A stretch of DNA of 64,000 bases from Candidatus Thorarchaeota archaeon (GTDB lineage Archaea > Asgardarchaeota > Thorarchaeia > Thorarchaeales > Thorarchaeaceae), in assembly GCA_030669595.1 (NCBI GenBank), contig DAOVDG010000001.1, positions 6,047 to 70,046 of the forward strand, given 5' to 3'. Shown here one piece after another: positions 1 through 64,000 of the stretch. Made by a program: the position numbers and the translations under genes. The notes under the pieces are model-generated. The model worked only from the letters and a program-made list of their open reading frames with translations. It had not been told where the DNA came from and ran no database searches. Each line of letters begins with the position of its first letter. Positions within the stretch are counted from its first letter, which is position 1.

Positions 1-53
1 TCACGGATATACTTGACCATTGGGTGCTTCAGTATGGGTGGTGCTGTCGTCAT
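1..53 (-). CDS. 2-oxoacid:ferredoxin oxidoreductase beta subunit, N-terminal 17 codons only (gene runs off the window start)
   Basis: Reverse complement of 1..53 reads MTTAPPILKHPMVKYIR. Its ATG overlaps the alpha-subunit stop as ATGA, which is the usual alpha-beta arrangement. Confidence 0.35.
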   Translation of the reverse strand, partial: MTTAPPILKHPMVKYIR

Positions 54-1186
54 AGTGAGTCAATCTCCTTGATCTTGTCGAGTATCTCGTGGGGTAGTTG
101 TGGCATGCCCGCAGGCTTAGCCATCAGATGAATCGGTGTAGGCGCTGCTGCCGCCTTCACCATGTAGTATACCTGACCAAAATTCTGTTCAGCAACAATG
201 ATGTGCTTGACCTCTGAAGCAAGGTCTGCAAGGGCGTCTTCTGGGAATGGCCAGACTGTCTTGAGTCTGAGCATGCCCGCCTTTATGCCCGCTTCTCTAG
301 CTTCCTTGATTGCTTTCCGGGCACTCCTTGATGGTGTGCCATATGCAACAACCGCGATTTTGGCGTCGTCAAGCATGAATCTCTCTAGATCAATTATCTT
401 GTCAGCATTGTGGAGGATTTTGTTGTTTAATCGTGCGACCAACTCGAGCTGTACATCCTCCTTGTCCGTAGGATAGCCGCGCTCGTCGTGAGTCAAACCG
501 GTCGCATAGAATTGATACTTCGAGCCCAACAGTGCCATGGGTGGAATTAGGTCCTCATCTGGCTTGAATGGCAGGAAATCTGCTGGGTCGCCAGCAGCCA
601 GTTTCCTGTACTCGAGCTTCAAATCTTTCTCATCGGGAATGACCAGCCGCTCTCTCATATGGCCCACAGTTTCATCCGCAAGTACAAAGACTGGCACTCT
701 GTACCTCTCAGAGAGGTTGAATGCTTGGACTGTCTGGTCAAACATCTCCTGCACAGACGCTGGAGTCAAAGCTATAATCTGATAGTCACCGTGACTTCCC
801 CACTTGGCTTGCATAATATCGCCCTGCTGCCCTCGAGTTGGTTGACCTGTGCTAGGTCCTCCACGCATGATGTTGACAAGTACAAGCGGGGTTTCAGTCA
901 TCACTGCGAGTCCAATTGCCTCCAACATCAGACTGACACCAGGACCCGATGTGGCAGTCATGGATTTCACACCAGTCCAAGAGGCACCTATCACGCTAGT
1001 TATGGATGCGATCTCGTCCTCATATTGAACGAAGGAACCTCCGACCTGAGGCATCCTAAGGGCCATCCACTCTGCAATCTCGGTTGCCGGCGTAATGGGG
1101 TAGCCTCCAAAGTACTTGCACCCCGCGCTGAGAGCCCCTTCTGCGCTGGCAATGTCGCCCATGGTGAACATGATACGCTCAGGCAT
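50..1186 (-). CDS. 2-oxoacid (pyruvate/2-oxoglutarate):ferredoxin oxidoreductase alpha subunit
   Basis: The 378 aa translation has the layout of the POR/KOR alpha family (ADETVGH-like active region, GGYPITP near the N-terminus). It lies directly downstream of the ferredoxin-like delta subunit. Confidence 0.85.
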   Translation of the reverse strand: MPERIMFTMGDIASAEGALSAGCKYFGGYPITPATEIAEWMALRMPQVGGSFVQYEDEIASITSVIGASWTGVKSMTATSGPGVSLMLEAIGLAVMTETPLVLVNIMRGGPSTGQPTRGQQGDIMQAKWGSHGDYQIIALTPASVQEMFDQTVQAFNLSERYRVPVFVLADETVGHMRERLVIPDEKDLKLEYRKLAAGDPADFLPFKPDEDLIPPMALLGSKYQFYATGLTHDERGYPTDKEDVQLELVARLNNKILHNADKIIDLERFMLDDAKIAVVAYGTPSRSARKAIKEAREAGIKAGMLRLKTVWPFPEDALADLASEVKHIIVAEQNFGQVYYMVKAAAAPTPIHLMAKPAGMPQLPHEILDKIKEIDSL

Positions 1187-1612
1187 CTATTTGGTCGCCT
1201 CCTTCTTCTTGGTAGCTTCCTGGTCAAACTCGGGAATAACTGTGCCCTCCTCAATGGACCCGGCATCGTACGCCTTCCTTGCCTCACCCCTATCAGCAAG
1301 GAAGATGGCCATGTCAGGACAGATACGTTCACAGAACTCACAGTTGACGCAAGCGTCAATGTCGCACGCAGTCACAGGATAGTATCCCTTCCTATTGTAG
1401 GTGTCAGTGAAGCATAGTACGTTCTTCGGGCAGAACTCAACACATAGCCCACATTGCTTGCACTGTTCTTGGAGGATAACTAGAACCTTGTTTCTGGTTT
1501 GTGGAGGTTTCGGTGTTATTGGCTTGCGAACTGCTGACATCGTTGTATGCTCCATGCTGTCCAGTGACACGCTAGTTAGTCCTGTAAGCGGGTCGTAGGT
1601 TGACCAAGACAT
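1187..1612 (-). CDS. 2-oxoacid:ferredoxin oxidoreductase delta (2x[4Fe-4S] ferredoxin) subunit
   Basis: Two CxxCxxCxxxCP motifs (CKQCGLCVEFCP, CVNCEFCERICP). The stop abuts the alpha-subunit start. There is an N-terminal extension of about 60 aa. Confidence 0.75.
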   Translation of the reverse strand: MSWSTYDPLTGLTSVSLDSMEHTTMSAVRKPITPKPPQTRNKVLVILQEQCKQCGLCVEFCPKNVLCFTDTYNRKGYYPVTACDIDACVNCEFCERICPDMAIFLADRGEARKAYDAGSIEEGTVIPEFDQEATKKKEATK

Positions 1613-1799
1613 GTCCGAGCCAAGCTAAGGCTACCGCGTAACCTTGACCTATTTTAGCCTTGCCTTGTCGAAGTAAATCTCCTAACAGCTTTCTGTAGCA
1701 TCTAGATCCGCCCATCCATGATTCCCTCAATGATGCGAGCAGATTTTAAGAGCCCACATGCTCCACTGATTACTCGCAATTGGAGTGGAGCTATAGATC

Positions 1800-2261
1800 T
1801 TGCCTGATGATGATCTATCAGAGGAGGAACTGGCTAAGGCAGTCAAAGGCAAGACTTTGCAGGTATATTGGTACATGCTGAGGCATCTCACGCCGATGAC
1901 AGCCAGAGAGATTCAGAGGGGAACTCAGTTGTCCAGCCCGTCTCTTTCAATGCATCATCTTGAGCGACTGAAAAACCTAGGACTTATCGAGAAGAACGTG
2001 CATGGTGAGTATTCGCTTGTCCGAGACGTTCGCGTCGGAGTGCTCAGGTACTACATTGGCAAGGGCAGGCTCATGGTTCCCAGATTCCTGTTCTACGCGA
2101 CCTTCTACACATCGGTGACTGCAGCGCTGTTCACACTGCTATGGTGGTTCATCGATTGGTACTCCTCTGTACTGATCATACTCCTTGTTTCAGTGTGTGC
2201 AATTCTCTGGATGGAGGCAATTAGAACGTGGAGGGAGCAGCCTTTCGAGGAGGAGGAGTGA
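1800..2261 (+). CDS. membrane-anchored winged-helix transcriptional regulator (HTH N-terminus, 2 TM helices at C-terminus)
   Basis: The N-terminal 80 aa resemble a wHTH (MTAREIQRGTQLSSPSLSMHHLERLKNLGLIEK). The C-terminus has hydrophobic segments FLFYATFYTSVTAALFTLLWW and VLIILLVSVCAILWM followed by an acidic tail. TTG start. Confidence 0.5.
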   Translation: MPDDDLSEEELAKAVKGKTLQVYWYMLRHLTPMTAREIQRGTQLSSPSLSMHHLERLKNLGLIEKNVHGEYSLVRDVRVGVLRYYIGKGRLMVPRFLFYATFYTSVTAALFTLLWWFIDWYSSVLIILLVSVCAILWMEAIRTWREQPFEEEE

Positions 2262-3220
2262 TGGATTACATGACTAGAACTGATTGGTTTGGGGACATTG
2301 GGTACAGGCAATCCATAGCAGGGCTCACACTCAGAAAACCACACGTGCTCCTGCTCCTACTGATGCTAGTCAGTTCCTTGGCGCTGTCTGCTGTTTCAAT
2401 GATGGAACTCCATGACAATCAATGCGCACTGGCTCGTATAACAAACACCAGGGCAGAAATGCCCCCCACACTGAGTCTTACGTACTACACTCACTGGAAT
2501 TCAACTAAGGTTGATGTGAATTCTGGGGACCAACTCGAAGGTGACCACATAATCCTGAATGCCACGTGGAGCCCAAGCACCGAAATTAATCGAACAAGGA
2601 TTGAGGTTAATGCCACAGCAATTCCAACTGTGAAATACAGCGAGCAAAATGGCAACACGGTCGAGATTGATACACGGGCACTTGGCAGCAACTTCACATG
2701 TGTGATTAACTCAACGATTTGGCTTCATAATGGCACTACTCTGGCCGAGCTGGTTCCAAACGTGTTTCTGGGCAATTTCTTTGTGCCAGTGGTCGAAGTA
2801 GTTTCACCGAACGGGCACGAAGTGTGGACCGGCGCCAATAATATCACATGGAATGCTTGGGACCTCAACGAGAACGAAGAACTGACCTTCGAGGTATTGG
2901 TTTCCTCAGACTCTGGTGTAACCTTTCAGCTTCTGTCCACTGGCCTGACTGAAACTAGGTTCTTATGGGACTGCAGTACATTCCTAAATCTTAGCACCTA
3001 CGTAGTGGAAATCCGCGTCAGTGACGGCATCTTCTCTTCGCATGATGTTTCTGATGCACCCTTTAGAGCAGGAGAGATTGGACAACCCGATACAACGACA
3101 ACAACCTCAACAACAATGGAGGAGATTGACCCCCGAGTTATCATGTTTCTGGCAGTACTCATCATATCAAGTGGTTTCATCGCGTTTGTTGTGTACTATG
3201 CTTCCAAGAGCTGGGTATGA
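2228..3220 (+). CDS. N-glycosylated cell-surface protein (signal anchor, Thr-rich linker, C-terminal TM anchor)
   Basis: N-terminal hydrophobic segment and more than 10 NxS/T sequons. TTTTTSTT linker followed by VIMFLAVLIISSGFIAFVVYY at the C-terminus. This is the architecture of archaeal S-layer-like glycoproteins. Confidence 0.5.
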   Translation: MEGAAFRGGGVMDYMTRTDWFGDIGYRQSIAGLTLRKPHVLLLLLMLVSSLALSAVSMMELHDNQCALARITNTRAEMPPTLSLTYYTHWNSTKVDVNSGDQLEGDHIILNATWSPSTEINRTRIEVNATAIPTVKYSEQNGNTVEIDTRALGSNFTCVINSTIWLHNGTTLAELVPNVFLGNFFVPVVEVVSPNGHEVWTGANNITWNAWDLNENEELTFEVLVSSDSGVTFQLLSTGLTETRFLWDCSTFLNLSTYVVEIRVSDGIFSSHDVSDAPFRAGEIGQPDTTTTTSTTMEEIDPRVIMFLAVLIISSGFIAFVVYYASKSWV

Positions 3221-3248
3221 ATGAATTCCATTGCTATTAGATTCCGTT

Positions 3249-4145
3249 CTACTCTGGGATTTTGTCGAGCATAGGCTGGGTCTTGATCATATGCTGATGG
3301 AGGCCCAACTCCTCGAGCTCAAGTCCCATGGCCAGTCCCAGTAGTTGTGTGTAGTAAATCACGGGTATTTGGTATTTCTTCTCGCCAAGCTCCTTATTGA
3401 CCTGAGCTTGAGCGACTTCGAACTGCAGATGGCAGAACGAACAGACGTTCAAAACACAATCCACTCCAACGTCCATCATATTGTCCAGTTTCTCTACGGC
3501 GATATCATTGGAAACTGGCGCGTTGCTTCCGCGTACACCTCCGCCAGCTCCACAACACATGAACTTGTCCTTGTATGGTACGCTCTCAGCCCCAGTGAGT
3601 TCTACAAGTTCGTCTAGGAATGTATGCCTTTCAGTCTGTTTCCAGGGACGATTCTTACTGGGCTTTAGGAGATGACACCCGTAGTGCACTCCAACCTTCA
3701 AGCCGGTGAGTGGACGAGTAACCTTCTTCGTCAGTTCCTCAATCCCGATATCGTATATGACTTCTATCAGATGCTTTGCTTCTGCCTTTGCCTTGTACTT
3801 CAGGCCGAGACCCTTGAACACCTTCTGCACCTCTTTGAGCCTATCCGGATGCTCACGGACTTCGAGTAGGGCTTCCTTGAATGTTCCATAACATCCATTG
3901 CATCCAGTGATGATGTCATGTCCCGCTTTCTCAGCAAGTGCCAAATTCCTTGATGCTATAGCAAGCCACGTGGGCTCGCTGAACGAGCGAATGACACCCG
4001 GCGCAGGGCAGCAGCTTGCACCCTCTAGTTCCTCCAACTCTATTCCAATCTTCGGGAGCACGACCCTGATTGATTTTTCAATGTTCGGAAACCTATTGGG
4101 CATAACACACCCAAGGAAGAACGAGTACGTCTGAGCTTCTGTCAT
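3249..4145 (-). CDS. hdrB: heterodisulfide reductase subunit B (paralog 1)
   Basis: Two CCG domains (CCPAPG...CNGCYG and CCGAGGG...CSFCHLQ). Overlaps the upstream hdrC by 4 nt. Confidence 0.9.
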   Translation of the reverse strand: MTEAQTYSFFLGCVMPNRFPNIEKSIRVVLPKIGIELEELEGASCCPAPGVIRSFSEPTWLAIASRNLALAEKAGHDIITGCNGCYGTFKEALLEVREHPDRLKEVQKVFKGLGLKYKAKAEAKHLIEVIYDIGIEELTKKVTRPLTGLKVGVHYGCHLLKPSKNRPWKQTERHTFLDELVELTGAESVPYKDKFMCCGAGGGVRGSNAPVSNDIAVEKLDNMMDVGVDCVLNVCSFCHLQFEVAQAQVNKELGEKKYQIPVIYYTQLLGLAMGLELEELGLHQHMIKTQPMLDKIPE

Positions 4146-4654
4146 TTTTCAGCCTCTTGCTTTTCTATGAGATCCTTGAATCCAGTCCGCTCCATGATGG
4201 TCTTCAAGTCATCCAATGCATCCTTGTGCGAGTGTACTGTGGGCGGGACCTCATCCAGACCCAGACTCACGCGTTTCTCCCGGTTTGCAGTATTAATTGG
4301 AACTGCGTGGCCGGTCTCCAAAAGCTTCATTGATGCTCTCCGGTGTTCTGGGAGCATGAATCCCTTTTCCGCTGCCATGTTTCTCATTATGATTATCGCA
4401 TCAGTGACCTTGATTTGGCGTGGACAACGCTCCAGACAGGTATGGCAGGTCGCACAGAGCCACAGGTTGGGAGAGCTTAGCACTTCCTCCTTGAGTCCAA
4501 GTAACGCCTTTCTAATGAGCTCACGGGTTCTGAAGGCAGTTCGGCGTCCACTGGGGCATACACTTGAGCAGGTCCCACACTGAATGCAGGTTCTTATCCT
4601 ATCAGCCCCTGCTTTCACAATCTCATCGACAAAAGCGTGGTCGACCTTCTCCAA
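4142..4654 (-). CDS. hdrC: heterodisulfide reductase subunit C (paralog 1)
   Basis: Two 4Fe-4S motifs, CIQCGTCSSVCP and CATCHTCLERCP. HdrC-like length of 170 aa. Confidence 0.9.
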   Translation of the reverse strand: MEKVDHAFVDEIVKAGADRIRTCIQCGTCSSVCPSGRRTAFRTRELIRKALLGLKEEVLSSPNLWLCATCHTCLERCPRQIKVTDAIIIMRNMAAEKGFMLPEHRRASMKLLETGHAVPINTANREKRVSLGLDEVPPTVHSHKDALDDLKTIMERTGFKDLIEKQEAEK

Positions 4655-4760
4655 GTCTATGGTATCTCGAGAGATAGAATCTGGTATTCGAAGACCTCCA
4701 GTCGGAATTGTGCTATTCCCAAACTGAACAGGTCGTTATAAGCATTAAGAATGAAGGTTG

Positions 4761-5837
4761 TCAGTTGAAAGAGTACTTCGCATCGGAGAGAAGAGCAACA
4801 TTGCCCATCCTCACATTGGAAAGACCAGCATCCTTTGCTGTCTGAAGAGCAGCCTTAGCATGCTCTCTACTGGTGCGAGGCAGGTCTCGCATGACGTGGT
4901 GAGGGTGGAAGCCAAGAAGCGCAGTGGGAATTGTTGTGTCACTGTTCGCTATGAATTCGCACAGCTTACGCACTTCAGAAACCCCGACATATCCAGGAAC
5001 AAGAAGGATGCTAGCAACAAGGAGAACTCCTTCGCGTTCTCTCCCTTCAGAAGCCAATCTCTTGAAGTTCTTTAAGACAACCTTGTTGGAAATACCCGTA
5101 AGTGCAGTGTACAACTCCGGTGTGACAGCCTTTAGGTCGAACTTGATTGTGCCTCCGCTCTTCCTAACAACCTCTGTTATTCGTCCTAGCCACTTGCTTG
5201 AGATGTTACCATTTGTTTCATAGCACACTCGAATTCTTCTCTTTTCGTTGAGTATTCTTGAGGTTTCTATGGAGTGAGAGGGGTTACAGGCTGGGTCTCC
5301 TCCAAAATAGCAAACACAGGCTGTTCTCTCATCTGCAGAGGAGGCAAGCTCTTGAGGTGTCATCAACGGTGTACCCTTCACCATCATCTGTCGGAAGCTT
5401 GCGTTTTGGCAGAACAGGCAGTCAGAGTTGCAGGATCCGTAGAATACCGCGAGGTTGTTGAGCCGTTTCGAATCCACAATCAATGAGCTCCGCGTCACTG
5501 GACAGACCCAATCAGCAACACAATTGGTCGGAAGAGGATCGAAGTACCACGAAACAATGGCTTGTCCTGGGAACCGCTCCACAACTTCTCCATTCTCTAC
5601 GCCACGGAGATGACAGAAACCCAGCTTGCCCTCTTCGATTCTGCAGTGGTTCCCACAATCAGGGCAGACGATGTCCCCTGCGGTAGGGATTGCCTGGACG
5701 AGCTTATCGATTCTCCTGATTGTCTTGTGTGACTCTTGGGCTATTGTCGTTAGTGAACTGTCAGCCTCAAGGCACTCAGCACAGTATCCAATTGAATGTG
5801 ATACTAGTCTTGTATCGTGGTTTGGACAGAACATCAT
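4761..5837 (-). CDS. radical SAM protein (PflA/PflX-like activating-enzyme family) with Cys-rich N-terminal domain
   Basis: CNSDCLFCQN is a Cx3Cx2C radical SAM motif. The N-terminus carries CPNH...CAEC...CPDCGNHC. The gene sits between two divergent hdrCB pairs. Confidence 0.8.
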   Translation of the reverse strand: MMFCPNHDTRLVSHSIGYCAECLEADSSLTTIAQESHKTIRRIDKLVQAIPTAGDIVCPDCGNHCRIEEGKLGFCHLRGVENGEVVERFPGQAIVSWYFDPLPTNCVADWVCPVTRSSLIVDSKRLNNLAVFYGSCNSDCLFCQNASFRQMMVKGTPLMTPQELASSADERTACVCYFGGDPACNPSHSIETSRILNEKRRIRVCYETNGNISSKWLGRITEVVRKSGGTIKFDLKAVTPELYTALTGISNKVVLKNFKRLASEGREREGVLLVASILLVPGYVGVSEVRKLCEFIANSDTTIPTALLGFHPHHVMRDLPRTSREHAKAALQTAKDAGLSNVRMGNVALLSDAKYSFN

Positions 5838-5948
5838 TGCTTAGTATGGAGGTAACGTGAATGAGTCTTTGCCTTCATAGCCACGCTCGTTTGACAATGG
5901 ATTTAAGGCTATGATTCAAGCCTTCGCGCGCGCAGTCGGTGCGTTACA

Positions 5949-6554
5949 GTGACCACAACTGAAGAGAAACCTGCAATTGACATTGATGATGTTGATCTCG
6001 AGTTCATAGAGATAATCAAGAAGACCGGAGGTCCCAACATTCACAACTGCTACCAATGTGGAACGTGCAGCGGTAGCTGTCCCGCAGGCGCCCTTACGAA
6101 TTTCTTAGTGAGAAACACAATCAGAAAGGCCCTCTTGGGCCTCAAGGAGGAAGTCATCTCTTCACCAGATCTCTGGTACTGCACTACCTGCTACGCCTGC
6201 ACTGACAGGTGTCCTCAGGATGTCAAGCCAACTGATGTCATCAAGGCGATTCGCAATATCGCCGTTGCAGAGGGATACATGTTGGGGTCGCACCAGAAGG
6301 TGGCAGCCAAAGTAGTCGAAGCCGCACATGCCGTTCCCCTGGATAAGGAATCATGGCAGAATCTCAGGGTGAAAGTGGGTCTTGAACCAGTGCCGCCGAA
6401 TGCCAGTGGCAATCCATGGGCAGTCGATGAGATCAGGAAGATTACAAAGAAGAGCGGTTTTGAAAAGCTGATTGGTTACAGGGAGTTCGTGAAGGCTCAG
6501 AAAGAGAAGGCCAAGAAAAAGGCTGAAGAGAAGAAGGCCCAGAAAAAGGAGTGA
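5949..6554 (+). CDS. hdrC: heterodisulfide reductase subunit C (paralog 2) with Lys-rich C-terminal tail
   Basis: CYQCGTCSGSCP and CTTCYACTDRCP motifs. C-terminal KAQKEKAKKKAEEKKAQKKE tail. Confidence 0.9.
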   Translation: MTTTEEKPAIDIDDVDLEFIEIIKKTGGPNIHNCYQCGTCSGSCPAGALTNFLVRNTIRKALLGLKEEVISSPDLWYCTTCYACTDRCPQDVKPTDVIKAIRNIAVAEGYMLGSHQKVAAKVVEAAHAVPLDKESWQNLRVKVGLEPVPPNASGNPWAVDEIRKITKKSGFEKLIGYREFVKAQKEKAKKKAEEKKAQKKE

Positions 6555-6560
6555 TTCGGT

Positions 6561-7481
6561 TTGGCGAAGAAGCGACCTGCATTTTACCATTTCCTTGGCT
6601 GCGTCACACCCCATCGTTACCCCAGCGTTGAGCGGGCAACCAACCTAGTCTTCGAGGATCTTGACATGGATCTCCTCGACATGGTGGGGGCTACCTGTTG
6701 CCCCGCACCTGGAGTCTTTGGTTCATTTGACAGAGTCACCTGGGCTAGTATTGCGGCACGAAACCTCACGATAGCCGAACAGGGTGGTCATCCAATCACT
6801 ACTGGATGCAACGGCTGTTTCGCCAGTCTATTCGACTCAAACTACGAGCTGAAGCATGATGAAGAACTGAGAAAGGCAGTCAACGAGAATCTTGCCGAGA
6901 TTGGACGCGAGTTCAAAGGTAGCATTGAGGTCACCCACTACGTTGACGCGCTATTTGACACCGCAGGTCTTTCGAAGATCCGGAAACATGTCACTCATCC
7001 GTTGAAGGGCGTGCGGATGGCATTGCACCCGGGGTGCCACTGGCTCAGACCCAGCGCAATCAAGAAGAAAGACAATTCCGAGCGGCCTCACATATTTCGC
7101 GAATTGTGTGAAACTTCCGGTGCCACCTATGTTCCGTATAAGGATGAATTGATATGTTGCGGGGCTGGAGGTGCGGTGAGAACCGCGGACCTAGAGGTTT
7201 CCCTCCGTTTCACCAAGCAGAAATTCGAATCCATAATAGCTGCAGGGGGTGCTGATATGATAGTAACCCCATGCCCGTTCTGTCTACTACAGCTAGACCT
7301 TGGCCAAGTTGAGATTTCTAAACTCTTTGGGGTTGACTTCAACTTCGATATACTTCACGTTTCCGAACTTCTCGCTCTCGCATTCGGACACAGTCCCAAC
7401 GAATTCGGATTGGCAACGCATCTCCAATATCTGCAACGCAAGAGTCAGCCGAACTGGGGCCGGTTAGGTATTGAAACGTGA
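6561..7481 (+). CDS. hdrB: heterodisulfide reductase subunit B (paralog 2)
   Basis: CCG domains (CCPAPG...CNGCF and CCGAGGA...CPFCLLQ). Clearly paralogous to 3249..4145. Confidence 0.9.
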   Translation: MAKKRPAFYHFLGCVTPHRYPSVERATNLVFEDLDMDLLDMVGATCCPAPGVFGSFDRVTWASIAARNLTIAEQGGHPITTGCNGCFASLFDSNYELKHDEELRKAVNENLAEIGREFKGSIEVTHYVDALFDTAGLSKIRKHVTHPLKGVRMALHPGCHWLRPSAIKKKDNSERPHIFRELCETSGATYVPYKDELICCGAGGAVRTADLEVSLRFTKQKFESIIAAGGADMIVTPCPFCLLQLDLGQVEISKLFGVDFNFDILHVSELLALAFGHSPNEFGLATHLQYLQRKSQPNWGRLGIET

Positions 7482-7627
7482 TGGGCGAGGGAACAGCTCG
7501 CGGTCAGCCTTGACAGGTTACTGGTAGGCCTAGACGGTTAACGCGAACGTTCTTGCCCCCTCATCAGGGGGAATAGTGTCCTCTGTGTTGCCCATCTCCT
7601 TGGCCCACTTGCGACCCCCTCGACGGT

Positions 7628-7945
7628 TCAGTTCCTAACGAGTACGCGAACTTCTCTGCTAGACCCCTTAGATAGGACACACTCTTGAACAATGCGATCG
7701 TACACGAATTCCTCCCAGACTTCAGATGCGTTGGTCATCCAAGTACACAGGAACGCCAGATACATGTAATTCAGGTTCTTGCCAGACACACGGAATGGGG
7801 ACAGAGAGCCTGCGGATGTCAGAAGCCGTGTGTACAGTTCGTTGCTGCAGCATTTGTCGTGGCCATGTCCATGGTAGTAGAAGGCTTTCTCTTCCTCAAG
7901 TCTTTCTAGGATAGCCGCTCTGTTGACATCATCGGGAACGATCAT
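7628..7945 (-). CDS. hypothetical protein
   Basis: ORF only, with no recognisable motif apart from HGHGHDKCC. Co-directional with the upstream surface-protein gene. Confidence 0.25.
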   Translation of the reverse strand: MIVPDDVNRAAILERLEEEKAFYYHGHGHDKCCSNELYTRLLTSAGSLSPFRVSGKNLNYMYLAFLCTWMTNASEVWEEFVYDRIVQECVLSKGSSREVRVLVRN

Positions 7946-8081
7946 TATCGAAACGTATGGCGTTACCTCCGGTTCCGAGTCTGATTATCTGGTGGCATGT
8001 CACAGAGAACTCATTGTCCGACTTCTCGATGTGCTCGCACCTTGTGTTTCAGAAGTATTCATTGAGAATACCCATGAGTTG

Positions 8082-10976
8082 TCAACTCTCACTATGAGTC
8101 TTCTCCGTGCCTGTCTCATGCTCCTTTTCTCCAGAATCTAATTCATGACTGGTGGATGCAAGTTCGCTCAGCGCCCTACGTGTTCTCTCTGCATCCTCTT
8201 TGGCTCGTTCCTTCTGTCTTGATTTCTCTAGACGATGTCCAATGGAGTACAAGATCGCAACCGAAACAACTAGAGCGAAGGCAAGTCCAATGAGCGGCAG
8301 ATTGTAGATGAGAAGCTCATCCAGAGGTAACCAGGGGTCTAGTGGATCATACCCATGCGCTACTTCCCATCCATCTCCAATCCCATCGCCATCACTATCG
8401 ACATTGCACGGGTCTGTACCTCGTTGATACTCATCGATGTTAGACAAGCCATCAGCATCACAATCGCCGTCTGCGTCGACGACTAGTGGGTTCAGACCGA
8501 ACTGTACTTCCCAACCATCCGCCATGCCATCACTGTCAGTGTCATTGTCACAAGGGTCGGTTTCGTGTTCATATTCTTGAAGATTGGGAAGACCATCAGA
8601 GTCTGCATCACCTTGAGCATCATCGTTCAGTGGGTCCAGCGCATTGGCCACTTCCCAGCCGTCCGGCATTCCGTCACTGTCAGTGTCGTTATCACGTGGG
8701 CTCGTGCCATGATGATACTCTTCTAGATTCGAGAGTCCGTCGGAGTCGGGGTCATCACCAGCATCATTCCCTGTAGCATTGAGCATGTATCGAATTTCCC
8801 AGCCGTCTGGCATGCCATCACTGTCAGTGTCGTTATTATATCGGTCAGTACCAAGCTGGATCTCTTCTAGGTCGAGCAATCCGTCGCCGTCACTGTCTTG
8901 GAAGGGTAGCTTGAACACAAAACAATCCGCAGTCCCACCATTGTACGAGCTGTCATATGCATTCACTGTGGGGAAATCAGAGGATTCTGTATAGCCCGTC
9001 ACATACACATTACCTATGGAATCCATAGCAATCGAAATCCCTCTATCCTCTGAAGACCCTCCAAAGTAGTTGGAGTAACGAAGTGAGTCACCAGTTGCGT
9101 TGATCCTGAAAACGAAGCAATCACCCTCTCCTCCGTTATACACACCACCAAGCGGACTCACTATAGGAAAATCAGAGGAGCCTGTATCGCCTGTTACGTA
9201 GGCGTTGCCATCGGAATCAATTGCGATGGATTGGGCGTAATCTGAGGATGACCCGCCGATGTAGGTGGAATAGAATAGTTCGCTGCCAGTGGCATTCAGC
9301 TTGAACACGAAACAATCACCCGCTCCATTGTACGAGTTGTCATATGCGCTCACTGTGGGGAAATCAGAGGACCTTGTGCTTCCTGTCACGTAGGCGCTAC
9401 CCTCAGAATCAACTGTGATAGATTCCCCGTCGTCCGAGGATGACCCGCCGATGTAGGTGGAATAAAATAGTCCATTGCCCGCAGCATTCAGCTTCAGCAA
9501 GAAACAGTCATCTTCTCCATTGTACGAGTTGTCATATGCGCTCACTGTGGGGAAATCAGAGGACCTTGTGCTTCCTGTCACGTAGGCGCTACCCTCAGAA
9601 TCAATCGCAATGGCATGAGCCCAATCCATTTCAGAACCTCCAACGAATGTGGAATATACCAGTCCGCTTCCGTTGGCATTAAGCTTGAACACAAAACAGT
9701 CTATGTTTCCATTATGTGAGCCGTCAAACGGATTTGCTGTCGGAAAGTCCAAGGACTTTGTGCATCCAGTCACGTAGACATTGCCTGTAGAGTCTGCCAT
9801 GACAGATTCTCCCGAATCCCGGCCGGACCCACCGATATAGGTGAAGTAGACCAGTTCGTTGCCGGTAGCATTCAGCTTGAACACGAAGCAGTCACCTCCT
9901 CCATTGTACGAGCTGTCATATGCGTTCATAGTGGCAAGGTCGGTGCAATGCGTGCATCCAGTGACGTAGGCGTTGCCCTCAGAATCAATCGCAATGGCAA
10001 GAGGCCAATCCCATCCAGAACCTCCGACGAATGTGGAGTATATCAGTCCGTTGCCAGTGGCATTGAGTTTGAACACAAAACAGTCATCTTCTCCATTGTA
10101 CGAGCTGTCATATGCGTTCACTGTGGGGAAGTCGGAGGATCTTGTAATTCCTGTAACATAGATGCTGCCTGTTGAGTCAACTGCTATGGAAGTCCCCACG
10201 TCAAAGCTAGAACCACCAACATATGTCGAGTAGAGAAACGGATTAACGACGAGTTCCTGTGATCTGTCGAAATCCCCCACCGCGAAACCGAAAGTGCTAG
10301 GTCCCTTCGATATGAACATCACTCCCACTTCCATTGAGTCCTGAAATGCCTTGACATTGCTGTCTAGGAACATTCCTCCTTCAATGCAATCCCCCACCAA
10401 TCTAGCTTCTATGTCAAGGACATCGTAGCCATCGCATCGGATTTCGATGGAATCGGGGTCTGCACTTGGCGCCATTCTGAACTCGCACCTTATGCCGTGT
10501 TTCTCTATGCGATAGACGAGGCTGATTCCTGGCCAAAGACTGTCATACACGACCTGAGTGAACCCGCGGATGCCCGTGAAAAGACCTCGCCCAGCCAGGA
10601 GGTAGTTCGTGTGATAGGCGGCTGGACCAGTGCCTCTCGGGGCTGCATCTCTCGCTCCCTCGAACGTCAATGTGACATTGTTCTCTAGACAGCTCATCCA
10701 CAGCAGAACCCGGTTCTCAGCAAAGCCAATAAACCCCCCTGGCATTCGACCATAGAACATCAGTTCGCTGCTGTCGATCTGTCCGACATTCTCATAGAAA
10801 TGGTGTTTCCATATCTCGGCCGCCATTTGAGCCATTGCCTTGTCATCACTTGGAATGCTTGCTGGAGCGCCGCTGTTCTGATTGGCAACCATAGTCACAG
10901 CCTGAGCACATGCCATCCATGCTAGACTGACTAGGAGCAAGAATCCGACGGTTCTCATCTGTTTCACTGATGACAC
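8082..10976 (-). CDS. large cell-surface protein with beta-propeller (SBBP-like) repeats, Asp-rich calcium-binding (thrombospondin type 3-like) repeats and C-terminal TM anchor
   Basis: Signal peptide MRTVGFLLLVSLAWMACAQA. About 8 repeats of the unit VTGxTxSSDFPTxNAYDxSYNGxxDCFVFKLNATGNxLxYSTYxGGS. Repeated DTDSDGMPDGWE and DSDGLSNLEEY units follow. The C-terminus has a TM helix LIGLAFALVVSVAILYSIG and a charged tail. Confidence 0.8.
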   Translation of the reverse strand: MSSVKQMRTVGFLLLVSLAWMACAQAVTMVANQNSGAPASIPSDDKAMAQMAAEIWKHHFYENVGQIDSSELMFYGRMPGGFIGFAENRVLLWMSCLENNVTLTFEGARDAAPRGTGPAAYHTNYLLAGRGLFTGIRGFTQVVYDSLWPGISLVYRIEKHGIRCEFRMAPSADPDSIEIRCDGYDVLDIEARLVGDCIEGGMFLDSNVKAFQDSMEVGVMFISKGPSTFGFAVGDFDRSQELVVNPFLYSTYVGGSSFDVGTSIAVDSTGSIYVTGITRSSDFPTVNAYDSSYNGEDDCFVFKLNATGNGLIYSTFVGGSGWDWPLAIAIDSEGNAYVTGCTHCTDLATMNAYDSSYNGGGDCFVFKLNATGNELVYFTYIGGSGRDSGESVMADSTGNVYVTGCTKSLDFPTANPFDGSHNGNIDCFVFKLNANGSGLVYSTFVGGSEMDWAHAIAIDSEGSAYVTGSTRSSDFPTVSAYDNSYNGEDDCFLLKLNAAGNGLFYSTYIGGSSSDDGESITVDSEGSAYVTGSTRSSDFPTVSAYDNSYNGAGDCFVFKLNATGSELFYSTYIGGSSSDYAQSIAIDSDGNAYVTGDTGSSDFPIVSPLGGVYNGGEGDCFVFRINATGDSLRYSNYFGGSSEDRGISIAMDSIGNVYVTGYTESSDFPTVNAYDSSYNGGTADCFVFKLPFQDSDGDGLLDLEEIQLGTDRYNNDTDSDGMPDGWEIRYMLNATGNDAGDDPDSDGLSNLEEYHHGTSPRDNDTDSDGMPDGWEVANALDPLNDDAQGDADSDGLPNLQEYEHETDPCDNDTDSDGMADGWEVQFGLNPLVVDADGDCDADGLSNIDEYQRGTDPCNVDSDGDGIGDGWEVAHGYDPLDPWLPLDELLIYNLPLIGLAFALVVSVAILYSIGHRLEKSRQKERAKEDAERTRRALSELASTSHELDSGEKEHETGTEKTHSES
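9040..10170 (-). repeat. intragenic tandem repeats (about 240 nt units) encoding the beta-propeller blades of the surface protein
   Basis: Near-identical nucleotide stretches recur (for example ttgaacacaaaacagtc...ccattgtacgagctgtcatatgcg). Off-frame ORFs 8779..8994 and 9973..10161 share a peptide for the same reason. Confidence 0.7.
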
Positions 10977-11303
10977 CTACTATGCGAGCTGACACAGCGC
11001 TATCTTCTGCTGGTTCTGTCGTTGTGGCAGATCGCATTTAATCTTTCCACTGAATTCCTTCAACGAATCCTGCTGACAGAGTGCTCGGCAATGACGCGAA
11101 TCATGGCTTTGTTCATTGTCCAGCATATCACTCCATTGAATACCGAAGGGAAACCGCAGCAAGTTCATCTGTCCTCCATGAATGACATTATGTTCAGGAG
11201 AGAACTGCTTGTGAAGCGCCTTGAGTACTGGAACAGAGCAAGGAAGAATAACATATTGCAGCAGCGCGTATCTTCAGGCCTCTACTCTCTGCAACTGTAC
11301 AGG

Positions 11304-12146
11304 CTAAAACAAGAGATTCTCTGAAGATTCACGATACATCCTCTCTGCATAGGTACGAATTGATTCACAAGAAGTCAGGAGCTCTTGATACATCATGCGA
11401 GAGTATCGTTGATCGTTCCTAGAGCTGAACGTAACGTTTCCACCGAACCCGAAATCTCTTCTGCATCTGTGTGCTGAGTTGAAGTAGATCTGAAGAACCC
11501 TACCATAGACTCCTCCGAACACTGCACTAAGGCCCTCTGCTATTGTAAGACTTTCTGCCTTACGATCGAGAAGCTTCTCAAGGAAAAGAAGTGATTTGAG
11601 TGAGTTCACCAAGACAACACATGCATACTCGAACCTGATGTTATCCTCAAGAAACAGAGATGCTTCGTGGACCTCTTTGAGAATCTCGAATATGACATTC
11701 CTTAGGTAATCAGGCTGAAGGGGATACTTGCCACTGAGGTCGGTACCTACGAGTACGATTCCCTTCTGAAGAGATGTACAGACTACAAGATGATTTCGCC
11801 CTCTCCAGGCCTTCGACAGCTCTTCTTCGGTCAAGACTTTGACATCGATTATAGGTCTCCATCCTTTTTTCTTGGATGCATAGGTCCTCAAGATGTCAGT
11901 CACGCTCTTCTTCTTGATCGAATCCGTAACGACAATCAGCAAATCGAAATCGCTCGAATCATCCGCATTGTTACTAGCCCACGAACCTGTCAGCAATCCT
12001 GATATGCACAGAGTTTCAAGTCCTTGTGAGAGAAGAGAGTCTATGTATTCGATGAAGTGCTGTGGCAAATTGAGATGGCCAATCTTGTGTCTCCAATTCT
12101 TACAGCCTTTATGATTCATCATGTTTCTCATGCCTGTGGACCTCAA
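11304..12146 (-). CDS. nucleotidyltransferase-domain protein (Pol-beta superfamily NTase fused to a C-terminal helical domain)
   Basis: GSWASNNADDSSDFDLLIVV matches the GS...DxD nucleotidyltransferase signature. A C-terminal domain of about 150 aa, likely helical, follows. Confidence 0.6.
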   Translation of the reverse strand: MRSTGMRNMMNHKGCKNWRHKIGHLNLPQHFIEYIDSLLSQGLETLCISGLLTGSWASNNADDSSDFDLLIVVTDSIKKKSVTDILRTYASKKKGWRPIIDVKVLTEEELSKAWRGRNHLVVCTSLQKGIVLVGTDLSGKYPLQPDYLRNVIFEILKEVHEASLFLEDNIRFEYACVVLVNSLKSLLFLEKLLDRKAESLTIAEGLSAVFGGVYGRVLQIYFNSAHRCRRDFGFGGNVTFSSRNDQRYSRMMYQELLTSCESIRTYAERMYRESSENLLF

Positions 12147-12235
12147 GTTTGCGGCTTATGGCAACGACATTGTGGTTGGGAACGATGGAGAATCTTGCTG
12201 AGTTCTCCATCGAACCTTCGTTATGGGGCTGACAA

Positions 12236-14044
12236 TCATGAATGGATGTGGATGGTCAGGTCATAACCGCCCCCATAGTTAGTACCACATTGCATTGTTA
12301 GCCGCAGGTAATACATACCTGGCGATGCTTGGAACTGTCGGTATTCAGTTCTCTCATATGCCCTAAACGAGAATAACCAAGTGGCACCTTTGTAGACTGA
12401 CAGTTTCATATGCAGTTCATCCTTGGGTGTCAACCAGATCTCCACATTGCAGCTGGCACCGACCTCGAAGCTGAACCAGTCTTTATCCGCCCAAACTTCT
12501 TGATATCCCCAAATACCTTCATCGTAGACGTTGAAATCTGCATCCGGACCAAAACCGAGGTGAGTTGCGATTGACTGTGAATCTCCCGCATCATCCTCTT
12601 CCAGAAAGATATCTGCCCAAGAAAGCGTGTCTTGCTTGTAGATTCTGGCCCCGTCTATGGTGGGTTGGCAAGAGCTCTTGCTTATGGCGTATTCGTAGCA
12701 ACTCCAGAAGTTGAATCCGTTTGCCGCCTTATCGAAGAAACAGTCACAGAAGTCCCGCGTGGGTTCTTTTAGCGCCCTACCATCCCAACCAATCGCGCAT
12801 TGAGCTCCTCGCTGAAGAAAACCCTCAACGATGCTTGTGTGGACTGGGTACCATATTCCTGTGTCCTTATCTTCCCAATCGTCCGCCGCAGACCAACATG
12901 TGGAGATGAATGCCAACTTCATGGAGCTGAAGACACCCGGTTCAGGAGGTAGGTCCACAGGCAAGATTGGATCCGAACATCCGTACTCACCGATTCCTGT
13001 ATACAAGAAGGTCTTTCCAAGTACCTCTCTCCAGAATCCGCTACCATGACCGAGATGGAAGACAACCTCGCCGTACGGGAACAACTGAAGCTCTTGTGAC
13101 CTAGCAAGATCCTCATGGTACCATGCATAGGCACCAGAGGGAAAGCTGGTGGCAGTTTCGAATCTTCTGTGTACTCGGTGGGCACACTGATAGGTGATTT
13201 CAATGCCAGGGTCGCTCACGAAGGTGAACTTGCTGCCTGGGGGTTGTTCAAGAGAGCTATCAACGAAGAGAATCTCGGATGTTGTTGCACTGATCCAGTA
13301 CTCCTCTGTTCCGGAATCTAGTACCCATGCAAGGTATGTTTTACCTTCTACGTGGACTATCTCCAACTGAGTGCTGAAAACTTTCCCATTTGCTCTACCC
13401 TGAACAGTGTCGATTGCTTCTTTTACGCTTACTTCGGGTTTAGTGTCAATCACGACTTTATGCCAGTGACTTGCGTAGCTGTAGACCTGCTTCCCATTCG
13501 GATCCATTGAGATCCGAATAAAATCGCCTCTCACAGGGATATCATTTATTGTGTGCTTGAAGGAGAGAGTCCAACCATCAGAGGTTTTTGTCATGTCAAC
13601 CGAGTTGTCTTGTTGAGGAAGGATTACAAGACCCTTATACTCGATATGGCTGAGAAAACCGAATGCAGTGGCCCATGCATTCGAAAGAGCTACTGACTCA
13701 GGAGGATAGGATTCTACATCACAAACCTTGGTTGAGTCGAGAAAGTACCGAAGCCTTAGAGATGATGGGTCCAGTTCAACTTGAATTAGCTGGCGGCTCG
13801 TGGTTTTCCACCTCACAGCCCAGAGTTCCTCTTGCCAACCAGCATCATAGACGAGTGAGATACCCTCTAAACGAGCGTTGGCTGGCGGGTCGGCAAGGTC
13901 TTCCGCTATTGCCCTTATCATTCCTACTTCTTCTTGATTCAATTGGCCAGAGAACAGCATACCCTGGTCCATTGAAGACAACACCTGCATTGTCAAGAAA
14001 GAAACCATGACAAACACCAGAACCAGTTTCCTTGTTGCCTTCAT
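12236..14044 (-). CDS. secreted clan-CD (caspase/gingipain-like) cysteine peptidase with C-terminal PPC (pre-peptidase) domain
   Basis: Signal peptide MKATRKLVLVFVMVSFLTMQVLSS. FHLGHGSG is followed about 40 aa later by AFISTCWSAA, which is the His-Gly then Ala-Cys dyad spacing of clan CD. The C-terminal DKDWFSFEV...YYLRL resembles the PPC DxDWYxF motif. The start was moved to the internal Met at 14044. Confidence 0.5.
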   Translation of the reverse strand: MKATRKLVLVFVMVSFLTMQVLSSMDQGMLFSGQLNQEEVGMIRAIAEDLADPPANARLEGISLVYDAGWQEELWAVRWKTTSRQLIQVELDPSSLRLRYFLDSTKVCDVESYPPESVALSNAWATAFGFLSHIEYKGLVILPQQDNSVDMTKTSDGWTLSFKHTINDIPVRGDFIRISMDPNGKQVYSYASHWHKVVIDTKPEVSVKEAIDTVQGRANGKVFSTQLEIVHVEGKTYLAWVLDSGTEEYWISATTSEILFVDSSLEQPPGSKFTFVSDPGIEITYQCAHRVHRRFETATSFPSGAYAWYHEDLARSQELQLFPYGEVVFHLGHGSGFWREVLGKTFLYTGIGEYGCSDPILPVDLPPEPGVFSSMKLAFISTCWSAADDWEDKDTGIWYPVHTSIVEGFLQRGAQCAIGWDGRALKEPTRDFCDCFFDKAANGFNFWSCYEYAISKSSCQPTIDGARIYKQDTLSWADIFLEEDDAGDSQSIATHLGFGPDADFNVYDEGIWGYQEVWADKDWFSFEVGASCNVEIWLTPKDELHMKLSVYKGATWLFSFRAYERTEYRQFQASPGMYYLRLTMQCGTNYGGGYDLTIHIHS

Positions 14045-14433
14045 TTGCAACCCCTTGAAATGTACTTTAGTTCGTCCTTTCATAGTGATCATTCTTCCGA
14101 TACTTCGCAACGATTATGCCGCACTGATTGATTCCCTAGAAGGATATGTTTGTCCAACTCGAAATGAGTGGTAACCCCCTAGCACAGATTATTACATACG
14201 CTAAAGCGCATTTAACCTACGAGAGCGTCAGCGGAGCAGAACCACCCCTCCTAAGGACTTTCTTGAGGGCGTTCGATTAAGCTAGAGAGGGGCAGTTTTC
14301 CCGGCACCCCAGAACATGTTCTCCCCGCAAGGCTGGCGCATCATCAAGACTCAGTGTAGTGTACTACCTTAACATATGGCCATGCATATTTTCCCCGTGT
14401 TACAACACTATTTGAGAAGGAACCGGGTGGTGA

Positions 14434-14550
14434 GCATGGCCGCATGGAGTGGACCGCTCTAACCCCGAGGAGTTTGGTCTTGCAACACACCTGCAATACT
14501 TGCAGAGGAAAAGCCAGCCTAACTGGGAACGGCTCGGGATAAAGGTCTAA
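14434..14550 (+). pseudogene. hdrB: remnant of an hdrB 3' end (about 30 codons)
   Basis: The translation ends NPEEFGLATHLQYLQRKSQPNWERLGIKV*. This is nearly identical to the C-terminus of hdrB at 6561..7481 (NEFGLATHLQYLQRKSQPNWGRLGIET*). Homology and reading frame both stop upstream at a TGA at 14431. Confidence 0.6.
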
Positions 14551-14986
14551 AATCATAAGACGCCAGAACAAAGGATTGGTTCAATCAGGCTCCATGCACT
14601 GAATGTGGTTTTTCCTGAACTGCCTGCATGAGAGCTTGAACATCCTTCTCAGTCAGTTCCAGACAGCCTGGCGCTTCCGCACACACCGGACATCGTTCCC
14701 GGATTCTCGACAGATAGACTCGGGTGTAGAGCCGGGTGGCTTTCATAGCTCTGATATGTTATCCACGTAATATTAAGTCCCACTGGTCTTGATTCTTCAA
14801 TATCGTAAATTGGCGCCAATCGAATACAATCCTTTTGCCATCTTCTATGGTGCGTTCGTTGGGCGTCGGTCCAAACGTGTTCTGGTCACGATTATGGATG
14901 AATATGCAAGATAATTCCCTTCTGCCACTAGTTGCACCGAAGATAAGAATGAGGGAGTATAATGCTCTCTTGCACTAGATCTGCTA

Positions 14987-16894
14987 TTAATGAGTCAATG
15001 GCAACAACAAAACCACACTAGTTCCTTGCTGATGATCCCCCTTAACACGGTCCTTAATCCGGACTCTTCCTCCATATCTATCAGCAATTCGTTTCACGAG
15101 GGTAAGACCAATCCCAATCCCTCTTCCTTCTCTGTTTCCCATTCTGGTGAGCACACTCTCTTTGACCGAGTCGCTCATTCCACGTCCTCTGTCCTCGAAC
15201 CTCATTTGCAGAAACGCTCCGTCATCTTCCGTGCGTTCTGTCTGCACATCAATCTCAACTCGTTCGCGCGGGTCTGCCTTCACAGCGTTGTGTAACAGAT
15301 TGAAGAACATGTCCAGAAGGAATTCATCGGCGATGATGTCATACTCTCCAGTGGTCAGGTTGGTCGAAAATATGATCTCCTTGCCGGGTAACGAACTTCT
15401 CACAGTTGCCATGGCCTCTATCAGGACTTCATATGGGTCTGTGGGGATAAGGTTCGTGTCCTGTTTCGAAGTGCTGGCAAGTTTCTTAACATTAACAATC
15501 AAGGCTGCACTTCTCTTTGTCTGCTCAAGAGCGGACTCAGCAAAAGCGATGAGATGGTCAGGAAGATGATGCTCGCTGAGAATAATCTCCAGACTTACCA
15601 TGATGCCCTGTTGCATATTCGCCAAATCATGAGCCATCAGGTCATTGTAGAACTCCGCCTGAGCCACAGCCCTCTCAAGTGCTTCCTCTGCAAGCTTTCT
15701 GTCTGTTATATCGCGTGCCACTCCTAGAATACCCGTTGGTCTATCGTTCTCATCTCGTAAGAAGACTCTTGACATCTCGAATCTGCGGAGTGTGCCACTT
15801 TTGTCATATAGATCAATCTCCAGCGGAGGTGCATCATACCCATCCTTTCCGACAGTTTCTTCAAGATGGAAGGATTCTTCCAATGCATCCTCGATTATTT
15901 CGAGAAATTGTTGGGGCATTGCATCGCTGATGGGCATAGCTAGCGCCTCTTGTACAGTATATCCCAACATGTCTTTAACAGAAGCACTAACATAGGTGAA
16001 GTTCAGGTTCAGATCAACAGTCCAGATCACATCCTTGACGTTCTCAGCAAGTATCCGGTATTGCTGCTCGCTCACACGAAGCGCCTCTTCAGCACGTTTT
16101 CTGTCAGTGATGTCTGAGAACACAACCTGCACTGCTGGCTCTCCCTGATAGGTTATGACTGATGCAGCCACCTTCACATCGATGGCGGTGCCATCTAGAC
16201 TGACCCACTTTTCCTCGATTGCTTCAACAGAGGCCTCTCCCCGGTACATGGCTTGAACTCTTTCAACAACCTCGTCTCTAGAATCTGTGTGGATAAAATC
16301 AATGACCGCCCTCCCAATGTAATCGTCAGATGATTCCTGACCAATAATCTTCAGCGCTGACTGATTGGCATAGATGATCTTCCCTGACCTGTGGACTGCA
16401 ATGCCAAGGGGTGAGTTCTCAACCAGTGTACGATATCGTTCCTCACTCTCTTCCATTGCTTGCATAGCCTTCAACATCTCAGTCACGTCCCTTGTCACGC
16501 CAACATAGAACTGAGGTCTATGATCATCATCATAGAGAGCAAAGACTGTGATAGCAATCTCGAGCACTCTCTCATCATATGTTGTACTCTTGACATTCCC
16601 TCTGAAACTCCCTTCTGAGCGAAGTGTGTCAAACACTGAGGAGTATATGTCTTCTCCAAGATGAATAGCTGGAGTTTTCCCACTGAGGAACTCATCGGGA
16701 AAACCGAGAAGGGTCCTATGAGCGGCATTCTGCTTGATGTACACGCCTTCCGAGTTCAGAATAGCAATCGCATCATTTGAGCACGTGAAGATGTCCTCGT
16801 ATAATGTTTCATGAATCGTGCTATTGCCAGTCGACTTACTATTGTCAAGGTTCTTCTTTCGTTGGGTACCTTTCTCTCTTGGTTTGCCAGTCAT
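14987..16894 (-). CDS. multi-PAS-domain sensor histidine kinase
   Basis: At least three PAS-like segments. H-box (HDLANMQQGI) and HATPase region (DRGRGMS...GIGIGL). No adjacent response regulator. Confidence 0.85.
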   Translation of the reverse strand: MTGKPREKGTQRKKNLDNSKSTGNSTIHETLYEDIFTCSNDAIAILNSEGVYIKQNAAHRTLLGFPDEFLSGKTPAIHLGEDIYSSVFDTLRSEGSFRGNVKSTTYDERVLEIAITVFALYDDDHRPQFYVGVTRDVTEMLKAMQAMEESEERYRTLVENSPLGIAVHRSGKIIYANQSALKIIGQESSDDYIGRAVIDFIHTDSRDEVVERVQAMYRGEASVEAIEEKWVSLDGTAIDVKVAASVITYQGEPAVQVVFSDITDRKRAEEALRVSEQQYRILAENVKDVIWTVDLNLNFTYVSASVKDMLGYTVQEALAMPISDAMPQQFLEIIEDALEESFHLEETVGKDGYDAPPLEIDLYDKSGTLRRFEMSRVFLRDENDRPTGILGVARDITDRKLAEEALERAVAQAEFYNDLMAHDLANMQQGIMVSLEIILSEHHLPDHLIAFAESALEQTKRSAALIVNVKKLASTSKQDTNLIPTDPYEVLIEAMATVRSSLPGKEIIFSTNLTTGEYDIIADEFLLDMFFNLLHNAVKADPRERVEIDVQTERTEDDGAFLQMRFEDRGRGMSDSVKESVLTRMGNREGRGIGIGLTLVKRIADRYGGRVRIKDRVKGDHQQGTSVVLLLPLTH

Positions 16895-16991
16895 AGTATT
16901 CTACACCATTGGATGACTGTTGTTGACTAGGATGTAATTATGGAGTGAGCGCTTATTAGAGTTAACCAGAGAATACAGACTGTAGGTCTGG

Positions 16992-17483
16992 CTAGATAGA
17001 AATCCACTTCTTCAAATTCCTCTTGTACTTGAGGAACTCGCCACCGAATCTCTCCTCTAGTTTCTTCTTCTCATAGTTTGCCCGTGCATTATTGAAGGTG
17101 AAGATGATTAACCAAACACCAACTGACGCTTGAGAGAAAGCTGCTATGGCAATGCCAAGATAGAAGAGATGGATTCCAAGGTACATTGGGTGCCGGACAC
17201 GCTCAAAGATTCCTGTTGTCGCTAGATCTTCCACATGGGCATCAAATTGATCCCTATGAACTGCGTTCATGAAATACGCAGCTACTACAATGACTACAGT
17301 TCTCAATCCAATGAATACTCCAAAGAAGTCAAGTTCCAGAGAAACATCGTGGCTCGCAGAAGAAATGAATCTAGAATTCACACCACTGTCCGGAAGAGAG
17401 ATCGAGGATATGATGCACAGATGATTAAGGCTCAGCACAGGGATCGACTGCAATCCATTTACAAGCAATACACGACCCGACAA
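16992..17483 (-). CDS. isoprenylcysteine carboxyl methyltransferase (ICMT)-family membrane methyltransferase
   Basis: TGIFERVRHPMYLG plus the downstream hydrophobic segment and EERFGGEFLKYK are typical of the ICMT/PEMT family. The N-terminal start is uncertain. Confidence 0.55.
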   Translation of the reverse strand: MSGRVLLVNGLQSIPVLSLNHLCIISSISLPDSGVNSRFISSASHDVSLELDFFGVFIGLRTVVIVVAAYFMNAVHRDQFDAHVEDLATTGIFERVRHPMYLGIHLFYLGIAIAAFSQASVGVWLIIFTFNNARANYEKKKLEERFGGEFLKYKRNLKKWISI

Positions 17484-17531
17484 TAAACGTTTTTACAGGC
17501 TTTTCAGACGGACGGTTCACCTACCCGCGGA

Positions 17532-20500
17532 GTGAACGCTGAAATGGCAGACGCATCATCAAAACCGGTTGTTATCATCGGCGCTGGGATAGCAGGGATG
17601 CGAGCCGCACTCGACCTTGCGGATATGGGAGTCAAGGTCTTTCTAGTCGAGAAGAATGCAAGCATTGGAGGACATATGGCTCAATTGGACAAGACATTTC
17701 CAACTCTGGACTGCTCCATCTGCATCCAAGGGCCTTGGATGGTTGACTGCTCCCGTCATCCGAACATTGAGATCTTAGTGCACTCTGAAGTCACCAATGT
17801 TTCAGGCACTCAAGGTAACTTCAAAGTCAAGGTATTGAAGCGCACTCGACGCGTTGACCCCGTGAAGTGCACTGGCTGCGGAGAATGTATGCGTGTCTGT
17901 CCTATCGAGATTCCGAATGAGTACGATTTGGGACTGATGATGCGCAAGGCGGCCTACATACCTTTCCCACAAGCAGTGCCCAATGTCGCAACAATCGATA
18001 TTGAGAACTGTATCCGATGCATGGTCTGTGTGAAGAGCTGTAGGGCAGAAGCAATCGATTTTGACATACCTGATGAAACAGTCGAAATTAGCGCGGGCTC
18101 AATCATAATTGCCACTGGCTTCAAGATGCTTGATGCCTCGACTGTTCCGGAGTATGGCTATGGAGCACTTCCCAATGTTGTAACAGCCCTAGAATATGAG
18201 AGGATGGTCTGCGCAAGTGGACCAACTGGGGGGGTAATCATGCGGCCCTCCGATGGACTCGAACCTCGCAGGATTGCATTTGTCCAATGTGTCGGTTCTC
18301 GCGATGTAAATCATTGCGCCTACTGCTCAAGGGTCTGTTGCACCTATGCCACTAAGGAAGCCATGATCACAATAGAGCATGATTCGAATGTCAAGATAGA
18401 CATTCTCTACAACGATATGAGGGTCTTTGGCAAAGGCTTCGAAGAGTTCATTGTGAGGGGAAAAACCGAGTACGGCATTAACTACGTGCGGGGACTCCCT
18501 AGCGACATAGGCGAAGATCCATCTACTCATGATCTGCTTCTTCGTCACACCGATGAAACGGGACACAAAGTGATTGAGGACAGATATGACCTTGTGGTGC
18601 TATGCCAAGCAATGGTCCCAAATGACAACACCGACTTGATGCAGATGCTTGGCATACATACAGACAAGTACGGTTTCATAGACGCTGACGGTGACACGAC
18701 AGAATGCATTGAAACTGGAGTTCCAGGTATCCATATGTGTGGGGCATGCAATAAGCCAAAGGACATCCCCGAGTCGGTCGCTGAAGGCAGCGCTGCCGCT
18801 GCACTGGCAACACTGGACATAGTCCTGCCCAAGTCCAGTGATACTGAGGCGATTACGGAGGTTGACCTCGAGCTAGCGGCGGGTGAGCCGAGGGTTGGGG
18901 TGTTCATCTGTTCCTGTGGTATTAACATAGCCGGCTATGTTGATGTGACTGAAGTAACCAAATACGCCGCAACTCTACCGAGTGTGGTTCACGCTGAAAA
19001 TCTGCTCTATGCATGCTCATCCGATGCTCAGGAAGTGATTAAAGACACTATCAGGGAACATCAGCTGAATCGTGTTGTCGTTGCATCGTGTACTCCAAGA
19101 ACACACGAGCCACTGTTCAGGGCGACGCTGGTAGAGGCTGGACTCAACAAATACCTTTTCGAGCTTGCCAACATTCGAGAACACTGCTCTTGGATACACA
19201 TGGGAATGAAGGATGAAGCCACCTCCAAGGCGATGGATCTGGTGAGGATGGCTGTTTCAAAGGTCATACTGTATCAAGCACAGGAAGAGGCAGTGGTCAG
19301 CGTAGAGCCGGCTGCTCTCGTAGTTGGCGCTGGAGTTGCTGGCATGGCGGCAGCAGAAATCATTGCTGGCAAGGGTTTCAAGGTATATCTTGTTGATAAG
19401 GAAGATAGTGTCGGAGGACTGTTGAACCAGCTGCCCACAGTCAACTTCGACCGTGTTTCCAGTCAGGGAATTATTGATGAATATGAAGAACGGTTGAATT
19501 CTAACCCTCAAATCGAGCTTCTTCTCAGCTCGAAGGTTGTGAATGTCAAGGGTGCGATAGGCGATTTTCAAGTGACCACGCGGAGCGGAAAAAAGAATAA
19601 GACCCTGAACGTCGGAGTGGTCATAGTGGCAACTGGCGCAGTCGAGCTTCAAGAGAAGGGACTCTATGGTCTGGGAAAGATGCCGGAAGTCATTACGCAA
19701 AGCCAGTTTGGTCAACGACTTGCGGCAGACAGTGGCATCACTGATGGAGACACCTTCATGGTGATACATTGTGCTGGGTCGCGGGAGGAAGAATCCCTTG
19801 AGGGCTCACGGACGTGGTGCTCTGGAATCTGCTGTGATGTTGCTCTCAATCACACGCTAGAACTCCTGGAAAGGTATCCTGCATCACACGTATTCCACCT
19901 CTACAGGGACTTGAGAGTGTCATACGATGGGGAGGACAGGTATCGTGAAGTCAGACAGAAAGGCGCTGTCTTCATCAAGTATGATAGGGACTCGCCGCCA
20001 GTGGTGAAGAAAGGGAAGAACAAGGTGATCAAAGTCACAGTTCCCGACATGGCTTTCGGGACAAATCTTGTTGTGGAGGTGGACCATGTGATACTTGCCA
20101 CGGCAATGATTCCGCCTGAGTCCAACAAGCAGATTTCTGAGTTGTTCAAGGTGCCAATGAATATGTCGGGCTTTCTGATGGAAGCACATCCCAAGCTCAG
20201 ACCAATCGACTTCGCGACTGATGGTGTGTACGTGGCCGGTTGTGCAACTGCACCCAAATCAATACAACAAGCCATCGCGCAGGGCCGAGGCGCGGCTGCA
20301 AGGGCGCTCATTCCACTTGTCAATGGAACACGAAGTGCTGAGGCGATAGTTGCCACAGTAGACCCAGAGGTCTGCGTGGGCTGTGGCACTTGCGAGGTGA
20401 ACTGTGTATACAGCGCAATCGAGGTCGTACCCGGTGACGGCAGCCATGACTACGCAGTCGCAAATCCGGTCCTCTGTCAAGGATGTGGAAAATGCGGGGC

Positions 20501-20999
20501 TTCATGTCCCGCAGGTGCTATCACGATGAAGCACTTCACAGACGATCAGATAATGGCACAAATTCGTAGTGCACTCGAAGACATGCCTACAGACCAGTCA
20601 CGGATTCTTGCAATTGTGTGTACTTGGTGTTCCTATGCTGGTGCCGACAGTGCTGGTGTTTCGAGGCTCCAACAGCCAACGACAGTACGTGATATTCGCA
20701 TTATGTGTACTGCCAGAGTAAGCGTGACACACATTCTTGAGGCTTTTAGACTCGGGGCCGATATGGTCTGGATTTCGGGCTGCCACTTCGGCGACTGTCA
20801 TTATGTTGACGGGAATCTTGCATTTGATAGAAGATTTCAGATTGCCAAGCGGATTATCGAGAAAGCAGGTTTCGAACCCGAGCGGCTTCAGTTCACACAA
20901 ATAAGCGCCAGTGAGGGGTCAATCTGGGCGGAGAAGGTTAAGGAGCTGACCAAGATCGCTGATAGACTGGGGCCAAGCCCGTTGAGACCAAGGAGATGA
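17532..20999 (+). CDS. hdrA: giant fusion protein: HdrA-like FAD/FeS module, then a canonical HdrA, then an MvhD domain
   Basis: Two GxGxxG FAD sites (VVIIGAGIAGM, ALVVGAGVAGM). An inserted ferredoxin (CTGCGECMRVCP...CIRCMVCVKSC). HdrA N-domain motif RVGVFICSCGINIAGYVD in mid-protein. C-terminal ferredoxin (CVGCGTCEVNC...CQGCGKCGASCP). Terminal MvhD-like segment (ILAIVCTWCSYAGAD...ISGCHFGDCHY). Confidence 0.9.
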   Translation: MNAEMADASSKPVVIIGAGIAGMRAALDLADMGVKVFLVEKNASIGGHMAQLDKTFPTLDCSICIQGPWMVDCSRHPNIEILVHSEVTNVSGTQGNFKVKVLKRTRRVDPVKCTGCGECMRVCPIEIPNEYDLGLMMRKAAYIPFPQAVPNVATIDIENCIRCMVCVKSCRAEAIDFDIPDETVEISAGSIIIATGFKMLDASTVPEYGYGALPNVVTALEYERMVCASGPTGGVIMRPSDGLEPRRIAFVQCVGSRDVNHCAYCSRVCCTYATKEAMITIEHDSNVKIDILYNDMRVFGKGFEEFIVRGKTEYGINYVRGLPSDIGEDPSTHDLLLRHTDETGHKVIEDRYDLVVLCQAMVPNDNTDLMQMLGIHTDKYGFIDADGDTTECIETGVPGIHMCGACNKPKDIPESVAEGSAAAALATLDIVLPKSSDTEAITEVDLELAAGEPRVGVFICSCGINIAGYVDVTEVTKYAATLPSVVHAENLLYACSSDAQEVIKDTIREHQLNRVVVASCTPRTHEPLFRATLVEAGLNKYLFELANIREHCSWIHMGMKDEATSKAMDLVRMAVSKVILYQAQEEAVVSVEPAALVVGAGVAGMAAAEIIAGKGFKVYLVDKEDSVGGLLNQLPTVNFDRVSSQGIIDEYEERLNSNPQIELLLSSKVVNVKGAIGDFQVTTRSGKKNKTLNVGVVIVATGAVELQEKGLYGLGKMPEVITQSQFGQRLAADSGITDGDTFMVIHCAGSREEESLEGSRTWCSGICCDVALNHTLELLERYPASHVFHLYRDLRVSYDGEDRYREVRQKGAVFIKYDRDSPPVVKKGKNKVIKVTVPDMAFGTNLVVEVDHVILATAMIPPESNKQISELFKVPMNMSGFLMEAHPKLRPIDFATDGVYVAGCATAPKSIQQAIAQGRGAAARALIPLVNGTRSAEAIVATVDPEVCVGCGTCEVNCVYSAIEVVPGDGSHDYAVANPVLCQGCGKCGASCPAGAITMKHFTDDQIMAQIRSALEDMPTDQSRILAIVCTWCSYAGADSAGVSRLQQPTTVRDIRIMCTARVSVTHILEAFRLGADMVWISGCHFGDCHYVDGNLAFDRRFQIAKRIIEKAGFEPERLQFTQISASEGSIWAEKVKELTKIADRLGPSPLRPRR

Positions 21000-21006
21000 T
21001 GGCTAA

Positions 21007-21543
21007 TTGACTAAAAGCTGGGGCACTTTCACATCCTTCAAGGGAACCACCATTGAGATTGCCGCTCCTGACTTCACAGAAGTGGTCAAGAAACTGACTG
21101 GGGGAAAGGACCTGACAGCATGCTTTCAGTGCACAAAGTGTACTGCTGGATGTCCAGTCACTGAAAAAGTATCCATCCAAGTACACGAAATCATGAGAAT
21201 GCTTCTCTTGGGCATGAAAGAAGTTCTTGAAACCGACATGATTTGGCGATGCACATCTTGCTACACATGCCAAGAGCGATGTCCTCAGGGCATTGATGTA
21301 ACAGACATCCTGATTGGTCTAAAGAACTTGGCATACGAAGATGGCATTGGTCCGGATGCTTACCGAGAGAATGCCAAGAGCGTCCTAGAATCAGGTTTCG
21401 CGTATCAAACCTCAGGATTCAGAAGGAAGAAGAGGGATGCAAAGGGTCTCCCGGCGCTGCCGGAGGCAAACATGGCGGAAGTGGAGAAGCTAGCAGAGCT
21501 AACAGGACTCAAGGCCTTGTTGGAAGAGGATGAAGCAAAATGA
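21007..21543 (+). CDS. hdrC: heterodisulfide reductase subunit C (paralog 3)
   Basis: CFQCTKCTAGCP and CTSCYTCQERCP motifs. Immediately downstream of the hdrA fusion. Confidence 0.9.
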   Translation: MTKSWGTFTSFKGTTIEIAAPDFTEVVKKLTGGKDLTACFQCTKCTAGCPVTEKVSIQVHEIMRMLLLGMKEVLETDMIWRCTSCYTCQERCPQGIDVTDILIGLKNLAYEDGIGPDAYRENAKSVLESGFAYQTSGFRRKKRDAKGLPALPEANMAEVEKLAELTGLKALLEEDEAK

Positions 21544-22442
21544 CCAAGAACAGGACCCGAGAGAAACGGTTCGCCTTCTTCCTAGGTTGCGTGACTCCGT
21601 TTCGCGAGGTGAGCTACGAAACAGCCTCAAGACGTGTTTGTGAGGAACTGGGAATTGAGTTGGTGGACATGGACGGAGTCAATTGCTGTGGCTTGCCAAT
21701 TGAGGCAATTAACCGAGACATGGCGCTGTCTATGGCGGCTAGAAATATAGTAATCGCAGAAGAGATGGGTCTTGATATTGTCACAATATGCTCTGGTTGT
21801 GCAGGTGCTCTCACGAAAACCAACGGTATCATGAAAGAGAACTCGGAGGTTCGGAATCAGATTAACAAGTACTTGAAGAAGATTGGCCGAGAGTTCAAGG
21901 GTACGATAGAAGTCAAGCATTTTGCCAGAGTACTGCTTGAGGACATTGGAATCGAAAAACTGAGGAAGCTCATCAAACACCCCTTAACAGCGCTCAGAAT
22001 TGCCGGTCACTACGGCTGCCATGTCCTGAAACCCGCTGCTCACATGAAGTTCGAGAATCCAGAAGACCCGACTTTCTTGCATGAGCTGATCGAATTGACT
22101 GGTGCTACTGATGCGCGATATGAGGGTGAAAAGGACTGCTGTGGAGGTATGGTCGTAGGTGTCGATACGGACATACCTCTGAGTCAAGTTCGAAAGAAGA
22201 TGAACCATGTCAAAGAAGCTGGAGCACAGGCGCTAGTGACAATCTGTCCCAGCTGCCACCTGATGCTTGACTCTAATCAGGAGCGGGCTGGCAAACCATT
22301 CGACGAAACCTACAACATGCCGGTCCTTCATTATCCGCAACTCCTAGGACTTGCCATGGGCATCCCCCCCGAGGAACTGGCCTTGGATGAATTGAAGGTG
22401 AAGGCTGACGAGGTCCTTTTGGCTATCAAGGGCTTATCCTGA
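21540..22442 (+). CDS. hdrB: heterodisulfide reductase subunit B (paralog 3)
   Basis: CCG domains (CCGLPIE...CSGCAG and CCGGMVVG...CPSCHLM). 4-nt overlap with hdrC. Confidence 0.9.
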   Translation: MTKNRTREKRFAFFLGCVTPFREVSYETASRRVCEELGIELVDMDGVNCCGLPIEAINRDMALSMAARNIVIAEEMGLDIVTICSGCAGALTKTNGIMKENSEVRNQINKYLKKIGREFKGTIEVKHFARVLLEDIGIEKLRKLIKHPLTALRIAGHYGCHVLKPAAHMKFENPEDPTFLHELIELTGATDARYEGEKDCCGGMVVGVDTDIPLSQVRKKMNHVKEAGAQALVTICPSCHLMLDSNQERAGKPFDETYNMPVLHYPQLLGLAMGIPPEELALDELKVKADEVLLAIKGLS

Positions 22443-22459
22443 ATAAAATGTGTACATCA

Positions 22460-23626
22460 TTAGATGAAGCGTTTCATTAGCTCCTCTACTATGTGGTCGA
22501 TGTTTTCAGCAGTGACACCAAGCGCATCATAGGCCTCTTGGGCACGAATAGCTCTCAATGGAGCATCCATGTCTTTCAGGGTTGAGAAGACTCCAATTCT
22601 TCGGCCTATCTGGTACAGACGCTGTTTCTCGGGTTTCATCGCAAGGAACGCCCGTAATGGGTCGAGCATCTTCTCTTTGTCTTTGGGGAGAGTTCCTTCC
22701 ACTTCTGAGAACAGATTCAGTATGTGGTCGCTCTTAACAACACTTGTGATTCCTTTCAGGTTCTCAATCAGCTTAAGGAGTTCACCCACTACCATCATAT
22801 CTGTGCATCTCTCAAAGCGCCCATCTATGCATTCCTTCCAGAGTGGTGCGACGATTGGGATTGCCAGCTGTCTGAGTCGTATGAAATCCGGATTGATCTG
22901 ATTCAGCGCATCTGCGGTTTCTAGTGCATGTTCTTCTGATAATCGTACTCCCCCGAGACCTGGCATAACGTATTCTGAGAGCTCCAATCCTGCTCTCTTG
23001 GCTTTCAGGCCTGCACTAACATGAATGGCCTTAGTCGCACCTTTCTTGACCAGCTTCAACACGTTGTCAGAACCGGACTCGAGACCTACATGGACTCTAT
23101 CTAAGCCTGATTTTCTTATCGCCTTCAATTCCTCCTCATCTATCCTTGCTAGTGTGCTTGAACGAGAATAGGATGTCACACGATTCACGAGAGGAAAGCG
23201 GCTTCTAATGTGCTTCAGAATCTCAATCAATTCCGAGGGCCGCACTGTCAGACTGTCTGCATCCTGCAGAAAAATGGAACTCATTCCAGCTCTGAACCAT
23301 CTAAAGGCGCTATCAAATGCCGTCCATTCCCCTGACTCAAGATTGTCAGTTGCGTTCCTGACTTGCGCTATTGGCAAGCCATCGTGCTCATCGGCAATCC
23401 CTTGGAGGATTCCCACACATCTGTAGACTAAGTCAATGTCCTTCTTCACGTGGTCTACTGAACGTTTCGAATACCGTGCCCCCTTGTATACCGGACAAAA
23501 GGTGCAGCGATTCCACGGGCAGTTCCTAGTAACACGCAGGAGGAGACTATGCGCCTCGTTCGGGGGCCGTATGGGCCCCTGTTCAAAACCGGAATAAGAA
23601 TGACCACGTGGTGGAGTTTCTGTCAT
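22460..23626 (-). CDS. radical SAM domain protein
   Basis: CPWNRCTFCP is a Cx4Cx2C variant of the radical SAM cluster motif. Convergent with the hdrACB operon. Confidence 0.65.
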   Translation of the reverse strand: MTETPPRGHSYSGFEQGPIRPPNEAHSLLLRVTRNCPWNRCTFCPVYKGARYSKRSVDHVKKDIDLVYRCVGILQGIADEHDGLPIAQVRNATDNLESGEWTAFDSAFRWFRAGMSSIFLQDADSLTVRPSELIEILKHIRSRFPLVNRVTSYSRSSTLARIDEEELKAIRKSGLDRVHVGLESGSDNVLKLVKKGATKAIHVSAGLKAKRAGLELSEYVMPGLGGVRLSEEHALETADALNQINPDFIRLRQLAIPIVAPLWKECIDGRFERCTDMMVVGELLKLIENLKGITSVVKSDHILNLFSEVEGTLPKDKEKMLDPLRAFLAMKPEKQRLYQIGRRIGVFSTLKDMDAPLRAIRAQEAYDALGVTAENIDHIVEELMKRFI

Positions 23627-23708
23627 GCCCTAACAACTCGTTTCCTATTCAAGTTCGTAGGCTGTTGCAGGACTACACCACGCGGGTGCATGTTATCACA
23701 TTCCAAAT

Positions 23709-25046
23709 TTACAAGTTCTTGATGATCTCTTCTCCAAATGCACTCGTGGAGATTGGCTCCACTGTCGGTTTCAGTTGCCGCGCGATATCGTACGTGACCT
23801 TCTTAGACTCAACCGCCCTAGAAACTGCGGTCTTGATCATCTCAGATGCCTCGTTCCATCCCATGTGTTCCAACAGAAGACATGCAGACAAGGTGATAGA
23901 ACCTGGGTTGATTCGGTTCTTTCCGGCATGCTTCGGAGCGGTTCCATGTGTCGCTTCGGCGAAGAAAATATCATCGCTGAGATTTGCACCGGGAGCAAAC
24001 CCAAGTCCACCAACTTGAGCAGCCAATTGGTCTGAGAGATAGTCACCATTGAGGTTAGGCAGCGCTGCGACTTCATACTCACGAGGTCTCAGAAGCACTT
24101 GTTGGAACATCGCATCCATTATGCGGTCATTCACAAGGATCTTTCCGTCAGCGTAGGCCTTCTCTCTGTCGCCACCGTACTTGTCGTTCAGTTCCTTTTC
24201 AGTAACGATTTGGTCTCTGAATTCATTGATGGCAACTTCATAACCCCAGTTTCTGAACTGGCCTTCGGTGGCTTTCATGATATTACCTTTGTGACAGAGA
24301 GTCACCACACGCCTCTTGTGGTCAATGGCATACTGAATTGCTTTTCTGACCAATCGCTTGGTGTTCTCGGGGGACATTGGTTTCACAGAGATGCCCGCAG
24401 AAGACCGCAAGCTATCGGAGTCCGCTGGCACATTCCATTCAGTTCTGAGGAAATGTATGAGCTTCTGTGTCCTCGCAGTTCCCGGATAGCCCTCTATGCC
24501 TGCGTATATGTCCTCTATGTTCTCTCTGAAAATCACCATATCTATTGCATCGGGATCTTTGACCGGGGCCGGGACACCTTTGATGTGCCACACAGGTCTA
24601 AGACAGACAAACAAGCCCAATGACTTGCGGATGCCGACGTTTATCGAGGAGAAGCCCTTACCTATGGGGGTTGTGCATGGCCCCTTGATCGCTAAATGGT
24701 AGTCCCGAACGACCTTCAGTGTGTCATCGGGCAAATAGGCCTTTCTCTGGTCATCAGGGCTGAGTGCCTTAAGCTCCTCATCCGTAACCTCAGGGGAATA
24801 AAGGTTTCTCGCCTTATCGCCGGCATAAATCTCGAACCATTCGAACTTCCGCTTCCTGTCGTATGCCTTCTCTACTGCGGCGTCCACGATCTTCATCATT
24901 ACCTTAGTAATCTCAGGGCCAATGCCATCTCCCTCAACCCAACAGACTATGGGATTGTCGGGAATATTCCATTGACCATCCTTGACTGTAACTTTCTCTC
25001 CCTTTGAGGGTGGAACTAGTTTCTCGTACTTTGTCATTACATTCAC
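23709..25046 (-). CDS. icd: NADP-dependent isocitrate dehydrogenase
   Basis: Collinear with bacterial-type IDH, for example EGDGIGPEIT, NLNGDYLSDQLAAQVGGLG and ATHGTAPK. Confidence 0.9.
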   Translation of the reverse strand: MNVMTKYEKLVPPSKGEKVTVKDGQWNIPDNPIVCWVEGDGIGPEITKVMMKIVDAAVEKAYDRKRKFEWFEIYAGDKARNLYSPEVTDEELKALSPDDQRKAYLPDDTLKVVRDYHLAIKGPCTTPIGKGFSSINVGIRKSLGLFVCLRPVWHIKGVPAPVKDPDAIDMVIFRENIEDIYAGIEGYPGTARTQKLIHFLRTEWNVPADSDSLRSSAGISVKPMSPENTKRLVRKAIQYAIDHKRRVVTLCHKGNIMKATEGQFRNWGYEVAINEFRDQIVTEKELNDKYGGDREKAYADGKILVNDRIMDAMFQQVLLRPREYEVAALPNLNGDYLSDQLAAQVGGLGFAPGANLSDDIFFAEATHGTAPKHAGKNRINPGSITLSACLLLEHMGWNEASEMIKTAVSRAVESKKVTYDIARQLKPTVEPISTSAFGEEIIKNL

Positions 25047-25052
25047 ACTCCT

Positions 25053-26891
25053 TCATTTCGAAGCGTATAGTATCTCATCCCACGGCTGTCGATACAGCGC
25101 GGCACGTTGGCGTTTCTGGTCGAATATGTGCCCCATCATCCCGATTGATCTCCCAAGCACAAAGAGCCCGTTCAAGACCTCTGTGTCCAAGACATCTTGT
25201 TTTTCTTCAAGTGTTAGGTCAAGATTCTCCATCAGGTCAAGGAAGCAGATTCCAATGCAACCGTCCACATTGAGAATCAAGTTATTCCTCTTTTGTGTGG
25301 TCAACTTCTCGACCTCAAGAGCATAGTCTAGGTATGGGTGCTTCGGGAAGTTCTCATTTACGAACTTTTTCAGCAGCGTAACGCGGATATCCGGATTCTG
25401 AACTGACTTGATTCTATGGCCAATTCCTGGGATGTTAATGCCTACAACGTCCTTCATGTAATTAATGAAGTCCGGTGGATGCTTTCCGGAATCCAAAGCC
25501 ATTTTGAAATACTTGGCAGCATCGGAGATAGCACCGCCGAATCTTGGGCCTATCGTCAATATACCACTTGCCAGTGACGCCATCAAATCCTTTCCAGCTC
25601 GCGCAGTCACAATGGCGTTGTGAGCGCCCGATACGGCTGGGCCGTGGTCCGCAGTCAACTTCAGCACTAGTTCGATGTACTTTGCGGCAAACGGAGGCAA
25701 CTCCTTCTTCAGCCAGAGCAGCCCAATCACGTACCCAAGAGAGAGCTCTTCACTGATTATCTTATCAATCGGAACTCCATTGTACGTGAGGATGTCACCC
25801 CTCTCGTTAGAAATGGTGACTACCACGTCTGTCGGTCTTCGAACAATCCCTTGAACTGCAGCTTTTCCATAGTCCTGAGGAATCTGTGGGGGCTCAAAGT
25901 CCTCTAAGGGCTCTATCTTCCCTTCGGCCTTCAATTTCTCAAAGGTTTCACGTATCTTGTCACCGAAAGTGTCGTATGATTCAGGGACAATAATTCCGAC
26001 TTCAGCAAGCGCTTTATTCTTTGCGTCCGCTGTTTCCATATCACTCCCGGCCATTGCACCGGCGTGACCGAATTGAACGCCTGCTGGGAATATCTTGGAA
26101 GAAGTACCTGTCACCCACATCACGAGGGGTTTCTTGACACGACCATCTTTCACGGCCTCGACAATCGAGTACTCGTCCATGCCTCCAATCTCACCCAAAC
26201 AAACAATCATCTTCACCTGTGGATTAGCCTCGTATCGAAGGATGTGGTCGATGAGCAAAGATCCAGCGTACCGGTCTCCGCCAATTGCAATGCCCTCTAG
26301 TATTCCGTCTGTGTTTTGGGATATCATGAAGTTCATTTCATTGCTCATACCGCCGGACTTGGAAACGAAACCAACGCTGCCTGGTCGATAGAGCTTTGAT
26401 TTGATGATGTTCTCTATTGTGCCTGCTGTATTGGCAATCTTGAAGGCGCCTGCTCGAATTCCACCGACAGTAGCGGGTCCGATGATTATCTTATTCTTCT
26501 CTTTTGCGAGCTTGATGAGCTCTCGGCTTTGTCGCTCTGGCATTCCTTCAGCAATAATGACCAAGACCCGAATGCTCTCAGTTTCCAAAGCCTCTTTCGA
26601 TGTTGGATGGGATGATCGGAACGACGAGAAGTTGATTAGGACATCTGCTGTAGTATGATTCTTTGCGGCAAGCTCCAGCGTCTTGTAGATAGGAATAACA
26701 ATCTCCTTGCCACCCCAGAAAACCTTGTGGTATCCGATTGCCCCTGCTTGAGTGGGCCGGATTATCGCAGCAACACTAGGCTTGTCCCTCTTGCTGACAA
26801 AATCAAAGTCCAACATTCGCTGGATTGCGTTCCGCTGGAATCCGTAAACAATCGCTTGGGAATCTCTATTGAATAGTTCATAGTCTTCCAT
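25053..26891 (-). CDS. aclA: ATP-citrate lyase alpha subunit
   Basis: Succinyl-CoA synthetase alpha-like region with the phospho-His loop FGHAGA. The C-terminal citrate synthase-like domain has GHRIKS. The 612 aa length is typical of AclA. Confidence 0.85.
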   Translation of the reverse strand: MEDYELFNRDSQAIVYGFQRNAIQRMLDFDFVSKRDKPSVAAIIRPTQAGAIGYHKVFWGGKEIVIPIYKTLELAAKNHTTADVLINFSSFRSSHPTSKEALETESIRVLVIIAEGMPERQSRELIKLAKEKNKIIIGPATVGGIRAGAFKIANTAGTIENIIKSKLYRPGSVGFVSKSGGMSNEMNFMISQNTDGILEGIAIGGDRYAGSLLIDHILRYEANPQVKMIVCLGEIGGMDEYSIVEAVKDGRVKKPLVMWVTGTSSKIFPAGVQFGHAGAMAGSDMETADAKNKALAEVGIIVPESYDTFGDKIRETFEKLKAEGKIEPLEDFEPPQIPQDYGKAAVQGIVRRPTDVVVTISNERGDILTYNGVPIDKIISEELSLGYVIGLLWLKKELPPFAAKYIELVLKLTADHGPAVSGAHNAIVTARAGKDLMASLASGILTIGPRFGGAISDAAKYFKMALDSGKHPPDFINYMKDVVGINIPGIGHRIKSVQNPDIRVTLLKKFVNENFPKHPYLDYALEVEKLTTQKRNNLILNVDGCIGICFLDLMENLDLTLEEKQDVLDTEVLNGLFVLGRSIGMMGHIFDQKRQRAALYRQPWDEILYASK

Positions 26892-26898
26892 TCTCGCA

Positions 26899-28176
26899 TC
26901 ACTCCTTCAGGGCCAAAGGTACGATTCGGGTCATTGGAGTGTATCTGTCGTACACTTCGATGGGAATGCCCATTTCTTCTCCGACATCCTTCATGAGCTT
27001 CAGGCCCTCCTTCTCATTGGGCCCTCCACGACGTACATAGATCTTCACGTTCACTTTCTTTAGCTTGTCAGCTGATTTTCTCAGAGCACTCACAATCCCT
27101 GCGAAAGTGGCTTTCACATCTGTGAAGTTTGCGATTCCGCCACCGACTAGGAGGATTTTCGGGCGCCCCTTTGGATCCGGCTTCTTTGTCATGAGATCAA
27201 TAAGTGTCTGGGCGTACAACTCAGTGTGCTCGCGACTAGGGTTCCCACTATACTCTCCGTAGTTCGCCAGTTCATTGCCAAATCCCAAGTCCACGATGGT
27301 GTCTGCGTAGACAACGCTTGCACCGCCTCCGGCGACCATAGTCCAAATTCGTTTGTCGCGATCGAGAACCGTTAACTTCAGCGAGGAACCTGTTTGTTCG
27401 TCGATGCTTCTGATGTATTCTTCCTCTTTGGAGAACTTCTGACCGAACGAAACTGGAAACTTAATCGGGTTATCGTAGTTGCCCCACGTGTCGGAATGCT
27501 TGAACGCCGCTGTATCATCAAGACGAGCTTTGAGGTCCAGAGGAACCACCAATTTGTCTTCAGTGACAGCGAAAGGATTGATTTCCATGAATGCGAAGTC
27601 CTGGTCAATGTAGACCTGCAGTAACCCCTTGACAAAGGAAACAACAACATCTTCCAGCTCCCCAAGGTCTGGCAGCTTCTCGGCCAGATTGAATGCGTCG
27701 ATGTCAGTCCCGATTGGTATCGGAATGTGCAACACCTTATCCCAGTTCTCCTCCACGAAAATACCTCCTTCCAACGAGAAATGGATTATGTCATTTTCGC
27801 GGTCTGACGTGATGGAAACATAGAACTCCTTGTCATGAGGAATGAAGGGTTCGACTAGGAATCTATTCAGAGTCCCTTTCGTTTCACCGACGATCATCTC
27901 CTTGTCCATCTTCTCTTTAATGAATGACTTCAGGTCGGCTAAGCTTGCATCGAGTAGTAGTAGATTCGCCTTGCCTCTCTTGCCGAATAGCTGGTCTGGT
28001 TTTGCGGCCAGCTTGTCAGTTTTCAGCCACGGATTGTCTTTCACAAGTTCCTCCCATTTGGTGTCGGGAGTTATTACAGCTAGTTTCCCGTGGTAATTGA
28101 ACTCAGGGAAGTACTTAGGCAACTCTCCAGCAATCAATTTCTTTGCCGAATACTCGTGGATTGATTTTTGCGCCAT
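26899..28176 (-). CDS. aclB: ATP-citrate lyase beta subunit (ATP-grasp)
   Basis: N-terminal ATP-grasp resembling succinyl-CoA synthetase beta. 425 aa, immediately upstream of aclA. Confidence 0.85.
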   Translation of the reverse strand: MAQKSIHEYSAKKLIAGELPKYFPEFNYHGKLAVITPDTKWEELVKDNPWLKTDKLAAKPDQLFGKRGKANLLLLDASLADLKSFIKEKMDKEMIVGETKGTLNRFLVEPFIPHDKEFYVSITSDRENDIIHFSLEGGIFVEENWDKVLHIPIPIGTDIDAFNLAEKLPDLGELEDVVVSFVKGLLQVYIDQDFAFMEINPFAVTEDKLVVPLDLKARLDDTAAFKHSDTWGNYDNPIKFPVSFGQKFSKEEEYIRSIDEQTGSSLKLTVLDRDKRIWTMVAGGGASVVYADTIVDLGFGNELANYGEYSGNPSREHTELYAQTLIDLMTKKPDPKGRPKILLVGGGIANFTDVKATFAGIVSALRKSADKLKKVNVKIYVRRGGPNEKEGLKLMKDVGEEMGIPIEVYDRYTPMTRIVPLALKE

Positions 28177-28213
28177 TTTTTTCTCTCCAATGTGGAAACA
28201 ACTTATGACCGGT

Positions 28214-30247
28214 CTAGACTCCTCCCTCTTTCGTGTAATTCAGAAGACCTCCGGCCAACATAATCTTCCTCTCACGCTCAGAGAGCTCGTAAGTGACGGG
28301 GATATCGATATTCTTGGTCGTGTTCCGAATTACTAGCGTGTTCTCCCCTTTTTCCAGTGCTGTGCGAATACCCGCTATCTCCAGTAAATCTCCAGCATCA
28401 ATCTTGTCGAAACCATCGGAGTCTGCAAACTCAACCGGAAGGATTCCAACGTTGACCAAATTTGCTTTGTGAATGCGGGCAAATGACTTCACCGCGACCA
28501 CCCTGATTCCAAGATACATTGGTGCGAGCGCAGCATGTTCGCGACTTGACCCTTGACCATAGTTCTCGCCAGCAATGATAATTCCCCCACCAGTTTCCTT
28601 GGACTCGAGTGCTCTCGTTGCAAATGTCGTATCCACCTGTGAAAAGGCAAACTCGCTTATCTTGGGTAGATTCGATCTCAGTGGCAGAATCTTGGCTCCT
28701 GCTGGCATGATGTGGTCAGTTGTTATGTCGTCTTCGACTTTGATTAGGGCATTCAACTTAGGCAGCTTTTCAGGAAGGGGTATAGCTTCCGGAAGCGGTT
28801 GAATGTTCGGGCCACGTATAATCTCGATGTCTTCGGGGTGATCGGAAGGTTCGAGAATCATCGAATCATCAATGTTAATGGAGGTTGGCATCTCAATCTT
28901 GGGATAAGCACCCAGCTTCCTTGGGTCTGTTATCTTCCCGTAGATTGCCGCCGCCACAGCAACCTCTGGACTAACAAGATAAGCTTCTGAATCCATCGTG
29001 CCGCTGCGGCCCCGAAAGTTGCGATTGAACGTTCTGATTGAAACACTTCCTGATGGCGGTGCAAACCCCATGCCAATGCATGGACCACAACCGCTCTCTA
29101 GGATTCTGCCTCCGCTTGAAATAATATCCGCCAGCATTCCTTTCTCCGCCAAGTACTGCAACACCTGCCTAGATCCCGGCGATATTCCTAGGGTCGTTCT
29201 AGAATGGACTGTCTTGCCCTTGAGAAGGGCTGCAACCATTGCCATGTCTTTGATTGACGAGTTGGTACACGAACCAATAGCCACTTGGTCCACTGGTTTG
29301 CCTTCAAGCTCTGAAAGCGGTACAACATTCCCTGGGGAATGGGGCTTGGCTATCATCGGCTCCAGCTTGCTAAGGTCAACCTCAATCACCTCATCGAAGT
29401 CTTCTTCCTGCCCTACTGGAATACTGACCCACTCGTCTTCTCGTTGCTGAAGTTTGAAGAACTCCTTCGTGATTTCATCTGACGGAAAAATGGAGGTTGT
29501 CGCACCAGTTTCAGTACCCATGTTGGTAATGGTAGCTCGCTCAGTAACGGATAGCGACTTCAGTCCGGGGCCAAAGTACTCCAAGATATAGCCCCTTCCT
29601 CCTTTCACACCGATTCTTCTTAACACCTCAAGTATGATGTCCTTTGCTGACACGAAGTTGCGGAGTTTGCCAATTAGTTTTATTCCCATAATCTTGGGAA
29701 CTGTTATGTAGAACAACCCGCCCCCCATCGCAACGGCTACGTCAAGTCCACCCGCACCTATGGAAATCATTCCCACTCCTCCTGAAGTCGGAGTATGGGA
29801 GTCGGACCCGATGAGAGTTGCTCCTGGCTTGGAGAACCGCTCAAGGAATACTTGGTGGCAAATACCATTTCCCGGTCGTGAGAAGAGTATTCCGTACTTA
29901 GCTGCAACTGACTGCAAGTACAAGTGATCATCAGGGTTCTTGAAATCAGTTTGAAGCATATTGTGGTCGACAACTGAAACGGAGAGTTCCGTCTTCACCT
30001 TGTCGAGGCCCATCGCCTCGAATTGCAGATAAGCCATTGTACCTGTCGCGTCTTGGGTCAAGGTACGATCTATCTTAATTCCAATCCTATTGCCTGGAAC
30101 GAGCTTAGAATCGCCCACTGCAACGTGTTTTGCAAGAATGCTTTTAGCAACGGACACCATTTTGAGATTCACCTTCTGTTTTGCGACACATTGTTCCCCA
30201 TATTCGAACAAGAACGCCCATAAAATAGTGTCGCTTTGTACATCCAA
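28214..30247 (-). CDS. acn: aconitate hydratase (aconitase)
   Basis: The Fe-S ligand motifs GSCTNSS and SGCGPCIGM and the signature [11 protein letters not shown] are present. The true start may be the internal Met at MVSVAKS. Confidence 0.85.
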
Positions 30248-30276
30248 TAAGTGACAGCTGACTCCCCTTTCTAGTC

Positions 30277-30849
30277 CTAACCAAGCTCACCACGACCATA
30301 GAAGAGTTCCCCAAGCCTCTTCATTGCATCACGGACACATTCCTTCTTGCCGCTCACTTGCAGGTGTCTATCACCATCGAGTGTTATCAATACGCTACAG
30401 TCCTCCGCAAGCTCTGAAACTATCTCCACTGGAATCTCGTCGGGTAACCGGATTCGGAAGAAGCTCACGTCCTTTTCTCTGGGCAAATCAGAGATGGGCG
30501 TCGGTGGGTCCTCAGACGCTACCTCTCCCCGTCCGTGAATGGCATCACCGAATCTTGTTTCCCAGGCTTGTCTATATTGAACACCATCCTTCTCTTCTGC
30601 CCAGACCATCAGGGTTTCTCGAAGTGCCTGGACCTTTATCTCAATTTCCTGCTGAAGATCGGCATCGCACTGCTCAGGCTGCTTGATCTCACTGCCGAAT
30701 GACCTCAAATACTCGATGACCATCTTGCTATTTCTTAGATCTGCATAGACGAGGTCTGGAATGAAGACTCCCTTCGACCGCAGCTCTCCAAGCAGATTGT
30801 TCAAGACCATCCATCCTGCGTGTAGGTCGTCAACTGACACCAATGACAA
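30277..30849 (-). CDS. hypothetical protein translationally coupled to the giant hdrA paralog
   Basis: 190 aa, acidic, no Cys motifs. Its start abuts the stop of the upstream giant hdrA gene (30850). Confidence 0.5.
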
Positions 30850-33800
30850 CTACTCCCTCAGCATCTCCTCTATCTGGTCGTAGAAGCTCTTCTCACGCCA
30901 CCATCGGAGGTCACGTGCCCCCGTTGGGCAGATGGAACAGCATGCTCCACATCCCTCACACGCAAGCTCGTTGGTGACGCTCTTTTTCACGCCCGGCGCT
31001 ACTTCAACCATTGAAACAGCGTCGTAGGGACAAATCTCCGAATAATGGCAGAGGTCACATCCAACACAGAGATCTTCGTCCACATCTGCTGCTAAAAGTT
31101 CGATATTCACAGTACCGAGATTGAGCGGAGCACAGGCTGCGCTGGCTGCACCGCGTGCTTGGTTGATTGAGTCTGATACATTCTTTGCGTAGGTTGCACC
31201 CAAGAAGATGCCTGGGACAGTGGTTTCTACTGGTTTGAACTTCATATGAACCTCAAGCAGGAATCCATCTTGTCCTCGGTTAATTCCCAATGCCTTGGTG
31301 AGTTCGTTGATGTCGTGGGGCGCTTCCAAGCCCAGTGCGAGCACAACCATGTTGGATCGTATCTTGAAGGTTTCCTGGGAAAGAGTATCATATACTGTTA
31401 CAATGGCCTCATCAGCATCAGGAGATTTCTCAACAGTGACCGGTTTCTCTCTTATCCAACGCAGATAGATGACGCCCTTCTGACGGTTCTCCCTCCACAT
31501 CTCCTCCATATTGTTGGCGAATGGGCGGATGTGTTCCTTATAGGCGGAGAACACTCTGATGTCCGGGAACATCTCCTTCAGTTCGTGCTGCATAGCTATG
31601 ACAGCGGAACAACACACCCTTGAACAGTATCTATTTCCCTCTCCTGGGCTCTGTCTTGAACCGACGCAGTGGATAAATACTGGATTTTTTGGTGGCTTCT
31701 TGAGTTCTCCATTTCTTAGCATGCGCTCAAGCTGGAGTGTTGTAATGACTCCTGGGATTTCCTCCCAACCATACTCTCCCTTCTTTGGATCATAAGTGTC
31801 CGTGCCCGTTGTGATGACCATTGAGCCTATCGTATGAACTTCCTGCTCTCCGGTTTTCATGTTCTGAATCGTTATCTCATAGTTCCCGTAGGTGCTTTCT
31901 CTTTCCAATGGTTTCGAGTTGAGCAATACTTTGATTCGCTTCTCCTTCTCAACACGTGCTACAAGGTCGTCCACGATTTCCTGAGCGCTCTCCATCTTGG
32001 GGAACAATTTGTAGAGGTCATTTAACCTTCCGCCGAGTCGGTCCTCTTTCTCAACAAGGACGACATCAAAGCCCTTCCGAGCAATGTCAAGCGCAGCGGT
32101 CATCCCTGAAACCCCTCCGCCAACAACCATTGCGACTCGAGTCACATCGACTGACTTGACAGGCACAATCTCGTTGTTGATGGCCTTGGCGACGCCGGAG
32201 CGAATCATATCCTGTGCTTTCTCCTGACGAACATCGGGAGGATCTTTCGCGTTGACCAGCGCAATGAGTTCTCTAAGTCCTATAGGCCCCACTAGATAGT
32301 AACCTGATATGCCAGCAGCCTCTAGGGCGCGTCTGAAAGTGTCTTCGTGTTGCAGCGGTGAGCATGAACCAACGACCACACGGTTCAGCTTGTGCTCCTT
32401 GATGGCCTCTGTGATGAACTCCTGGCCTGGGTCGCTGCACATGAAAATGTAATCTGTGCTGTAGACCACATTCGGAATATGGCTTGCCCACTGAGCTAGG
32501 CCAGGACAATCTATTACATTGCCAATGATTCCTCCACAATGGCAAATGAACACGCCAACTCTCGGCTCTTCTCCGACCTCCAGTGGCGGAACTGCTTCAG
32601 GTACGGGGGGGTGTGGGAGCGGTAATATTGACTGCGCAGCCATAGCCGCACCTTTACCCTCATTGACCGTGTCTGTGCCGTCCTTGGGTCCGTGGATGCA
32701 ACCAGCCATGTATATGCCATCGCGGGTGGTTTCGAGAGCAGCTGAGTTTGGGTTCCTTTCCTTCACCCAACCCGTCTCATCAAGCTCGATGCCCAAGACC
32801 TTTGCAAGTTCTTCGCTACCCTCTGCAGGTCTGAAGCTTGAGTTGAGAACGACCATGTTCACTTTAATCTCTTGAATCTCGCCAGTTTCGGTATCTTCCA
32901 GCTTCACCATGAGGTCGCGAGTGTCAGGGTCTTCATTGATCTCCGCAACCCTACCTCGGATGAAGTCAATGTCCATGTTGTGCTGGGAGTCCCAGAGGAA
33001 CTCCTCCAGCATTTTCCCGCAAGTGCGCATGTCCATGTAGGTGTAGATGATTTTGCAGTGCTCTTTGGGATAGTGCATGCGCGTGACCTGGGCCAGCTTC
33101 AGTCCAAAAGAACAGCAGACCCTGTTGCAGTGATGACTATACCCCTGAATGTTCTCCCGAACGTCTCTTGACCCAACGCAGTTCACGAACATGATGGCCT
33201 CAGGTTCCCTGCCGTCAGATGGACGAACCATATGTGCATCAGTCGGTCCTGTTGGATGTGTTTGACGATCGTACTCTAGGGATGTCACGACATTTGGAAA
33301 CACACCGTAGCCGTATTCCGCATAGTCGGTCGGCTGATATTCCTGAAAGCCTGTGGCGTTTATGATGGAACCCACGTGCAGGTCGTATTCCTTGTCTTTA
33401 TCGTCGTACATGATGCAGTCTTGCGGACACACTGCAGCACATGTCCCACAGCCAATGCAGGAATCCCTGTCTATGCAGGCCAGCAGAGGGATTTGCTGCG
33501 GGAAGTTCATGTATATCGCCTTGCGCAGTGATAGTCCCATGTCGTACTCATTCGGGACCTCCACCGGACAGACCGCGATGCAAAGGCCGCAGCCAGTGCA
33601 CTTGTTCTCGTCTACGTAACGGGCTTTCTTATGAATCGTCAGCGTGAAGTCGCCCGCCTTGCCCTTGACTTTCTTCACCTCTGAGAGCGAGTGTATCGTT
33701 ATATTCAGGTGCTTGCCCACGAATGAGGTGAGTGGAGTCATAACACAGGCGGAGCACTCTAGAGCGGGAAATATTTTATATATTGCAACATAAATTCCCC

Positions 33801-33951
33801 CAATTGACACAGTTCTCTCTATGAGATGTGCATGATGACCGCCGTCAGCGAGGGCGAGTGCGGCGCTAATCCCTGCCATTCCCGCACCGATTATAGCAAC
33901 GTCAGTGGGCTTGGGCTTTGCCACTGACTTCTTTGTTGCCTTGCTGACCAT
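30850..33951 (-). CDS. hdrA: giant fusion protein: HdrA-like FAD/FeS module, then a canonical HdrA with C-terminal 2x[4Fe-4S] ferredoxin domain (no MvhD)
   Basis: VAIIGAGMAGISAALALA and AMVVGGGVSGMTAALDIA FAD sites. Inserted ferredoxin (CTGCGLCIAVCP...CIGCGTCAAVCP). HdrA N-domain motif RVGVFICHCGGIIGNVID in mid-protein. C-terminal CVGCDLCHYSEICP...CEGCGACCSICP. Confidence 0.9.
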   Translation of the reverse strand: MVSKATKKSVAKPKPTDVAIIGAGMAGISAALALADGGHHAHLIERTVSIGGIYVAIYKIFPALECSACVMTPLTSFVGKHLNITIHSLSEVKKVKGKAGDFTLTIHKKARYVDENKCTGCGLCIAVCPVEVPNEYDMGLSLRKAIYMNFPQQIPLLACIDRDSCIGCGTCAAVCPQDCIMYDDKDKEYDLHVGSIINATGFQEYQPTDYAEYGYGVFPNVVTSLEYDRQTHPTGPTDAHMVRPSDGREPEAIMFVNCVGSRDVRENIQGYSHHCNRVCCSFGLKLAQVTRMHYPKEHCKIIYTYMDMRTCGKMLEEFLWDSQHNMDIDFIRGRVAEINEDPDTRDLMVKLEDTETGEIQEIKVNMVVLNSSFRPAEGSEELAKVLGIELDETGWVKERNPNSAALETTRDGIYMAGCIHGPKDGTDTVNEGKGAAMAAQSILPLPHPPVPEAVPPLEVGEEPRVGVFICHCGGIIGNVIDCPGLAQWASHIPNVVYSTDYIFMCSDPGQEFITEAIKEHKLNRVVVGSCSPLQHEDTFRRALEAAGISGYYLVGPIGLRELIALVNAKDPPDVRQEKAQDMIRSGVAKAINNEIVPVKSVDVTRVAMVVGGGVSGMTAALDIARKGFDVVLVEKEDRLGGRLNDLYKLFPKMESAQEIVDDLVARVEKEKRIKVLLNSKPLERESTYGNYEITIQNMKTGEQEVHTIGSMVITTGTDTYDPKKGEYGWEEIPGVITTLQLERMLRNGELKKPPKNPVFIHCVGSRQSPGEGNRYCSRVCCSAVIAMQHELKEMFPDIRVFSAYKEHIRPFANNMEEMWRENRQKGVIYLRWIREKPVTVEKSPDADEAIVTVYDTLSQETFKIRSNMVVLALGLEAPHDINELTKALGINRGQDGFLLEVHMKFKPVETTVPGIFLGATYAKNVSDSINQARGAASAACAPLNLGTVNIELLAADVDEDLCVGCDLCHYSEICPYDAVSMVEVAPGVKKSVTNELACEGCGACCSICPTGARDLRWWREKSFYDQIEEMLRE

Positions 33952-34060
33952 GTTCTGTGGACTCCGGGCTGTGTTACAACGACCGCGGGAAATAGCGGGG
34001 TGATATAATTGTTCTGTCGGAGGACATTACCAATAAGGGGCTGCCACTGCCGCTACACAG

Positions 34061-35215
34061 CTAGTTGAGTGAGCCTTTCTCAGGTTTCAGCAGCGAATCG
34101 AGTTTCCAGGCCAGAAGCAATACATAGCTCAGTGGCAAGACTCCTAGGGATGCGACAGCTAGCGCTGGAAGGGGGTCCACTTGCGGGACGTATACGTCCC
34201 TACTAACTTCAACAGAAAATTGAATCTCAACGTCATTCTCGACTCTAGCTAGTGATAGAGTGTACGCTAACGTGTCGTTTACAGGAAAGCTCAACCACCA
34301 CTGCCCGTCGATGGTGGCATTTGCCAAGACCATCTGTTCCTCCTGAAGACCGTCGGAGATGCTGAGTAAAACCCCGGTTCCACCATGAGTCATTGAATGA
34401 ACCCGCATGGCGTAGCTCCCCGTGTCACTTGAATACGGAATTGTAAGATTGAAAGAGGCTTCAGAATGGGACTCGTTCAAAAAAGCCGAGTGTAGTTGGT
34501 CTGATACTATTTCTGTGTGTTTGATCAATCTATAGTCTTGTGTGTAGTATCCTCTCAGAAACGGCGCAAACAGGGATGCGCAAAGCAGAATTAGAAGGAC
34601 AACCGCTAATGATCCTTGGCGTCGCGGCCATCTCACTTGGGCTCGCATCTCATCCCGAGATTGCCTCCTGCACTTCCTTTCAATGAGAATTAGTTTATTC
34701 GCTGCATAGACACTCAATCCAAAGGATAGCAGAAGAACTCCCATATTCGATGCAAACAGAGACTCCCTCCATACAATCATCGGGGGTATTACGTAGCATT
34801 CTCTGATTTCTAACGAAACAGCAACATCTTGGCCCTGCCAAGTGACATTTATCCACCAGACGTTTATCCACCATTCAGAAACTGATGGCCTATCAATGAC
34901 GACTGGCATGCCAACAATTTCAGACACATTGCGTAGGTGCAAATAGGTCTCCGACAGACTGAGTGCCAAGATTGAAACATAGGTTTCATTTGTCCTCAGC
35001 TCGAAGAGCTCAACTTTCGTTACGTATGAAGTAACATTGTGTTGAATAGTCGGACTTTCCTCGGACAGTGTAGTGCTGTATTTGTATGATTGAAACCCCT
35101 CTGTCGAATCATAAGAGTAGGAAGGCCATAATGGGATCGAAATAGTGCCCAGTACGCCGAGGAGTAGCAAGACCGACATTATGACTACTCTGGGTTTAGA
35201 ACAGTCAATTGACAT
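34061..35215 (-). CDS. hypothetical membrane/surface protein
   Basis: N-terminal signal/TM, several NxS/T sequons, internal TM segments and a C-terminal hydrophobic segment (VLPLSYVLLLAW). No catalytic motifs. Confidence 0.45.
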   Translation of the reverse strand: MSIDCSKPRVVIMSVLLLLGVLGTISIPLWPSYSYDSTEGFQSYKYSTTLSEESPTIQHNVTSYVTKVELFELRTNETYVSILALSLSETYLHLRNVSEIVGMPVVIDRPSVSEWWINVWWINVTWQGQDVAVSLEIRECYVIPPMIVWRESLFASNMGVLLLSFGLSVYAANKLILIERKCRRQSRDEMRAQVRWPRRQGSLAVVLLILLCASLFAPFLRGYYTQDYRLIKHTEIVSDQLHSAFLNESHSEASFNLTIPYSSDTGSYAMRVHSMTHGGTGVLLSISDGLQEEQMVLANATIDGQWWLSFPVNDTLAYTLSLARVENDVEIQFSVEVSRDVYVPQVDPLPALAVASLGVLPLSYVLLLAWKLDSLLKPEKGSLN

Positions 35216-35295
35216 CTAGTACTCCTCCTAAACATAAGACCAAGGCATGTACTATGGGACACTTTGCGAAAAAGCTTCCCATGGTCTTCAACCAG

Positions 35296-35425
35296 CACCG
35301 ATTATGGCAACTTCAGTGGGCTTGGACTTCGCTATTAACTTCCTGGATGCCTTGCTGATCATCTTCTGTCGGCTCCGGGCTGTGGCTATAACGACGGCGG
35401 GAACCAGCGGGGCGATACAATCTTT
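35296..35425 (-). repeat. duplicated copy of the leader plus first 24 codons of the giant hdrA at 33951 (truncated, ends in a stop)
   Basis: About 80 percent nucleotide identity to 33885..34015. It encodes MISKASRKLIAKSKPTEVAIIGAG*, compared with MVSKATKKSVAKPKPTDVAIIGAGMAG in the intact gene. A shared 55-nt upstream leader precedes the ATG in both copies. Confidence 0.6.
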
Positions 35426-35471
35426 CTGGATATGGTCAGATTTTCTTGGCTAAGGAACCTACTGACACTAG

Positions 35472-36830
35472 TCACTGACGGTCGGCAGCGTGGAGGTGCA
35501 TCCCAACTCGGACAACGTAGACTGCTGCAGTAACGCCCGCATGCAGCATGATGGTGAAAAGTGCCCAGAGCGGAATGCCCAGAAGCACGAATACCAATAT
35601 GTGGATGTTGTAGAGATTACGTCGCCCCGCCACTCGTCGGAACGTTCGTTCAAATGGCCCGTAGTTGTCAAGGCTCTCTCCCATAGTTCTACTGAACAAA
35701 TCGTAGACCATCCGGTAGAAGGCCATCAGAGTGATCGATCCGGCAGCCAGTAGGATGGGCAACGTTCCCCAGAAGGCGCTGAGGTAAGTTGCCAGTGCTA
35801 TCAGCCAGGCGAATTCGAAGAGTAGATCAAAGGCGTGTTCTAGTTTGCCTAGCCGGGTGGCCTGCCGCCGGATTCGGGCCAGCTTCCCGTCAACACCATC
35901 CACTATCCCCACGACGAAAGTGAGCAGCGCTGCCGGCAGCAGCTGGCCAAAGAGAAAGAACGCAGCCGCTAGGTAGGCCACTACGTTGCTTGCCAGCGTG
36001 ACCATGTTGGGGGTAACCCGTGTATCCGATAGATGGTAAGCCAGCGCAGTTTCAAGTGGTCGATTCAAATAGTGGGCTATGAAGTCCGAAGCGCCCCGCC
36101 CCTTCTGGGTGTACTTCGCCAAGATTCGCTTCGCCCGCTTCACATCCTCCTCAGTATCAACATCGACCCAGTAGTATCCGCTCACATCCAGGATCTGCGC
36201 CTCCCCTTCTTCAGCTGCCAGTCCTACGCACTCCACAAACTCTGTCTTTCCTGCTTCCGCCGCTGCCATTGCATGCTTGAAAATCTTAGGGGCGCACTTG
36301 AAGAACCCTGTGTCCACACCGTTCCACACCGAAAGACCCTTGCCAGCATCGATAATCTTACTGTCGCGTTCCAGCACGAGAGTGTCATCAGGAGAGTACT
36401 GAACCCGATCCACCGCCAAGGTAAGAGCCCCGGTTAGATCCACTCGTTGTAGTTTCCGCACAATCTCTGGGTCGAAGATATGATCGCCCATGCAGAGGAT
36501 GAAGTCATGATCACAGAAGCCGCGGGCCGCCAAGAAGGAATGAAGGTTCCCCTGAAACCAGTGTTCGGCGCGGATATACTGCACATTCAGCCCTGCATAA
36601 TTCGTGCCAATCTGCTGTTGGACCCGATCCCCTTCACAGCCCACCACCACATGAACTTCCACGATTCCCGCATCCCGCAAGGAATACAGCACTCTTTCCA
36701 ACAGTGCAAGCCCAGCCACCGGATGCAGCTGTTTCAGTATTTCTTCGCTCATCCGGCTGCCCTGTCCAGCTGCTAAGACTAGAGCGCACACTGTCTTGCG
36801 TTGTCCCAAAACTCCGGAGTCTGTTTTCAT
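35472..36830 (-). CDS. bifunctional CTP:inositol-1-phosphate cytidylyltransferase / di-myo-inositol-phosphate-phosphate synthase (IPCT/DIPPS)
   Basis: N-terminal nucleotidyltransferase (LAAGQGSRM, CMGDHIF, GVDTGFF, WVDVDTEEDVKRAKRIL). C-terminal CDP-alcohol phosphatidyltransferase membrane domain (IVDGVDGKLAR). From memory, these align motif-for-motif with Archaeoglobus-type IPCT/DIPPS; no database search was run. Confidence 0.75.
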   Translation of the reverse strand: MKTDSGVLGQRKTVCALVLAAGQGSRMSEEILKQLHPVAGLALLERVLYSLRDAGIVEVHVVVGCEGDRVQQQIGTNYAGLNVQYIRAEHWFQGNLHSFLAARGFCDHDFILCMGDHIFDPEIVRKLQRVDLTGALTLAVDRVQYSPDDTLVLERDSKIIDAGKGLSVWNGVDTGFFKCAPKIFKHAMAAAEAGKTEFVECVGLAAEEGEAQILDVSGYYWVDVDTEEDVKRAKRILAKYTQKGRGASDFIAHYLNRPLETALAYHLSDTRVTPNMVTLASNVVAYLAAAFFLFGQLLPAALLTFVVGIVDGVDGKLARIRRQATRLGKLEHAFDLLFEFAWLIALATYLSAFWGTLPILLAAGSITLMAFYRMVYDLFSRTMGESLDNYGPFERTFRRVAGRRNLYNIHILVFVLLGIPLWALFTIMLHAGVTAAVYVVRVGMHLHAADRQ

Positions 36831-37262
36831 ACGCCCATCTTCTTACACTACCTTTCTTTCCAGATTCTCCTGGCTCGCTCGGTGCAAAGGCCTGACATTC
36901 ATTGTCCTGCAAGGGGCCAAGGATTAGCAACAGCTGCATAGCACTTGAACAATCTTGGAAATCCAATCCAAATCTCGACACAGAAATGGCCACGCCAACT
37001 CATCTACCGGAGTTTGCATACTCCCTAGATTCGCCGAGACGTGAACGGTCGATTATCTCATCATCAAACACTAGATTATGCTCCACCAGATAGTTTCGTG
37101 TGATAAAAAGGTTCTTCCACACGATTTCGTTACTCACAGGATTCCTCCTGTTGTTCTCATCAGGTTTGGATTCCCAGGTTAGGAACAATTCAAATAACCA
37201 GTCCACATCCCTATCCTTATTATATGCTCCATGGCGCAACCCGCGTCATCATCTAACATGGG

Positions 37263-38303
37263 GTGTCTGGACAGATGCGCTACGTAAAGCTCCCAAAGGA
37301 AAAGGTCTACGAGTTCCTCGAGCAATTGAAGTCCATGGGGACTCTCTATGGGCCTAAGAAAATCTCAGAGAAGTTCTACGACTTCAGAGAGATTGGCGAT
37401 GTCAAAGAGGTGGAATTCGAGTACAACCGGACGATAACTCCCCCAAGAAAATTCTTCTTCCCCGAACGAGAAACCGTCTTTACGTTTGACACGGTCAATG
37501 TTGAGATTCATGAAACGCTGCCTACAGGAGACCCCATCATCATCTTCGGCGTGCATGCCTGCGACATTGTGGGTCTGCGTATCATGGACTCGCGTTTCAT
37601 TGACGATCAACCAGACCCCTACTATCAGACTCGAAGAGAGAATGGAATAATCATTGGACTCTCCTGCCTTCCTGACGAGTATTGCTTCTGCAGCGTGCGC
37701 CGCACTGATTTCGTTGATGCGGGCTTCGACCTCTTCCTTCATCTCCTCCCTGACGGCTATTTGGTTCGTGTGGGAACAGTGACCGGACACAAGCTAATCG
37801 AGAACTCGCCGGAATACTTCGAGGAGATTTCAAGCGAAGACAAGGATAACTTCGCCAAATTCGAGGCCAAACGGAGGTCCATGTTCACGGTTCAAGGCAA
37901 CTGGGATGATATGAGATATCGTCTTGAACTGCACCTCGACCATCCCATGTACATGCGCGAGAGCGACAAGTGCCTTGGCTGTGGCAATTGCACACTTACG
38001 TGCCCGACATGCCGTTGTTATGAAGTCAAAGACCTGCCAACTCTTGATGGGGCTGGGGGCGAGCGTGTTAGGTTTTGGGATTCCTGCCAATTCAGATCGC
38101 ACGGGCTTGTGGCGGGCGGTCACAACTTTAGACCCACAAAGAAGGACCGTTTCCTCAATCGCTACCAGTGCAAGAATGCCTATTGCGAAACCACCACAAC
38201 CGCGTACTGCGTGGGTTGCGGTAGATGTACGTACTTCTGCCCAGCAGACATCCAGTTCAAGGAGAACCTGCTAGAAGTCTACGGATTTGGAGGTGGAGCT
38301 TGA
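37263..38303 (+). CDS. hydB: cytoplasmic NiFe hydrogenase (group 3b, sulfhydrogenase-type) beta subunit, FeS protein (AsrA-like)
   Basis: Cys clusters [16 protein letters not shown] and [12 protein letters not shown]. It is the first gene of a beta-gamma-delta-alpha operon. Confidence 0.8.
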
Positions 38304-39164
38304 ATGTCGAAACCCGACCCAATGAAGACCTACGCGACCCACAAGTGTCGTCTCTTGAGAGTGTACGGCCTTACTGAACACGAGAAGCTCTTCCTGTTTC
38401 GTTTTGATGACTCCGAGATAGCTCAGTCTTGGCGGTTCATGCCTGGTCAGTTTGTAGAGCTCTCCCTCCTTGGCCATGGAGAGGTGCCAATCTCAATCTG
38501 CTCCTCTGCTAGAAGGATGGGGTTCTTTGAGCTCTGCATTCGCAAGGCGGGTCGTGTCACCTCTGAGATTCACAAGCTCAAGCCTGGTGATTTGGTGCGA
38601 ATTCGGGGGCCCTATGGGAATGGCTTCCCAATGGACAGGTTCTATGATAGGGACCTACTCCTTGTAGCTGCTGGACTCGGCATGGCCCCACTCAGGTCGG
38701 TTTTCCTCTACGCACTAGACAACCGCTGGCTGTTTGGCAACATTACGATTATCAACAGCTCGAAGCTGGGCAAGGAGTTGCTTTTTGCAAAAGAGCTGAA
38801 AGCAATGAGGGATATCGCAACAGCTGAGAATATTGAAATCATTCAGACTGCTACTAGAGACCCTGACTGGGGCGGCTTGACGGGCCGCGCACCGATGCAT
38901 CTGGACAAAGTGAATGTTGACCCCACGAAGTGTACGGCCGCGCTTTGCGGGCCGCCTCGCATGTACAAGTCAATGTTCGAACAGATGATTGCACTAGGCT
39001 ATGACCCACGGTACATTTTCGTCAATCTTGAACGTCGCATGAAGTGCGGGGTTGGCAAGTGTGGACACTGCAACATTGGCACAGCCACTTCGTGGAAGTA
39101 TGTCTGCAAAGATGGACCTGTGTTCGATTATTACGACATCATCAGTATTCCGGGGTTGATCTAA
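38304..39164 (+). CDS. hydG: hydrogenase gamma subunit (FAD/NAD(P)-binding ferredoxin-NADP reductase-like with C-terminal 2Fe-2S)
   Basis: FNR-like fold with C-terminal CGVGKCGHCNIG. The stop overlaps the next start as TAATG. Confidence 0.8.
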   Translation: MSKPDPMKTYATHKCRLLRVYGLTEHEKLFLFRFDDSEIAQSWRFMPGQFVELSLLGHGEVPISICSSARRMGFFELCIRKAGRVTSEIHKLKPGDLVRIRGPYGNGFPMDRFYDRDLLLVAAGLGMAPLRSVFLYALDNRWLFGNITIINSSKLGKELLFAKELKAMRDIATAENIEIIQTATRDPDWGGLTGRAPMHLDKVNVDPTKCTAALCGPPRMYKSMFEQMIALGYDPRYIFVNLERRMKCGVGKCGHCNIGTATSWKYVCKDGPVFDYYDIISIPGLI

Positions 39165-40009
39165 TGGAACGCTCGAAGATGATACTCCCCGACCATGAAA
39201 TAATCGAGGAGTGCAGAGATGTCTGCAGAGCCACTGTAGGTGTATACGTCCTCACATCATGCTACGGCTGCCAGCTTGTTATGGCTACGGTCCAGAAGAT
39301 TATGGAGGTGGCAAACCTTGTGGACTTCAAGTGTTTCTATATGGTCTCGAGCAAGAGTTCTCTGCACGAACCAGTAGACATCGCCTTTGTCGAAGGATCG
39401 GTTTCCACTGAAAAAGACCTTGAGGAATTGAAAGAGGTCAGAAAGAATGCAAAGGTGCTGGTCGCCATTGGAGCATGTGCAGTGAACGGCGGTGTCCAGA
39501 GCTGGTCCGAAGGCGACCTTGACTACGATAAACTCTACGCATCAGTCTATGGCAATTCCAAGATCAAGTACAAGGGCTTGCAGGCTGCTCCCATTGATTC
39601 CTACGTAAAGGTCGATTATTATCTTCCCGGTTGTCCTCCAGAAGAAGACGAGATAATGTACTTCTTGAGCACATTTCTCTTCGGTTCGTATCCTGAAGAA
39701 ATCGATTATCCTGTGTGCGCCGAGTGTCGCCTTGCGGGCAATCCGTGCATTCTGATTGAACGAGATGCTCCTTGCCTTGGCCCAATTACTGTGGCTGGGT
39801 GCAAGGCGCGATGTCCAAGCTTTGGTGTTCCTTGCATAGGCTGCAGGGGTCCAGTGCCTCATGACAATTCGTGGTTTGATTCGCTGGCACTTGCATTTAG
39901 GAACAAGGGTTACTCAAAGGATTACATCCGGGAACGTATGAAGATATTCTGCTCCCACGATAAGAATCTCGAAGAGCGACTGGACAAAGCATTCGGGAGG
40001 AAGAAGTGA
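39164..40009 (+). CDS. hydD: NiFe hydrogenase small (delta) subunit
   Basis: Cys motifs CYGCQ, GACAVNGG, CPP and CAECRLAGNPC. The start was moved to the ATG at 39164 (MERSKM), which overlaps the hydG stop. Confidence 0.8.
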   Translation: MERSKMILPDHEIIEECRDVCRATVGVYVLTSCYGCQLVMATVQKIMEVANLVDFKCFYMVSSKSSLHEPVDIAFVEGSVSTEKDLEELKEVRKNAKVLVAIGACAVNGGVQSWSEGDLDYDKLYASVYGNSKIKYKGLQAAPIDSYVKVDYYLPGCPPEEDEIMYFLSTFLFGSYPEEIDYPVCAECRLAGNPCILIERDAPCLGPITVAGCKARCPSFGVPCIGCRGPVPHDNSWFDSLALAFRNKGYSKDYIRERMKIFCSHDKNLEERLDKAFGRKK

Positions 40010-41322
40010 TGCCCAAGAAGAAAATCACACACCCAATCACTGTTGATCATATCGCTCGAATTGAGGGAAAGGCAGGCATAGAGGTCATTCTCGATGGCAA
40101 GAAGGTAGATGTGGTCAACGTCAACGTTTTCGAAGGTCCGCGGTTCTTCGAGGCGATAACAGTTGGGAAACATGTGGAAGAGGCTGTTGCTGTCTTTCCC
40201 CGAGTGTGTTCATTCTGCGCTGCGGCTCACAAAATCACCCCCGTGCTGGCCGCTGAGAACGCTATGGGCTTGGAACCCAGCGAGCAGACTATGAAGATGC
40301 GCGAGCTGTTGTACATTGGCGACTTCATCCAGAGCCACACTCTGCATCTGTTCTTCCTTGCTCTTCCGGATTTTCTTGGCTATCCAGACGTGTTCTCAAT
40401 GCAAGGGACGCACAAAGATGTCCTGAATGCTGCAATCGCTCTCAAGGACATGGGGGCCCACATTCAAGCCGTCATAGGCTCAAGAGCAATCCATCAGGAG
40501 AATGCTTTGATAGGCGGCTTTGGCAAGATCCCTCCGAAGAAATCTTGGGAAACGATGCGGCAAAAGTTGAGGTCTCTCCATCGCGTTGCAGAGGAAGCGC
40601 TGGAGCAGTTTGTGGGCTTTTCTCTTTGGCCTGAAGTCGAAGCTGAGCGAGTACATCTTGCGCTTAAGCCAATCGATGGGACATACATAATGTTTGGAAA
40701 CACTATACAAGCCAGCGATGGTAGCAAGTTCAAGGCCAAAGCATACCAGATGCGCATCAGTGAGAAGGTCGTTCCATACTCCTTTGCGAAACATGGCGTG
40801 TACAACGATCAGCCTTTCATGACTGGGGCGCTATCTAGGTTCACTCTGTTCAACGACGGGCTTTCAGAAAGAGCCAAGCTTCTAGGTCGGACCTATGAGG
40901 AGTATCTCGATGCGAAGAATCCACTGTCTAACAACCTCGCCCAAGCGATAGAGATAGTCCATTACATCCATAGAGCTGAGAGCATAGCAGACGAGCTGGC
41001 CAGTTCTATTAGGCCAAATGAGCGCAGAGTGGATCTTGAGATCACCAAGGCAGCAACTGGTGTTTGTGTTACCGAAGCGCCACGAGGACTGCTGGCATAT
41101 ACTCTGAAAATTGGCAAGAATGGAATAATTAGGGCTGCAAACATTATCACTCCCACTGTCATGTTCCTTCCGATGATGGAGGCCGATCTCAGGCGAATGG
41201 TAGAAGGTCTTCTGGAGCAGGGCATAACCGATTCCAAGACCATAGCACAGAAGCTAGAAACCGTTGTCCGCTCATACGACCCCTGTGTTTCGTGCAGCGT
41301 GCATATGGCCCGTGTCAAGTAG
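40006..41322 (+). CDS. hydA: NiFe hydrogenase large (alpha) subunit
   Basis: N-terminal RVCSFCAAAH (RxCxxCxxxH Ni-Fe ligand motif) and C-terminal DPCVSCSVH (DPCxxCxxH). Confidence 0.9.
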   Translation: MMPKKKITHPITVDHIARIEGKAGIEVILDGKKVDVVNVNVFEGPRFFEAITVGKHVEEAVAVFPRVCSFCAAAHKITPVLAAENAMGLEPSEQTMKMRELLYIGDFIQSHTLHLFFLALPDFLGYPDVFSMQGTHKDVLNAAIALKDMGAHIQAVIGSRAIHQENALIGGFGKIPPKKSWETMRQKLRSLHRVAEEALEQFVGFSLWPEVEAERVHLALKPIDGTYIMFGNTIQASDGSKFKAKAYQMRISEKVVPYSFAKHGVYNDQPFMTGALSRFTLFNDGLSERAKLLGRTYEEYLDAKNPLSNNLAQAIEIVHYIHRAESIADELASSIRPNERRVDLEITKAATGVCVTEAPRGLLAYTLKIGKNGIIRAANIITPTVMFLPMMEADLRRMVEGLLEQGITDSKTIAQKLETVVRSYDPCVSCSVHMARVK

Positions 41323-41482
41323 ATTTGTATACTGTTTACCCGTTGTACTGGGGCCTCTCTAGTATGGTGACCTTATCAGAAAAGGATGCCAAGGTGGGTT
41401 TGATCGGACTCTTCCCCATCCTTATCCCCTTCCGGTAGCTTCTTTCGCCACTTCTTGGCAATCTTTCGGGTGGTGAACGATA

Positions 41483-42406
41483 ATGCAGGCACTAGATCTG
41501 ACTCTTCGCATGGGTCTCTTCTATGTCTTCATTTTGCTTGGATTCACGGTTGCGCAAAAGACCAAGAGGGCAGACCATTTGGCTAAGGTATCAACGTCGT
41601 TGATTATTAATTTCCTTTTGCCAATGCTCATCCTTCAGTCGCTGCTTGCAACCCCTGCAAGCGCCCTCATAGAGTTGCCTGCAGTGATTTTATTGACGTT
41701 GCTGACACATCTGTTGGGTTTCACTATTCTGCTTGTTGTCCTTCGCAGACGTACAGTCAGCAAAGCGAAGAGTGGTGCGCTTCTCCTGTGCGTGACCTTC
41801 AACAACGCAATGTTTCTTCCAATTCCCCTTGTGTTGATGTTCATCGGCGATGCTGGGATAGCGATTGTGACTATCTTTGCGATCATTCAGATGGCACTGT
41901 TCGTTACTCTCGGATCATTCATAGGGGCCACATATGGGGGCGGTGCGCCTGATTTGAAGTCCATTGTGCGGAAGGCAGTTCTGTTCCCCCCTTTCCTTGC
42001 TGCAGGACTAACAGCAATTCTTTTCGCCCTTGGATTCACACTGCCAACGGAATTCACATCAGTGCTTGAATACAATGGCATTGTGACGACCTACTTGGCT
42101 CTGTTTGTCGTTGGACTTGGTGTCGGCACAAGTTTCTCTCTTAGTGGCCTAGGATCCGCGCTCGAGGTCATCTCAATACGTCAGGTGCTTGTACCAGCTG
42201 TTATTGGGGCCGTACTGTTTCTGTCAGACTTCTCCAATCTGACTGCCAGAGTGATTCTCCTGGAGGCCTTGATGCCTCCTGCAGTGCTTACTGTGACTTA
42301 TGCAAATGGGTTCAAACTTGATGCCGAAACTGCAGCAACAACAGTCACAGTGGGAACACTCCTATTCATGCCACTCGTGCTCTTCCTCCCACTCATAATT
42401 GGCTAA
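41483..42406 (+). CDS. auxin efflux carrier (AEC) family permease
   Basis: Ten predicted TM segments. N-terminal LFYVFILLGF and LPMLILQSLL are typical of the AEC/malate-permease family. Confidence 0.7.
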   Translation: MQALDLTLRMGLFYVFILLGFTVAQKTKRADHLAKVSTSLIINFLLPMLILQSLLATPASALIELPAVILLTLLTHLLGFTILLVVLRRRTVSKAKSGALLLCVTFNNAMFLPIPLVLMFIGDAGIAIVTIFAIIQMALFVTLGSFIGATYGGGAPDLKSIVRKAVLFPPFLAAGLTAILFALGFTLPTEFTSVLEYNGIVTTYLALFVVGLGVGTSFSLSGLGSALEVISIRQVLVPAVIGAVLFLSDFSNLTARVILLEALMPPAVLTVTYANGFKLDAETAATTVTVGTLLFMPLVLFLPLIIG

Positions 42407-42475
42407 GCCACATCACATATCCCTTGGATTTCGTCTGTATCTCAAGGGATATATTACTACAACTTCGAGAAGCCA

Positions 42476-42814
42476 TTGTTGGTGACCCGTTTGAGCAAAA
42501 AAGACCCCGAGAAAGACAAGGACCCTGACACCATCAGAAAGTCCTTGAATGACATTGTGCAGAAACTGGGGCACGATAGCAAGGCGAGCAGAAGTTGGGG
42601 GGAATCCATCTATGGTAACAGTGAGGAGTGGGAGAAACTCAAGAAGCAGATTCACGAGCGCCAAAAAGCCCTCAAGACCCTTGTAGTAGAGAAGAAGGCT
42701 GGGACGATTGGTCCCGATGCGTTCGATAGTGCGTTTAGAAAAATACAGGATGAGCTGACCGAACTGGAATTCAAGGTATTCAACATGCGGCTTGGCACAA
42801 ACATTCGAGTATGA
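42476..42814 (+). CDS. hypothetical small soluble protein
   Basis: ORF only; charged, likely coiled-coil. Confidence 0.3.
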   Translation: MLVTRLSKKDPEKDKDPDTIRKSLNDIVQKLGHDSKASRSWGESIYGNSEEWEKLKKQIHERQKALKTLVVEKKAGTIGPDAFDSAFRKIQDELTELEFKVFNMRLGTNIRV

Positions 42815-42820
42815 TTGTTT

Positions 42821-43879
42821 CTACTTGTCCATTTTCGCTCTCTGAACTAATACAAGACCCTCAGCCAGCGCAAGTATACCGAGTATCCCTGCTAGCATCA
42901 CTAGGAACAGATTGAGCGATCCATCAACTGATTCAAGCGCAGTTCCTTCGAGCCCATTATTCAACGCTCCAAGATTATAGGTCATTGTCGCGACATAATC
43001 AGAAAAGCCTGTGAAGAAAACCGCCCGCAGCCATATGAGTTTAGAGCCCGTGTCTTGAGAAAGCTGAATGGCGAATTCACCCCCTGCTTGAAGTCGCGAT
43101 ATATCAGAGGCGAATATCAAATTGATACTCCCGTTCATCAGTGCAGACGATACCTCTAGCAGTTCTCCTCCTGAGATGAAGATGTTCTCTCCTTTGTGAA
43201 GCACAGCTACCACGTCTATACCAAACGCTTCAGCCACGTATGCTTCTGCGGGAAACGTCACCACGGCATGCAGCTCCGAGAAACCATATACATCATTAAG
43301 CTCTGATATTAGGTCCTGAAGCCCCTGCACATCATGGAGGAACCCGTTGAACATATCCTGCCAATAATCCGAGTATGAGGAGCTCAATACCGTAAGAGCG
43401 TCGCGTGTAGCATTGGCGATTGCAATGGCATTCCTTGGTAACAACCAATACCCATGTGGGTTGTCATCATGTTCATGCTCTTGTGCAGTTGTGTAATTGT
43501 TTTTTTCTCCTGGCATTGGCGACAGTTCAGCACCAAACTCTTCAAAGTCTTCAAGGGTAATGTACGGTTTGCTTGTTTGATCAGCCAGCTCTTCCTCCCA
43601 TTTGAAATGCCCTGTAAGAACTAGTAGATCCGCAGAGTTAGCAGCGTCGAGGATTTCCGTTGTTACCTGGAACACGTGAGGCTCAACCCCTTCAGGCAAA
43701 AGGGCCAAGGTTTCCGCTTTGTTTCCTCCAATGTCATCCGCAATGCCAGCCAGTGGTGAGATTGATGCAGCAATCCTCAGTACTGGCTCTTCTTGAGCAG
43801 TTGCGCTGGGTGTTATGCTGATCATAACTAGGGACAGTAATAGGATAGCCATGAGGGTTCTCGCTTGAGTCACTTTCAT
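42821..43879 (-). CDS. metal (Zn/Mn/Ni-type) ABC transporter substrate-binding protein (ZnuA/TroA-like)
   Basis: Signal peptide with an AXA cleavage site. His/acidic loop EHEHDDNPHGYW. Cluster A-1 SBP architecture. Confidence 0.7.
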   Translation of the reverse strand: MKVTQARTLMAILLLSLVMISITPSATAQEEPVLRIAASISPLAGIADDIGGNKAETLALLPEGVEPHVFQVTTEILDAANSADLLVLTGHFKWEEELADQTSKPYITLEDFEEFGAELSPMPGEKNNYTTAQEHEHDDNPHGYWLLPRNAIAIANATRDALTVLSSSYSDYWQDMFNGFLHDVQGLQDLISELNDVYGFSELHAVVTFPAEAYVAEAFGIDVVAVLHKGENIFISGGELLEVSSALMNGSINLIFASDISRLQAGGEFAIQLSQDTGSKLIWLRAVFFTGFSDYVATMTYNLGALNNGLEGTALESVDGSLNLFLVMLAGILGILALAEGLVLVQRAKMDK

Positions 43880-44033
43880 GGTTTCTCACCCGCCGGTAGC
43901 AGTTGGGGATATTATTAACTTCATAGCGTCAAATTATTAAGTGTTTGCAAATGAAATGTCATAGGACGAATGGTTCTCAAGCATTTGAATGCAGATTCTA
44001 GAGGTGTTAATCTTGCCAATCGTGGCTGTTTCC

Positions 44034-44405
44034 ATGTCCAAGTCAGATCTCGTTGCATTAGATGAGCTTCATAACGATGCTGGGTTTCCTAGTCGATCAG
44101 GTGTCATAAGGCACGCGCTCTACGCTCTCCTTGCGGAGCACAAGTCCCTTGAGCAGGCTAAGGGGCAAGTCACTGTAATCATGATTGTTGTCTACGGGGA
44201 GCGGGGTAAGGATGACCAGTGCAACCGCGTGCAGATTAAGTATAGTCCGTTGATAACAGCGACCATGCACGCTCACTCTACGCAAGGCGGGTGTTTCGAG
44301 GTAGTAGTGGCAAATGGCGAAGCTAGCAAATTGCATTCTTTTACCAAAGAGCTGCGAAGCCAGCGACAAGTGACTAGTGTGCAGACGTGTCTAGTGGAGG
44401 CATAG
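44034..44405 (+). CDS. nikR: NikR-family metal-responsive transcriptional regulator (RHH plus C-terminal metal-binding domain)
   Basis: The N-terminus is RHH-like (SRSGVIRHALYALL). The C-terminal domain has the conserved His/Cys pattern (TATMHAHSTQGGCFEVVV). The start was moved to the ATG at 44034. Confidence 0.6.
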   Translation: MSKSDLVALDELHNDAGFPSRSGVIRHALYALLAEHKSLEQAKGQVTVIMIVVYGERGKDDQCNRVQIKYSPLITATMHAHSTQGGCFEVVVANGEASKLHSFTKELRSQRQVTSVQTCLVEA

Positions 44406-44409
44406 CAAG

Positions 44410-45213
44410 ATGGAGCAACAGTTCCTTTTCGAAGTCGAGGACTTGGCAGTGAAGTACCCCAATGGAGAACTGGCTCTCTATAATGTGAACTTCAGTATCA
44501 AGTCACCCACATTCATGGCCATAGTAGGACCAAATGGTTCGGGCAAAAGCACTCTGCTAAAGACATCTTTGGGTCTAATCAAACCCGTTCGAGGACAAGT
44601 GAAGGTCCTTGGTTATGACTCAGTTCGCGAGAACAAGAAGATACGGAAGCTTGTTCGTTACGTACCTCAGCGAGACCGCATTGGGCTTTCTGTGCCTTTG
44701 AAAGTTAAAGACGTTGTATTGATGTCTAGGTTGCTGAAGAAGCCGCCGCCACGGTTCGCATCTTCCAAGGACAATGAAATGGCTCGGGAATCTCTGAAGA
44801 GAGTGAACATGGCAGACCTCTGGGATCGACCCTTTCCTGAGCTCTCAGGTGGGCAACGTCAGAGGGTGTTAGTTGCCAGAGCTCTCGCGGGTGATGGACC
44901 AATCCTGATGTTGGATGAACCTCTCGCTGGGACTGACCATGAGAGCCAAGACATGATTGTGGAGGCGCTCGGTGATTATCGCAGTGAGCACGAAGTGAAC
45001 ATAGTTATGGTCACACACGATCTCAACCCAATTCACACACTAGTCCAAGATGTGCTATTGCTGAAGAATACAGTGGTTGGTGTCGGTACACCTTGTGACA
45101 TGATGGATGTCGATCTTCTGAAGAAAATCTATGGGCCCACAGCGAAAGTGGTCGAGTATGCAGGACACAAATACTGTGTCACGCACGATTCGGGAGTCGA
45201 TCGTCATGATTGA
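44410..45213 (+). CDS. metal ABC transporter ATP-binding protein (ZnuC-like)
   Basis: Walker A GPNGSGKST, signature LSGGQRQRV, Walker B LMLDEP. Confidence 0.85.
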   Translation: MEQQFLFEVEDLAVKYPNGELALYNVNFSIKSPTFMAIVGPNGSGKSTLLKTSLGLIKPVRGQVKVLGYDSVRENKKIRKLVRYVPQRDRIGLSVPLKVKDVVLMSRLLKKPPPRFASSKDNEMARESLKRVNMADLWDRPFPELSGGQRQRVLVARALAGDGPILMLDEPLAGTDHESQDMIVEALGDYRSEHEVNIVMVTHDLNPIHTLVQDVLLLKNTVVGVGTPCDMMDVDLLKKIYGPTAKVVEYAGHKYCVTHDSGVDRHD

Positions 45214-46150
45214 TATCTTAATTGAAGTTCTCTCAATTCCCTTTGTGCAGCGCGCCCTCATAGGTGCCCTATTGATTGCAATAGTTGCCTCTGCAAGCGG
45301 CACATTCCTGGTCTTTCGGGGCCTCTCATTCATGACATCTGGGGTTGCTCATGCTGCACTGGGTGGCGCCGCTCTTGGGCTATTCCTGCAGCACTCTGGT
45401 CTGGTACCTTGGTTTGATCCCATTATTGGAGCGCTGTTGTTTAGTGTATTTGTTGCATTGGTTACTGGATATGCGGGGGAAACTGGCATGACACAGAAGA
45501 TGGAAGTCGCTGTTGGTGTGTCTTTCGCTCTCTCGATGAGCATAGCGGTCTTTTTGATGTATTATATTCCTCCCACGCAAGTGCCGCAGATATGGGGGTA
45601 TCTCATCGGTGATCTCCTTCTGCTTGACAATTTCGATATAGTCCTCTTGGCCATAACAGCCATAGTACTAGTTCTAATTACACTCGTGTTCAACAAGGAG
45701 TTCATCTACGTGAGTGTTGACATGGAGGGATCCATTTGTCACGGCATGAATGCTCGAGCTTACCATTACCTTATGCTCATTACCTCGGCTCTAGCAATCG
45801 CGCTTGCAACCAAAGCGGTGGGCGCAATCTTGGTCTACGCAATTATGGTTGCACCAGCTGCTGCGGCAAGTGAGCTGATAAAATCAATTCGCGGCATTTT
45901 CATTGCTGTTTTCGTCATTGCATTACTGTCTGAGCTGATGGGATTGGTTGCATCCTTTACAGTTAATGCCTCGCCAAGCGCAATCGCAGGAATACTCGCA
46001 GCTTTTTCGTATGTGATAGCAATGCAAATCAAGAAGCTACGAGATCGCGTGAGTATAGACCTAGACCAATTTCCGCAGCACGATGAAGAAGCGACCCTAG
46101 TTCTCCGCGAAGCATTGGACACGAGCGCGCATGAAGGGCATGACCACTAG
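45206..46150 (+). CDS. metal ABC transporter permease (ZnuB-like)
   Basis: Eight to nine TM helices. The start overlaps the ATPase stop. C-terminal His-rich tail (SAHEGHDH). Confidence 0.8.
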   Translation: MIDILIEVLSIPFVQRALIGALLIAIVASASGTFLVFRGLSFMTSGVAHAALGGAALGLFLQHSGLVPWFDPIIGALLFSVFVALVTGYAGETGMTQKMEVAVGVSFALSMSIAVFLMYYIPPTQVPQIWGYLIGDLLLLDNFDIVLLAITAIVLVLITLVFNKEFIYVSVDMEGSICHGMNARAYHYLMLITSALAIALATKAVGAILVYAIMVAPAAAASELIKSIRGIFIAVFVIALLSELMGLVASFTVNASPSAIAGILAAFSYVIAMQIKKLRDRVSIDLDQFPQHDEEATLVLREALDTSAHEGHDH

Positions 46151-46192
46151 AGCGAGTGCTATCTTGTCGGTATCTTTAAGTGGGAACTAGAA

Positions 46193-46621
46193 ATGTCCCC
46201 GAAGCCAAGGTCGGTGTTAGGCACAGTGAGCGACGAGATTGAGAAAAAGGAGTTCGTGCGATCCACGATAATCACGGCAATATTCTCGTTCGTGTTTTTG
46301 ATACTTGGAGTGGCCTTTTGGTATTGGTCTACACCTGAAGTCATCGACACAAGTCCTGTTAACTGGCTATTGGAGATCAATGCCTTCCTGGTTCCGGTGG
46401 TTGAAACCCTGCTCATGGTTGGCTTCTTCATCGCTCTTGTTGTCACAATCATCAATTCCCGATACTACTTCACCGGAATACGGGCCGGTTGGCTTGAGAT
46501 TATTTCTACTCTGATTCTGGTGACGGTAATTTCGTGGGCGATGTTCGAAGTCAACATTAGCATCGCCACTCTTGTAATTTCTATAGGGTTCCTTGTATAC
46601 ATCTACATGCTTCAGGACTGA
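46193..46621 (+). CDS. hypothetical membrane protein (4 TM)
   Basis: ORF with four hydrophobic helices and no motif. Confidence 0.4.
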   Translation: MSPKPRSVLGTVSDEIEKKEFVRSTIITAIFSFVFLILGVAFWYWSTPEVIDTSPVNWLLEINAFLVPVVETLLMVGFFIALVVTIINSRYYFTGIRAGWLEIISTLILVTVISWAMFEVNISIATLVISIGFLVYIYMLQD

Positions 46622-46808
46622 AACTCGCTGGGATTGAATAGCGGAAGTGGCACAACTAGACCAGAAGCTTTATGAATCAATTTCAAAGCTAGCCGTTTGA
46701 GTCTAGTGTACAATAGCCTAGAGCTAGTGTCACTTGGGCAGTCCGATGTGTACTTGCTGGAACTGCCAGGTAGTGCCAATCGCACGAGATTCTGGCTTCC
46801 TGTGAGCA

Positions 46809-47573
46809 ATGCTGGAGACTATTCGGAGGAACATTGTGGTGTTTGGCATTTCTGGTGCTGGGTACGATATGAGTACCAGCATATTCAGTCCCGAAGGTAG
46901 AATCTTTGCGGCCGAATATGCAAAGAAGGCAGTGGAGCAGGGAGCGACCTCTATCGGGATTCTCTGCAATGAAGGTGTAGTGCTGCTTGCTGAAAAAATC
47001 ACGAAGCCGCTGCAGGAGCCAGACAGCGTGGAGAAAATCTCCAAGATAGATGAACACCTAGGGATCGCCACGTCGGGTCTCATGGCTGACGCAAGAAAAC
47101 TGATTGAAAATGCACGGATAAAAGCGCAGTCGTATTGGCTGACCTTTGAAGAACCCGTCCCCGGTGAAGCCGTGGCTGAGTACATATGTGACATCAAAGG
47201 GCAGTTCACGCAGACCGGCGGTGCACGTCCCTATGGCGTTGCAATGATTATTGGCTCGGTTGACCATGATAATTCGCCCAGACTGTTCGTTACCGATCCA
47301 GTAGGCACATTCTGGGGCTTCCTAGCGGCTGTAATTGGCCGGGGGAGCAACAGAGCTGGCGAGTATCTCGAAACGCATTACAAACCCAAGATGAAGATCG
47401 CACAGGCAGTCAATCTTGCTCTAGATACTCTTCGTCAGACTACCGATGCTGAGCTAACTTCCAGGAATGTGGAGATTGCTAAGATTCCTGTAAGCACAGG
47501 GACCTTCTACAAGCTCTCCCACGAGGAAGTAGAAAGCCATCTATCATCCATAGAATCAGAAAAGAAAGCGTAG
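46809..47573 (+). CDS. psmA: proteasome subunit alpha
   Basis: YDMSTSIFSPEGRIFAAEYA matches the archaeal PsmA N-terminus ([20 protein letters not shown]). The start codon is uncertain. Confidence 0.85.
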   Translation: MLETIRRNIVVFGISGAGYDMSTSIFSPEGRIFAAEYAKKAVEQGATSIGILCNEGVVLLAEKITKPLQEPDSVEKISKIDEHLGIATSGLMADARKLIENARIKAQSYWLTFEEPVPGEAVAEYICDIKGQFTQTGGARPYGVAMIIGSVDHDNSPRLFVTDPVGTFWGFLAAVIGRGSNRAGEYLETHYKPKMKIAQAVNLALDTLRQTTDAELTSRNVEIAKIPVSTGTFYKLSHEEVESHLSSIESEKKA

Positions 47574-47591
47574 GAGTTGACCTGACAGTTG

Positions 47592-48311
47592 ATGGGTTCC
47601 AGAAAAAGCGGAGATACATGGCTCGAACTGGATGCCGTTGTTATTGGCATTCAAAGGGAAGGTAACCGTTTCGAGCTGTTTGTTGACCCAGACCTAGCGT
47701 TTGATTACAGACGCGGGGAAGATGTACCCTTGGAGGACATTCTGAAGTCCTACGAAATCTATGATGACGCTAAGCGAGGATCGCACGCCACTGACATTCT
47801 TGTGAAAGATGCTTTTGGTTCAAGTGAGGTCTTCACGGTAGCACCTGAGATTCTCAAGCATGGCGAGTTCAAGTTGACACATGAACAGAGAGTCCAACTT
47901 GTCGAGGAGAAGACCGAAGCAATCATCAAAGACATAGCTAAGAGAGCTATGAACCCCCAGACTGGGCATCCTCATCCACCAGATCGAATTCGGCAAGCGA
48001 TGGAAGAGGCTAAGGTAAGCGTCGACCCCTTCATCAGAGTTGATGAACAGGTTCCACGAGTGGTAAAGGCGCTTCTAGTGATAATACCAATCTCCTTTGA
48101 GAGTGTTAAGCTAAGGATAACGCTTCCCGCCTCGTTTGCTGGCAAGGGGTACAACATCGTGGCAAAAGCTGGAGTCGTTAAATCAGATTCTTGGGGACAG
48201 GATGGTTCATGGACTGGGCTCGTGGAGCTGCCTGCATCTCTTAGACAGGCTCTCTATGATGATTTGAACAAGTTGACAAAAGGACAAACACGAATTGACG
48301 TTGTTAGATGA
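47592..48311 (+). CDS. ribosome maturation protein SBDS/Sdo1
   Basis: SBDS-family collinearity. It occupies the conserved position between psmA and rrp4 in the archaeal superoperon. Confidence 0.8.
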   Translation: MGSRKSGDTWLELDAVVIGIQREGNRFELFVDPDLAFDYRRGEDVPLEDILKSYEIYDDAKRGSHATDILVKDAFGSSEVFTVAPEILKHGEFKLTHEQRVQLVEEKTEAIIKDIAKRAMNPQTGHPHPPDRIRQAMEEAKVSVDPFIRVDEQVPRVVKALLVIIPISFESVKLRITLPASFAGKGYNIVAKAGVVKSDSWGQDGSWTGLVELPASLRQALYDDLNKLTKGQTRIDVVR

Positions 48312-49312
48312 CAGCCGCGGAATGCGATGTATCTAATGAATATCAGAACATAATGAGAAAGTATGAATACAGAAAGAGGGAACAAAATTTGGCTGTTTAT
48401 TTTAAGAAAAAAGAAGTAGTAGTCCCCGGAGAACTACTTGCGGAGGGTCGATATCGCTCCTCCATGGGGACCTATGACGAGGACGGTAAGGTTTACTCGG
48501 CGTTATTGGGTATCGCGGAACTACGTGGAAACACTGTGAAAGTAGTTCCTCTTGAAGGGGTGTACATCCCCAGTGAGGGTGACCTTGTGATAGGCACTAT
48601 TACCAGAGTTGCAGGAAACAACTGGAAGGTCGATATCACCGGGCCTTATGGTGCATCACTTCACGCTAACAATGCGCTAAGACGTCCCTACGACGATGAC
48701 ATATCTCGCTATTTTGACATTGGCGATGTGATTGCAGCAGAAATCACCGCTTTCGACAGAAATAGCGGCCCATTCCTTACACTCAAAGGGAGAGGGTTGG
48801 GGCTGCTCACTGAAGGTATGCTTCTCGATTTGAGCCCCGCAAAGATACCACGAGTAATCGGACGGTCGGGTTCGATGATCAACATGATCAAGGAGAAGCT
48901 TCGAATTGAAGCGGTAGTCGCTCAGAATGGACGGATTTGGGTTCGCGCTCCTGACGCCCCCACTCTAAATCTAGCAATTAAAGCTTTCAAGATGATTGAG
49001 GCGCAGGCGCACACTTCGAAACTGACTGAGAGAATCGGTACGATGCTTGACCAAGAGCTTGCAGACATAAAAGAAAAGGCTCCTAAAACGGTCGAAATCG
49101 AATCCGAAGAAGAGGTAAGAGCTCCCGAGAAGGCGGAGCAGTCGGAAGAATCAGTACCTCTGGTTGAAGAAGAGAGTGCTGTGGAAGAGATAACTGCCCC
49201 GACAGAGGAGCCGGCAGAGCCCAAGGCATCTGACGAGGAACTGGCCCCTGCTGAAGAACCGGAGGTTGCAAAGGATAATGATAACACAACGGAGGAAGTG
49301 ATTGAAGAATGA
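48308..49312 (+). CDS. rrp4: exosome complex RNA-binding subunit Rrp4 (S1 + KH) with long acidic C-terminal tail
   Basis: S1 domain (GDLVIGTITRVAGNNWKVDI) and KH domain (GRSGSMINMIKEK). Glu-rich tail of about 80 aa. Confidence 0.85.
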   Translation: MTAAECDVSNEYQNIMRKYEYRKREQNLAVYFKKKEVVVPGELLAEGRYRSSMGTYDEDGKVYSALLGIAELRGNTVKVVPLEGVYIPSEGDLVIGTITRVAGNNWKVDITGPYGASLHANNALRRPYDDDISRYFDIGDVIAAEITAFDRNSGPFLTLKGRGLGLLTEGMLLDLSPAKIPRVIGRSGSMINMIKEKLRIEAVVAQNGRIWVRAPDAPTLNLAIKAFKMIEAQAHTSKLTERIGTMLDQELADIKEKAPKTVEIESEEEVRAPEKAEQSEESVPLVEEESAVEEITAPTEEPAEPKASDEELAPAEEPEVAKDNDNTTEEVIEE

Positions 49313-50124
49313 GTCCGGAAACAAAGCCAAGCTTTCTTATCAATCCCGAAGGATTAAGAATTGATGGCAGAAGAACTGACGAGATACGACCCATTGAACT
49401 GAAGGTCGGTGTAATTAAACAAGCTGATGGTTCAGCATCTATTCGACAAGGTAAAACCTACATCTTGGCTGCCGTATATGGTCCCAGGGAGCTTCATCCC
49501 CGGCACTTGACCATAAACGACAGGGCATATCTTAGATGCGTATATCGTATGGCTACCTTTTCTGTCCCTGACAGGAAACGGCCAGCACCATCTCGAAGAG
49601 AACGTGAAATATCCATGGTCATCGCCAATGCATTGAAACCCGCTCTCTTCTTGGAAGACTACCCTCGCGCAGTTGTGGATGTCTTCATCCAAGTAATACA
49701 AGCTGATGGTGGTACCAGGTGCGCGGCAATTAACGCAGCTTCCTTGGCCCTTGCTGACGCAGGTATACCAATGAAGACTCTAGTGCCAGCTGTTGCCGTG
49801 GGCAAAGCTGAAGGCAAGCTGTTGGTTGACTTGGGTGATGAGGAGGACAAGTACGGTGGAGGCGATGTACCAATGGCCATGCTCGGCACAACTGGAGAGA
49901 TTACGTTGCTGCAGCAGGATGGATCCTTCGCTAAGGAGGAACTAGTTGAGGCCATGGGGATGGGAGTCACTGCGATGAAGTACATTCTTGAGCTCCAGAA
50001 AGAAGCCCTAAAGCGTGCATACGCCAAGAAAGTGGCGATTGAGGGCGAGGATGTCGACGAATACGAAGATGATTTGGAAACCGATCTTGGTGAAGCCGAG
50101 ATTGCAGGAGAGGAGGATGAATAG
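49309..50124 (+). CDS. rrp41: exosome complex exonuclease Rrp41 (RNase PH)
   Basis: RNase PH domain with an RxDGR-like region (DGRRTDEIRP) and ADGGTR. Acidic tail. Confidence 0.9.
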   Translation: MSPETKPSFLINPEGLRIDGRRTDEIRPIELKVGVIKQADGSASIRQGKTYILAAVYGPRELHPRHLTINDRAYLRCVYRMATFSVPDRKRPAPSRREREISMVIANALKPALFLEDYPRAVVDVFIQVIQADGGTRCAAINAASLALADAGIPMKTLVPAVAVGKAEGKLLVDLGDEEDKYGGGDVPMAMLGTTGEITLLQQDGSFAKEELVEAMGMGVTAMKYILELQKEALKRAYAKKVAIEGEDVDEYEDDLETDLGEAEIAGEEDE

Positions 50125-50126
50125 AT

Positions 50127-50960
50127 ATGGGTGACTATAGTTCTGAGGTCATAAGTAACATTGACCGCGATTATATTGCAGGTTTTCTCGACACTGGCAA
50201 GCGAATAGACGGCAGAGCATTTAACGAGTGCAGAAACACCGAGATTGAGCTCGATGTTGTTGCTGCGAAAGCCGAGGGTTCAGCTCTTGTACGTCTCGGA
50301 GACACAGCCGTGATTGCTGGAGTAAAAGTACTCCTAGGGGAGCCTTACGGAGACTCACCGGACAAAGGGGTTATGATGGTTACTGCAGAGTTGCCACCAC
50401 TTGCCTCGCCGCTGTTCGAGCTTGGACCACCTAAGGAGCCCGCTATCGAGCTCGCCAGAGTGGTCGACAGGGGTGTTCGCGAGAGCGAGATGATCGACAC
50501 CGCAAAACTGTGTATTGAACCTGGAAAGAAGGTGTACATGGTATTTGCTGACGTATATCCCCTGGACTACGACGGCAATCTGATTGATGCATCCTCACTA
50601 GCAGTAGCTGCAGCTTTGCAGACCGCAAAGTTCGACGAGTACAAATGGGAGGATGGAAATGCTGTCCCAACAGGGAAGAAACTGGATCTACCAATCCAGA
50701 ACTCAGCTGTCGAGGTTACTGTTTCGAGGATTGGTCGCCATCTGGTGATTGACCCGTCTCTGAAGGAGGAGATGGTGCAGGACTGTCGACTCACAATAGC
50801 GGTCGACAAGGACGATAAGCTGAGAGCCATGCAAAAGGGTGGCGGTTCAGGTCCACTCACACTTGATGAGATTGAAACCTCTATGACCATGGCGGTTGAT
50901 CGTGCTCAGGATTTGCACAAACTCATCAAGGAAACCATAAAGGCAAGAAAGAAGAAATGA
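50127..50960 (+). CDS. rrp42: exosome complex subunit Rrp42 (inactive RNase PH-like)
   Basis: RNase PH fold without the catalytic motifs. Directly follows rrp41. Confidence 0.9.
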   Translation: MGDYSSEVISNIDRDYIAGFLDTGKRIDGRAFNECRNTEIELDVVAAKAEGSALVRLGDTAVIAGVKVLLGEPYGDSPDKGVMMVTAELPPLASPLFELGPPKEPAIELARVVDRGVRESEMIDTAKLCIEPGKKVYMVFADVYPLDYDGNLIDASSLAVAAALQTAKFDEYKWEDGNAVPTGKKLDLPIQNSAVEVTVSRIGRHLVIDPSLKEEMVQDCRLTIAVDKDDKLRAMQKGGGSGPLTLDEIETSMTMAVDRAQDLHKLIKETIKARKKK

Positions 50961-51108
50961 AACCAGTAAGGGCTCTGCCCTTGCTTCTCTTCTTCATATA
51001 CTGATAGATAGGCTAATAAGCCAAACACATGGGCGAGTGATAGAATCCCGCAACGCTATCCAAAACGCCCCAATATAGGCCGGGAAAGGAATCTAGGAGA
51101 CCAATACA

Positions 51109-51534
51109 TTGGCAAGAACGAAAAAAGTCGGTAGTACAGGACGATATGGCGTTAGGTATGGGGCCAAACTACGGCGCAGAGTTCTTGATATCGATAGGAA
51201 GCGTGCAGAGCCAGTGCGCTGTCCCGCGTGTGCCACTAAAGCTCTCAGGCGGGTGGCCGTTGGACTCTGGAGATGCAGAAAGTGTGAGCTTCTCTTTGCT
51301 GGAGGAGCGTACGTTCCTTTCACAGACGCTGGGAAGGCCGCAAAGCGCGTTATAGCCCAGAGAGTTGCTGGTGACTTCCTTGCTCTCAGAAGTGATGACG
51401 AGGAAGTTATTCCGGAGTTCATGACTCCTCTCTCGAAGGAAATCGAGGAATCCGTGGAAGCTTCTCCAACTGAGGTGGATGAAGAGCTCGAAGCCGAAAC
51501 TCCAGAGGTTTCTCCAGAAGAAGGCAACGAGTAG
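51109..51534 (+). CDS. rpl37ae: 50S ribosomal protein L37Ae with about 50 aa acidic C-terminal extension
   Basis: MARTKKVGSTGRYG N-terminus and zinc ribbon CPACATK...CRKCE. TTG start. Extended acidic tail. Confidence 0.8.
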   Translation: MARTKKVGSTGRYGVRYGAKLRRRVLDIDRKRAEPVRCPACATKALRRVAVGLWRCRKCELLFAGGAYVPFTDAGKAAKRVIAQRVAGDFLALRSDDEEVIPEFMTPLSKEIEESVEASPTEVDEELEAETPEVSPEEGNE

Positions 51535-51548
51535 ACGCGAATCTCATA

Positions 51549-52130
51549 ATGGTTTCCATCACTGAGGGAACCTTGATGCCATCTGTCCTAATCACAACTT
51601 CTCGACGGACTTCTAACAGAGTCCGCTCTTTTGTACGCGATCTCTGGACTGTGCTTCCCGGTACTGAGCGATTCAACCGCGGCGGAATGAGCATAGCCGA
51701 ACTTTCGTCACGAATCAAGCAGTCGAGAGCAAGTGCCGCCATTGTAGTATCGCTTTTCAAGGGGAATCCGAGAAGTCTGCAGATTTTGTCCCCAGATGGA
51801 GGACAGCTAATGGAAGTGCGAATGGAGAGTGCCAAGCTTCGCCGCGAGGTGACCTCCTCACGCAGTCCGAAGATGCGCAATATCCATTCGATAGCCGTCC
51901 AGAGTGGAGCTGGGGAACAGACCAGAGCAATCGCTGAAATGCTGAGCAATCTCCTAGATACGCCCATTGCTGAATCAATGGAACTCGTGGCTGTTGGATT
52001 AAAAGGCATGAACGAGGTTGTAGTGTGGCTTCAGGACTTCCCAACAGGCAAAACTCTTTGGACACATTATCATGCAAAAGATGGTCTTGAGATTGGACCG
52101 AGGATGAGGATCACCTCGGTTACTGTGTAG
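51549..52130 (+). CDS. Brix-domain ribosome biogenesis protein
   Basis: LITTSRRTSNRVRSFVRDL matches the archaeal Brix/Imp4 N-terminal motif. Superoperon position. The table coordinates were kept even though I could not exactly reconcile the start by eye. Confidence 0.75.
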   Translation: MVSITEGTLMPSVLITTSRRTSNRVRSFVRDLWTVLPGTERFNRGGMSIAELSSRIKQSRASAAIVVSLFKGNPRSLQILSPDGGQLMEVRMESAKLRREVTSSRSPKMRNIHSIAVQSGAGEQTRAIAEMLSNLLDTPIAESMELVAVGLKGMNEVVVWLQDFPTGKTLWTHYHAKDGLEIGPRMRITSVTV

Positions 52131-52251
52131 TTCTTCGTCAGCTCATTGCAGAACAGCAAGTGCCATAGCATTTGGAACAAGCGAGCTCGTTTCGAAGTCC
52201 TTTTACGAGGATAGTCACCAAGAACAGCTATTAACGCAGAGTGCGGAAACC

Positions 52252-52539
52252 ATGACCTCAAAGTCAGTTCAGAGTGCAAGTGCAATGCTTTCCATCGATT
52301 TGGAATCGGCCGAATTGGCTGAAATGATACAATCTGCTCTCTTGCCAGAAATCAACGCATCTCCTACAGACAGGTGCGCAGCCAGCATTTCAGTTGAGGG
52401 GGCTATCCTGATCATCGAACTTACAGCAGGAGACCTCACCGCCTTGAGGGCTGCAATGAACTCCTATTTGGCGTGGGTGTCTGGCTGTAAGATGGCTGTG
52501 GAATCCGTGACTGACACACGCCAAAACCGTTCATTGTAA
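52252..52539 (+). CDS. pcc1: KEOPS complex subunit Pcc1
   Basis: LIIELTAGDLTALRAAMNSYLAWV resembles the Pcc1 core (ILDIKATDSSALRGTVNSYLRWI in Pyrococcus). Confidence 0.7.
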   Translation: MTSKSVQSASAMLSIDLESAELAEMIQSALLPEINASPTDRCAASISVEGAILIIELTAGDLTALRAAMNSYLAWVSGCKMAVESVTDTRQNRSL

Positions 52540-52737
52540 GCTGGCCAGAGTTGGACACTCTGTCCGTTTAGAAATGTCACTGGACTTTGATTAAATATGA
52601 ACGCTGTTCTTCGCTGCGTTGTAGCCCTTTGAGATAGTCCAATCTTGTCCGATTCTGTAGCCAAGCCAAAACCCTTAAGTCGTGACTCATCAGGCGCACT
52701 TTGAAATGTCCCGCACTTGAAAGGGAGTTCGACAATT

Positions 52738-53100
52738 ATGGCTCAGACATTACCCCCCGCTTTGGAACAAGACCTGCGAAAATTCGATACAATGCAGCGT
52801 AACTATGAAACGATGGCTGCGAAATTGCAGACATGGCAGATGGAATTGAATCAGGTCAAAGCAACTCTCGAAGAGCTAAACAAACAGCCTGATGATGTTG
52901 TGACCTACAAGAATGTCGGGCAAATCCTGTTCAAGGTTGACAAACCCTCAACAGTCAAGGAGCTTGCAGATCGAGAAGAAGTTCTCGAGAAGACACTGAA
53001 CTCCATGAAGAAGAAAGTAGAATCACTCGCAGCTAGTCTAAAGGAGCTTCAGGAGAAGATACAGCTCGAGCTTAGCAAACATAATCTCAGGCTTCAGTGA
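52738..53100 (+). CDS. pfdB: prefoldin subunit beta
   Basis: Coiled-coil, beta-hairpin, coiled-coil layout of about 120 aa. The start was moved to the ATG at 52738. Confidence 0.8.
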   Translation: MAQTLPPALEQDLRKFDTMQRNYETMAAKLQTWQMELNQVKATLEELNKQPDDVVTYKNVGQILFKVDKPSTVKELADREEVLEKTLNSMKKKVESLAASLKELQEKIQLELSKHNLRLQ

Positions 53101-53405
53101 GAAACATGAATCCAGTAATCGAGATTGGATTGCCAGAGTTATCGGAATTTGACCTTGAGCAGTTGACCGAAGAGTGTGAAGCGGCCATCACGCAGCACAT
53201 CTTCGATAAGATACCAAAAAAGAGCATCTCAGAGCTTACCGTGACCTGCATACTCGATTTTGATGAAACTCTCGAGTTCGAAGTACAACTGGACTTGGCG
53301 CAGGAATACGACACCGGTCACTCACTCGACGATATACTGGAGGGGACAAACAGATTCGGAACAGAGTGGCTTGAGAAACGGCTAGCGGAGATGAAGACCA
53401 ATTGA
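53097..53405 (+). CDS. conserved archaeal hypothetical protein (superoperon neighbour of prefoldin beta)
   Basis: Small acidic ORF, translationally coupled on both sides. Confidence 0.45.
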   Translation: MRNMNPVIEIGLPELSEFDLEQLTEECEAAITQHIFDKIPKKSISELTVTCILDFDETLEFEVQLDLAQEYDTGHSLDDILEGTNRFGTEWLEKRLAEMKTN

Positions 53406-54409
53406 ATCTCATTTCCCTATTGAAGTCATCTTTTCACCCCGTGATTCTAGGGCATCATAATGCAGATCCTGATGCAGTTTGCTCAATGATTGCAGTCGCG
53501 GATATTTGCAGGAAAATCAATCCCAAGAGTATGCCCAAGCTTGCGTGCGATGATGTGAGCAGGCTCTCAATGCAAGTACTCGATAGATTTGCGCCTACTG
53601 CCGAGATTCTCGGAACAGTTGAAGATAATTACGACTTGGTAATCCTTGTAGATACGAATAGTCAGCTACAACTTGGTCCTAATCTCAAGGGTGTCGTTGT
53701 CAATCCTGAACGGACCTTGGTGATTGACCATCATGAACCTAATCCAGAGCTTGACAGCATTGCGAAGCACGCAGTTGTACGGAGCGATAGATACTCTGCT
53801 TGCGAGATTATTGCGGGTCTATATGATGAGGTCGAATTGGATATTGGAGCGGATATCGCAAATCTACTCCTCACTGGGATGTTGTTTGACACGCGCAGAT
53901 TCCTCTATGCAGACATAGATACTCTCGTTGCTGCAACCAGATTAGTGCGTAATGGAGCTGACTATCAAGCGTGCATGAGTTCGCTGGCCATCAAACCTAG
54001 TAGGTCGGAACGGATAGCGAGGCTCAAGGCTGCTGGTCGATTACAGGTCCACAATATTAACAACTGGATCATCGTTACGTCCAGAATCAAGGCCTTTGAG
54101 GCTAGTGCATGCCGTGGACTGATTGGGATGGGCGCCGATGTCGCTATCGTTAGTGGGAGTCCATCCAATGGAGAAGTACGTCTGAGCTCTAGGAGCACCA
54201 CGGAGTTCTATGAGCAGACCGGCGTGAATCTGGGAAGTGACGTGATGGAGCCGCTTGGGGAATTAATTGAGGGAAAGGGAGGCGGGCATCCCAACGCGGC
54301 TGGGGCAAATGGCAAAATACTCGGAAACAAGGCCGCCTTAAGAGCAGTACAACTCATTAGGGATGCAATCAAGAGAGAGCCATCACCTGAGAGTGATGAG
54401 TCATCCTAA
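53402..54409 (+). CDS. DHH-DHHA1 family phosphoesterase (NrnA-like nanoRNase/pAp phosphatase)
   Basis: DHH motifs (GHHNADPDAV, DHHEPN) and DHHA1 GGGHPNAAGA. Confidence 0.75.
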   Translation: MNLISLLKSSFHPVILGHHNADPDAVCSMIAVADICRKINPKSMPKLACDDVSRLSMQVLDRFAPTAEILGTVEDNYDLVILVDTNSQLQLGPNLKGVVVNPERTLVIDHHEPNPELDSIAKHAVVRSDRYSACEIIAGLYDEVELDIGADIANLLLTGMLFDTRRFLYADIDTLVAATRLVRNGADYQACMSSLAIKPSRSERIARLKAAGRLQVHNINNWIIVTSRIKAFEASACRGLIGMGADVAIVSGSPSNGEVRLSSRSTTEFYEQTGVNLGSDVMEPLGELIEGKGGGHPNAAGANGKILGNKAALRAVQLIRDAIKREPSPESDESS

Positions 54410-54423
54410 GAGGGAGAGAATCC

Positions 54424-55266
54424 ATGGCGCTGATAGAGTTCGCCGACTTCAGCTTCAAGTACCTAGGAGCGGACTCCCTCGCCTTGAAAAGAATCAAACT
54501 CACGATTGATGAGGGCGAATACGTTGTCATCACGGGGCCTTCTGGGTGTGGAAAGACTACTTTCTGCAGAGCGATAAACGCGCTTGTTCCTCAGTTCCAT
54601 CGCGGATATGTTGCTGGCAATGTCTACACGGACGGAAAGAACACCCGTGAGAATGAAGTGGCGACATTCGCATCCGTTGCAGGCTTGGTGTTTCAGAACC
54701 CAGAGAATCAGCTTGTAACTCTCGATGTGGAAAAAGAGATTGCATTCGGTCCTGAGAACCTTGGTGTAGCACCTGATGAAATAAGGCGCAGAGTAGAGGA
54801 GCTGATAGATCTGCTCGACCTTGAAGAACTGCGAGAAAAACACCCTCACGAGATGTCTGGTGGTGAACAGCAGCGAGTCGCTATCGCAGCAACGCTCGCC
54901 CTAAGGCCAAAAGTTCTCGTGGCTGATGAACCCACCTCAAATCTTGATCCCACGAGTGCAGAGGTAATCCTTGAGATAATCGCACATCTCAACAAGAGAG
55001 GCATGGCTGTCGTTCTTGTGGAGCATCGGCTTGACTTGGTGGCAAAAGATGCATCGCGTATCATCTTGATGAACAAGGGGCGTATCGTTGCCGATGGAAA
55101 TCCGAGGGAAATCCTTGCCATGGACCTTTGTGAGGAGATTGGCGTTGGCGTGCCCAAAGCGACTCAGGTGTACAAACGATTGAAAACAAGGGGTGTTGAA
55201 CTCAGAAACGTGCCTCTGACGGGGGTGGAATTGGCAGAGCTTGTCCAGGAGGCGACATCAAGGTGA
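54424..55266 (+). CDS. ecfA1: ECF transporter ATPase component A
   Basis: Walker A GPSGCGKTT, signature MSGGEQQRVA, Walker B LVADEPTSNLD. Confidence 0.85.
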   Translation: MALIEFADFSFKYLGADSLALKRIKLTIDEGEYVVITGPSGCGKTTFCRAINALVPQFHRGYVAGNVYTDGKNTRENEVATFASVAGLVFQNPENQLVTLDVEKEIAFGPENLGVAPDEIRRRVEELIDLLDLEELREKHPHEMSGGEQQRVAIAATLALRPKVLVADEPTSNLDPTSAEVILEIIAHLNKRGMAVVLVEHRLDLVAKDASRIILMNKGRIVADGNPREILAMDLCEEIGVGVPKATQVYKRLKTRGVELRNVPLTGVELAELVQEATSR

Positions 55267-56087
55267 TCATCCTAGAAGATGTACATTATTCCTACGATGG
55301 CGTCTACACAGCCCTCCGGGGTATCTCTCTGCAGGTTGACGATGGTGAGCGTCTTGCAGTTATCGGCGCCAACGGTGCAGGCAAGACCACAATGATCAAA
55401 CATATGAACGGCCTTCTCCGTCCACAGAATGGACGGGTCATTCTTGACGGGCAAGATACCAAGTTCATGTCAGTGGCTGAAATCGCCAGAAAAGTGGGAT
55501 TGGTCTTCCAGAACCCTGACCATCAATTATTCCTAGATTCGGTGAAGGAGGAAGTGGAGTTCGGGCTCAGAAACCTTGGTTTTACCGAGAGTGAAGCCGA
55601 GCAGCGATGTCAAGGAACTCTGGCAAGTCTGGGTTTGGGAGGCTTCGCAGAGAGGTCTCCCTTTACATTGTCTGGCGGTGAGAGGAAACGTGTTGCGCTC
55701 GCATCGGTCCTGTCAACAGAGCCACGATTTCTGGCGCTGGATGAGCCAACAATCGGACAGGATGCGCATCAAAAGAATCGGCTTGCCCAAATGCTCGCGG
55801 AGATGAATAAGCGTGGGCGAACGGTTGTTGTTGTGACACACGACATCGAGTTTGTTATCGAAAACTTTCCTCGCACAGTTGCCATGGCGGAAGGTCAAAT
55901 TATCGCGGACGGGTCTACAAGCATGGTGTTGAGCAATGATGAGGTCATTGAAAGATGTGCGCTCGCACCCCCGCAGATGACATTGGCAGCCAGAGCGCTG
56001 CGAAACGTTTTCCCAGAGGTTGGCCAACGATTGACATTATTGTCCGAGCTAGAGGAAACCATCATGGGGATACTTGGGGGTGCATAG
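55263..56087 (+). CDS. ecfA2: ECF transporter ATPase component A'
   Basis: Walker A GANGAGKTT, signature LSGGERKRVA, Walker B LALDEPTIGQD. Confidence 0.85.
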   Translation: MIILEDVHYSYDGVYTALRGISLQVDDGERLAVIGANGAGKTTMIKHMNGLLRPQNGRVILDGQDTKFMSVAEIARKVGLVFQNPDHQLFLDSVKEEVEFGLRNLGFTESEAEQRCQGTLASLGLGGFAERSPFTLSGGERKRVALASVLSTEPRFLALDEPTIGQDAHQKNRLAQMLAEMNKRGRTVVVVTHDIEFVIENFPRTVAMAEGQIIADGSTSMVLSNDEVIERCALAPPQMTLAARALRNVFPEVGQRLTLLSELEETIMGILGGA

Positions 56088-56858
56088 ATGTCGTTCCTTG
56101 AAGTTTTCCAGTACACAAGACAGGACTCAATTATGCATCGCTTGGATCCACGATCAAAGCTTGTTTTGTCTATAGTGTGTGCAGCAGTGTCCATGATGTT
56201 CATGGAAATCATCCCGCTTCTTATGGTTTTCATCTGCCTTCTTCCGATGATTGCTGCAGCAAAATCTCTTGGCAGATGGGCAAAGAGCATGAAGGGGCTG
56301 GGTGCTCTTCTTGTATTCGTGCTAGTGTTCAACACGCTGCTCTCACCTGCAGAGAACCCACTTTCCTATTCTCTCTCGTTGGCAATCCGATTGGTGGCTT
56401 TGATGACATCATTCTCGTTGTTCTTCCTCACGGTCCAACCTGACCAGTTGTCGCAGGCATTGATACAGATGCGTGTGAAGTTCGAGTTTGCCTTCGCAAT
56501 GAGCATGGCAATGAGATACGTGCCAACTCTGGGTCAAGAGGCCTATGCTATCATGGATGCCCAGAGGGCTCGGGGAGTTGAGCTTGATAAGGGGAATCTT
56601 ATCAAACGCATCAGGAATATCATACCCATCATTGTGCCACTAATAATCGTGTCAATCAGGCGTGCTCTCTCGATTGCTGAAAGCATGGAATCAAGGGGCT
56701 TCGGTGCCAGCGAGAACCGAACCTATATGGAGATGCTGCGCTTCGGGAAAAGGGACTGGGCAGTGGCACTATCTTCCCTCTTGATACTGATCTTGGTCAT
56801 TTATGTCAGGTTCTTTGTTGGCTTGCCGGGATGGATGCTGTGGGGTTTGCCATTCTAG
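56088..56858 (+). CDS. ecfT: ECF transporter transmembrane T component (CbiQ/EcfT)
   Basis: Five to six TM helices. A coupling-helix region with an ARGVEL-type motif (AQRARGVELD). Confidence 0.8.
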   Translation: MSFLEVFQYTRQDSIMHRLDPRSKLVLSIVCAAVSMMFMEIIPLLMVFICLLPMIAAAKSLGRWAKSMKGLGALLVFVLVFNTLLSPAENPLSYSLSLAIRLVALMTSFSLFFLTVQPDQLSQALIQMRVKFEFAFAMSMAMRYVPTLGQEAYAIMDAQRARGVELDKGNLIKRIRNIIPIIVPLIIVSIRRALSIAESMESRGFGASENRTYMEMLRFGKRDWAVALSSLLILILVIYVRFFVGLPGWMLWGLPF

Positions 56859-56950
56859 GCTCATAGTATGCTGCTATACTGGGTATGGGTTTATCTTCAG
56901 ATGGTTTTTATGAATGCAAACCTATTGGAGAGAACGGTGGGTGAAGCGAA

Positions 56951-57538
56951 ATGCCGGGTAAAAACTCTATTCAGCTCCCAACACGGCGCAAAAAGTACAC
57001 GGTGAAAAGCCTGATGAGCGATCTGAAGAAGATCGGGGCAACACCAAGCGTGACGGACTTCATTGGTTCACGCTGCATCTACTTCGAATGGACTCTTTGT
57101 GAGCGCGATCTCGGAGAAGATCACCCTATTACAAGCCATTTGGCAGAGCTTCTTGATTTCATGCAACATGGATATGAAAAACAGATGGTGAACGGCGAGT
57201 TTTGGAGGACCAAGGATACTCCGGCGGCCGCAATCAACGCCGCTCTTCGCGGACGACCCACAGAGTTTCTCACTCATGTCCTAGATAGGCCAGCTGACTA
57301 TATCTACAGTCTCTTGGAGCAGGCCATAGCTTCCCGCAAGAACGAACTTGACGAATATGCGAAAATCGAATCTGGAATCCGAACAGAGCTTGAGGCCGAC
57401 CCCGACAACCCTCACCTGTGGAATAAGCTTCGTTTGCTCCTATGGCTTCTGGGTCAGTACAAGGAATCAAGTGAGGCCTTTCAGAAGGGAAAACGATTGG
57501 GTTGGCATGCTAGTAGCGCGGAGTTCGTTGCTCTCTAG
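56951..57538 (+). CDS. hypothetical protein
   Basis: ORF only, possibly a helical repeat protein. Confidence 0.35.
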   Translation: MPGKNSIQLPTRRKKYTVKSLMSDLKKIGATPSVTDFIGSRCIYFEWTLCERDLGEDHPITSHLAELLDFMQHGYEKQMVNGEFWRTKDTPAAAINAALRGRPTEFLTHVLDRPADYIYSLLEQAIASRKNELDEYAKIESGIRTELEADPDNPHLWNKLRLLLWLLGQYKESSEAFQKGKRLGWHASSAEFVAL

Positions 57539-57763
57539 GATAAAATAGCCATCTTCTACAGCAAAAGGGTGAAATCGCGTATTTCAGAATATGTTGGTTG
57601 CAACCCATCACGGACTCTATCTTGGTCTGAAAGGCCACAAACTCATCGAGCTGATTCAAGGCATGAATTCAAGTTGATCAATCTACCGAGTTTTTGTTTT
57701 TCATTCCCCAACTCCTTTATGGGGCGGCATGCTATGAGTAGTTAGCCAGAAGGATGTGATTCT

Positions 57764-58439
57764 GTGAAGGTTGACGTTTCCAAAGCAATGGCAATCAAGC
57801 TGTCTTCCGACCTTCCCCCTGACCCAGTCTTTGACCCTCAGTACCGAAGGGTATGCAACAGCTGCCAATAACTTGTACAATCTTGGGTATTTTGTAGGTG
57901 GTTATAACATACTGCTTGGAATTGAGTGGTGTGGACGTTCAATGCTGATTGCTAGAGCGTGCACGTAACTTGGTCGCCGCCAGTTGGACGGAGACAGAAA
58001 ACGCTTGTGGAGAGGACGTGAGACTAGTCGCAGATTCAGTAGGATCTGCAGAGCAGACCTCAATGAATCAGGAACCGAACATCAGTCAAGGACATTGATG
58101 TCCAGGACTGTACAAGTTTCGGGCAACGGCTCCGAATCGAGGTCTAGATTTGACTGAAGGGAAAATAGTTGTGGCTCTGAAGAATGCGCTCCGGTATATC
58201 CCTGAGAGTCTGCATAAAACGTTAGCCCCAGAGTTCCTGAATGAACTGATAACTTGAGGAAGGATCTATGGATATCGCTACCGACCTCCAGGAACAATCA
58301 AGGCGAAGCCGGTTGATGAATACAAGGAAAACACCATCGACATCGTGGACCCATCAGAAGCCGAACGCTATGTTGATTTGATACTAGAACACTTGCGATT
58401 GAACTTCAACGCAGAGAGTAAGCTCGATGAGGGAGACTA
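57764..58439 (+). pseudogene. hutU: decayed duplicate of the hutU N-terminal (urocanase N-domain) region
   Basis: The frame starting at GTG 57764 reads VKVDVSKAMAIKLSSDLPPDPVF..., compared with MIDVSKAMRVKLSSKLPPNPVF in hutU at 60970. A second homologous block at 58171..58330 reads ALKNALRYIPESLHKTLAPEFLNELIT*GRIYGYRYRPPGTIKAKPVDEY with an in-frame stop. A divergent insert of about 300 nt separates the two blocks. Confidence 0.55.
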
Positions 58440-60832
58440 GCGAATCTTCAGACACTCCCATTGAGAGGGAAGGTCTTGAATCAACGATACGACAACGGCG
58501 CCTCACGCCTGAGGAGAGAGATGCAATAGTTCGAAAGTATAACGAAGAATTGCTAACTCCCCATGAAAGAGATGCAATTCTCGGAAAAGTCAAGGCCGAA
58601 TTGCAGGCAAGTGACAATCCGGACAGGACAGTGAAGGATTGTAAAGGACATGCGATGACCTCCGTTGAAGGAGAAAATCTAGTCGATGTCACACAAGACC
58701 GGAGAGATTCGCATTTTGCTTCTATCCAAATGCCAGAATTCAATGGAACGAGAATAGAGTCGTATGGTCAACTTGAGAGCCTTATTCGCAAGCGCTTTCC
58801 TGGACTTAAGCATAACAGCCACTTCGGAGAATGGATGAAACGGGCGTACATCTATTTCGAGGTCATGTCTATATTCGTCGAAGAGCATCCTATTGAAGAT
58901 TCAGCGATCTCCAAGATTGCCCGAGATAAGGGAATATCTACCTATGCTATTAGAAAGTGGATTCTGAAGGGTGGGCTCCCTTTGGTCTTCAAGTACTTGA
59001 ATGAGGTTTCTAAGAACCAACAAAGTGCAAGAAACATCCGGGAGCGACTTGGTGAGTTTCAAAGTGCTGAGAGAGTCCGCAAGAGGCTGAAAGAAATCGG
59101 TATGTTTGAGTCTATCAACCTGTGGCCAACAGCCGAGAAGCAATGGACTAACTTGAGATTGTACTATCAGGCTTTGCCTTTTCTTGAAAGTGGTATGTTG
59201 CAGTGTGATATCGACCGCAGACTTGGACTTACTGCTACCAAAACGAAAAGATGGGTTGACGGAGGTCTTCCTTGGCCTGTCCGAATTGTCGTTGAGCCCA
59301 ACTCCGAGAGAAGCAAAATACAGTCTGGGAGGTTGATGGTCAACATCCACGAATTCAAAATGGATGGAATAGTTGTATCCTCGTCACATCAGTTACGTGC
59401 GTTAATCACTGGACATTATCTTGGACTAGCAATGCGTAACGACATTGACTCGCTCATCTCAGATTTCGAAGCCTACTTAGCTCTCCGTGCTAAACTAGGT
59501 GAAAGACAGACCGTCAGGTATAGTGAACTCAGAAAAATGGCTGAGGAACTGGAAATCTCAGTAGGTAAATCGAGAAGATGGGCCATCGATGGAGAGATTC
59601 CTAGGATTTGCCTTCGTATTGAGCAAGTTGCATTAAACAAGCGATTAGTAGCGAAATTTCGAGAAAGATTGCTATTCCAATCGATGGAGCAATTTTCACA
59701 GTTGATGAATCAGCTCTACATCGCACCTCATTTGGAAAAATGGAGCAACTACAGCGAGATCGAAGTCTATTTGGCCAAATACTACAGATTTTTGGACATG
59801 TATGAATCAGGAATGTCCCAAAAGACCATTGCAGAAATGCTAGAAATCGATGAATCCACGGTGTATCATTGGACCAGAGGAAGATTATCCAAAGCACTAT
59901 ACCTGTTACAGAGATTTCCCAGAAAACAACCAAGAGAGAATAGGAAGTGGCTACCTACTCGTTTGGATGGTCTAGTTTTTTCTGACTACATCGAGGTTCC
60001 AGATAGAATCAGTGATTACTCCGAGGTAATTGAAGTGTTTCGTCAGTTACAAATGAATCCCCAAGACATCATGTATGTTGTTGGATTTACTTTATCAGAT
60101 GGGTATATTCAATTGACTAGCAAGACTTCCTTTTCTTTAAGGAGCACATTGAGTCAGAATTATGATTGGTCGAAACTGATACTGGATGATGTATCAGATT
60201 CTCTATCGTCATTAGGGCCTAGCCGAGTATTGAGCATTAAACGATCTGATGATAATATATGGGAACTAGCAAACTCAAGCCCTCTGTTTGTCTGGATTCG
60301 AGAAGTGATTTTCGGGCTCGGCCCAGATGAAACGAAGACCTATTCACCAATAAAAGCTGATTGGATCCTGACTTCATCCAAAAGCGCCCGAATTGCATTC
60401 ATGCAGGGACTCGCTGATGGCGACGGGTATGCCTCGCCAGCTGCACAGCGCATTGGGATTGGGTCTCTAGTAAATAGACACCTTATTCGAGATCTCCTGA
60501 AGACATTAGACATCAATTCCGTTCTTCATTCAAAGGGAGTCGAAATAATCCGTCATGAAGATATCCGCCGCGCAGCCATGCTTCCCCTTTTCAAGAACGC
60601 AACTGGTCGGCTCGAGAGTCTGTTCGAGCTGTGTGATATGCTTGATGCAAGACCCAAGAGAAAACGTTTTACTCCCAATGAGATTGAGCTAATACTGAAA
60701 CTTCGGGAGCATGGAATGTCCTATGATCAGATTGGTCTGCATCTTTGGAGGTACTACGGCAATTCGAGGAACAAATCTACTATTGGCAGAATCATCAGAC
60801 AAAACCAGCCTGAATCTAAGAAACAGTCATAA
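58427..60832 (+). CDS. 801 aa protein with at least five repeated HTH modules and a C-terminal double-LAGLIDADG (homing endonuclease-like) domain
   Basis: Recurring units such as ISKIARDKGISTYAIRKWILKGGLP, LGLTATKTKRWVDGGLPWP, LEISVGKSRRWAIDGEIP, IAEMLEIDESTVYHWTRGRL and GMSYDQIGLHLWRYYG. LAGLIDADG-like motifs YVVGFTLSDGYIQ and FMQGLADGDGYASP lie about 110 aa apart. Confidence 0.7.
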   Translation: MRETSESSDTPIEREGLESTIRQRRLTPEERDAIVRKYNEELLTPHERDAILGKVKAELQASDNPDRTVKDCKGHAMTSVEGENLVDVTQDRRDSHFASIQMPEFNGTRIESYGQLESLIRKRFPGLKHNSHFGEWMKRAYIYFEVMSIFVEEHPIEDSAISKIARDKGISTYAIRKWILKGGLPLVFKYLNEVSKNQQSARNIRERLGEFQSAERVRKRLKEIGMFESINLWPTAEKQWTNLRLYYQALPFLESGMLQCDIDRRLGLTATKTKRWVDGGLPWPVRIVVEPNSERSKIQSGRLMVNIHEFKMDGIVVSSSHQLRALITGHYLGLAMRNDIDSLISDFEAYLALRAKLGERQTVRYSELRKMAEELEISVGKSRRWAIDGEIPRICLRIEQVALNKRLVAKFRERLLFQSMEQFSQLMNQLYIAPHLEKWSNYSEIEVYLAKYYRFLDMYESGMSQKTIAEMLEIDESTVYHWTRGRLSKALYLLQRFPRKQPRENRKWLPTRLDGLVFSDYIEVPDRISDYSEVIEVFRQLQMNPQDIMYVVGFTLSDGYIQLTSKTSFSLRSTLSQNYDWSKLILDDVSDSLSSLGPSRVLSIKRSDDNIWELANSSPLFVWIREVIFGLGPDETKTYSPIKADWILTSSKSARIAFMQGLADGDGYASPAAQRIGIGSLVNRHLIRDLLKTLDINSVLHSKGVEIIRHEDIRRAAMLPLFKNATGRLESLFELCDMLDARPKRKRFTPNEIELILKLREHGMSYDQIGLHLWRYYGNSRNKSTIGRIIRQNQPESKKQS

Positions 60833-60969
60833 ATTCAGGATACCGCACGAAGCTTAAACTCTCAATACACTTGTTAAGAAGATAAAGTGCGCCTAGCGCT
60901 CCTAAATGCTAACTGAAAGCATTTTATGCCAAAACCACATGAGTTTAGTTGTCATTGGTGGTGTAAACA

Positions 60970-61365
60970 GTGATTGATGTGTCTAAGGCGATGAGAGTGA
61001 AACTATCTTCCAAACTCCCTCCCAATCCCGTGTTTGAACATGGAATTAGGAGAGCTCCAGATAGAGGTTTTAACCTAACCGAGTCTGAAACAGCAACTGC
61101 GCTCAAGAATGCTCTGAGGTACATCCCGTCAGAGTTGCATGAACGACTCGCTCCGGAGTTTCTTGATGAGCTCATGAAAAGAGGGCGTATCTACGGGTAC
61201 CGATATCGCCCCTCTGGCGCAATTGAAGCAAAGCCAGTCGATGAATATGAGGGAATTCTTGAAACAAGAGCGCTTCAGCTTATGATTGATAATAACTTGG
61301 ATTTTGATGTCGCGTTATATCCATACGAGCTGGTCACTTACGGAGAGCATAATCAGGCCTACTGA
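60970..61365 (+). CDS. hutU: urocanate hydratase, N-terminal 131 aa fragment (GTG start; frame ends at an in-frame TGA inside a conserved motif)
   Basis: IRRAPDRG and TRALQLMIDNNLDFDVALYPYELVTYGE match the HutU N-domain (IRAPRG and [24 protein letters not shown]). Confidence 0.6.
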   Translation: MIDVSKAMRVKLSSKLPPNPVFEHGIRRAPDRGFNLTESETATALKNALRYIPSELHERLAPEFLDELMKRGRIYGYRYRPSGAIEAKPVDEYEGILETRALQLMIDNNLDFDVALYPYELVTYGEHNQAY

Positions 61366-61367
61366 TC

Positions 61368-63026
61368 ATGCACGGCAAGAGTGGGCAGGTCTGTCAGAAC
61401 TGGATGCAGTACAGGTTGGTCAAGAAGTACTTGGAAACAATGACTGGGGAACAAACATTGGTTGTCAGCTCTGGGCATCCTATAGGGCTCTTTCCATCGC
61501 ATAGGAATGCGCCTCGTGTGATATCGACCAATGGTCTCATGGTTGGCATGTTCGACACTCCTCAGGGTTTTCATCGCGCAGCAGCGATGGGGAATACGAA
61601 TTATGGCCAGATGACAGCTGGTGGCTGGATGTACATTGGTCCTCAAGGCATCGTTCACGGAACATACATCACACTGTTGAATGCAGGCCGACTGTACCTC
61701 GACCTACCAGACGATAAGGACCTGCGCGGCAAGGTTTTCCTAACATCAGGCCTTGGGGGTATGAGTGGAGCGCAGCCAAAAGCAGTTGAGCTTGCTGGAG
61801 GAATCGGAATAATTGCAGAGGTTGACAAGAGTCGCATAATCACTCGAAGCGAACAGGGGTGGCTTAGCAAACACTCTGACAACCTGCCTGAGATTTTTGA
61901 ATGGGTTAGGGTGTACCGCGCTAAGAACAAGCCGGTTTCAATTGGCTACCACGGCAATATTGTTGATCTCTGGCAATATACTGTAAACAATGATATCGCC
62001 ATAGAACTGGCGTCAGATCAGACCTCTTGTCACGATGTCTATGGTGGTGGATACACGCCTCAAGGAGTCACGTTCGAGGAGGGCAGAGAGCTTCTCAAGA
62101 GTGACCGAAAACGATTCGACGAGCTGGTAAATGCATCCCTCCGCAAGCAGTTCGAACTCATCCGAACCATGACCGAGCGCGGCACGTACTTCTGGGACTA
62201 TGGAAACAGCTTCATGAAAGCCGTCTTCGATGCAGGCGCAAAAGCCATTGCGAAGAATGGCAAGAACACGAATGATGGATTCATCTTCCCTTCATACGTA
62301 GAGGACATCATGGGGCCGATATGCTTCGACTTCGGCTACGGTCCATTTCGCTGGGTCTGTCTGAGCGGGTTACACGAGGACCTGATTGCCACCGACAAAG
62401 CTGCAATGTCGCACATAGACCCCACGCGTAGAGGCCAGGATCGCGACAATTACATCTGGATTCGAGATGCGGAGAAGAACGCCCTTGTAGTTGGTTCCGA
62501 AGCCAGAATCCTGTATGCAGATGCGGAGGGACGGGTTAACGTAGCGCTCGAATTCAACAAGATGGTGAAGGAGGGCAAAGTGGGCCCGATAATGCTAGGT
62601 CGTGATCATCATGATACTGGAGGTACCGATTCGCCATTCAGAGAAACTGCTAATATCATGGACGGCAGTAATGTTACCAGCGATATGGCTCATCAGTGTT
62701 GGGCTGGAAATGCGGCGCGAGGGATGACGCTGTGTGTCCTATCAAATGGCGGTGGGGTTGGCACTGGAAAGGCAATCAATGGTGGTTTTGGCTTGGTTCT
62801 TGACGGCAGTGACCGCGTGGACAACATAATCCGACTAGCGGTGGACTGGGATGTGATGGGTGGAGTCGCGCGTCGTGCGTGGGCAAGAAACGAGAACGCT
62901 GTTGAAACAGCGGTTGAGTGGAATAGGACTTTAAGCGGCAGAGGGCAAATCACTCTACCATTCACTCCTGAAGATGGACTGGTGGAAGGACTCGTTAGAG
63001 CGGCGCTTGAAAAAAGGAAGGGATGA
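61368..63026 (+). CDS. hutU: urocanate hydratase, main body (different frame from the N-terminal fragment)
   Basis: GQVCQNWMQYRLVKKYLETM...NAPRVI...GQMTAGGWMYIGPQGIVHGTY...GLGGMSGAQP is collinear with HutU from the ARNW motif onward. The HutH gene follows. Confidence 0.8.
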   Translation: MHGKSGQVCQNWMQYRLVKKYLETMTGEQTLVVSSGHPIGLFPSHRNAPRVISTNGLMVGMFDTPQGFHRAAAMGNTNYGQMTAGGWMYIGPQGIVHGTYITLLNAGRLYLDLPDDKDLRGKVFLTSGLGGMSGAQPKAVELAGGIGIIAEVDKSRIITRSEQGWLSKHSDNLPEIFEWVRVYRAKNKPVSIGYHGNIVDLWQYTVNNDIAIELASDQTSCHDVYGGGYTPQGVTFEEGRELLKSDRKRFDELVNASLRKQFELIRTMTERGTYFWDYGNSFMKAVFDAGAKAIAKNGKNTNDGFIFPSYVEDIMGPICFDFGYGPFRWVCLSGLHEDLIATDKAAMSHIDPTRRGQDRDNYIWIRDAEKNALVVGSEARILYADAEGRVNVALEFNKMVKEGKVGPIMLGRDHHDTGGTDSPFRETANIMDGSNVTSDMAHQCWAGNAARGMTLCVLSNGGGVGTGKAINGGFGLVLDGSDRVDNIIRLAVDWDVMGGVARRAWARNENAVETAVEWNRTLSGRGQITLPFTPEDGLVEGLVRAALEKRKG

Positions 63027-63031
63027 ATACC

Positions 63032-64000
63032 ATGGTTGTTGAGGTTGATGGCGAGAGCCTGACAATTGAAGATGTGATTCTAGTCGCGCGTCAGAATGAA
63101 CAGGCTGAGCTTGCAGAGTCTGCACGCAAGAAGATCCACAAAAGTCGCAATGTGGTGGAGTCTGCGATAAGCGCGGGTCGGACAATCTACGGCGTAAACA
63201 CTGGCTTCGGCAGTCTTGCCAACGTTTCGATAGGCGCGGATGACGTAGCTAAGCTCCAAGTGAACATCATCAGGAGTCACAGTGCAGGAGTAGGGCCTCC
63301 ATTCTCCAAGGAGGTTGTGAGGGCAATTATGCTCTTACGTGCAAATGCTCTTGCTAAGGGATATTCGGGCGTTCGGATAGAGATTATAGAAACCCTACTT
63401 CAGATGCTCAACCGAGGCGTGATTCCAGTCGTTCCTCAGCAAGGTTCTGTCGGCGCAAGTGGCGACCTTGCCCCTCTTGCTCACATGGTCTTGGTTATGA
63501 TGGGTGAAGGTACGGCTTACTATGGTGATGACAAGGGCGATGGGAAGACAGCGCTGATGGTGGCTGGCATTGACCCCATTACACTTCAAGCAAAGGAAGG
63601 TGTTGCTCTAATCAACGGCACTCAACCAATGACGGCAGTTGGTCTTCTTGCTGTTCATGATGCGATGACGCTTGTCCATGACGCATCCGTTGCAGCTGCC
63701 ATGAGTCTAGAAGCTCTCAAGGGAACCCGTGTGGCCTTTGACGAGCGAATTCACGCGATACGAGCGCATGAGGGCCAACAGGACGTTGCGAAGGCATTGA
63801 GAGCGATTCTCGAGGACAGCGAGATCAATCAATCCCATGCGGACTGCGGCAAGGTTCAAGATGCATATTCGCTCAGGTGTATCCCTCAAATCCTAGGAGC
63901 ATCACTGGATACCATCAGGTATGTTCGGAGCGTTCTGGAAACAGAGATTAATTCCGCCACTGACAATCCATTGGTCTTCCCAGATGCTGGCGATATCCTC
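63032..64000 (+). CDS. hutH: histidine ammonia-lyase (3'-truncated by window end)
   Basis: GFGSLANV and the MIO-forming GSVGASGDLAPL motif. Continues past position 64000. Confidence 0.85.
   Translation, partial: MVVEVDGESLTIEDVILVARQNEQAELAESARKKIHKSRNVVESAISAGRTIYGVNTGFGSLANVSIGADDVAKLQVNIIRSHSAGVGPPFSKEVVRAIMLLRANALAKGYSGVRIEIIETLLQMLNRGVIPVVPQQGSVGASGDLAPLAHMVLVMMGEGTAYYGDDKGDGKTALMVAGIDPITLQAKEGVALINGTQPMTAVGLLAVHDAMTLVHDASVAAAMSLEALKGTRVAFDERIHAIRAHEGQQDVAKALRAILEDSEINQSHADCGKVQDAYSLRCIPQILGASLDTIRYVRSVLETEINSATDNPLVFPDAGDIL

Follow-up and report, generated by a model that had tools for sequence, protein, structure and literature searches.

The DNA analysed here, a 64,000-nt stretch of a Thorarchaeota contig (the window), encodes a tandem HdrA protein that ends in a ferredoxin domain (HdrAA_Fd) and, directly behind it, a protein of the DUF2096 family. 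The two genes form a unit that is kept across Thorarchaeota, with flanks that are much less stable. By its sequence, HdrAA_Fd is a single-chain ‘pseudo-heterodimer’ of HdrA, in which the accessory parts are shared out between two predicted FAD-binding cores. The best reading of the pair, to which we assign a probability of about 0.55, is an asymmetric bifurcating HdrA core with DUF2096 as a cofactor-less, Hdr-associated accessory. The features concerned are listed in Table 1.

Table 1. Features of the window that bear on the HdrAA_Fd and DUF2096 genes
Feature	Position (nt)	Strand	Basis or content
Orphan hdrC-hdrB pair 1	4142..4654 and 3249..4145	-	tblastn; Pfam CCG/Fer4
Orphan hdrC-hdrB pair 2	5949..6554 and 6561..7481	+	tblastn; Pfam CCG/Fer4
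Convergent paralogous operon	17532..22442	+	tandem HdrA with C-terminal MvhD (17532..20999), HdrC (21007..21543), HdrB (21540..22442); Pfam, NCBIfam, synteny
DUF2096-aconitase spacer, 29 nt	30248..30276	-	sequence
DUF2096 gene, 190 aa from TTG 30849 (more likely 188 aa, from TTG 30843)	30277..30849	-	PF23100, PF09869
DUF2096 KH-like beta-alpha-beta-beta-alpha domain, residues 129-187	30289-30465	-	Pfam, AF2 model
DUF2096 N-terminal four-helix bundle, residues 6-104	30538-30834	-	Pfam, AF2 model
HdrAA_Fd gene, 1033-aa tandem HdrA with terminal ferredoxin domain	30850..33951 (incl. stop codon)	-	ORF and translation, ATG start
C-terminal 2x[4Fe-4S] ferredoxin domain of module 2, residues 951-1033	30853..31101	-	CVGCDLC...ICP and CEGCGACCSICP
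Module 2 flavoprotein core, residues 601-950	31102..32151	-	HdrA alignment, internal duplication, motifs
HdrA N-terminal Fe-S domain opening module 2, residues 461-600	32152..32571	-	residues 461-652 align to HdrA 2-191
Module 1, FAD-binding thioredoxin-reductase-like core, residues 1-455	32587..33951	-	residues 43-436 align to HdrA 171-558 of 5ODC
Inserted 2x[4Fe-4S] ferredoxin domain of module 1, residues 108-184	33400..33630	-	motifs CTGCGLCIAVCP and CIGCGTCAAVCP
Upstream region of HdrA gene, 109 nt	33952..34060	-	possible archaeal promoter and ribosome-binding site, read from sequence

HdrAA_Fd was matched by HdrA-type families of Pfam and NCBIfam, and scored below the NCBIfam equivalog cutoffs for HdrA2 (881 vs 1100) and HdrA (681 vs 1400). 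HdrA proteins of the PDB aligned to it with E values of 1e-170 to 1e-179 in three stretches, which assign a flavoprotein core and an inserted ferredoxin domain to module 1, and an N-terminal domain, a Rossmann fold and a C-terminal domain to module 2. The two FAD/Rossmann cores lie at about residues 22 and 611, and an internal alignment shows homology between the halves (26-28% identity, E 6e-23). The protein is also collinear with the tandem HdrA of the convergent operon (37% identity over 1030 aa), which has an extra C-terminal FlpD/MvhD domain after its ferredoxin domain. The duplicated architecture and the paralogy given in the preliminary description are therefore confirmed, as is a ferredoxin end with neither MvhD nor downstream hdrBC. 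Pfam placed Fer4_21 at residues 955-1010 (955-1012 in the motif map), in a domain that aligned to HdrA residues 483-651; no FlpD/MvhD match was returned by Pfam, the protein stopping at the ferredoxin domain, and no hdrBC is found downstream on the same strand. Orthologues across Thorarchaeota loci (n=68) showed 74-95% identity.

Module 1 contains the motif GAGMAG (22-27), a Cys197-type ECSAC (65-69) and the cluster motif CVGSRD...CNRVCC (258-280), and matches to the Pfam Fer4 family span residues 91-190 at its inserted ferredoxin domain. In the alignment to HdrA and the motif map, it has neither an N-terminal Fe-S domain nor a C-terminal ferredoxin domain. Module 2 opens with an N-terminal Fe-S domain whose cysteines lie in CHCGG, FMCSD and GSCSP, and its core bears GGGVSG (611-616) and the cluster motif CVGSRQ...CSRVCC (762-781). 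The Cys197-type motif is absent from module 2, with KMESAQ (652-657) in its place; the internal alignment pairs C66 and C69 of module 1 with E-S-A-Q, and gives no counterpart of the inserted ferredoxin domain in the module 2 core.

Fused or tandem HdrAs are known from the HdrA3/HdrA4 groups of ANME and from the MetFV-HdrABC-MvhD complex of Moorella thermoacetica, and Chadwick et al. (2022; PMC9012536) took complementary loss of Cys197 and of the N-terminal domain in fused HdrAs as a sign of an intramolecular heterodimer. Duplicated-HdrA fusions have been catalogued in Thorarchaeota, Lokiarchaeota and TACK archaea, with HdrA fusions in 16 of 18 Thorarchaeota assemblies and MvhD in 17 of 54 fusions (PMC11237513). 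HdrAA_Fd resembles the ANME and Moorella proteins in having two modules joined in a single chain of over 1000 aa, FAD-binding motifs kept in both, an N-terminal Fe-S domain in exactly one module and a Cys197-type ligand in the other. One N-terminal domain and one Cys197 ligand imply an intramolecular heterodimer in which the two-fold symmetry of (HdrA)2 would be broken. However, the two modules stand in the opposite order to that described for ANME: Cys197 is found in the N-terminal module, which has no N-domain, whereas the C-terminal module contains the N-domain and lacks Cys197. HdrAA_Fd differs from the ANME and Moorella proteins further in stopping after a ferredoxin domain, with no MvhD; neither hdrBC nor metFV accompanies it in cis, and DUF2096 comes next. 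Its cores share 30-50% local identity with canonical HdrA of the methanogen HdrABC-MvhAGD, Fdh and Elp complexes (5ODC, 7BKB, 8RVU, 9SFI), and each of the four domain types can be recognised, as can their Cys motifs. In contrast to canonical HdrA, HdrAA_Fd is one chain with two cores in which the N-terminal, inserted and C-terminal domains each occur only once, in a host that is no methanogen.

In accordance with the preliminary description, the stop codon of HdrAA_Fd (TAG, 30852-30850) abuts the first of two candidate TTG starts of the small gene; both ORFs are on the minus strand. The second TTG is the likelier start, because the shorter product fits the ‘MVS...’ N-terminus of homologues and GAGGGAG lies 9 nt upstream. 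The product had been described as acidic and Cys-free; it is indeed acidic (pI 4.7), but contains three cysteines, Cys61, Cys151 (30397-30399) and Cys171 (30337-30339). It exceeds the gathering cutoffs of both PF23100 (37.1 bits vs 26) and PF09869 (40.2 bits vs 24.6), and so belongs to DUF2096, an archaeal family with no assigned function. It shares the length and predicted fold of the family (mean pLDDT of the AF2 model, 89), together with W13, W96, P123-R124, R132 and G167. In comparison with homologues from Bathyarchaeia, Methanobacterium and other Asgard lineages, only W13, L16, L38, W96, P123, R132 and G167 are invariant or nearly so, the P123-R124 motif being located in the linker; the alignment contains no family-wide Cys or His, and no cofactor-binding motif. 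Thorarchaeota members form a tight subgroup (one 50%-identity cluster), and the distant homologues of Baldrarchaeia and Methanobacterium are 21-34% identical. A metagenomic homologue, P0136, has about 90 extra N-terminal residues that look ribbon-helix-helix-like by eye and gave no Pfam match and no meaningful PDB sequence match.

A search with the Thorarchaeota DUF2096 alignment yielded 76 loci, one per species. The gap from the stop of the orthologous HdrA to DUF2096 was 0-10 nt in 70 of 72 measurable loci; adding L082, where no HdrA was found within 7.6 kb upstream of DUF2096, gives a pairing count of 70/73 species. Conserved homologues with hdrA synteny had been set beforehand as the test of a ‘novel small partner’, and the partner proved conserved, though from a family that is already named. 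Insertions separate the two genes in L018 and L025, and neither gene is lost. Downstream, the neighbour in 41/69 species is a convergent hdrB-hdrC-hdrA(MvhD) operon, whose hdrB lies within 300 nt of the pair; an operon of this type directly faces the DUF2096 gene in most Thorarchaeota. The gene that usually lies upstream, for a 360-aa membrane protein, is no more than about 250 nt away in roughly 22 of 56 loci, and the window lacks it. L034 and L036 carry hdrA(MvhD)-hdrC-hdrB-hdrA(Fd)-DUF2096 on a single strand. DUF2096 is probably translationally coupled to the HdrA gene. Adjacency kept within one class could stem in part from shared descent.

Outside Thorarchaeota, DUF2096 lies downstream of hdrC-hdrB in two lineages, directly in one and behind a single small gene in the other. 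The order is GcvH-LplA-HdrC-HdrB-DUF2096 in Baldrarchaeia, with a 10-nt gap ahead of DUF2096, and HdrC-HdrB-DUF749-DUF2096 in Methanobacterium (all 8 loci with sufficient upstream DNA). Adjacency to Hdr is absent in 4-5 other sampled lineages, including Bathyarchaeia, Borrarchaeum, L091 and L104; the Bathyarchaeia gene lies upstream of SMC-ScpAB, near the exosome/proteasome superoperon, and that of Borrarchaeum adjoins HycI. These settings indicate that the family cannot be an obligate Hdr subunit everywhere.

Two orphan hdrC-hdrB pairs are present in the window, with a radical SAM gene (4761..5837) between them in the region 3249..7481. Both pairs exceed the TIGR03288/TIGR03290 cutoffs, as do the HdrCB pairs beside DUF2096 in Baldrarchaeia and Methanobacterium, and we regard them as candidate partners of HdrAA_Fd; such a partnership is a guess, since no hdrBC is present in cis. 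The window also holds a 2-oxoacid:ferredoxin oxidoreductase subunit (50..1186) and a NiFe hydrogenase (37263..41322).

Ahead of the HdrA gene, a TATA-like AATTATATCA at about 34001-34010 may represent an archaeal promoter, and GGAG, which precedes the ATG by a few nt, a ribosome-binding site; a scan for sigma-70 promoters and intrinsic terminators, not built for archaea, found nothing above chance in this region. The spacer behind DUF2096 has no T-run and no TATA-like element, and the scan reported nothing there, so that read-through into acn would be possible in the window lineage. As had been described, the pair is directly upstream of aconitase (28214..30247, 29 nt past the small ORF), two ACL subunits and IDH, and hdrA(Fd), DUF2096, acn, aclB, aclA, idh and a radical SAM gene follow one another on the same strand, separated by 0-82 nt. 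In 9/76 species aconitase, ACL or IDH genes are found no more than 10 kb from the pair, in four different arrangements; in the other 67 there are none at that distance. The aconitase/ACL/IDH adjacency is a lineage-specific insertion into the ‘Hdr island’ and no defining part of the unit.

This bears on the proposal that the pair is a stand-alone bifurcating or ferredoxin:NAD(P)-type module feeding reductant to the adjacent carbon-fixation genes, which we now consider very unlikely. The uninterrupted one-strand run agrees with it, the four arrangements hint at recurrent attraction, and the oxidoreductase subunit and hydrogenase of the window would suit it. However, the link is not conserved, the usual neighbour being another hdr operon, and this weakens the idea; ACL, aconitase and IDH neither consume low-potential reductant nor use ferredoxin. 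A ferredoxin:NAD(P)-type role is unlikely because both modules bear the HdrA cluster motif CVGSR...C..VCC, which we take from the HdrA structure to sit at the NADPH-binding site of thioredoxin reductases, and ‘stand-alone’ is doubtful given the orphan hdrCB pairs. An improbable alternative is that the adjacency has no functional meaning, a housekeeping DUF2096 having been fixed behind HdrA in the Thorarchaeota ancestor and kept by inertia. Tight pairing is documented in a single class, Hdr adjacency is missing from the lineages named above, and insertions split the pair without loss of either gene. Yet the pair persists in 96% of species, compared with about 40-60% for its immediate flanks, and DUF2096 identities of 54 to 93% across paired species imply ample time for rearrangement. 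Moreover, DUF2096 lies independently downstream of hdrCB in two unrelated lineages, which is unlikely by chance.

DUF2096 could instead be a regulator, for example a nucleic-acid- or protein-binding switch over hdr expression or translation, and not an enzyme part, although we think this unlikely. The C-terminal domain is KH-like by its Pfam name and by the best Foldseek matches (KH type I domains of vigilin, BICC1, FUBP1 and PNPase), Bathyarchaeia homologues reside among information-processing genes, and the P0136 extension has the look of a ribbon-helix-helix. However, the Foldseek matches are weak (best E 0.03, none <=0.001), and the GXXG loop with which canonical KH domains bind nucleic acid must be missing, since residues 135-158 contain no glycine. 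The acidity of the protein and the lack of matches to the P0136 extension also argue against regulation, and a gene spaced from an enzyme gene as if translationally coupled to it more typically encodes a subunit or chaperone. It is similarly doubtful that Thorarchaeota DUF2096 is a redox-active dithiol/disulfide protein acting through Cys151 and Cys171, as a protein substrate of the CCG-domain subunit HdrB or a thiol redox sensor, in parallel to DsrC for DsrK or to the lipoate-binding protein for sulfur-oxidising Hdr-like complexes. Cys151 is present in 120/120 and Cys171 in 117/120 Thorarchaeota homologues, and the secondary-structure topology of the model would bring both together at one end of the beta2-beta3 hairpin. 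It is established that HdrB/D-like enzymes can have protein-bound dithiol substrates, non-methanogens to our knowledge have no CoM-S-S-CoB, and in Baldrarchaeia HdrC-HdrB-DUF2096 comes directly after a GcvH-like lipoyl carrier and a lipoate ligase. But Borrarchaeum retains only the first cysteine, and Baldrarchaeia and Methanobacterium neither, so a family-wide function cannot depend on them; DUF2096 also has no CxxC or DsrC-like flexible-arm motif.

We therefore return to the asymmetric HdrA core with a DUF2096 accessory. The complementary split of accessory parts suggests that HdrAA_Fd is most likely a one-armed flavin-based electron-bifurcating or confurcating core. Module 1 has kept the Cys197-type ligand and the inserted ferredoxin domain, which would be the ferredoxin-side exit; electrons may pass to or from ferredoxin and, via the flavoprotein-core cluster, to HdrC/HdrB encoded elsewhere, for which the orphan TIGR03288/03290-type pairs are the candidates. 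From synteny, we infer that the biochemical role of DUF2096 in the Hdr system would be that of a non-redox accessory, preferably an adaptor or stabiliser binding the HdrA arm or the HdrB/C module. MvhD/FlpD is a [2Fe-2S] connector between electron-donor modules and the HdrA arm. DUF2096 is encoded where the MvhD domain of the paralogue follows the C-terminal ferredoxin domain, a likeness of position only, as it has no sequence or fold relation to MvhD/FlpD, no PF02662 match and no cluster-binding cysteines.

The double HdrA is of a kind already known. The name DUF2096 was not found in the literature searched, including the papers on fused HdrAs (PMC9012536, PMC11237513), and its tie to HdrA appears to be unreported. 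Relative to other DUF2096 proteins, the Thorarchaeota clade adds two conserved cysteines and a position behind a tandem HdrA, and this link to HdrA is the first functional lead for an orphan family.

The hdrA(Fd) gene, which encodes a 1033-aa tandem HdrA ending in a ferredoxin domain, and the DUF2096 gene lie head to tail on the reverse strand (Table). The actual start of DUF2096 is probably the TTG at 30843, 6 nt past the HdrA stop and with GAGGGAG 9 nt upstream, because the homologues begin with 'MVS...' and the database protein at 99% identity is 188 aa long. With either TTG start, the spacing is typical of translational coupling. Genes for aconitase, the two ATP-citrate-lyase (ACL) subunits, isocitrate dehydrogenase (IDH) and a radical SAM protein follow on the same strand, 29 nt 3' of DUF2096. 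Close homologues of both genes of the pair came from Thorarchaeota metagenome-assembled genomes, and the nearest loci (L007-L011) were 90-97% identical over the region. Sigma-70 and terminator scans of the window, with models that are not applicable to archaea, performed at chance level, and an Rfam search of the window gave no match. The 384-aa ORF upstream of hdrA(Fd), which had no match in Pfam or NCBIfam and is kept only in the closest relatives (81-87% identity), was rejected as a part of the unit; it is unrelated to the membrane protein that is usual upstream in other Thorarchaeota.

Table. Coordinates of the gene pair, of the domains of the tandem HdrA and of neighbouring or comparable features (window positions unless a locus is named)
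Feature	Position	Strand	Observation
2-oxoacid:ferredoxin oxidoreductase alpha subunit	50-1186	-	POR_N and PFOR_II domains; ferredoxin-dependent enzyme
Two orphan hdrC-hdrB pairs	3249-7481		divergently oriented, at 3249..4654 and 5949..7481, flanking a radical SAM gene (4761..5837)
964-aa protein	8082-10976	-	six SBBP beta-propeller repeats, bacterial TSP3 repeat, DUF7948 domain; probably secreted or surface protein
hdrA(MvhD)	17532..20999	+	MvhD/FlpD domain (PF02662) at residues 1025-1147
HdrC/HdrB behind hdrA(MvhD)	21007-22442	+	36-55% identity to the same-position pair of most Thorarchaeota, 91-94% in L007
Aconitase, ACL-beta, ACL-alpha, IDH cluster	23709-30247	-	complete; common to L007-L011 and L069
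DUF2096 ORF	30277..30849	-	immediately after the HdrA stop
Tandem HdrA ORF, hdrA(Fd)	30850..33951	-	ATG start, 1033 aa; TAG stop at 30852-30850
Flavoprotein core and inserted ferredoxin domain	residues 43-436		aligns to residues 171-558 of solved HdrA structures
N-terminal Fe-S domain and first Rossmann strand	residues 461-652		aligns to residues 2-191 of solved HdrA structures
Core end and C-terminal ferredoxin domain	residues 863-1032		aligns to residues 483-651 of solved HdrA structures
384-aa ORF	34061-35215	-	hydrophobic segments N-terminal, middle and C-terminal; many N-x-S/T sites
Four-gene NiFe hydrogenase	37263-41322	+	Fer4_22 protein, FAD/NAD-binding protein with DHODB-type Fe-S domain, small and large subunits; presumably group 3b (NADP-coupled sulfhydrogenase-type) by gene order
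Polytopic membrane protein, ~360 aa	L001 5651-6748		equivalents in about 30 Thorarchaeota loci, directly upstream of hdrA(Fd)
Two genes between HdrA and DUF2096	L025 4273-6165		164-aa and 428-aa membrane proteins; the former with a DNA-binding-like motif by eye, then membrane segments
428-aa protein	L082 2025-3311		same as in L025; upstream of DUF2096
GcvH-like lipoyl carrier and lipoate-protein ligase	L087/L088 4867-8573		Baldrarchaeia; directly before HdrC-HdrB-DUF2096
DUF749 (88 aa) and DUF2096	L090 5738-6534		Methanobacterium; 4-nt overlap, also in L093 and L098-L103

A domain search of the 1033-aa protein revealed two Rossmann/FAD cores and two 2x[4Fe-4S] domains, one inserted and one at the C-terminus, with matches to Pyr_redox_2 and FAD_oxidored, and PDB HdrA chains aligned at E around 1e-175. 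The GxGxxG motif of the FAD core occurs twice (GAGMAG, residues 22-27; GGGVSG, residues 611-616), as does the [4Fe-4S] core motif CVGSR...C..VCC (residues 258-280 and 762-781), and one half of the chain is homologous to the other (E 6e-23). In the HdrA crystal structure, the cluster in the N-terminal domain of a protomer is completed by Cys197 from its partner. At this position, the half-to-half alignment placed ECSAC (residues 65-69) of module 1, the N-terminal half, opposite KMESAQ in module 2, the C-terminal half, and nothing in the module 2 core corresponded to the inserted ferredoxin domain of module 1 (residues 108-184). Module 1 therefore holds the Cys197-type motif and the inserted ferredoxin domain, and module 2 the N-terminal and C-terminal domains. 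Taken together, the structure alignments, the half-to-half alignment and the motif positions indicate that the chain comprises two cores, with each accessory part of a normal HdrA present once only, and not the four domains per protomer, with a Cys197 trans-ligand, of HdrA itself.

The protein scored below the NCBIfam equivalog cutoffs for HdrA2 (880.8 against 1100), HdrA (680.6 against 1400) and hdrA_Methbact (650.6 against 1300), while the MvhD-bearing paralogue passed HdrA2 (1117 against 1100). PF02662 had no match in the 1033-aa protein or in DUF2096 and was present only in this paralogue. The two HdrA products are 37% identical and collinear over 1030 residues, to which the paralogue adds MvhD. 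The preliminary description of the two-ORF locus was largely correct, apart from two points on the small protein. Complementary loss in the fused HdrAs of ANME-1 and Moorella has been read as an intramolecular heterodimer (Chadwick et al., PMC9012536), and duplicated-HdrA fusions, some with MvhD, are already catalogued in Thor- and Lokiarchaeota (PMC11237513). The window protein resembles the former in having two modules per chain and a complementary N-terminal domain and Cys197 (PMC9012536), but unlike in ANME HdrA3/4, where the N-terminal module carries the N-domain, its module order is reversed (PMC9012536). In view of these fusions and of this catalogue, the 1033-aa HdrA is a variant, with its modules in reverse order, of a class described before. 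An HdrA evolution preprint and a 2026 Hdr-Vhu-Fwd structure paper contributed nothing on fusions or extra subunits.

The small protein had been described as Cys-free and without a family, and neither description was upheld. It contains three cysteines, and both Pfam DUF2096 domains scored above their gathering cutoffs in N-to-C order (PF23100, 37.1 bits, cutoff 26, residues 11-107; PF09869, 40.2 bits, cutoff 24.6, residues 128-183), within a family length of about 170-190 aa. A confident AF2 model (mean pLDDT 89) showed a four-helix bundle at residues 6-104, joined by a linker to a beta-alpha-beta-beta-alpha domain at residues 129-187. Foldseek hits in the PDB were all weak, with a best E of 0.03, and fell mostly on type I KH domains, whose fold is beta-alpha-alpha-beta-beta-alpha and whose GXXG loop joins the first two helices. 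The model has one helix between beta1 and beta2, and the GXXG loop is absent, with no glycine at residues 135-158; canonical nucleic-acid binding is therefore unlikely. PF00013 (KH) had no match in the window protein. Across the family, invariance or near-invariance is limited to W13, L16, L38, W96, P123, R132 and G167, and this comparison revealed no cofactor-binding pattern. Sequence and profile searches found no homologue in the PDB, and none of the papers in the library searched names DUF2096.

An exhaustive HMMER search placed DUF2096 in 44 clusters at 50% identity, and a profile search revealed a large Bathyarchaeia group. In the homologue P0123, a truncated C-terminal ferredoxin domain of HdrA runs in frame into DUF2096 lacking its first 20 or so residues. 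We rejected it as a natural HdrA-DUF2096 fusion (Rosetta-stone evidence), because the sequence is incomplete, carries an in-frame deletion and comes from a 2.6-kb metagenome contig; it is probably a deletion or assembly artefact. Another homologue, P0136, has an additional N-terminal segment of about 90 aa that looked ribbon-helix-helix-like by eye; this is unsupported, the extension having no Pfam match and no meaningful sequence match in the PDB.

We then scanned the Thorarchaeota DUF2096 alignment against one genome per species, which gave 76 loci, and searched the neighbouring DNA by tblastn with the window proteins. An orthologous ferredoxin-terminated tandem HdrA (74-95% identity) ended 0-10 nt before DUF2096 in 70 of 73 loci, bearing out the proposed coupling of the two genes; this spacing held for 70/72 loci with a measurable gap. 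A convergent hdrB lay within 300 nt downstream of DUF2096 in 41 of 69 loci, and a conserved 360-aa polytopic membrane protein, absent from the window, within about 250 nt upstream of HdrA in about 22 of 56. Comparison of 70/73 with these flank counts, despite divergence of DUF2096 to 54% identity across the loci, shows that the pair is far more stable than its surroundings. The usual layout is [membrane protein]-hdrA(Fd)-DUF2096 facing a convergent hdrB-hdrC-hdrA(MvhD), with one or two more hdrCB pairs a few kb off; in L034 and L036, the five hdr genes and DUF2096 are all on one strand. The membrane protein has no Pfam match, is 59-80% identical between species and carries conserved His-containing motifs (e.g. 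HLxQTHIWFDG, WFHPM). Where present, it may serve the unit as a membrane partner.

Distant contexts of DUF2096 were sampled lineage by lineage, in a small sample. In Baldrarchaeia, the order is GcvH-LplA-HdrC-HdrB-DUF2096, with a 10-nt gap, inside an Mbh/complex-I-like cluster whose membrane subunits lie on either side; this set recalls the lipoate-binding-protein-dependent sulfur-oxidising Hdr-like systems. In Methanobacterium, HdrC-HdrB-DUF749-DUF2096-phosphoesterase was found in all 8 of the 8 loci with enough upstream DNA (DUF2096 identity 62-95%), the phosphoesterase being YfcE-like and the DUF749-DUF2096 block lying downstream of the HdrC/HdrB pair. In Borrarchaeum, DUF2096 adjoins hycI, and in two further lineages (L091, L104) it stands alone. 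Three Bathyarchaeia loci and L092 had no adjacent Hdr genes. Thus, in this sampling, Hdr genes are tied to DUF2096 in three independent lineages and not in five. In both Baldrarchaeia and Methanobacterium, the HdrCB pairs beside DUF2096 score above the TIGR03288/TIGR03290 cutoffs. An argument against DUF2096 as a subunit from the purified Hdr complexes of Methanothermobacter marburgensis (PMC12350162) was dropped, because the Methanobacterium HdrC beside DUF2096, which passes the general TIGR03290 and scores 67 bits against a cutoff of 270 on the Methanobacteriales-specific HdrC model, may be another HdrC than that of the purified complexes.

As proposed earlier, there is no hdrBC in cis with hdrA(Fd); profile cutoffs and tblastn revealed three hdrCB pairs elsewhere in the window. 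The two orphan pairs pass TIGR03288/03290, and the pair behind hdrA(MvhD) fails. Extra hdrCB pairs recur a few kb from the gene pair in many other Thorarchaeota loci. Although L009 is 88-98% identical to the window over shared genes, it has the common HdrC/HdrB type at the position behind hdrA(MvhD); this and the identities in most Thorarchaeota and in L007 suggest that the HdrC/HdrB of the window is a recent paralogue replacement.

Starting from the observed tandem architecture, DUF2096 assignment and conserved, tightly spaced gene pair, we propose that the tandem HdrA would work as a bifurcating core that is asymmetric, having one arm for donor binding and one exit to ferredoxin, and would use an HdrCB pair encoded elsewhere. 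DUF2096 would be a cofactor-less accessory of this system, an adaptor, stabiliser or assembly factor, encoded at the place where MvhD is fused in the paralogue. We assign this combination of asymmetric core, external HdrCB and DUF2096 accessory a probability of about 0.55, and hold a specific docking role of DUF2096 to be much less probable.

The pair had earlier been proposed to supply reductant to the adjacent carbon-fixation genes. In the window and its near relatives, the radical SAM, IDH, ACL and aconitase genes form an insertion that separates the two convergent Hdr units, and only 9/76 species have Acn, ACL or IDH genes within 10 kb of the pair, in four layouts; L064 has the ACL genes only, and in L034 and L036 aconitase is divergent from the hdr operon. 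Reverse-TCA-type genes beside the Hdr island are thus a recurrent feature of a minority of species and their adjacency to the pair is lineage-specific, so that a supply of reductant to this pathway is very improbable. That the adjacency of HdrA and DUF2096 was simply inherited, without functional meaning, also appears improbable given its stability. Rare cases of a split pair were seen in L025 and L082: the larger gap is due to insertions of 2.3 kb in L025 and, likewise, of 566 nt in L018, and L082 has no HdrA within 7.6 kb upstream of DUF2096.

A regulatory role for DUF2096 we consider unlikely. In its favour, DUF2096 has a quite different, information-processing neighbourhood in some of the loci without adjacent Hdr genes: just upstream of SMC-ScpA-ScpB in two (L084 and L085, Bathyarchaeia-type), and a few kb away from the proteasome-alpha, SBDS, Rrp4, Rrp41 and Rrp42 superoperon in three (L084, L085 and L092). 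Against it, the domain that resembles KH lacks the GXXG loop. Cys151 is present in 120/120 and Cys171 in 117/120 Thorarchaeota homologues, both are missing in Baldrarchaeia and Methanobacterium, and Borrarchaeum has the first only. A Thorarchaeota-specific dithiol role for these residues has a slim chance of being right. The same holds for a bolder version, in which DUF2096 would be a dedicated, previously unrecognised component of non-methanogenic Hdr systems and the Thorarchaeota Cys pair a dithiol/disulfide turned over by HdrB or a redox gate of the HdrA arm. If true, the 'heterodisulfide' partner that has long been missing for the Hdr of Asgard archaea would be the DUF2096 dithiol.

Anaerobic energy conservation depends centrally on flavin-based electron bifurcation of the Hdr type. 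Many HdrA paralogues occur in non-methanogens, among them Asgard archaea, the closest known relatives of eukaryotes. Thorarchaeota as a group keep one particular paralogue, a single-chain pseudo-dimer with one arm, and with it a small protein of the DUF2096 family. The strongly conserved, previously unreported coupling of DUF2096 to Hdr genes is a worthwhile result in itself, and sets right an inference that is tempting but weak, namely a dedication of the pair to the reverse-TCA genes next to it. It defines a three- or four-component co-expression set of tandem HdrA, DUF2096 and an orphan HdrC/HdrB pair, and provides the first testable functional context for DUF2096, a Pfam family without assigned function. 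The locus is not a new kind of system, but it offers a solid lead on the function of an orphan family and on the energy metabolism of Asgard archaea.

Follow-up and report, generated by a model that had tools for sequence, protein, structure and literature searches.

A probable recombination scar: a decaying duplicate of the hdrA promoter and gene start ahead of a membrane-protein gene in Thorarchaeota

Why does a second copy of the start of an hdrA-like gene stand upstream of the gene itself, with a gene for a membrane protein between the copy and the original? The question is raised by a locus in the 64-kb stretch of Thorarchaeota DNA that was analysed as a whole (the window). We suggest that the upstream segment is probably a relic: the promoter, 5' UTR and codons 1-24 of hdrA were duplicated when recombination put an extra gene before hdrA. 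The order of events and the recombination mechanism we infer from comparison of sequences. The rearrangement is a fairly ordinary one and does not overturn current ideas. It offers a clear natural case from Asgard archaea that have not been cultivated, with the empty site, the two single-insert alleles and the recombinant all still present in sister species. Since the alleles from before and after the event are preserved, the breakpoints of the gene gain can be located to the single nucleotide, and a case can be made for the mechanism. The locus also documents recombination-driven gene flow among Thorarchaeota species.

The repeat and the genes around it

The sequence-only reading had noticed a copy of the hdrA start and leader with about 80% identity, and this copy is real. 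BLASTN aligns the two copies, both on the minus strand, over 137 nt with 81.8% identity, one indel and E 4e-32. The direct repeat is also aligned by MAFFT, and a repeat search returns 93 nt ungapped with 84% identity at a spacing of 1411. The sequence is not low-complexity. The homology with hdrA extends from about 65-72 nt upstream of the ATG to exactly the end of codon 24 (GGTGC[G/T]GG), so that the repeat contains a BRE/TATA-type promoter, an approximately 30-nt 5' UTR with the GGAG ribosome site, and codons 1-24. In the proximal copy the TATA, the GGAG, the ATG and the 1033-aa ORF are all intact, and DNA on the insert side restores the promoter and the N-terminus of hdrA. The distal copy, as had been read from the letters, encodes a 24-aa peptide followed by TGA, and the membrane-protein gene indeed lies between copy and original. 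The coordinates are collected in Table 1.

Table 1. Coordinates of the features of the hdrA locus in the window
Feature	Position	Strand	Basis or remark
hdrA-like gene, 1033 aa: HdrA core, second flavin/NAD(P) module, ferredoxin domains	30850..33951	-	Homology searches
Proximal (functional) copy: hdrA promoter, 5' UTR, codons 1-24	33881..34016	-	BLASTN, MAFFT; runs into the intact 1033-aa HdrA-like ORF
hdrA core promoter element GACAGAACAATTATATC, BRE/TATA type, ending 50 nt before the ATG	34002..34018	-	Conserved among hdrA loci
Segment missing in L002/L003 (plus one repeat copy): membrane gene, 76 nt upstream, 44 nt downstream	34017..35291	-	BLASTN collinearity
Membrane-protein gene, 384 aa: TM, beta-rich domain, TM, twice over	34061..35215	-	Four hydrophobic segments; AF2 secondary structure, low confidence
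Right junction: hdrA codons 22-24 (GGTGCTGG) joined to TTGAAGA (sequence upstream of the membrane gene)	35285..35299	-	Homology ends between 35292 and 35291
Relic ORF, 24 codons and TGA (MISKASRKLIAKSKPTEVAIIGAG*), hdrA codons 1-24	35288..35362	-	GGAG ahead at 35373-35376
Distal copy: decaying duplicate of hdrA promoter, 5' UTR, codons 1-24	35292..35428	-	81.8% over 137 nt; left flank collinear with the single leader of L002/L003
Segment missing in L004, L054, L074, L079, L082: IPCT/DIPPS-like gene, upstream region, distal copy	35301..37141	-	Comparison with sister loci
Promoter element in the distal copy, mutated: CAGAAAGATTGTATC (A to G in the TATA)	35414..35428	-	Promoter-element search, comparison of copies
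Bifunctional cytidylyltransferase / CDP-alcohol phosphotransferase (IPCT/DIPPS-like) gene, 452 aa	35472..36830	-	Pfam NTP_transf_3 and CDP-OH_P_transf
Sulfhydrogenase beta-like gene, divergently transcribed	37263..38303	+	Next to hdrA in outgroups, gap 182-260 nt

The 1033-aa ORF shares the HdrA flavin/Fe-S core with PDB 9sfi, 5odc and 8rvu (E 1e-173 to 1e-179; 5odc E 2e-175). Its NCBIfam HdrA2 match (E 8e-265) is under the curated cut-off, and therefore we use the label HdrA-like. The 384-aa membrane protein has no match in Pfam, NCBIfam or PHROG. Its AF2 model (pLDDT 57) is too poor for a fold search, and its internal repeat reaches a BLASTP E of only 0.067. Only 21 close homologues were found, of which the one with a source name is from Thorarchaeota, and a metagenome scan with the protein yielded no more than 3 loci. 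The exact sequences of the window's membrane protein and HdrA, when looked up, returned no match; homologues were used instead. The IPCT/DIPPS-like protein matches PDB 4mnd over its full length (E 2e-38), with NCBIfam NF041135 below cut-off. An antisense ORF at 35247-35453 (+) was dismissed as a gene, its start not being conserved in relatives.

Alleles in sister genomes and the breakpoints

The sister genomes are Thorarchaeota about 90% identical to the window (88-93% in the flanks), and the locus occurs in them as three alleles. Allele 1 (L002, L003) has the IPCT/DIPPS-like gene and a single leader without the membrane gene, and represents the empty site. Allele 2 (L004/L077, L054, L074/L082, L079) has the membrane gene only. 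Allele 3, with both genes and the duplicate, is that of the window, L001/L075/L076 and L078, with partial views in L073, L080 and L083. The IPCT/DIPPS-like gene shows 94-96% identity, compared with the 88-93%. In the outgroups L005, L023, L024 and L025 the sulfhydrogenase gene lies next to hdrA, and neither of the inserted genes is present. Pairwise distances in the flanks indicate star-like strain relationships, in which the alleles are not monophyletic and show no allele-specific clustering.

BLASTN maps the segments 2964-6709 and 7985-12825 of WIN' both to the single copy in L002. The sequence that flanks the distal copy on the left is collinear with the single leader of L002/L003. This copy lies 44 nt past the stop codon of the preceding gene. 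It occupies the site of the single leader in genomes that lack the membrane gene, 110 nt from the preceding gene's stop. The sequence-only reading had described the copy as relocated upstream. However, as the upstream copy sits at the single-leader position of the membrane-gene-free genomes, the displaced part is hdrA together with the second copy, and the displacement is downstream. L002 and L003 look like the pre-insertion state because none of the mutations specific to the distal copy is present in them. The empty site of L002/L003 and the outgroups without the inserts thus support the first of the two alternatives offered earlier, namely that the membrane gene got ahead of hdrA with duplication of the 5' region.

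The segment missing from the membrane-only genomes stops where the distal copy stops, so that its edge and the right edge of the copy are one and the same. In place of this segment L004, L054, L074, L079 and L082 have about 32 nt of unrelated sequence, seen in those genomes only. The genomes without the distal copy read ...GATAAGTGCGGG followed by TTGAAGACC, with a putative 7-nt microhomology, GTGCGGG, to hdrA; compared directly, the membrane-only genomes have ...AAGTGCGGG before TTGAAGACC, versus ...CGGTGCGGG before AATGG in hdrA. The GTGCGGG is common to hdrA codons 22-24 and the region upstream of the membrane gene in L004/L077, and is weaker in L054, L074 and L079. Between the sulfhydrogenase-side sequence and TTGAAGACC the membrane-only genomes have about 40 nt (the approximately 32 unrelated nt and GTGCGGG), which look similar to the repeat at both of its ends (GACAGGAAATATC(G)CCCC ... 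ATAAGTGCGGG). This resemblance is marginal, with a post hoc shuffle p of 0.01-0.09 against the first 45 nt and no significance against the whole unit. The 40 nt may be an internally deleted distal copy. If so, the GTGCGGG would be a remnant and not a microhomology, and the duplication would date to the first arrival of the membrane gene.

Hence, we propose the following course of events. In the ancestral state the sulfhydrogenase operon and hdrA would have been divergent neighbours. The intergenic space of this species group would then have gained the IPCT/DIPPS-like gene and the membrane-protein gene, with one-gene, other-gene and two-gene alleles coexisting. The allele with both genes may have arisen by an exchange of which one end was homologous and the other an illegitimate join at the 7-nt GTGCGGG in hdrA codons 22-24. 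The hdrA-side DNA would have supplied an intact promoter, leader and start codon of its own, thus keeping hdrA functional, and the old 5' end would have been stranded ahead of the membrane gene. The same product would result if a circle with the membrane gene and leader had integrated by a Campbell-type single crossover. The stranded copy is probably not maintained as an hdrA-type promoter or peptide, and would at most add weak transcription and a short upstream ORF before the membrane gene.

Decay of the stranded copy and the competing explanations

The conserved part of the leader is a 17-nt BRE/TATA-type element, GACAGAAAGRTTATATC, which is hdrA-specific across Thorarchaeota. Across 930 kb of Thorarchaeota loci, with up to 2 mismatches allowed, the 17-mer is confined to hdrA promoters and one captured copy. 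In the hdrA upstream regions TTATATC is exact in 63 of 67, and CAGAAAGRTTATATC is present in 50 of 67. In an archaeal core promoter a purine-rich BRE precedes an A/T-rich octamer, which stands at a fixed distance upstream of the gene and is conserved among orthologues, and transcription is expected to start about 25 nt beyond the TATA box. By analogy with this architecture the element presumably acts as the hdrA promoter. Being short, almost invariant and hdrA-specific, it offers a concrete handle on the regulation of a central redox enzyme. The TATA is altered in all five distal copies that include the promoter, reading ATTGTATC in one, ATTGTGTC in two and ATTATGTC in two.

The coding part of the distal copy has fared similarly. 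Coding differences fall in amino-acid-changed codons in 34 of 46 cases in the distal copies, versus 15 of 40 in the functional ones. The pairwise identity of the relic ORF is 73-85%, compared with 88-92% at third codon positions of the neighbouring genes. The changes in the relic peptide are mostly non-synonymous and strike invariant HdrA residues, with FAD-motif residues altered in L073 and L078. In L083 the stop is lost (TGA to CGA), and neither the peptide nor the ORF length is conserved as in a regulatory uORF or leader peptide. The distal copy evolves neutrally, at least as fast as neutral sites, and is presumably without function. Occasional exchange of patches between the copies by gene conversion is also observed: the two copies of the window share CACAGCCCGGAG where others read GTTTGGAG or GTCTGGAG, and the distal copy of L080 combines a distal-type UTR with a functional-type coding part. 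For annotators this is a warning that the 24-codon ORF is a gene fragment and not a leader peptide.

The same evidence bears on the idea that the distal copy is kept to drive the membrane gene, co-regulated with hdrA, with the 24-codon ORF as a regulatory uORF. The copy stands immediately before the membrane gene, whose ATG is separated from the relic stop codon by 74 nt, and distant homologues of the membrane protein adjoin hdrA in other lineages. The ATG and GGAG are kept in all five distal copies that retain the 5' end, and none of the six has a stop before the end of codon 24. Such retention of the open frame is weakly unusual, with a joint chance of about 0.035 for the four simulated copies if these are treated as independent, which they are not. 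Some function of the relic as an upstream ORF may thus persist. Moreover, L004/L077 have a second, older leader copy (L') with a perfect TATA, fused in frame to another membrane-protein ORF (MNSEATN versus MVSKATK), and promoter capture therefore does occur at the hdrA locus. However, in every distal copy that includes it the TATA octamer, near-invariant in real hdrA promoters, is mutated, the copy changes at or above the neutral rate, its peptide and stop position are not conserved, and five sister genomes keep the membrane gene intact without this copy. Hence we consider capture for function unlikely at this site. A riboswitch-like leader copied to control a second gene, or a regulon-wide cis-regulatory element as the sequence-only reading had proposed, fares considerably worse, even though both copies have a similar 5' UTR of about 50 nt. 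Rfam gives no match at E of 1 or below, and structure prediction gives both leaders folding energies like those of shuffled sequences (z-scores +0.37, +0.19, +0.30 and -0.18). Across more than 60 hdrA loci only the 17-nt element, the GGAG and the ATG are conserved, while the approximately 38 nt between TATA and GGAG vary freely in the more distant loci, and the similarity of the two copies runs unbroken into 24 codons, as a plain duplication would. A search of the 64-kb window with the promoter element and the UTR core returned only the two known sites, and there is therefore no evidence for a regulon within 64 kb. We regard a structured regulatory RNA as extremely improbable.

The architecture of the insert speaks to two further possibilities. 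Direct repeats of 137 nt around the insert, the single-copy empty site in L002/L003 and the recurrence of insertions at the same promoter in other lineages would suit a site-specific integration, with the two copies as attL and attR. But the 1.27-kb insert holds the membrane gene only, and integrase, excisionase, transposase, phage-like genes and tRNA are absent from it and from about 10 kb around. In length the repeat greatly exceeds a recombinase core, three independent duplications at hdrA loci end at different positions (+72, about +20 and -23), and there is a membrane-only allele without the second 'att' copy, all of which makes such integration very unlikely. In favour of an assembly artefact, a chimeric or mis-joined contig, is the fact that every sequence is metagenome-assembled. 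Nevertheless, the copies are 18% diverged, which collapsed or duplicated reads would not be. Two copies that have diverged from each other recur in the independent assemblies L001/L075/L076 and L078. L073 contains both copies, the second cut by the contig end, and L080 and L083 contain the upstream copy ahead of the membrane gene. In total at least 5 assemblies, independent of one another and made from different samples, have the architecture, and the mutations specific to the distal copies are orthologous among them; an artefact is next to inconceivable. We thus return to the recombination scar as the probable origin of the upstream segment.

A transposon insertion with target-site duplication was also considered. 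Transposons typically leave a short (2-15 bp) target duplication and have terminal inverted repeats and a transposase. Here the duplication is 137 nt, the insert ends form no inverted-repeat pair, no transposase is present, and this candidate was rejected.

Independent leader duplications flank other inserted genes in two further lineages, L004/L077 and L059. The inserted proteins of L004 (ORFx) and L059 (239 aa) have no detectable similarity to the 384-aa membrane protein. It is conceivable, though we would give it only a slim chance, that the Thorarchaeota hdrA promoter and 5' end are a preferred landing pad, where incoming genes, so far all for small membrane proteins, would be captured repeatedly by homology-anchored recombination, each with a fresh copy of the ultra-conserved hdrA promoter. 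If true, new membrane proteins would be wired into the hdrA regulon, as in the L004 fusion, and unneeded wiring would leave decaying copies.

Comparison with known systems

Homology-facilitated illegitimate recombination (HFIR) with 3-10 bp of microhomology is a documented route of foreign-DNA insertion in bacteria (PMC6382021). In the account summarised there, HFIR (de Vries & Wackernagel 2002) was shown in naturally transformable bacteria, not in archaea. The locus resembles what that summary describes in the long homology on one side and a putative short GC-rich microhomology of 7 nt, within the 3-10 bp range, on the other, as well as in a foreign gene inserted beside a conserved anchor, with potential donor and recipient alleles both existing. 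It differs in that the event is deduced from the DNA alone and would have yielded a 137-nt duplication of the gene start on the anchor side; the junction may instead be a remnant of an older duplication. A product of HFIR would also depend on RecA/RadA-mediated anchoring and on the uptake of DNA.

Campbell-type integration is similar in placing an insert between direct repeats of a shared segment, between which gene conversion is observed here. It is reversible, and recombination between the repeats would give exactly the L002/L003 allele. Unlike in that system, no circular form or replicon is known here. On the right the repeat ends in a junction without homology, so that an illegitimate step would still be needed to make the circle.

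Integrative elements that target 5' ends (SXT/prfC, dusA-type) likewise insert inside the start of the coding region of a housekeeping gene for redox or translation functions, keep this gene functional with a promoter and first codons from the insert side, and leave the displaced 5' fragment upstream. The attL/attR-like repeats and the empty attB-like site are found here, but the repeat far exceeds the typical att core, and there is a third allele without one 'att'. In contrast to these elements, which encode their own tyrosine/serine recombinase, the insert is a single 1.15-kb gene without integrase, excisionase or transfer genes, and the replacement 5' end is a homologous copy and not unrelated sequence.

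Last but not least, truncated pseudogene fragments and promoter duplications from segmental rearrangement share with this locus a neutrally evolving fragment of a gene start beside the intact copy. Unlike in those cases, the pre- and post-event alleles are here all kept in sister species.

A duplicated hdrA start and its gene neighborhood

The duplication at hdrA is real and statistically unambiguous. The distal copy (the upstream repeat) and the proximal copy (the functional one at hdrA) are alignable over ~137 nt with one single-base indel (MAFFT; strand read over 33700-35700) and are 81.8% identical at E 4e-32 (BLASTN); a repeat search gives an ungapped core of 93 nt with 84% identity at a spacing of 1411 nt. 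The proximal copy leads into ATG 33951 of a 1033-aa ORF. The distal copy carries an ORF of 24 codons (MISKASRKLIAKSKPTEVAIIGAG), with ATG at 35362 and TGA at 35288-35290. Hence, the sequence-only reading, which had described a repeat with a 24-aa ORF and stop and a membrane gene in between, is correct by strand reading, MAFFT and BLASTN, the pairwise alignment being the check that it had itself proposed.

The 1033-aa ORF is HdrA-like: PDB entries 9sfi, 5odc and 8rvu match it at E 1e-173 to 1e-179, and its hit to NCBIfam HdrA2 has E 8e-265 yet falls below the curated cut-off. The neighbors of hdrA are housekeeping genes. Downstream lie isocitrate dehydrogenase, ATP-citrate lyase, aconitase and a DUF2096 protein. 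On the upstream side the cdp product matches the IPCT/DIPPS structure 4mnd over its full length at E 2e-38, and beyond cdp a divergent four-gene sulfhydrogenase-like operon begins at 37263. The ~10 kb around the locus contain no tRNA, integrase, transposase or phage-like gene.

The ORF between the copies (34061-35215) encodes 384 aa with four hydrophobic segments and has no match in Pfam, NCBIfam or PHROG. Only 21 homologues reach at least 71% identity, and the sole one with a source name is from Candidatus Thorarchaeota. Most homologues have 379 aa; the protein reaches 384 aa through a 15-nt tandem duplication (34844-34873, minus strand; TGGTGGATAAACGTC TGGTGGATAAATGTC), giving WWINVWWINV. 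The protein is predicted with low confidence (pLDDT 57) to be two-fold, each half consisting of a TM helix, an 8-strand beta domain and a TM helix; the halves have weak sequence similarity (E 0.067, BLASTP).

Features of the hdrA locus and its alleles (L numbers are loci of relatives, mostly Thorarchaeota)
Feature	Position or arrangement	Strand	Evidence or genomes
Proximal copy	33881-34016	minus	MAFFT, BLASTN vs distal copy
Distal copy	35292-35428	minus	MAFFT, BLASTN vs proximal copy
17-nt hdrA element GACAGAAAGRTTATATC	window 34002-34018; equivalent position in L001-L070	minus	conserved among hdrA loci
cdp, 452-aa cytidylyltransferase / CDP-alcohol phosphotransferase fusion	35472-36830, upstream of hdrA	minus	full-length match to 4mnd
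Allele (i)	sulfhydrogenase - cdp - distal copy - membrane gene - proximal copy/hdrA		window, L001 (= L075/L076), L078
Allele (ii)	sulfhydrogenase - cdp - single leader/hdrA; without membrane gene or second copy		L002, L003
Allele (iii)	sulfhydrogenase - ~32 nt unrelated - membrane gene - leader/hdrA; without cdp or distal copy		L004/L077, L054, L074/L082, L079
Distant membrane-protein homologues	L056 4707-5807; L035 4682-5794; L044 4619-5779; L053 1514-3835 (tandem pair); L033 391-1503		profile search

The hdrA promoter and the fate of its second copy

Comparison of 60+ hdrA upstream regions, anchored at the ATG, reveals conservation of the 17-nt element, which ends 50 nt before the ATG, of GGAG ~11 nt before the ATG and of the start of the coding region. 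The ~38 nt between the 17-nt element and GGAG are freely variable. Archaeal promoters consist of BRE and a TATA box ~25 nt upstream of the start site. By analogy, we infer that the conserved unit is a core promoter followed by a ~30-nt 5′ UTR with a Shine-Dalgarno site. Of 67 distinct hdrA upstream regions, 63 contain TTATATC without a mismatch. The 17-nt element is nearly invariant though the HdrA proteins of those Thorarchaeota are only 70-80% identical, and, besides BRE/TATA, it may include a site bound by a putative hdrA-specific regulator.

The leader had been proposed as a riboswitch-like or regulatory element. The leaders have no Rfam match at E<=1, and folding of either one is no more stable than that of shuffles (z +0.37, +0.19, +0.30, -0.18), so the riboswitch-like reading is unsupported; the suggested structure prediction shows no excess structure. 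In the suggested motif search, the 64-kb window has no site of the promoter element or UTR core beyond the two known, and in 930 kb of Thorarchaeota sequence the 17-nt element (<=2 mismatches) is specific to hdrA, occurring only at hdrA promoters and in one captured copy (L004).

Six distal copies were compared (window, L001, L073, L078, L080 and, in part, L083). Their common derived states, which are TATA A-to-G changes, GTTTGGAGAACAC in the UTR and Pro13 to Ser, indicate a probable single origin, older than the split of these species. The distal copy is decaying, not conserved. The TATA octamer has at least one substitution in every promoter-bearing distal copy (ATTGTATC in one, ATTGTGTC in two, ATTATGTC in two). 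Relative to the inferred ancestor of the 24 codons, 34 of 46 distal-copy differences fall in amino-acid-changed codons versus 15 of 40 in the functional copies, and residues invariant in real HdrA (KPTDVAIIGAG) are hit (D17E/G, V18G, A19P, G22D, G24S). Among the three fully aligned genomes (window, L001, L078) the relic ORF is 73-85% identical, a lower figure than the 88-92% of third codon positions in cdp and the membrane gene; in L083 its TGA has become CGA, adding 12 codons. The frame is open to codon 24 in all six copies, with a joint chance of ~0.035 in a simulation of four copies treated as independent; the copies are not independent, therefore the open frame can hint at selection for an upstream ORF only weakly, if at all. 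The distal copy might still serve the membrane gene in a small way, either as an upstream ORF or as a weak promoter.

Both copies of the window read CACAGCCCGGAG, whereas the distal copies of other genomes read GTTTGGAG and their proximal ones GTCTGGAG. The L080 distal copy is chimeric (3007-3166), with a distal-type UTR and a coding part whose translation is the same as that of functional hdrA. This patchy identity indicates that the copies have probably undergone gene conversion. The L080 contig continues for 147 nt past the membrane gene (4375-4521), a stretch with neither leader nor hdrA, so this locus seems to have been rearranged again.

Alleles, junctions and the origin of the duplication

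A scan with HdrA, one genome per species, yielded 71 loci, almost all from Thorarchaeota genomes; more were added via membrane-protein homologue look-ups. The closest genomes (88-93% identity in flanking genes) were compared with the window oriented with hdrA on the plus strand, and show three arrangements (table). Allele (i) is seen in part in L073, with two copies of which the second is interrupted by the contig end, L080, with cdp, distal copy and membrane gene, and L083, whose contig begins within the distal copy. Allele (ii) lacks window 34017-35291 and one repeat unit, and allele (iii) lacks window ~35301-37141, a stretch whose end coincides with that of the distal copy. In more distant Thorarchaeota with the sulfhydrogenase neighbor kept (L005, L023, L024, L025), the sulfhydrogenase-hdrA gap is 182-260 nt with neither inserted gene; hence cdp and the membrane gene are additions to a short divergent intergenic region. 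The 32 unrelated nt are found in allele (iii) genomes only, thus simple deletion from allele (i) does not account for allele (iii). Relationships among strains are star-like, and the alleles are not monophyletic. L002/L003 have no distal-specific mutations and a perfect TATA, and therefore more likely represent the pre-insertion state than recent pop-outs. In L077 (2072-3300) three short ORFs (97, 44, 63 aa) replace the 342-aa sulfhydrogenase beta-like gene in the gene calls, which could mean a broken gene or poor gene calling.

The left flank of the distal copy is the cdp 3′ flank, as at the single leader of L002/L003, and that of the proximal copy is the membrane gene 3′ flank, as in allele (iii); the left edge of the repeat is the point at which these flanks reach the common promoter. 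The right edge of the distal copy is a true non-homologous junction. Across it, ...ATAATCGGTGC(G/T)GG is followed by TTGAAGACC... in the distal copy, ...ATAATCGGTGCGGG by AATGGCAGG in hdrA, and ...GATAAGTGCGGG by TTGAAGACC in allele (iii) of L004/L077, with weaker variants in other genomes. At the breakpoint hdrA and the allele (iii) sequence (L004/L077) have 7 nt (GTGCGGG) in common.

The duplication is an insertion/recombination scar holding a copy of the hdrA promoter, UTR and first 24 codons. Insertion with duplication, one of the two origins offered by the sequence-only reading, is supported by alleles and junctions; a riboswitch-like or regulatory leader finds no support in Rfam or folding. 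A recombination event that was homologous at one end and illegitimate at the other is consistent with the data, and we suggest two ways in which it could have proceeded.

Model A: An allele (iii) recipient would take up allele (ii) DNA, anchored through homology in the sulfhydrogenase region. The other end would be a microhomology join of donor hdrA codons 22-24 to the recipient GTGCGGG upstream of the membrane gene, with cdp gained and the donor hdrA promoter and first 24 codons carried as passenger. It would explain why cdp, at 94-96% nucleotide identity (window versus L001, L002, L003, L078), is more similar between genomes than the flanks are (88-93%, or 87-94% for the sulfhydrogenase, membrane and hdrA genes), a difference compatible with more recent spread of cdp by recombination. 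It matches homology-facilitated illegitimate recombination (HFIR), described for bacteria with 3-10 bp microhomologies (PMC6382021).

Model B: The duplication would have been made at the first arrival of the membrane gene, anchored in hdrA and joined illegitimately at codon 24, and allele (iii) would later lose most of the distal copy through internal deletion. The ~40 nt upstream of TTGAAGACC in allele (iii) (32 unrelated nt and GTGCGGG) are similar to both ends of the repeat unit (GACAGGAAATATC(G)CCCC ... ATAAGTGCGGG), a post hoc likeness with marginal statistics, and occupy the same place relative to the sulfhydrogenase gene as the ancestral promoter. The same product would also arise by a Campbell-type single crossover of a circle carrying the membrane gene and leader. 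Recombination between the repeats would restore allele (ii).

Recurrence at the hdrA promoter and known systems

In L004/L077 the membrane gene is followed by an additional diverged leader copy, L′, which is 73% identical and has an intact TATA, and further on by the canonical leader and hdrA. L′ (L004 5279-5862, L077 4683-5269), presumably an older copy, is fused in frame to a 172-aa membrane ORF after ~7 hdrA-derived codons (MNSEATN vs MVSKATK); here the hdrA promoter and start seem to have been captured in functional form. In L083 (1-1810) the membrane gene is followed by an L′-type promoter and a beta-helix/NosD-like gene, with no hdrA within 3.5 kb. The promoter/UTR duplication of L059 (HdrA 75% identity) is independent: a leader-only copy with destroyed TATA (GGGAAATGTC) precedes the real leader by 1.1 kb. 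These copies (4802-4857 and 5890-5965) are 80% identical, cover promoter/UTR only and flank an opposite-strand gene (4958-5677) for a 239-aa TM-domain-TM protein. After the distant membrane-gene homologue of L053, a truncated promoter start ...GGTCATGACAGAAGGA (3836-3870) passes into unrelated DNA, and L035 has a short partial promoter-start copy TGACAGAATCTGGTCATGACAGAAAG (~5900-5945). Such partial copies are probable signs that rearrangements cluster at the hdrA promoter.

The three duplications end at +72, ~+20 and -23. These differing ends speak against a site-specific recombinase and argue for homology-driven events around the one stretch conserved in all lineages. Distant membrane-protein homologues (23-27% identity) lie directly upstream of hdrA or within a few kb in other Thorarchaeota lineages, which suggests that this fast-evolving family has long and repeatedly been linked to hdrA.

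Transposon target duplication fails as a counterpart on length, terminal repeats and the absence of a transposase; an integrative element targeting a gene 5′ end fails on the element-encoded integrase, its defining feature, and on repeat length. Among known processes, HFIR or Campbell-type insertion fits best, with pseudogene-like decay and gene conversion thereafter. The hdrA duplication is a further example of an already known kind of event; its interest is raised somewhat because Asgard archaea preserve the allelic series, because duplications recur at this one promoter and because the hdrA-specific promoter element extends across the phylum.

Follow-up and report, generated by a model that had tools for sequence, protein, structure and literature searches.

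In a stretch of 64,000 nt of Thorarchaeota DNA, hereafter the window, a gene for a putative LAGLIDADG homing endonuclease lies directly upstream of the urocanase gene hutU, and the hutU reading frame is interrupted by what looks like an archaeal tRNA-type bulge-helix-bulge (BHB) intron of 32 nt. The probable explanation in our view is collaborative homing, in which a free-standing LAGLIDADG endonuclease and an ORF-less BHB intron would act as two cooperating selfish elements at hutU. Loci used for comparison are designated by L numbers. The open reading frame (ORF) concerned and its parts are located in the window as follows.

58427..60832, + strand: free-standing ORF of 801 aa with four helix-turn-helix (HTH) modules, a double-LAGLIDADG core and a C-terminal HTH_38 (Pfam)
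60047..60646, + strand: predicted double-LAGLIDADG nuclease core of the ORF, aa 541-740 (Pfam LAGLIDADG_3, AF2 model, Foldseek)
60074..60106, + strand: LAGLIDADG motif 1 of the ORF, YVVGFTLSDGY (aa 550)
60407..60433, + strand: LAGLIDADG motif 2 of the ORF, GLADGDGYA (aa 661)
60656..60805, + strand: C-terminal HTH_38 domain of the ORF (Pfam, 35.5 bits, cut-off 27)

A preliminary description of this DNA had reported the 801-aa ORF at 58427..60832 and its combination of HTH modules with a double LAGLIDADG core, and both are confirmed. HTH_38, HTH_23 and LAGLIDADG_3 all score above their Pfam cut-offs, and in addition to the C-terminal HTH_38 there are four 'RW..G' HTH modules (approximately aa 163-185, 262-284, 371-393 and 468-490). 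LAGLIDADG_3 reaches 24.1 bits in the window ORF (cut-off 22.5) and 37.7 bits, in two stretches, in the homologue P0002. The catalytic Asp of both motifs shows no variation among 25 family members of 28-67% identity. An AF2 model of the core (pLDDT 94.2, pTM 0.89) is matched in Foldseek by the TliVMA intein endonuclease, I-DmoI, I-SceI and E-DreI with E ~1e-6, TMt against I-DmoI being 0.59-0.71 over ~190 columns; WhiA (3hyi) is also among the matches. Judged from this model, the core is a LAGLIDADG homing-endonuclease fold, alpha-beta-beta-alpha-beta-beta-alpha twice over. Over the HTH-repeat and LAGLIDADG regions dN/dS is 0.11-0.31, and by this measure the ORF is under purifying selection. The preliminary description knew of no account of this domain combination. 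The combination is not unique, since in an exhaustive HMMER search 271 cluster representatives or more pass E<=1e-3, and 87 pass E<=1e-30. Family proteins are 801-1543 aa long; none of the matches that carry a source name has a functional name, the HMMER library itself being without names. The window ORF is 3-5 times bigger than classical LAGLIDADG enzymes and has many HTH modules. A HerA-like ATPase gene is paired with long forms of the ORF in L005 and L110. An intein or an intron-encoded ORF was rejected, as the ORF is located 5' of the start codon of the working hutU copy and the intron has only 32 nt; on this point, too, the preliminary description had to be amended. The ORF ends 137 nt before that start codon, and its start is in a different frame from that of the hutU remnant described below.

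Homologues of the ORF are found directly 5' of an intron-bearing hutU in four diverged lineages, namely the clade of the window, L005, L110 and L100/L101. L087 and L096 each show a hutU 5' remnant fused to a C-terminal ORF remnant, in which the HTH_38 stretch survives. Of 11 intron lineages, 6 thus have the ORF or a remnant of it, as against 0 of 62 intronless loci (Fisher p=2.7e-6; an alternative p=0.002 supposes ~15 Asgard intronless loci, which is an estimated number and not a tally). At the level of sequence, the association of ORF and intron is recurrent. The ORF was not seen in the available flank of 5 of the 11 intron lineages, one of which, L099, has a flank of only ~100 nt upstream, which suggests that the ORF is not needed for the intron to persist or spread.

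Alternatively, the ORF might encode a domesticated, WhiA-like LAGLIDADG/HTH DNA-binding protein, serving as hut regulator or as HerA-linked module, and its link with the intron and with the tract described below might stem from ordinary recombination halting at the heterology of the intron. We consider this unlikely. The ORF has five HTH-type modules, evolves under purifying selection and is always co-oriented directly 5' of hutU-hutH, WhiA is among the Foldseek matches, and the HerA-like partner recurs in L005 and L110; so large and HTH-rich an ORF with such a partner fits a regulatory role, or membership of a bigger module for mobility or defence, as well as it fits a simple homing endonuclease. 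However, both catalytic Asp are invariant throughout the 25 members, the gene comes and goes among close relatives (L102, described below, versus the window), and it is absent from all 62 intronless hutU loci. Moreover, the dS of the cassette is below that of the host background, and the repeated decay evident in the remnants of L087 and L096 is expected of a selfish gene.

Concerning hutU itself, the following features are distinguished.

60970..61345, + strand: hutU exon 1, codons 1-125 and the first base of codon 126, assigned to the donor
61346..61377, + strand: putative BHB mini-intron of 32 nt (AGCATAATCAGGCCTACTGATCATGCACGGCA), splitting TAC GGA G|AG AGT in hutU codon 126
61378..63026, + strand: hutU exon 2, assigned to the recipient (Pfam Urocanase_N, Urocanase, Urocanase_C)
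63030..64000, + strand: start of hutH (histidine ammonia-lyase, from its translation), continuing past the window end
61330..61388, + strand: predicted BHB motif, structure counted on 12 alleles
61330-61339 with 61379-61388, + strand: BHB helix h
61340-61343 with 61372-61375, + strand: BHB helix H
61344-61346 and 61376-61378, + strand: BHB bulges
61347-61371, + strand: BHB h' hairpin

The order hutU-hutH recurs in L005, L087, L088 and L110. The intact hutU 5' ORF of 60970..61365, followed by a frame break, is present as described before. The break had been taken for the edge of a duplicated unit; it turned out to be the 32-nt insertion 61346..61377 inside TYGE|SGQV. Intronless relatives have the peptide TYGESGQV at this site, and the '131-aa ORF' owes its last 6 codons (HNQAY*) to the intron. 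Excising the 32 nt from the window hutU yields ...ELVTYGESGQVCQNW... and an ORF of 674 aa. Introns at the codon 126 site comprise 12 distinct alleles of 30-32 nt, all of which follow the rule ...CUGGUCACUU-ACGG-AG|intron|A(A/G)AGYGG. In cbf5 introns the cut falls between the second and third bulge bases (PMC2738675). When the hutU alleles are cut after the second base of each bulge, TYGESGQV is regained in 12/12, and intron removal gives full-length hutU ORFs of 671-685 aa in 8/8 loci. Related introns occupy a second hutU site, NYGQ|MTAG, where three alleles restore NYGQMTAGG. Protein clusters that end at the two intron sites number 35 and 34. Intron-bearing genomes have hutU annotated as two or three fragments, or uncalled, so that histidine degradation is understated for Asgard metagenome-assembled genomes.

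The unconstrained minimum-energy folds of L087, L094 and L098 are textbook hBHBh' structures with 3-nt bulges and a 4-bp central helix, and that of L099 is almost so, with a first bulge of 4 nt. Geometry and spacing of the BHB are the same in 12/12 alleles, the window included. In register, 86.7% of helix cells are paired versus 22-48% when the helices are slid; nine pairs are changed on both sides and 0/500 shuffles match the real pairing, the set consisting of only 12 sequences placed manually in structural register. Covariation extends to the exon-intron helix H, L099 pairing exon AUGG with intron CCAU. As read from these alignments, the helices are kept through compensatory change across intron alleles. 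The exon 10-mer CTGGTCACTT is found in 12/12 intron alleles and is absent from the eight commonest forms among 61 intronless alleles. Likewise, the exon-exon helix h has 8-10 of its 10 pairs in intron alleles versus 4-8 in intronless ones.

In the window, central helix H is degenerate (ACGG/ACGG, with two Watson-Crick pairs and two purine-purine mismatches), as it is in L086 and L092, and minimum-energy folding of these three gives no clean BHB. In L088, too, helix H is weak, and there is a competing helix within the intron. Due to the degenerate helix H, the case for splicing in the window, L086 and L092 rests on purifying selection and on a relaxed Asgard EndA. Asgard EndA is of the broad-specificity (alpha-beta)2 type with L1 loop (PMC5829648). 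Between the window and L086, dN/dS of hutU is 0.13 in exon 1 and 0.10 in exon 2; between the window and L005, dS is saturated and dN is 0.13-0.18. Such values indicate that both hutU halves are under purifying selection. The exact spliced hutU proteins were not found in a collection of 15 billion proteins. From the sequence patterns we infer that the hutU intron is actually spliced.

Could hutU be expressed without splicing, either as a split gene whose 131-aa and 552-aa ORFs are coupled by termination-reinitiation (UGAucAUG), or by a frameshift or hop across the insert? We regard this as very improbable. The window and L086 do have an ATG 2 nt past the exon-1-frame stop, in L093 and L095 GGA precedes the insert and recurs at its end, and the insert is a hairpin, such as known translational bypass elements contain. 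However, in L088 and L094 a UAA in the exon-2 frame stands right before the conserved AGU GGU CAG and a start codon is absent, which rules out re-initiation there. A bypass is opposed by L087, which lacks a Gly landing codon, and by the window, L086 and L005, where the landing codons are GGC or GGT and not GGA; for a frameshift, a slippery heptamer is absent. Neither variant accounts for insert-encoded residues that vary while the RNA helices, H and h included, covary, nor for exon 1 synonymous sites that are frozen for pairing, and inserts of 30, 31 and 32 nt give the same peptide solely under the BHB cut rule. Hardly credible is the reading of hutU as a pseudogene and of the hairpin as a footprint at the DNA level or a very small palindromic transposon: L095 has a direct repeat of ~10 nt (ACTTACGGAG...ACTTACCGGAG) flanking a 20-nt palindrome, the exon context UUA(C/U)GGA is common to both insertion sites and the hutU of L102 is visibly decaying, but both hutU halves are open and under strong purifying selection across lineages with saturated synonymous sites, and the repeat covaries with the exon, as the 3' part of the intron must pair with exon ACGG in helix H.

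Returning to the BHB intron and the ORF as cooperating elements, their arrival appears to be recorded upstream of the ORF and in the spacer that follows it.

57764..57851, + strand: putative remnant of the recipient's original hutU, codons 1-29 (VKVDVSKAMAIKLSSDLPPDPVFDPQYRR)
57852..58124, no strand assigned: 273-nt insertion in the remnant, missing from L102, where CGAAGG|GCTCCG is contiguous
58125..58325, + strand: putative remnant of the recipient's original hutU, codons 30-95, with in-frame TGA (CGA>TGA, ...LIT*GRIYGY)
58326..58426, + strand: putative left end of the imported cassette, ~20 nt with no recognised counterpart followed by a leader common to L086/L092
60833..60969, + strand: ORF-hutU spacer, which by its identity to L086 probably arrived with the cassette

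Upstream of the ORF, a decayed copy of the hutU 5' part had been noted that contains one in-frame TGA and an insert, and it is indeed there, the insert measuring ~273 nt. The duplicated unit, which had been put at 131 codons, comprises codons 1-95 (57764..58325). Window positions 57619-57851, upstream spacer included, are 82% identical in nt to L102 2024-2268, and 58125..58325 is 89.6% identical to L102 2264-2464. The remnant protein has 92% aa identity to P0039, the L102 hutU, versus 69% to the working hutU of the window; its DNA is only ~70% identical to the working copy, which argues for different origins. By these identities, it is the decayed copy upstream that goes back to the recipient, and the intact one downstream was imported. 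The 273-nt insertion has imperfect 24-nt terminal inverted repeats (57863-57886 / 58102-58125, 79% complementary), is flanked by an imperfect 5-nt direct repeat (AAGGG/AACGG) and, from its sequence, looks like a MITE; no other copies occur in the 64-kb window or the fetched loci. Homology in the leader begins at window 58340 when compared with L092 and at 58348 with L086. Left of the leader, L086 and L092 have an unrelated stretch of ~212 nt and no hutU remnant, the left junction of the window being unlike theirs. Window 60740..61139 is 100% identical to L086. Repeats that would mark the element ends had been expected at 58340..58430 and 60833..60969; none were found at either place. A tandem paralogue fragment unconnected with the arrival of the ORF is scarcely conceivable: although L092, in which 84 nt of the hutU start are independently and exactly duplicated in tandem, indicates that this region duplicates readily, the remnant is like the L102 allele and unlike the adjacent working copy, it abuts the left end of the cassette, and the same order of remnant, ORF remnant and hutU is seen in L087 and L096.

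An uninterrupted hutU in a relative, suggested earlier as a check for an empty site, is provided by L102, which has the order ecf-TPR-hutU with ORF and intron both absent. The ecf-TPR flank is common to the window and L102 (87% identity). Compared with L102, exon 1 has 57-79% nt identity in the window and 57-82% across the window, L086 and L092; the window exon 1 is 88-100% identical to that of L086. In exon 2, approximately the first 110 nt past the intron site are 97-100% identical to L102 and roughly the next 300 nt are 93-98% identical in the window, L086 and L092. Further downstream, window identity to L102 drops to 77-85%. In all three, the identity to L102 switches at the intron site. 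Among the three, dS is 0.05-0.16 over the HTH-repeat and LAGLIDADG regions of the ORF; between the window and L086 it is 0.11 for exon 1 and 0.46 for exon 2. Read in this way, exon 1 is foreign and its breakpoint coincides with the intron, which indicates a homing-type conversion tract. The breakpoint could also mark a heterology barrier to ordinary recombination and not the position of a double-strand break. The hutU of L102 carries deletions of 83 nt and 69 nt; thus the sampled 'recipient' allele is a decaying one. The initial idea of a homing-type insertion that duplicated the 5' part of its target is upheld in its core by L102 and the sister contigs, whereas the 131-codon unit and the reading of the frame break had to be given up.

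In collaborative homing as we picture it here, EndA would excise the 32-nt intron from the hutU mRNA and RtcB would join the exons, so that the spliced mRNA would encode a normal 674-aa urocanase. The 801-aa endonuclease, with its extra HTH DNA-binding modules, would cut intronless hutU at or beside the intron insertion site; by splitting the cut site the intron would protect its own genome, as the position of the breakpoint suggests. In an L102-like ancestor, repair of the double-strand break probably used exon 2 homology at the right end and, as template, a distant Thorarchaeota donor, whose intron, exon 1, spacer and endonuclease gene would have been copied in this leftward order. The left end would have been joined non-homologously within exon 1 of the recipient, at codon 95. 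The outcome would be the order that is observed: [old hutU codons 1-95, decaying, with the 273-nt insertion] [endonuclease] [imported exon 1] [intron] [native exon 2]. Nuclease activity, target site and repair pathway are what we infer in this scheme.

Archaeal protein-coding introns on record are essentially those of cbf5 in Crenarchaeota, plus one case in a Haloferax 5'-UTR (PMC7714728). With many alleles and splice-motif evidence of covariation grade, hutU would be a second coding-gene host of archaeal introns. The empty site, the donor-type tract and the decaying intermediates link the spread of the intron to one specific endonuclease gene. The wider proposal, that collaborative homing is active in Asgard archaea of the Thorarchaeota type and that a family of exceptionally large, free-standing LAGLIDADG endonucleases with added HTH modules, and in some cases a HerA-like ATPase partner, spreads ORF-less BHB mini-introns through a protein-coding gene and across distant lineages, leaving duplicated 5' scars, is to us an even call. 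If true, it would be the first mobility mechanism for archaeal mRNA introns, in the archaeal group closest to eukaryotes, and the hutU locus would make their spread experimentally approachable. Those who engineer meganucleases may likewise be attracted by this endonuclease family, whose many HTH modules make up a long recognition surface.

Several known systems resemble the hutU locus in part. WhiA is a bacterial domesticated LAGLIDADG protein that has lost the catalytic residues and is a conserved housekeeping regulator. Like WhiA (PDB 3hyi), the hutU ORF combines a LAGLIDADG scaffold with an HTH on its C-terminal side; in contrast to it, the ORF family has retained the catalytic Asp of both motifs, occurs patchily and undergoes decay. 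LAGLIDADG endonucleases such as I-DmoI are encoded within archaeal rRNA BHB introns. The hutU ORF shares with I-DmoI the fold, the single chain, the double motif with both acidic residues and the association with a BHB intron. It differs in lying outside the intron, ~0.5 kb upstream, the intron being in an mRNA, and in belonging to a family of 801-1543 aa with four N-terminal HTH and a C-terminal HTH, whose long forms occur with a HerA-like ATPase.

The cbf5 pre-mRNA intron of Crenarchaeota is an ORF-less BHB of 16-44 nt, often with relaxed motif (Watanabe 2002; Yokobori 2009, PMC2738675), and occurs in lineages with hetero-oligomeric broad-specificity EndA (PMC2738675, PMC5829648). The hutU intron is likewise a short ORF-less BHB within protein-coding sequence. 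Its host, however, is a catabolic enzyme in the Asgard/Thorarchaeota phylum, it has two insertion sites with the shared exon context UUA(C/U)GGA-N|, and a homing-endonuclease gene is linked to it both physically and in evolution. We know of no mobility agent for the cbf5 intron.

In phage T4, the trans-homing of mobE/I-TevIII shows a free-standing endonuclease that moves itself and flanking DNA via double-strand-break repair (PMC2790892). A neighbouring element is carried along with the endonuclease in T4 and, as we propose, at hutU, where by contrast this element is a BHB intron and distant archaeal lineages would have been crossed (~30% exon 1 nt divergence). In cyanophage psbA, the free-standing F-CphI and an ORF-less group I intron constitute collaborative homing (Zeng, Bonocora & Shub 2009; PMC6083498); the intron interrupts the F-CphI target and shields the host allele, and F-CphI mobilises the intron (PMC6083498). 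The hutU locus also pairs a free-standing endonuclease gene with an adjoining intron-containing gene, and its conversion tract ends at the intron insertion site. Unlike the psbA system, it is archaeal and not of phage, its predicted nuclease is of the LAGLIDADG and not the Endo VII-like type, and its intron is a BHB, presumably spliced by protein, and not a self-splicing group I intron. Finally, its left end appears to have been resolved non-homologously, leaving a duplicated 5' gene fragment.

The hutU gene is split by a 32-nt insertion which folds, in its relatives, as a bulge-helix-bulge (BHB) mini-intron, and it is preceded by an ORF encoding a putative homing endonuclease. The locus lies in a gene-dense window of ~49% G+C and is arranged as follows.

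Upstream of the remnant: ecfA1-ecfA2-ecfT, then a TPR gene
57764..58325: hutU-like remnant, a decayed copy of the hutU 5' part
58427..60832: ORF of 801 aa
60970..61365 and 61368..63026: hutU in two reading frames, then hutH

In intact hutU genes of Asgard archaea and bacteria the sequence at the break point is ...ELVTYGESGQVCQNW..., that is TAC GGA GAG AGT GGN CAG. In the window, 32 nt (61346..61377) split this motif after GGA G. The preliminary description had taken the frame break for the edge of a 131-codon unit; it is instead the place of this insertion, and the supposed ORF of 131 aa ends in six intron-encoded codons. Candidatus Thorarchaeota is the source of the nearest named relative of the 801-aa ORF and of many hutU relatives. 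No tRNA genes are found in the window. Overlapping same-strand ORF pairs at 1800-3220, 38304-40009 and 44410-46150 (all + strand) are possible further interrupted genes.

The 801-aa protein had been described beforehand as a combination of HTH modules and a LAGLIDADG core, and Pfam profiles bear this out.

aa 454-484: HTH_23
aa 744-793: HTH_38
within the ORF: LAGLIDADG_3 (24.1 bits, cut-off 22.5)

Four 'RW..G' HTH modules precede the nuclease core, and in the homologue P0002 LAGLIDADG_3 scores 37.7 bits with a match in both halves. A word-index protein search returned only two relatives and gave a misleading look of uniqueness; an exhaustive search yields 271 cluster representatives, many of them full length (650-1540 aa), so the domain combination is not unique. 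NCBIfam and PADLOC gave only weak HTH matches, a sequence search of the core against the PDB gave nothing significant, and viral contigs searched with the family profile gave only remote LAGLIDADG matches (26-29% identity). The Asp residues of ...SDG... and ...GLADGDG... are invariant among 25 members sharing 28-67% identity. An AF2 model from these 25 aligned sequences reached a pLDDT of 94.2 and a pTM of 0.89, while a three-sequence alignment gave an unusable model (pLDDT 46). Foldseek matches are homing endonucleases, namely the TliVMA intein endonuclease domain, I-DmoI (TMt 0.59-0.71), E-DreI and I-SceI; bI3 maturase and WhiA are matched as well. The HTH-repeat and LAGLIDADG regions are under purifying selection (dN/dS 0.11-0.31). 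The main rival explanation, which we consider improbable, makes the ORF a domesticated regulator of the WhiA kind or else part of a HerA-linked module. Its support comes from the many HTH modules and from the HerA-like partner gene of the long forms. These are found on two related public contigs, L005 (6912-10004) and L110 (6523-10011), where the LAGLIDADG gene encodes 1198-1277 aa, of which the N-terminal ~520 are acidic and of low complexity, and overlaps the end of the gene for a HerA-like ATPase (1030-1162 aa; DUF87 27.9 bits; the two copies 27% identical, E=7e-96). By comparison with contig L096, this pair amounts to 7.6 kb inserted immediately before hutU. The window ORF has neither the HerA-like partner nor the N-terminal extension, and we favour its reading as a free-standing LAGLIDADG protein, the putative nuclease partner of the intron.

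At the same position (site 1, TYGE|SGQV), public contigs carry inserts of 30-32 nt in 12 distinct alleles. Moreover, 35 of the best 120 hutU N-terminal clusters in the protein database end just past TYG. In the crenarchaeal cbf5 intron each bulge is reported to be cut between its second and third bases (PMC2738675), and the same cut here would yield TYGESGQV in 12/12 alleles, with intron lengths of 30, 31 or 32 nt. Removal of the intron leaves uninterrupted hutU ORFs of 671-685 aa at 8/8 loci. The spliced exon junction predicted for the window is ...CTGGTCACTTACGGAG|AGAGTGGGCAGG..., and the intronless sequence at the insertion site, of the type found in contig L102, is CTCGTGACCTACGGCGAGAATGGGCAGGTCTGTCAG. 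Five spliced hutU proteins had no exact match in the protein collection, a metagenome pattern scan for site-1 inserts found only 4 loci, and the window holds no further copies of the intron hairpin.

The layout is common to all alleles. Exon CUGGUCACUU (strand of the exon-exon helix h) is followed by exon ACGG (strand of the central helix H) and the 3-nt bulge AG|N; the intron forms hairpin h' and then strand H' (CCGU or CCGG), and a 3-nt bulge NN|A leads into exon ARGUGGNCAR (strand h). The 5'-strand order h-H-bulge-h' fits every allele. Unconstrained RNAfold gives a textbook BHB for L087, L094 and L098 and a near-textbook one, with a first bulge of 4 nt, for L099. In the 59-column alignment 86.7% of cells are paired versus 22-48% with partner columns slid; nine pairs are altered on both sides, and 0/500 shuffles match the observed values. 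The exon-intron helix covaries: in L099 the synonymous exon change TAC>TAT is paired by intron CCGU>CCAU. Synonymous sites of the exon are constrained: CTGGTCACTT is fixed in 12/12 intron alleles and lies outside the eight commonest forms of 61 intronless alleles. Helix H is decayed in the window and in contigs L086 and L092, where ACGG faces ACGG with two G-C pairs between purine-purine mismatches, and the minimum-energy fold contains no clean BHB. For these three we infer splicing on two grounds, selection and the broad-specificity (alpha-beta)2 type of EndA that Asgard archaea are reported to have (PMC5829648). A naive BHB scan of the full window overlooks this relaxed motif and shows no excess (14 and 16 matches on the two strands versus 6-19 in shuffles). 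A 31-nt intergenic stretch at 41388-41418 (- strand) has formal BHB geometry, within chance expectation.

Three alternatives to splicing were rejected. Re-initiation in a split gene is impossible in L088 and L094, because the conserved AGU GGU CAG comes straight after UAA. A ribosomal hop or frameshift fails on L087, L088 and L094, matched codons being missing in several alleles and no slippery site being present. A hutU pseudogene is at odds with dN of 0.13-0.18 between genes whose synonymous sites are saturated (window versus L005) and with dN/dS of 0.13 in exon 1 and 0.10 in exon 2 (window versus L086). Splicing of the BHB mini-intron by protein machinery is predicted to restore hutU.

A second intron position, site 2 (NYGQ|MTAG), lies ~80 codons downstream of site 1 and holds introns of 30 nt. 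A further 34 among the best 120 clusters end just past NYG(Q).

L096, 5380-5700: site-2 intron
L091, 6600-6645: site-2 intron
L101: site-2 intron

L096 and L101 contain both introns, and hutU of L096 is annotated as three genes; at the equivalent position in the window (~61600) there is no site-2 intron. Site-2 and site-1 introns have in common the core (ACGG/CCGU or AUGG/CCAU) as well as UUA(C/U)GGA-N| as their exon context, which suggests intron transposition to sites able to form helix H.

The uninterrupted hutU sought among relatives, by which the empty site is defined, is present in L102. Its order is ecfA2-ecfT-TPR-hutU, with neither ORF nor intron, and in the flank it shares 87% identity with the window. 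The remnant protein is 92% identical to the L102 hutU protein (P0039); with the working hutU of the window it shares only 69%. Against L102, the remnant (codons 1-95) is 82-90% identical, the working exon 1 only 57-79%, and identity reaches 97-100% directly past the intron insertion site. The switch is seen in L086 and L092 too. Because the remnant matches L102, exon 1 diverges and identity jumps past the intron site, the tract ~58326..61377 (leader, ORF, spacer, exon 1, intron) is, judged by sequence, foreign; its right edge is the intron site. The first 95 hutU codons of the recipient stayed upstream and have since been disrupted by a stop codon and by an insertion of 273 nt. The duplicated 5' fragment had been interpreted as an insertion scar, and we retain this view: it would stem from a non-homologous resolution of the left end. 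Repeats marking the element ends, expected at 58340..58430 and 60833..60969, were not found.

Among the window, L086 and L092, dS is 0.05-0.16 in the HTH-repeat and LAGLIDADG regions; between the window and L086 it is 0.11 in exon 1 and 0.46 in exon 2. This contrast and a left junction in the window unlike that of L086 and L092 both speak for repeated recent transfer or resolution. The 273-nt insertion (57852-58124) has imperfect 24-nt terminal inverted repeats and an imperfect 5-nt direct repeat, with no second copy in the window or the fetched loci. As a BHB intron it fails: the helix CGAA/UUCG can be sketched manually, but the flanking helices do not form; it is treated as transposon-like because L102 lacks it and the remnant is a pseudogene. 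In L102, hutU has lost 83 nt between CATCGC direct repeats, with a shift of frame (~2670; window equivalent 61489-61571), and a further ~69 nt (~2908; window equivalent 61810-61877), and this sampled intronless, ORF-less allele is therefore a pseudogene. L092 carries at ~2850-3020 an exact 84-nt tandem duplication over the hutU start (window equivalent 60957-61040), spanning 13 nt upstream and hutU codons 1-24; either the duplication is genuine and recent or it is an assembly artefact of the metagenome contig.

The pairing of ORF and intron recurs. In L005 (60% identity), L110 (Thorarchaeota SMTZ1-45; 44%) and L100/L101 (36-40%) an ORF homologue immediately precedes an intron-bearing hutU, and two contigs retain decayed cassettes just upstream of intron-bearing hutU.

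L087, 4039-4368: 109-aa fusion of hutU codons 1-79 and the last ~30 ORF residues
L096, 4654-4955: hutU codons ~3-25, then ~77 C-terminal ORF residues

These fusions have the scar architecture of the window at a later stage of decay, and they are consistent with a cycle in which the endonuclease gene invades, decays and is lost and the intron remains. The ORF or its remnant accompanies 6/11 intron lineages versus 0/62 intronless loci (Fisher p=2.7e-6); a value of p=0.002 assumes ~15 Asgard intronless loci, a number estimated from record titles and not a tally. Five intron lineages show no ORF trace within the available flank. In public gene calls intron-bearing hutU is uncalled or broken into two or three fragments (L005 13834-16117; L110 13597-15822), so that annotation of these Asgard metagenome-assembled genomes probably understates their capacity for histidine degradation.

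In the literature searched, archaeal mRNA BHB introns are reported only for cbf5 and a Haloferax 5' UTR (PMC7714728; PMC12397907). We found no report of BHB introns in Asgard protein-coding genes, hutU included, or of an endonuclease partner for such introns. The closest described mechanism is collaborative homing, where alleles lacking the intron are targeted at its insertion site by a free-standing endonuclease, the intron shields its own allele and the enzyme gives the intron mobility (PMC6083498). In the present case a mini-intron of the BHB type would be spliced by proteins, the candidate enzyme is a LAGLIDADG protein with a fold akin to that of the rRNA-intron enzyme I-DmoI, and the two reside in an Asgard archaeon.
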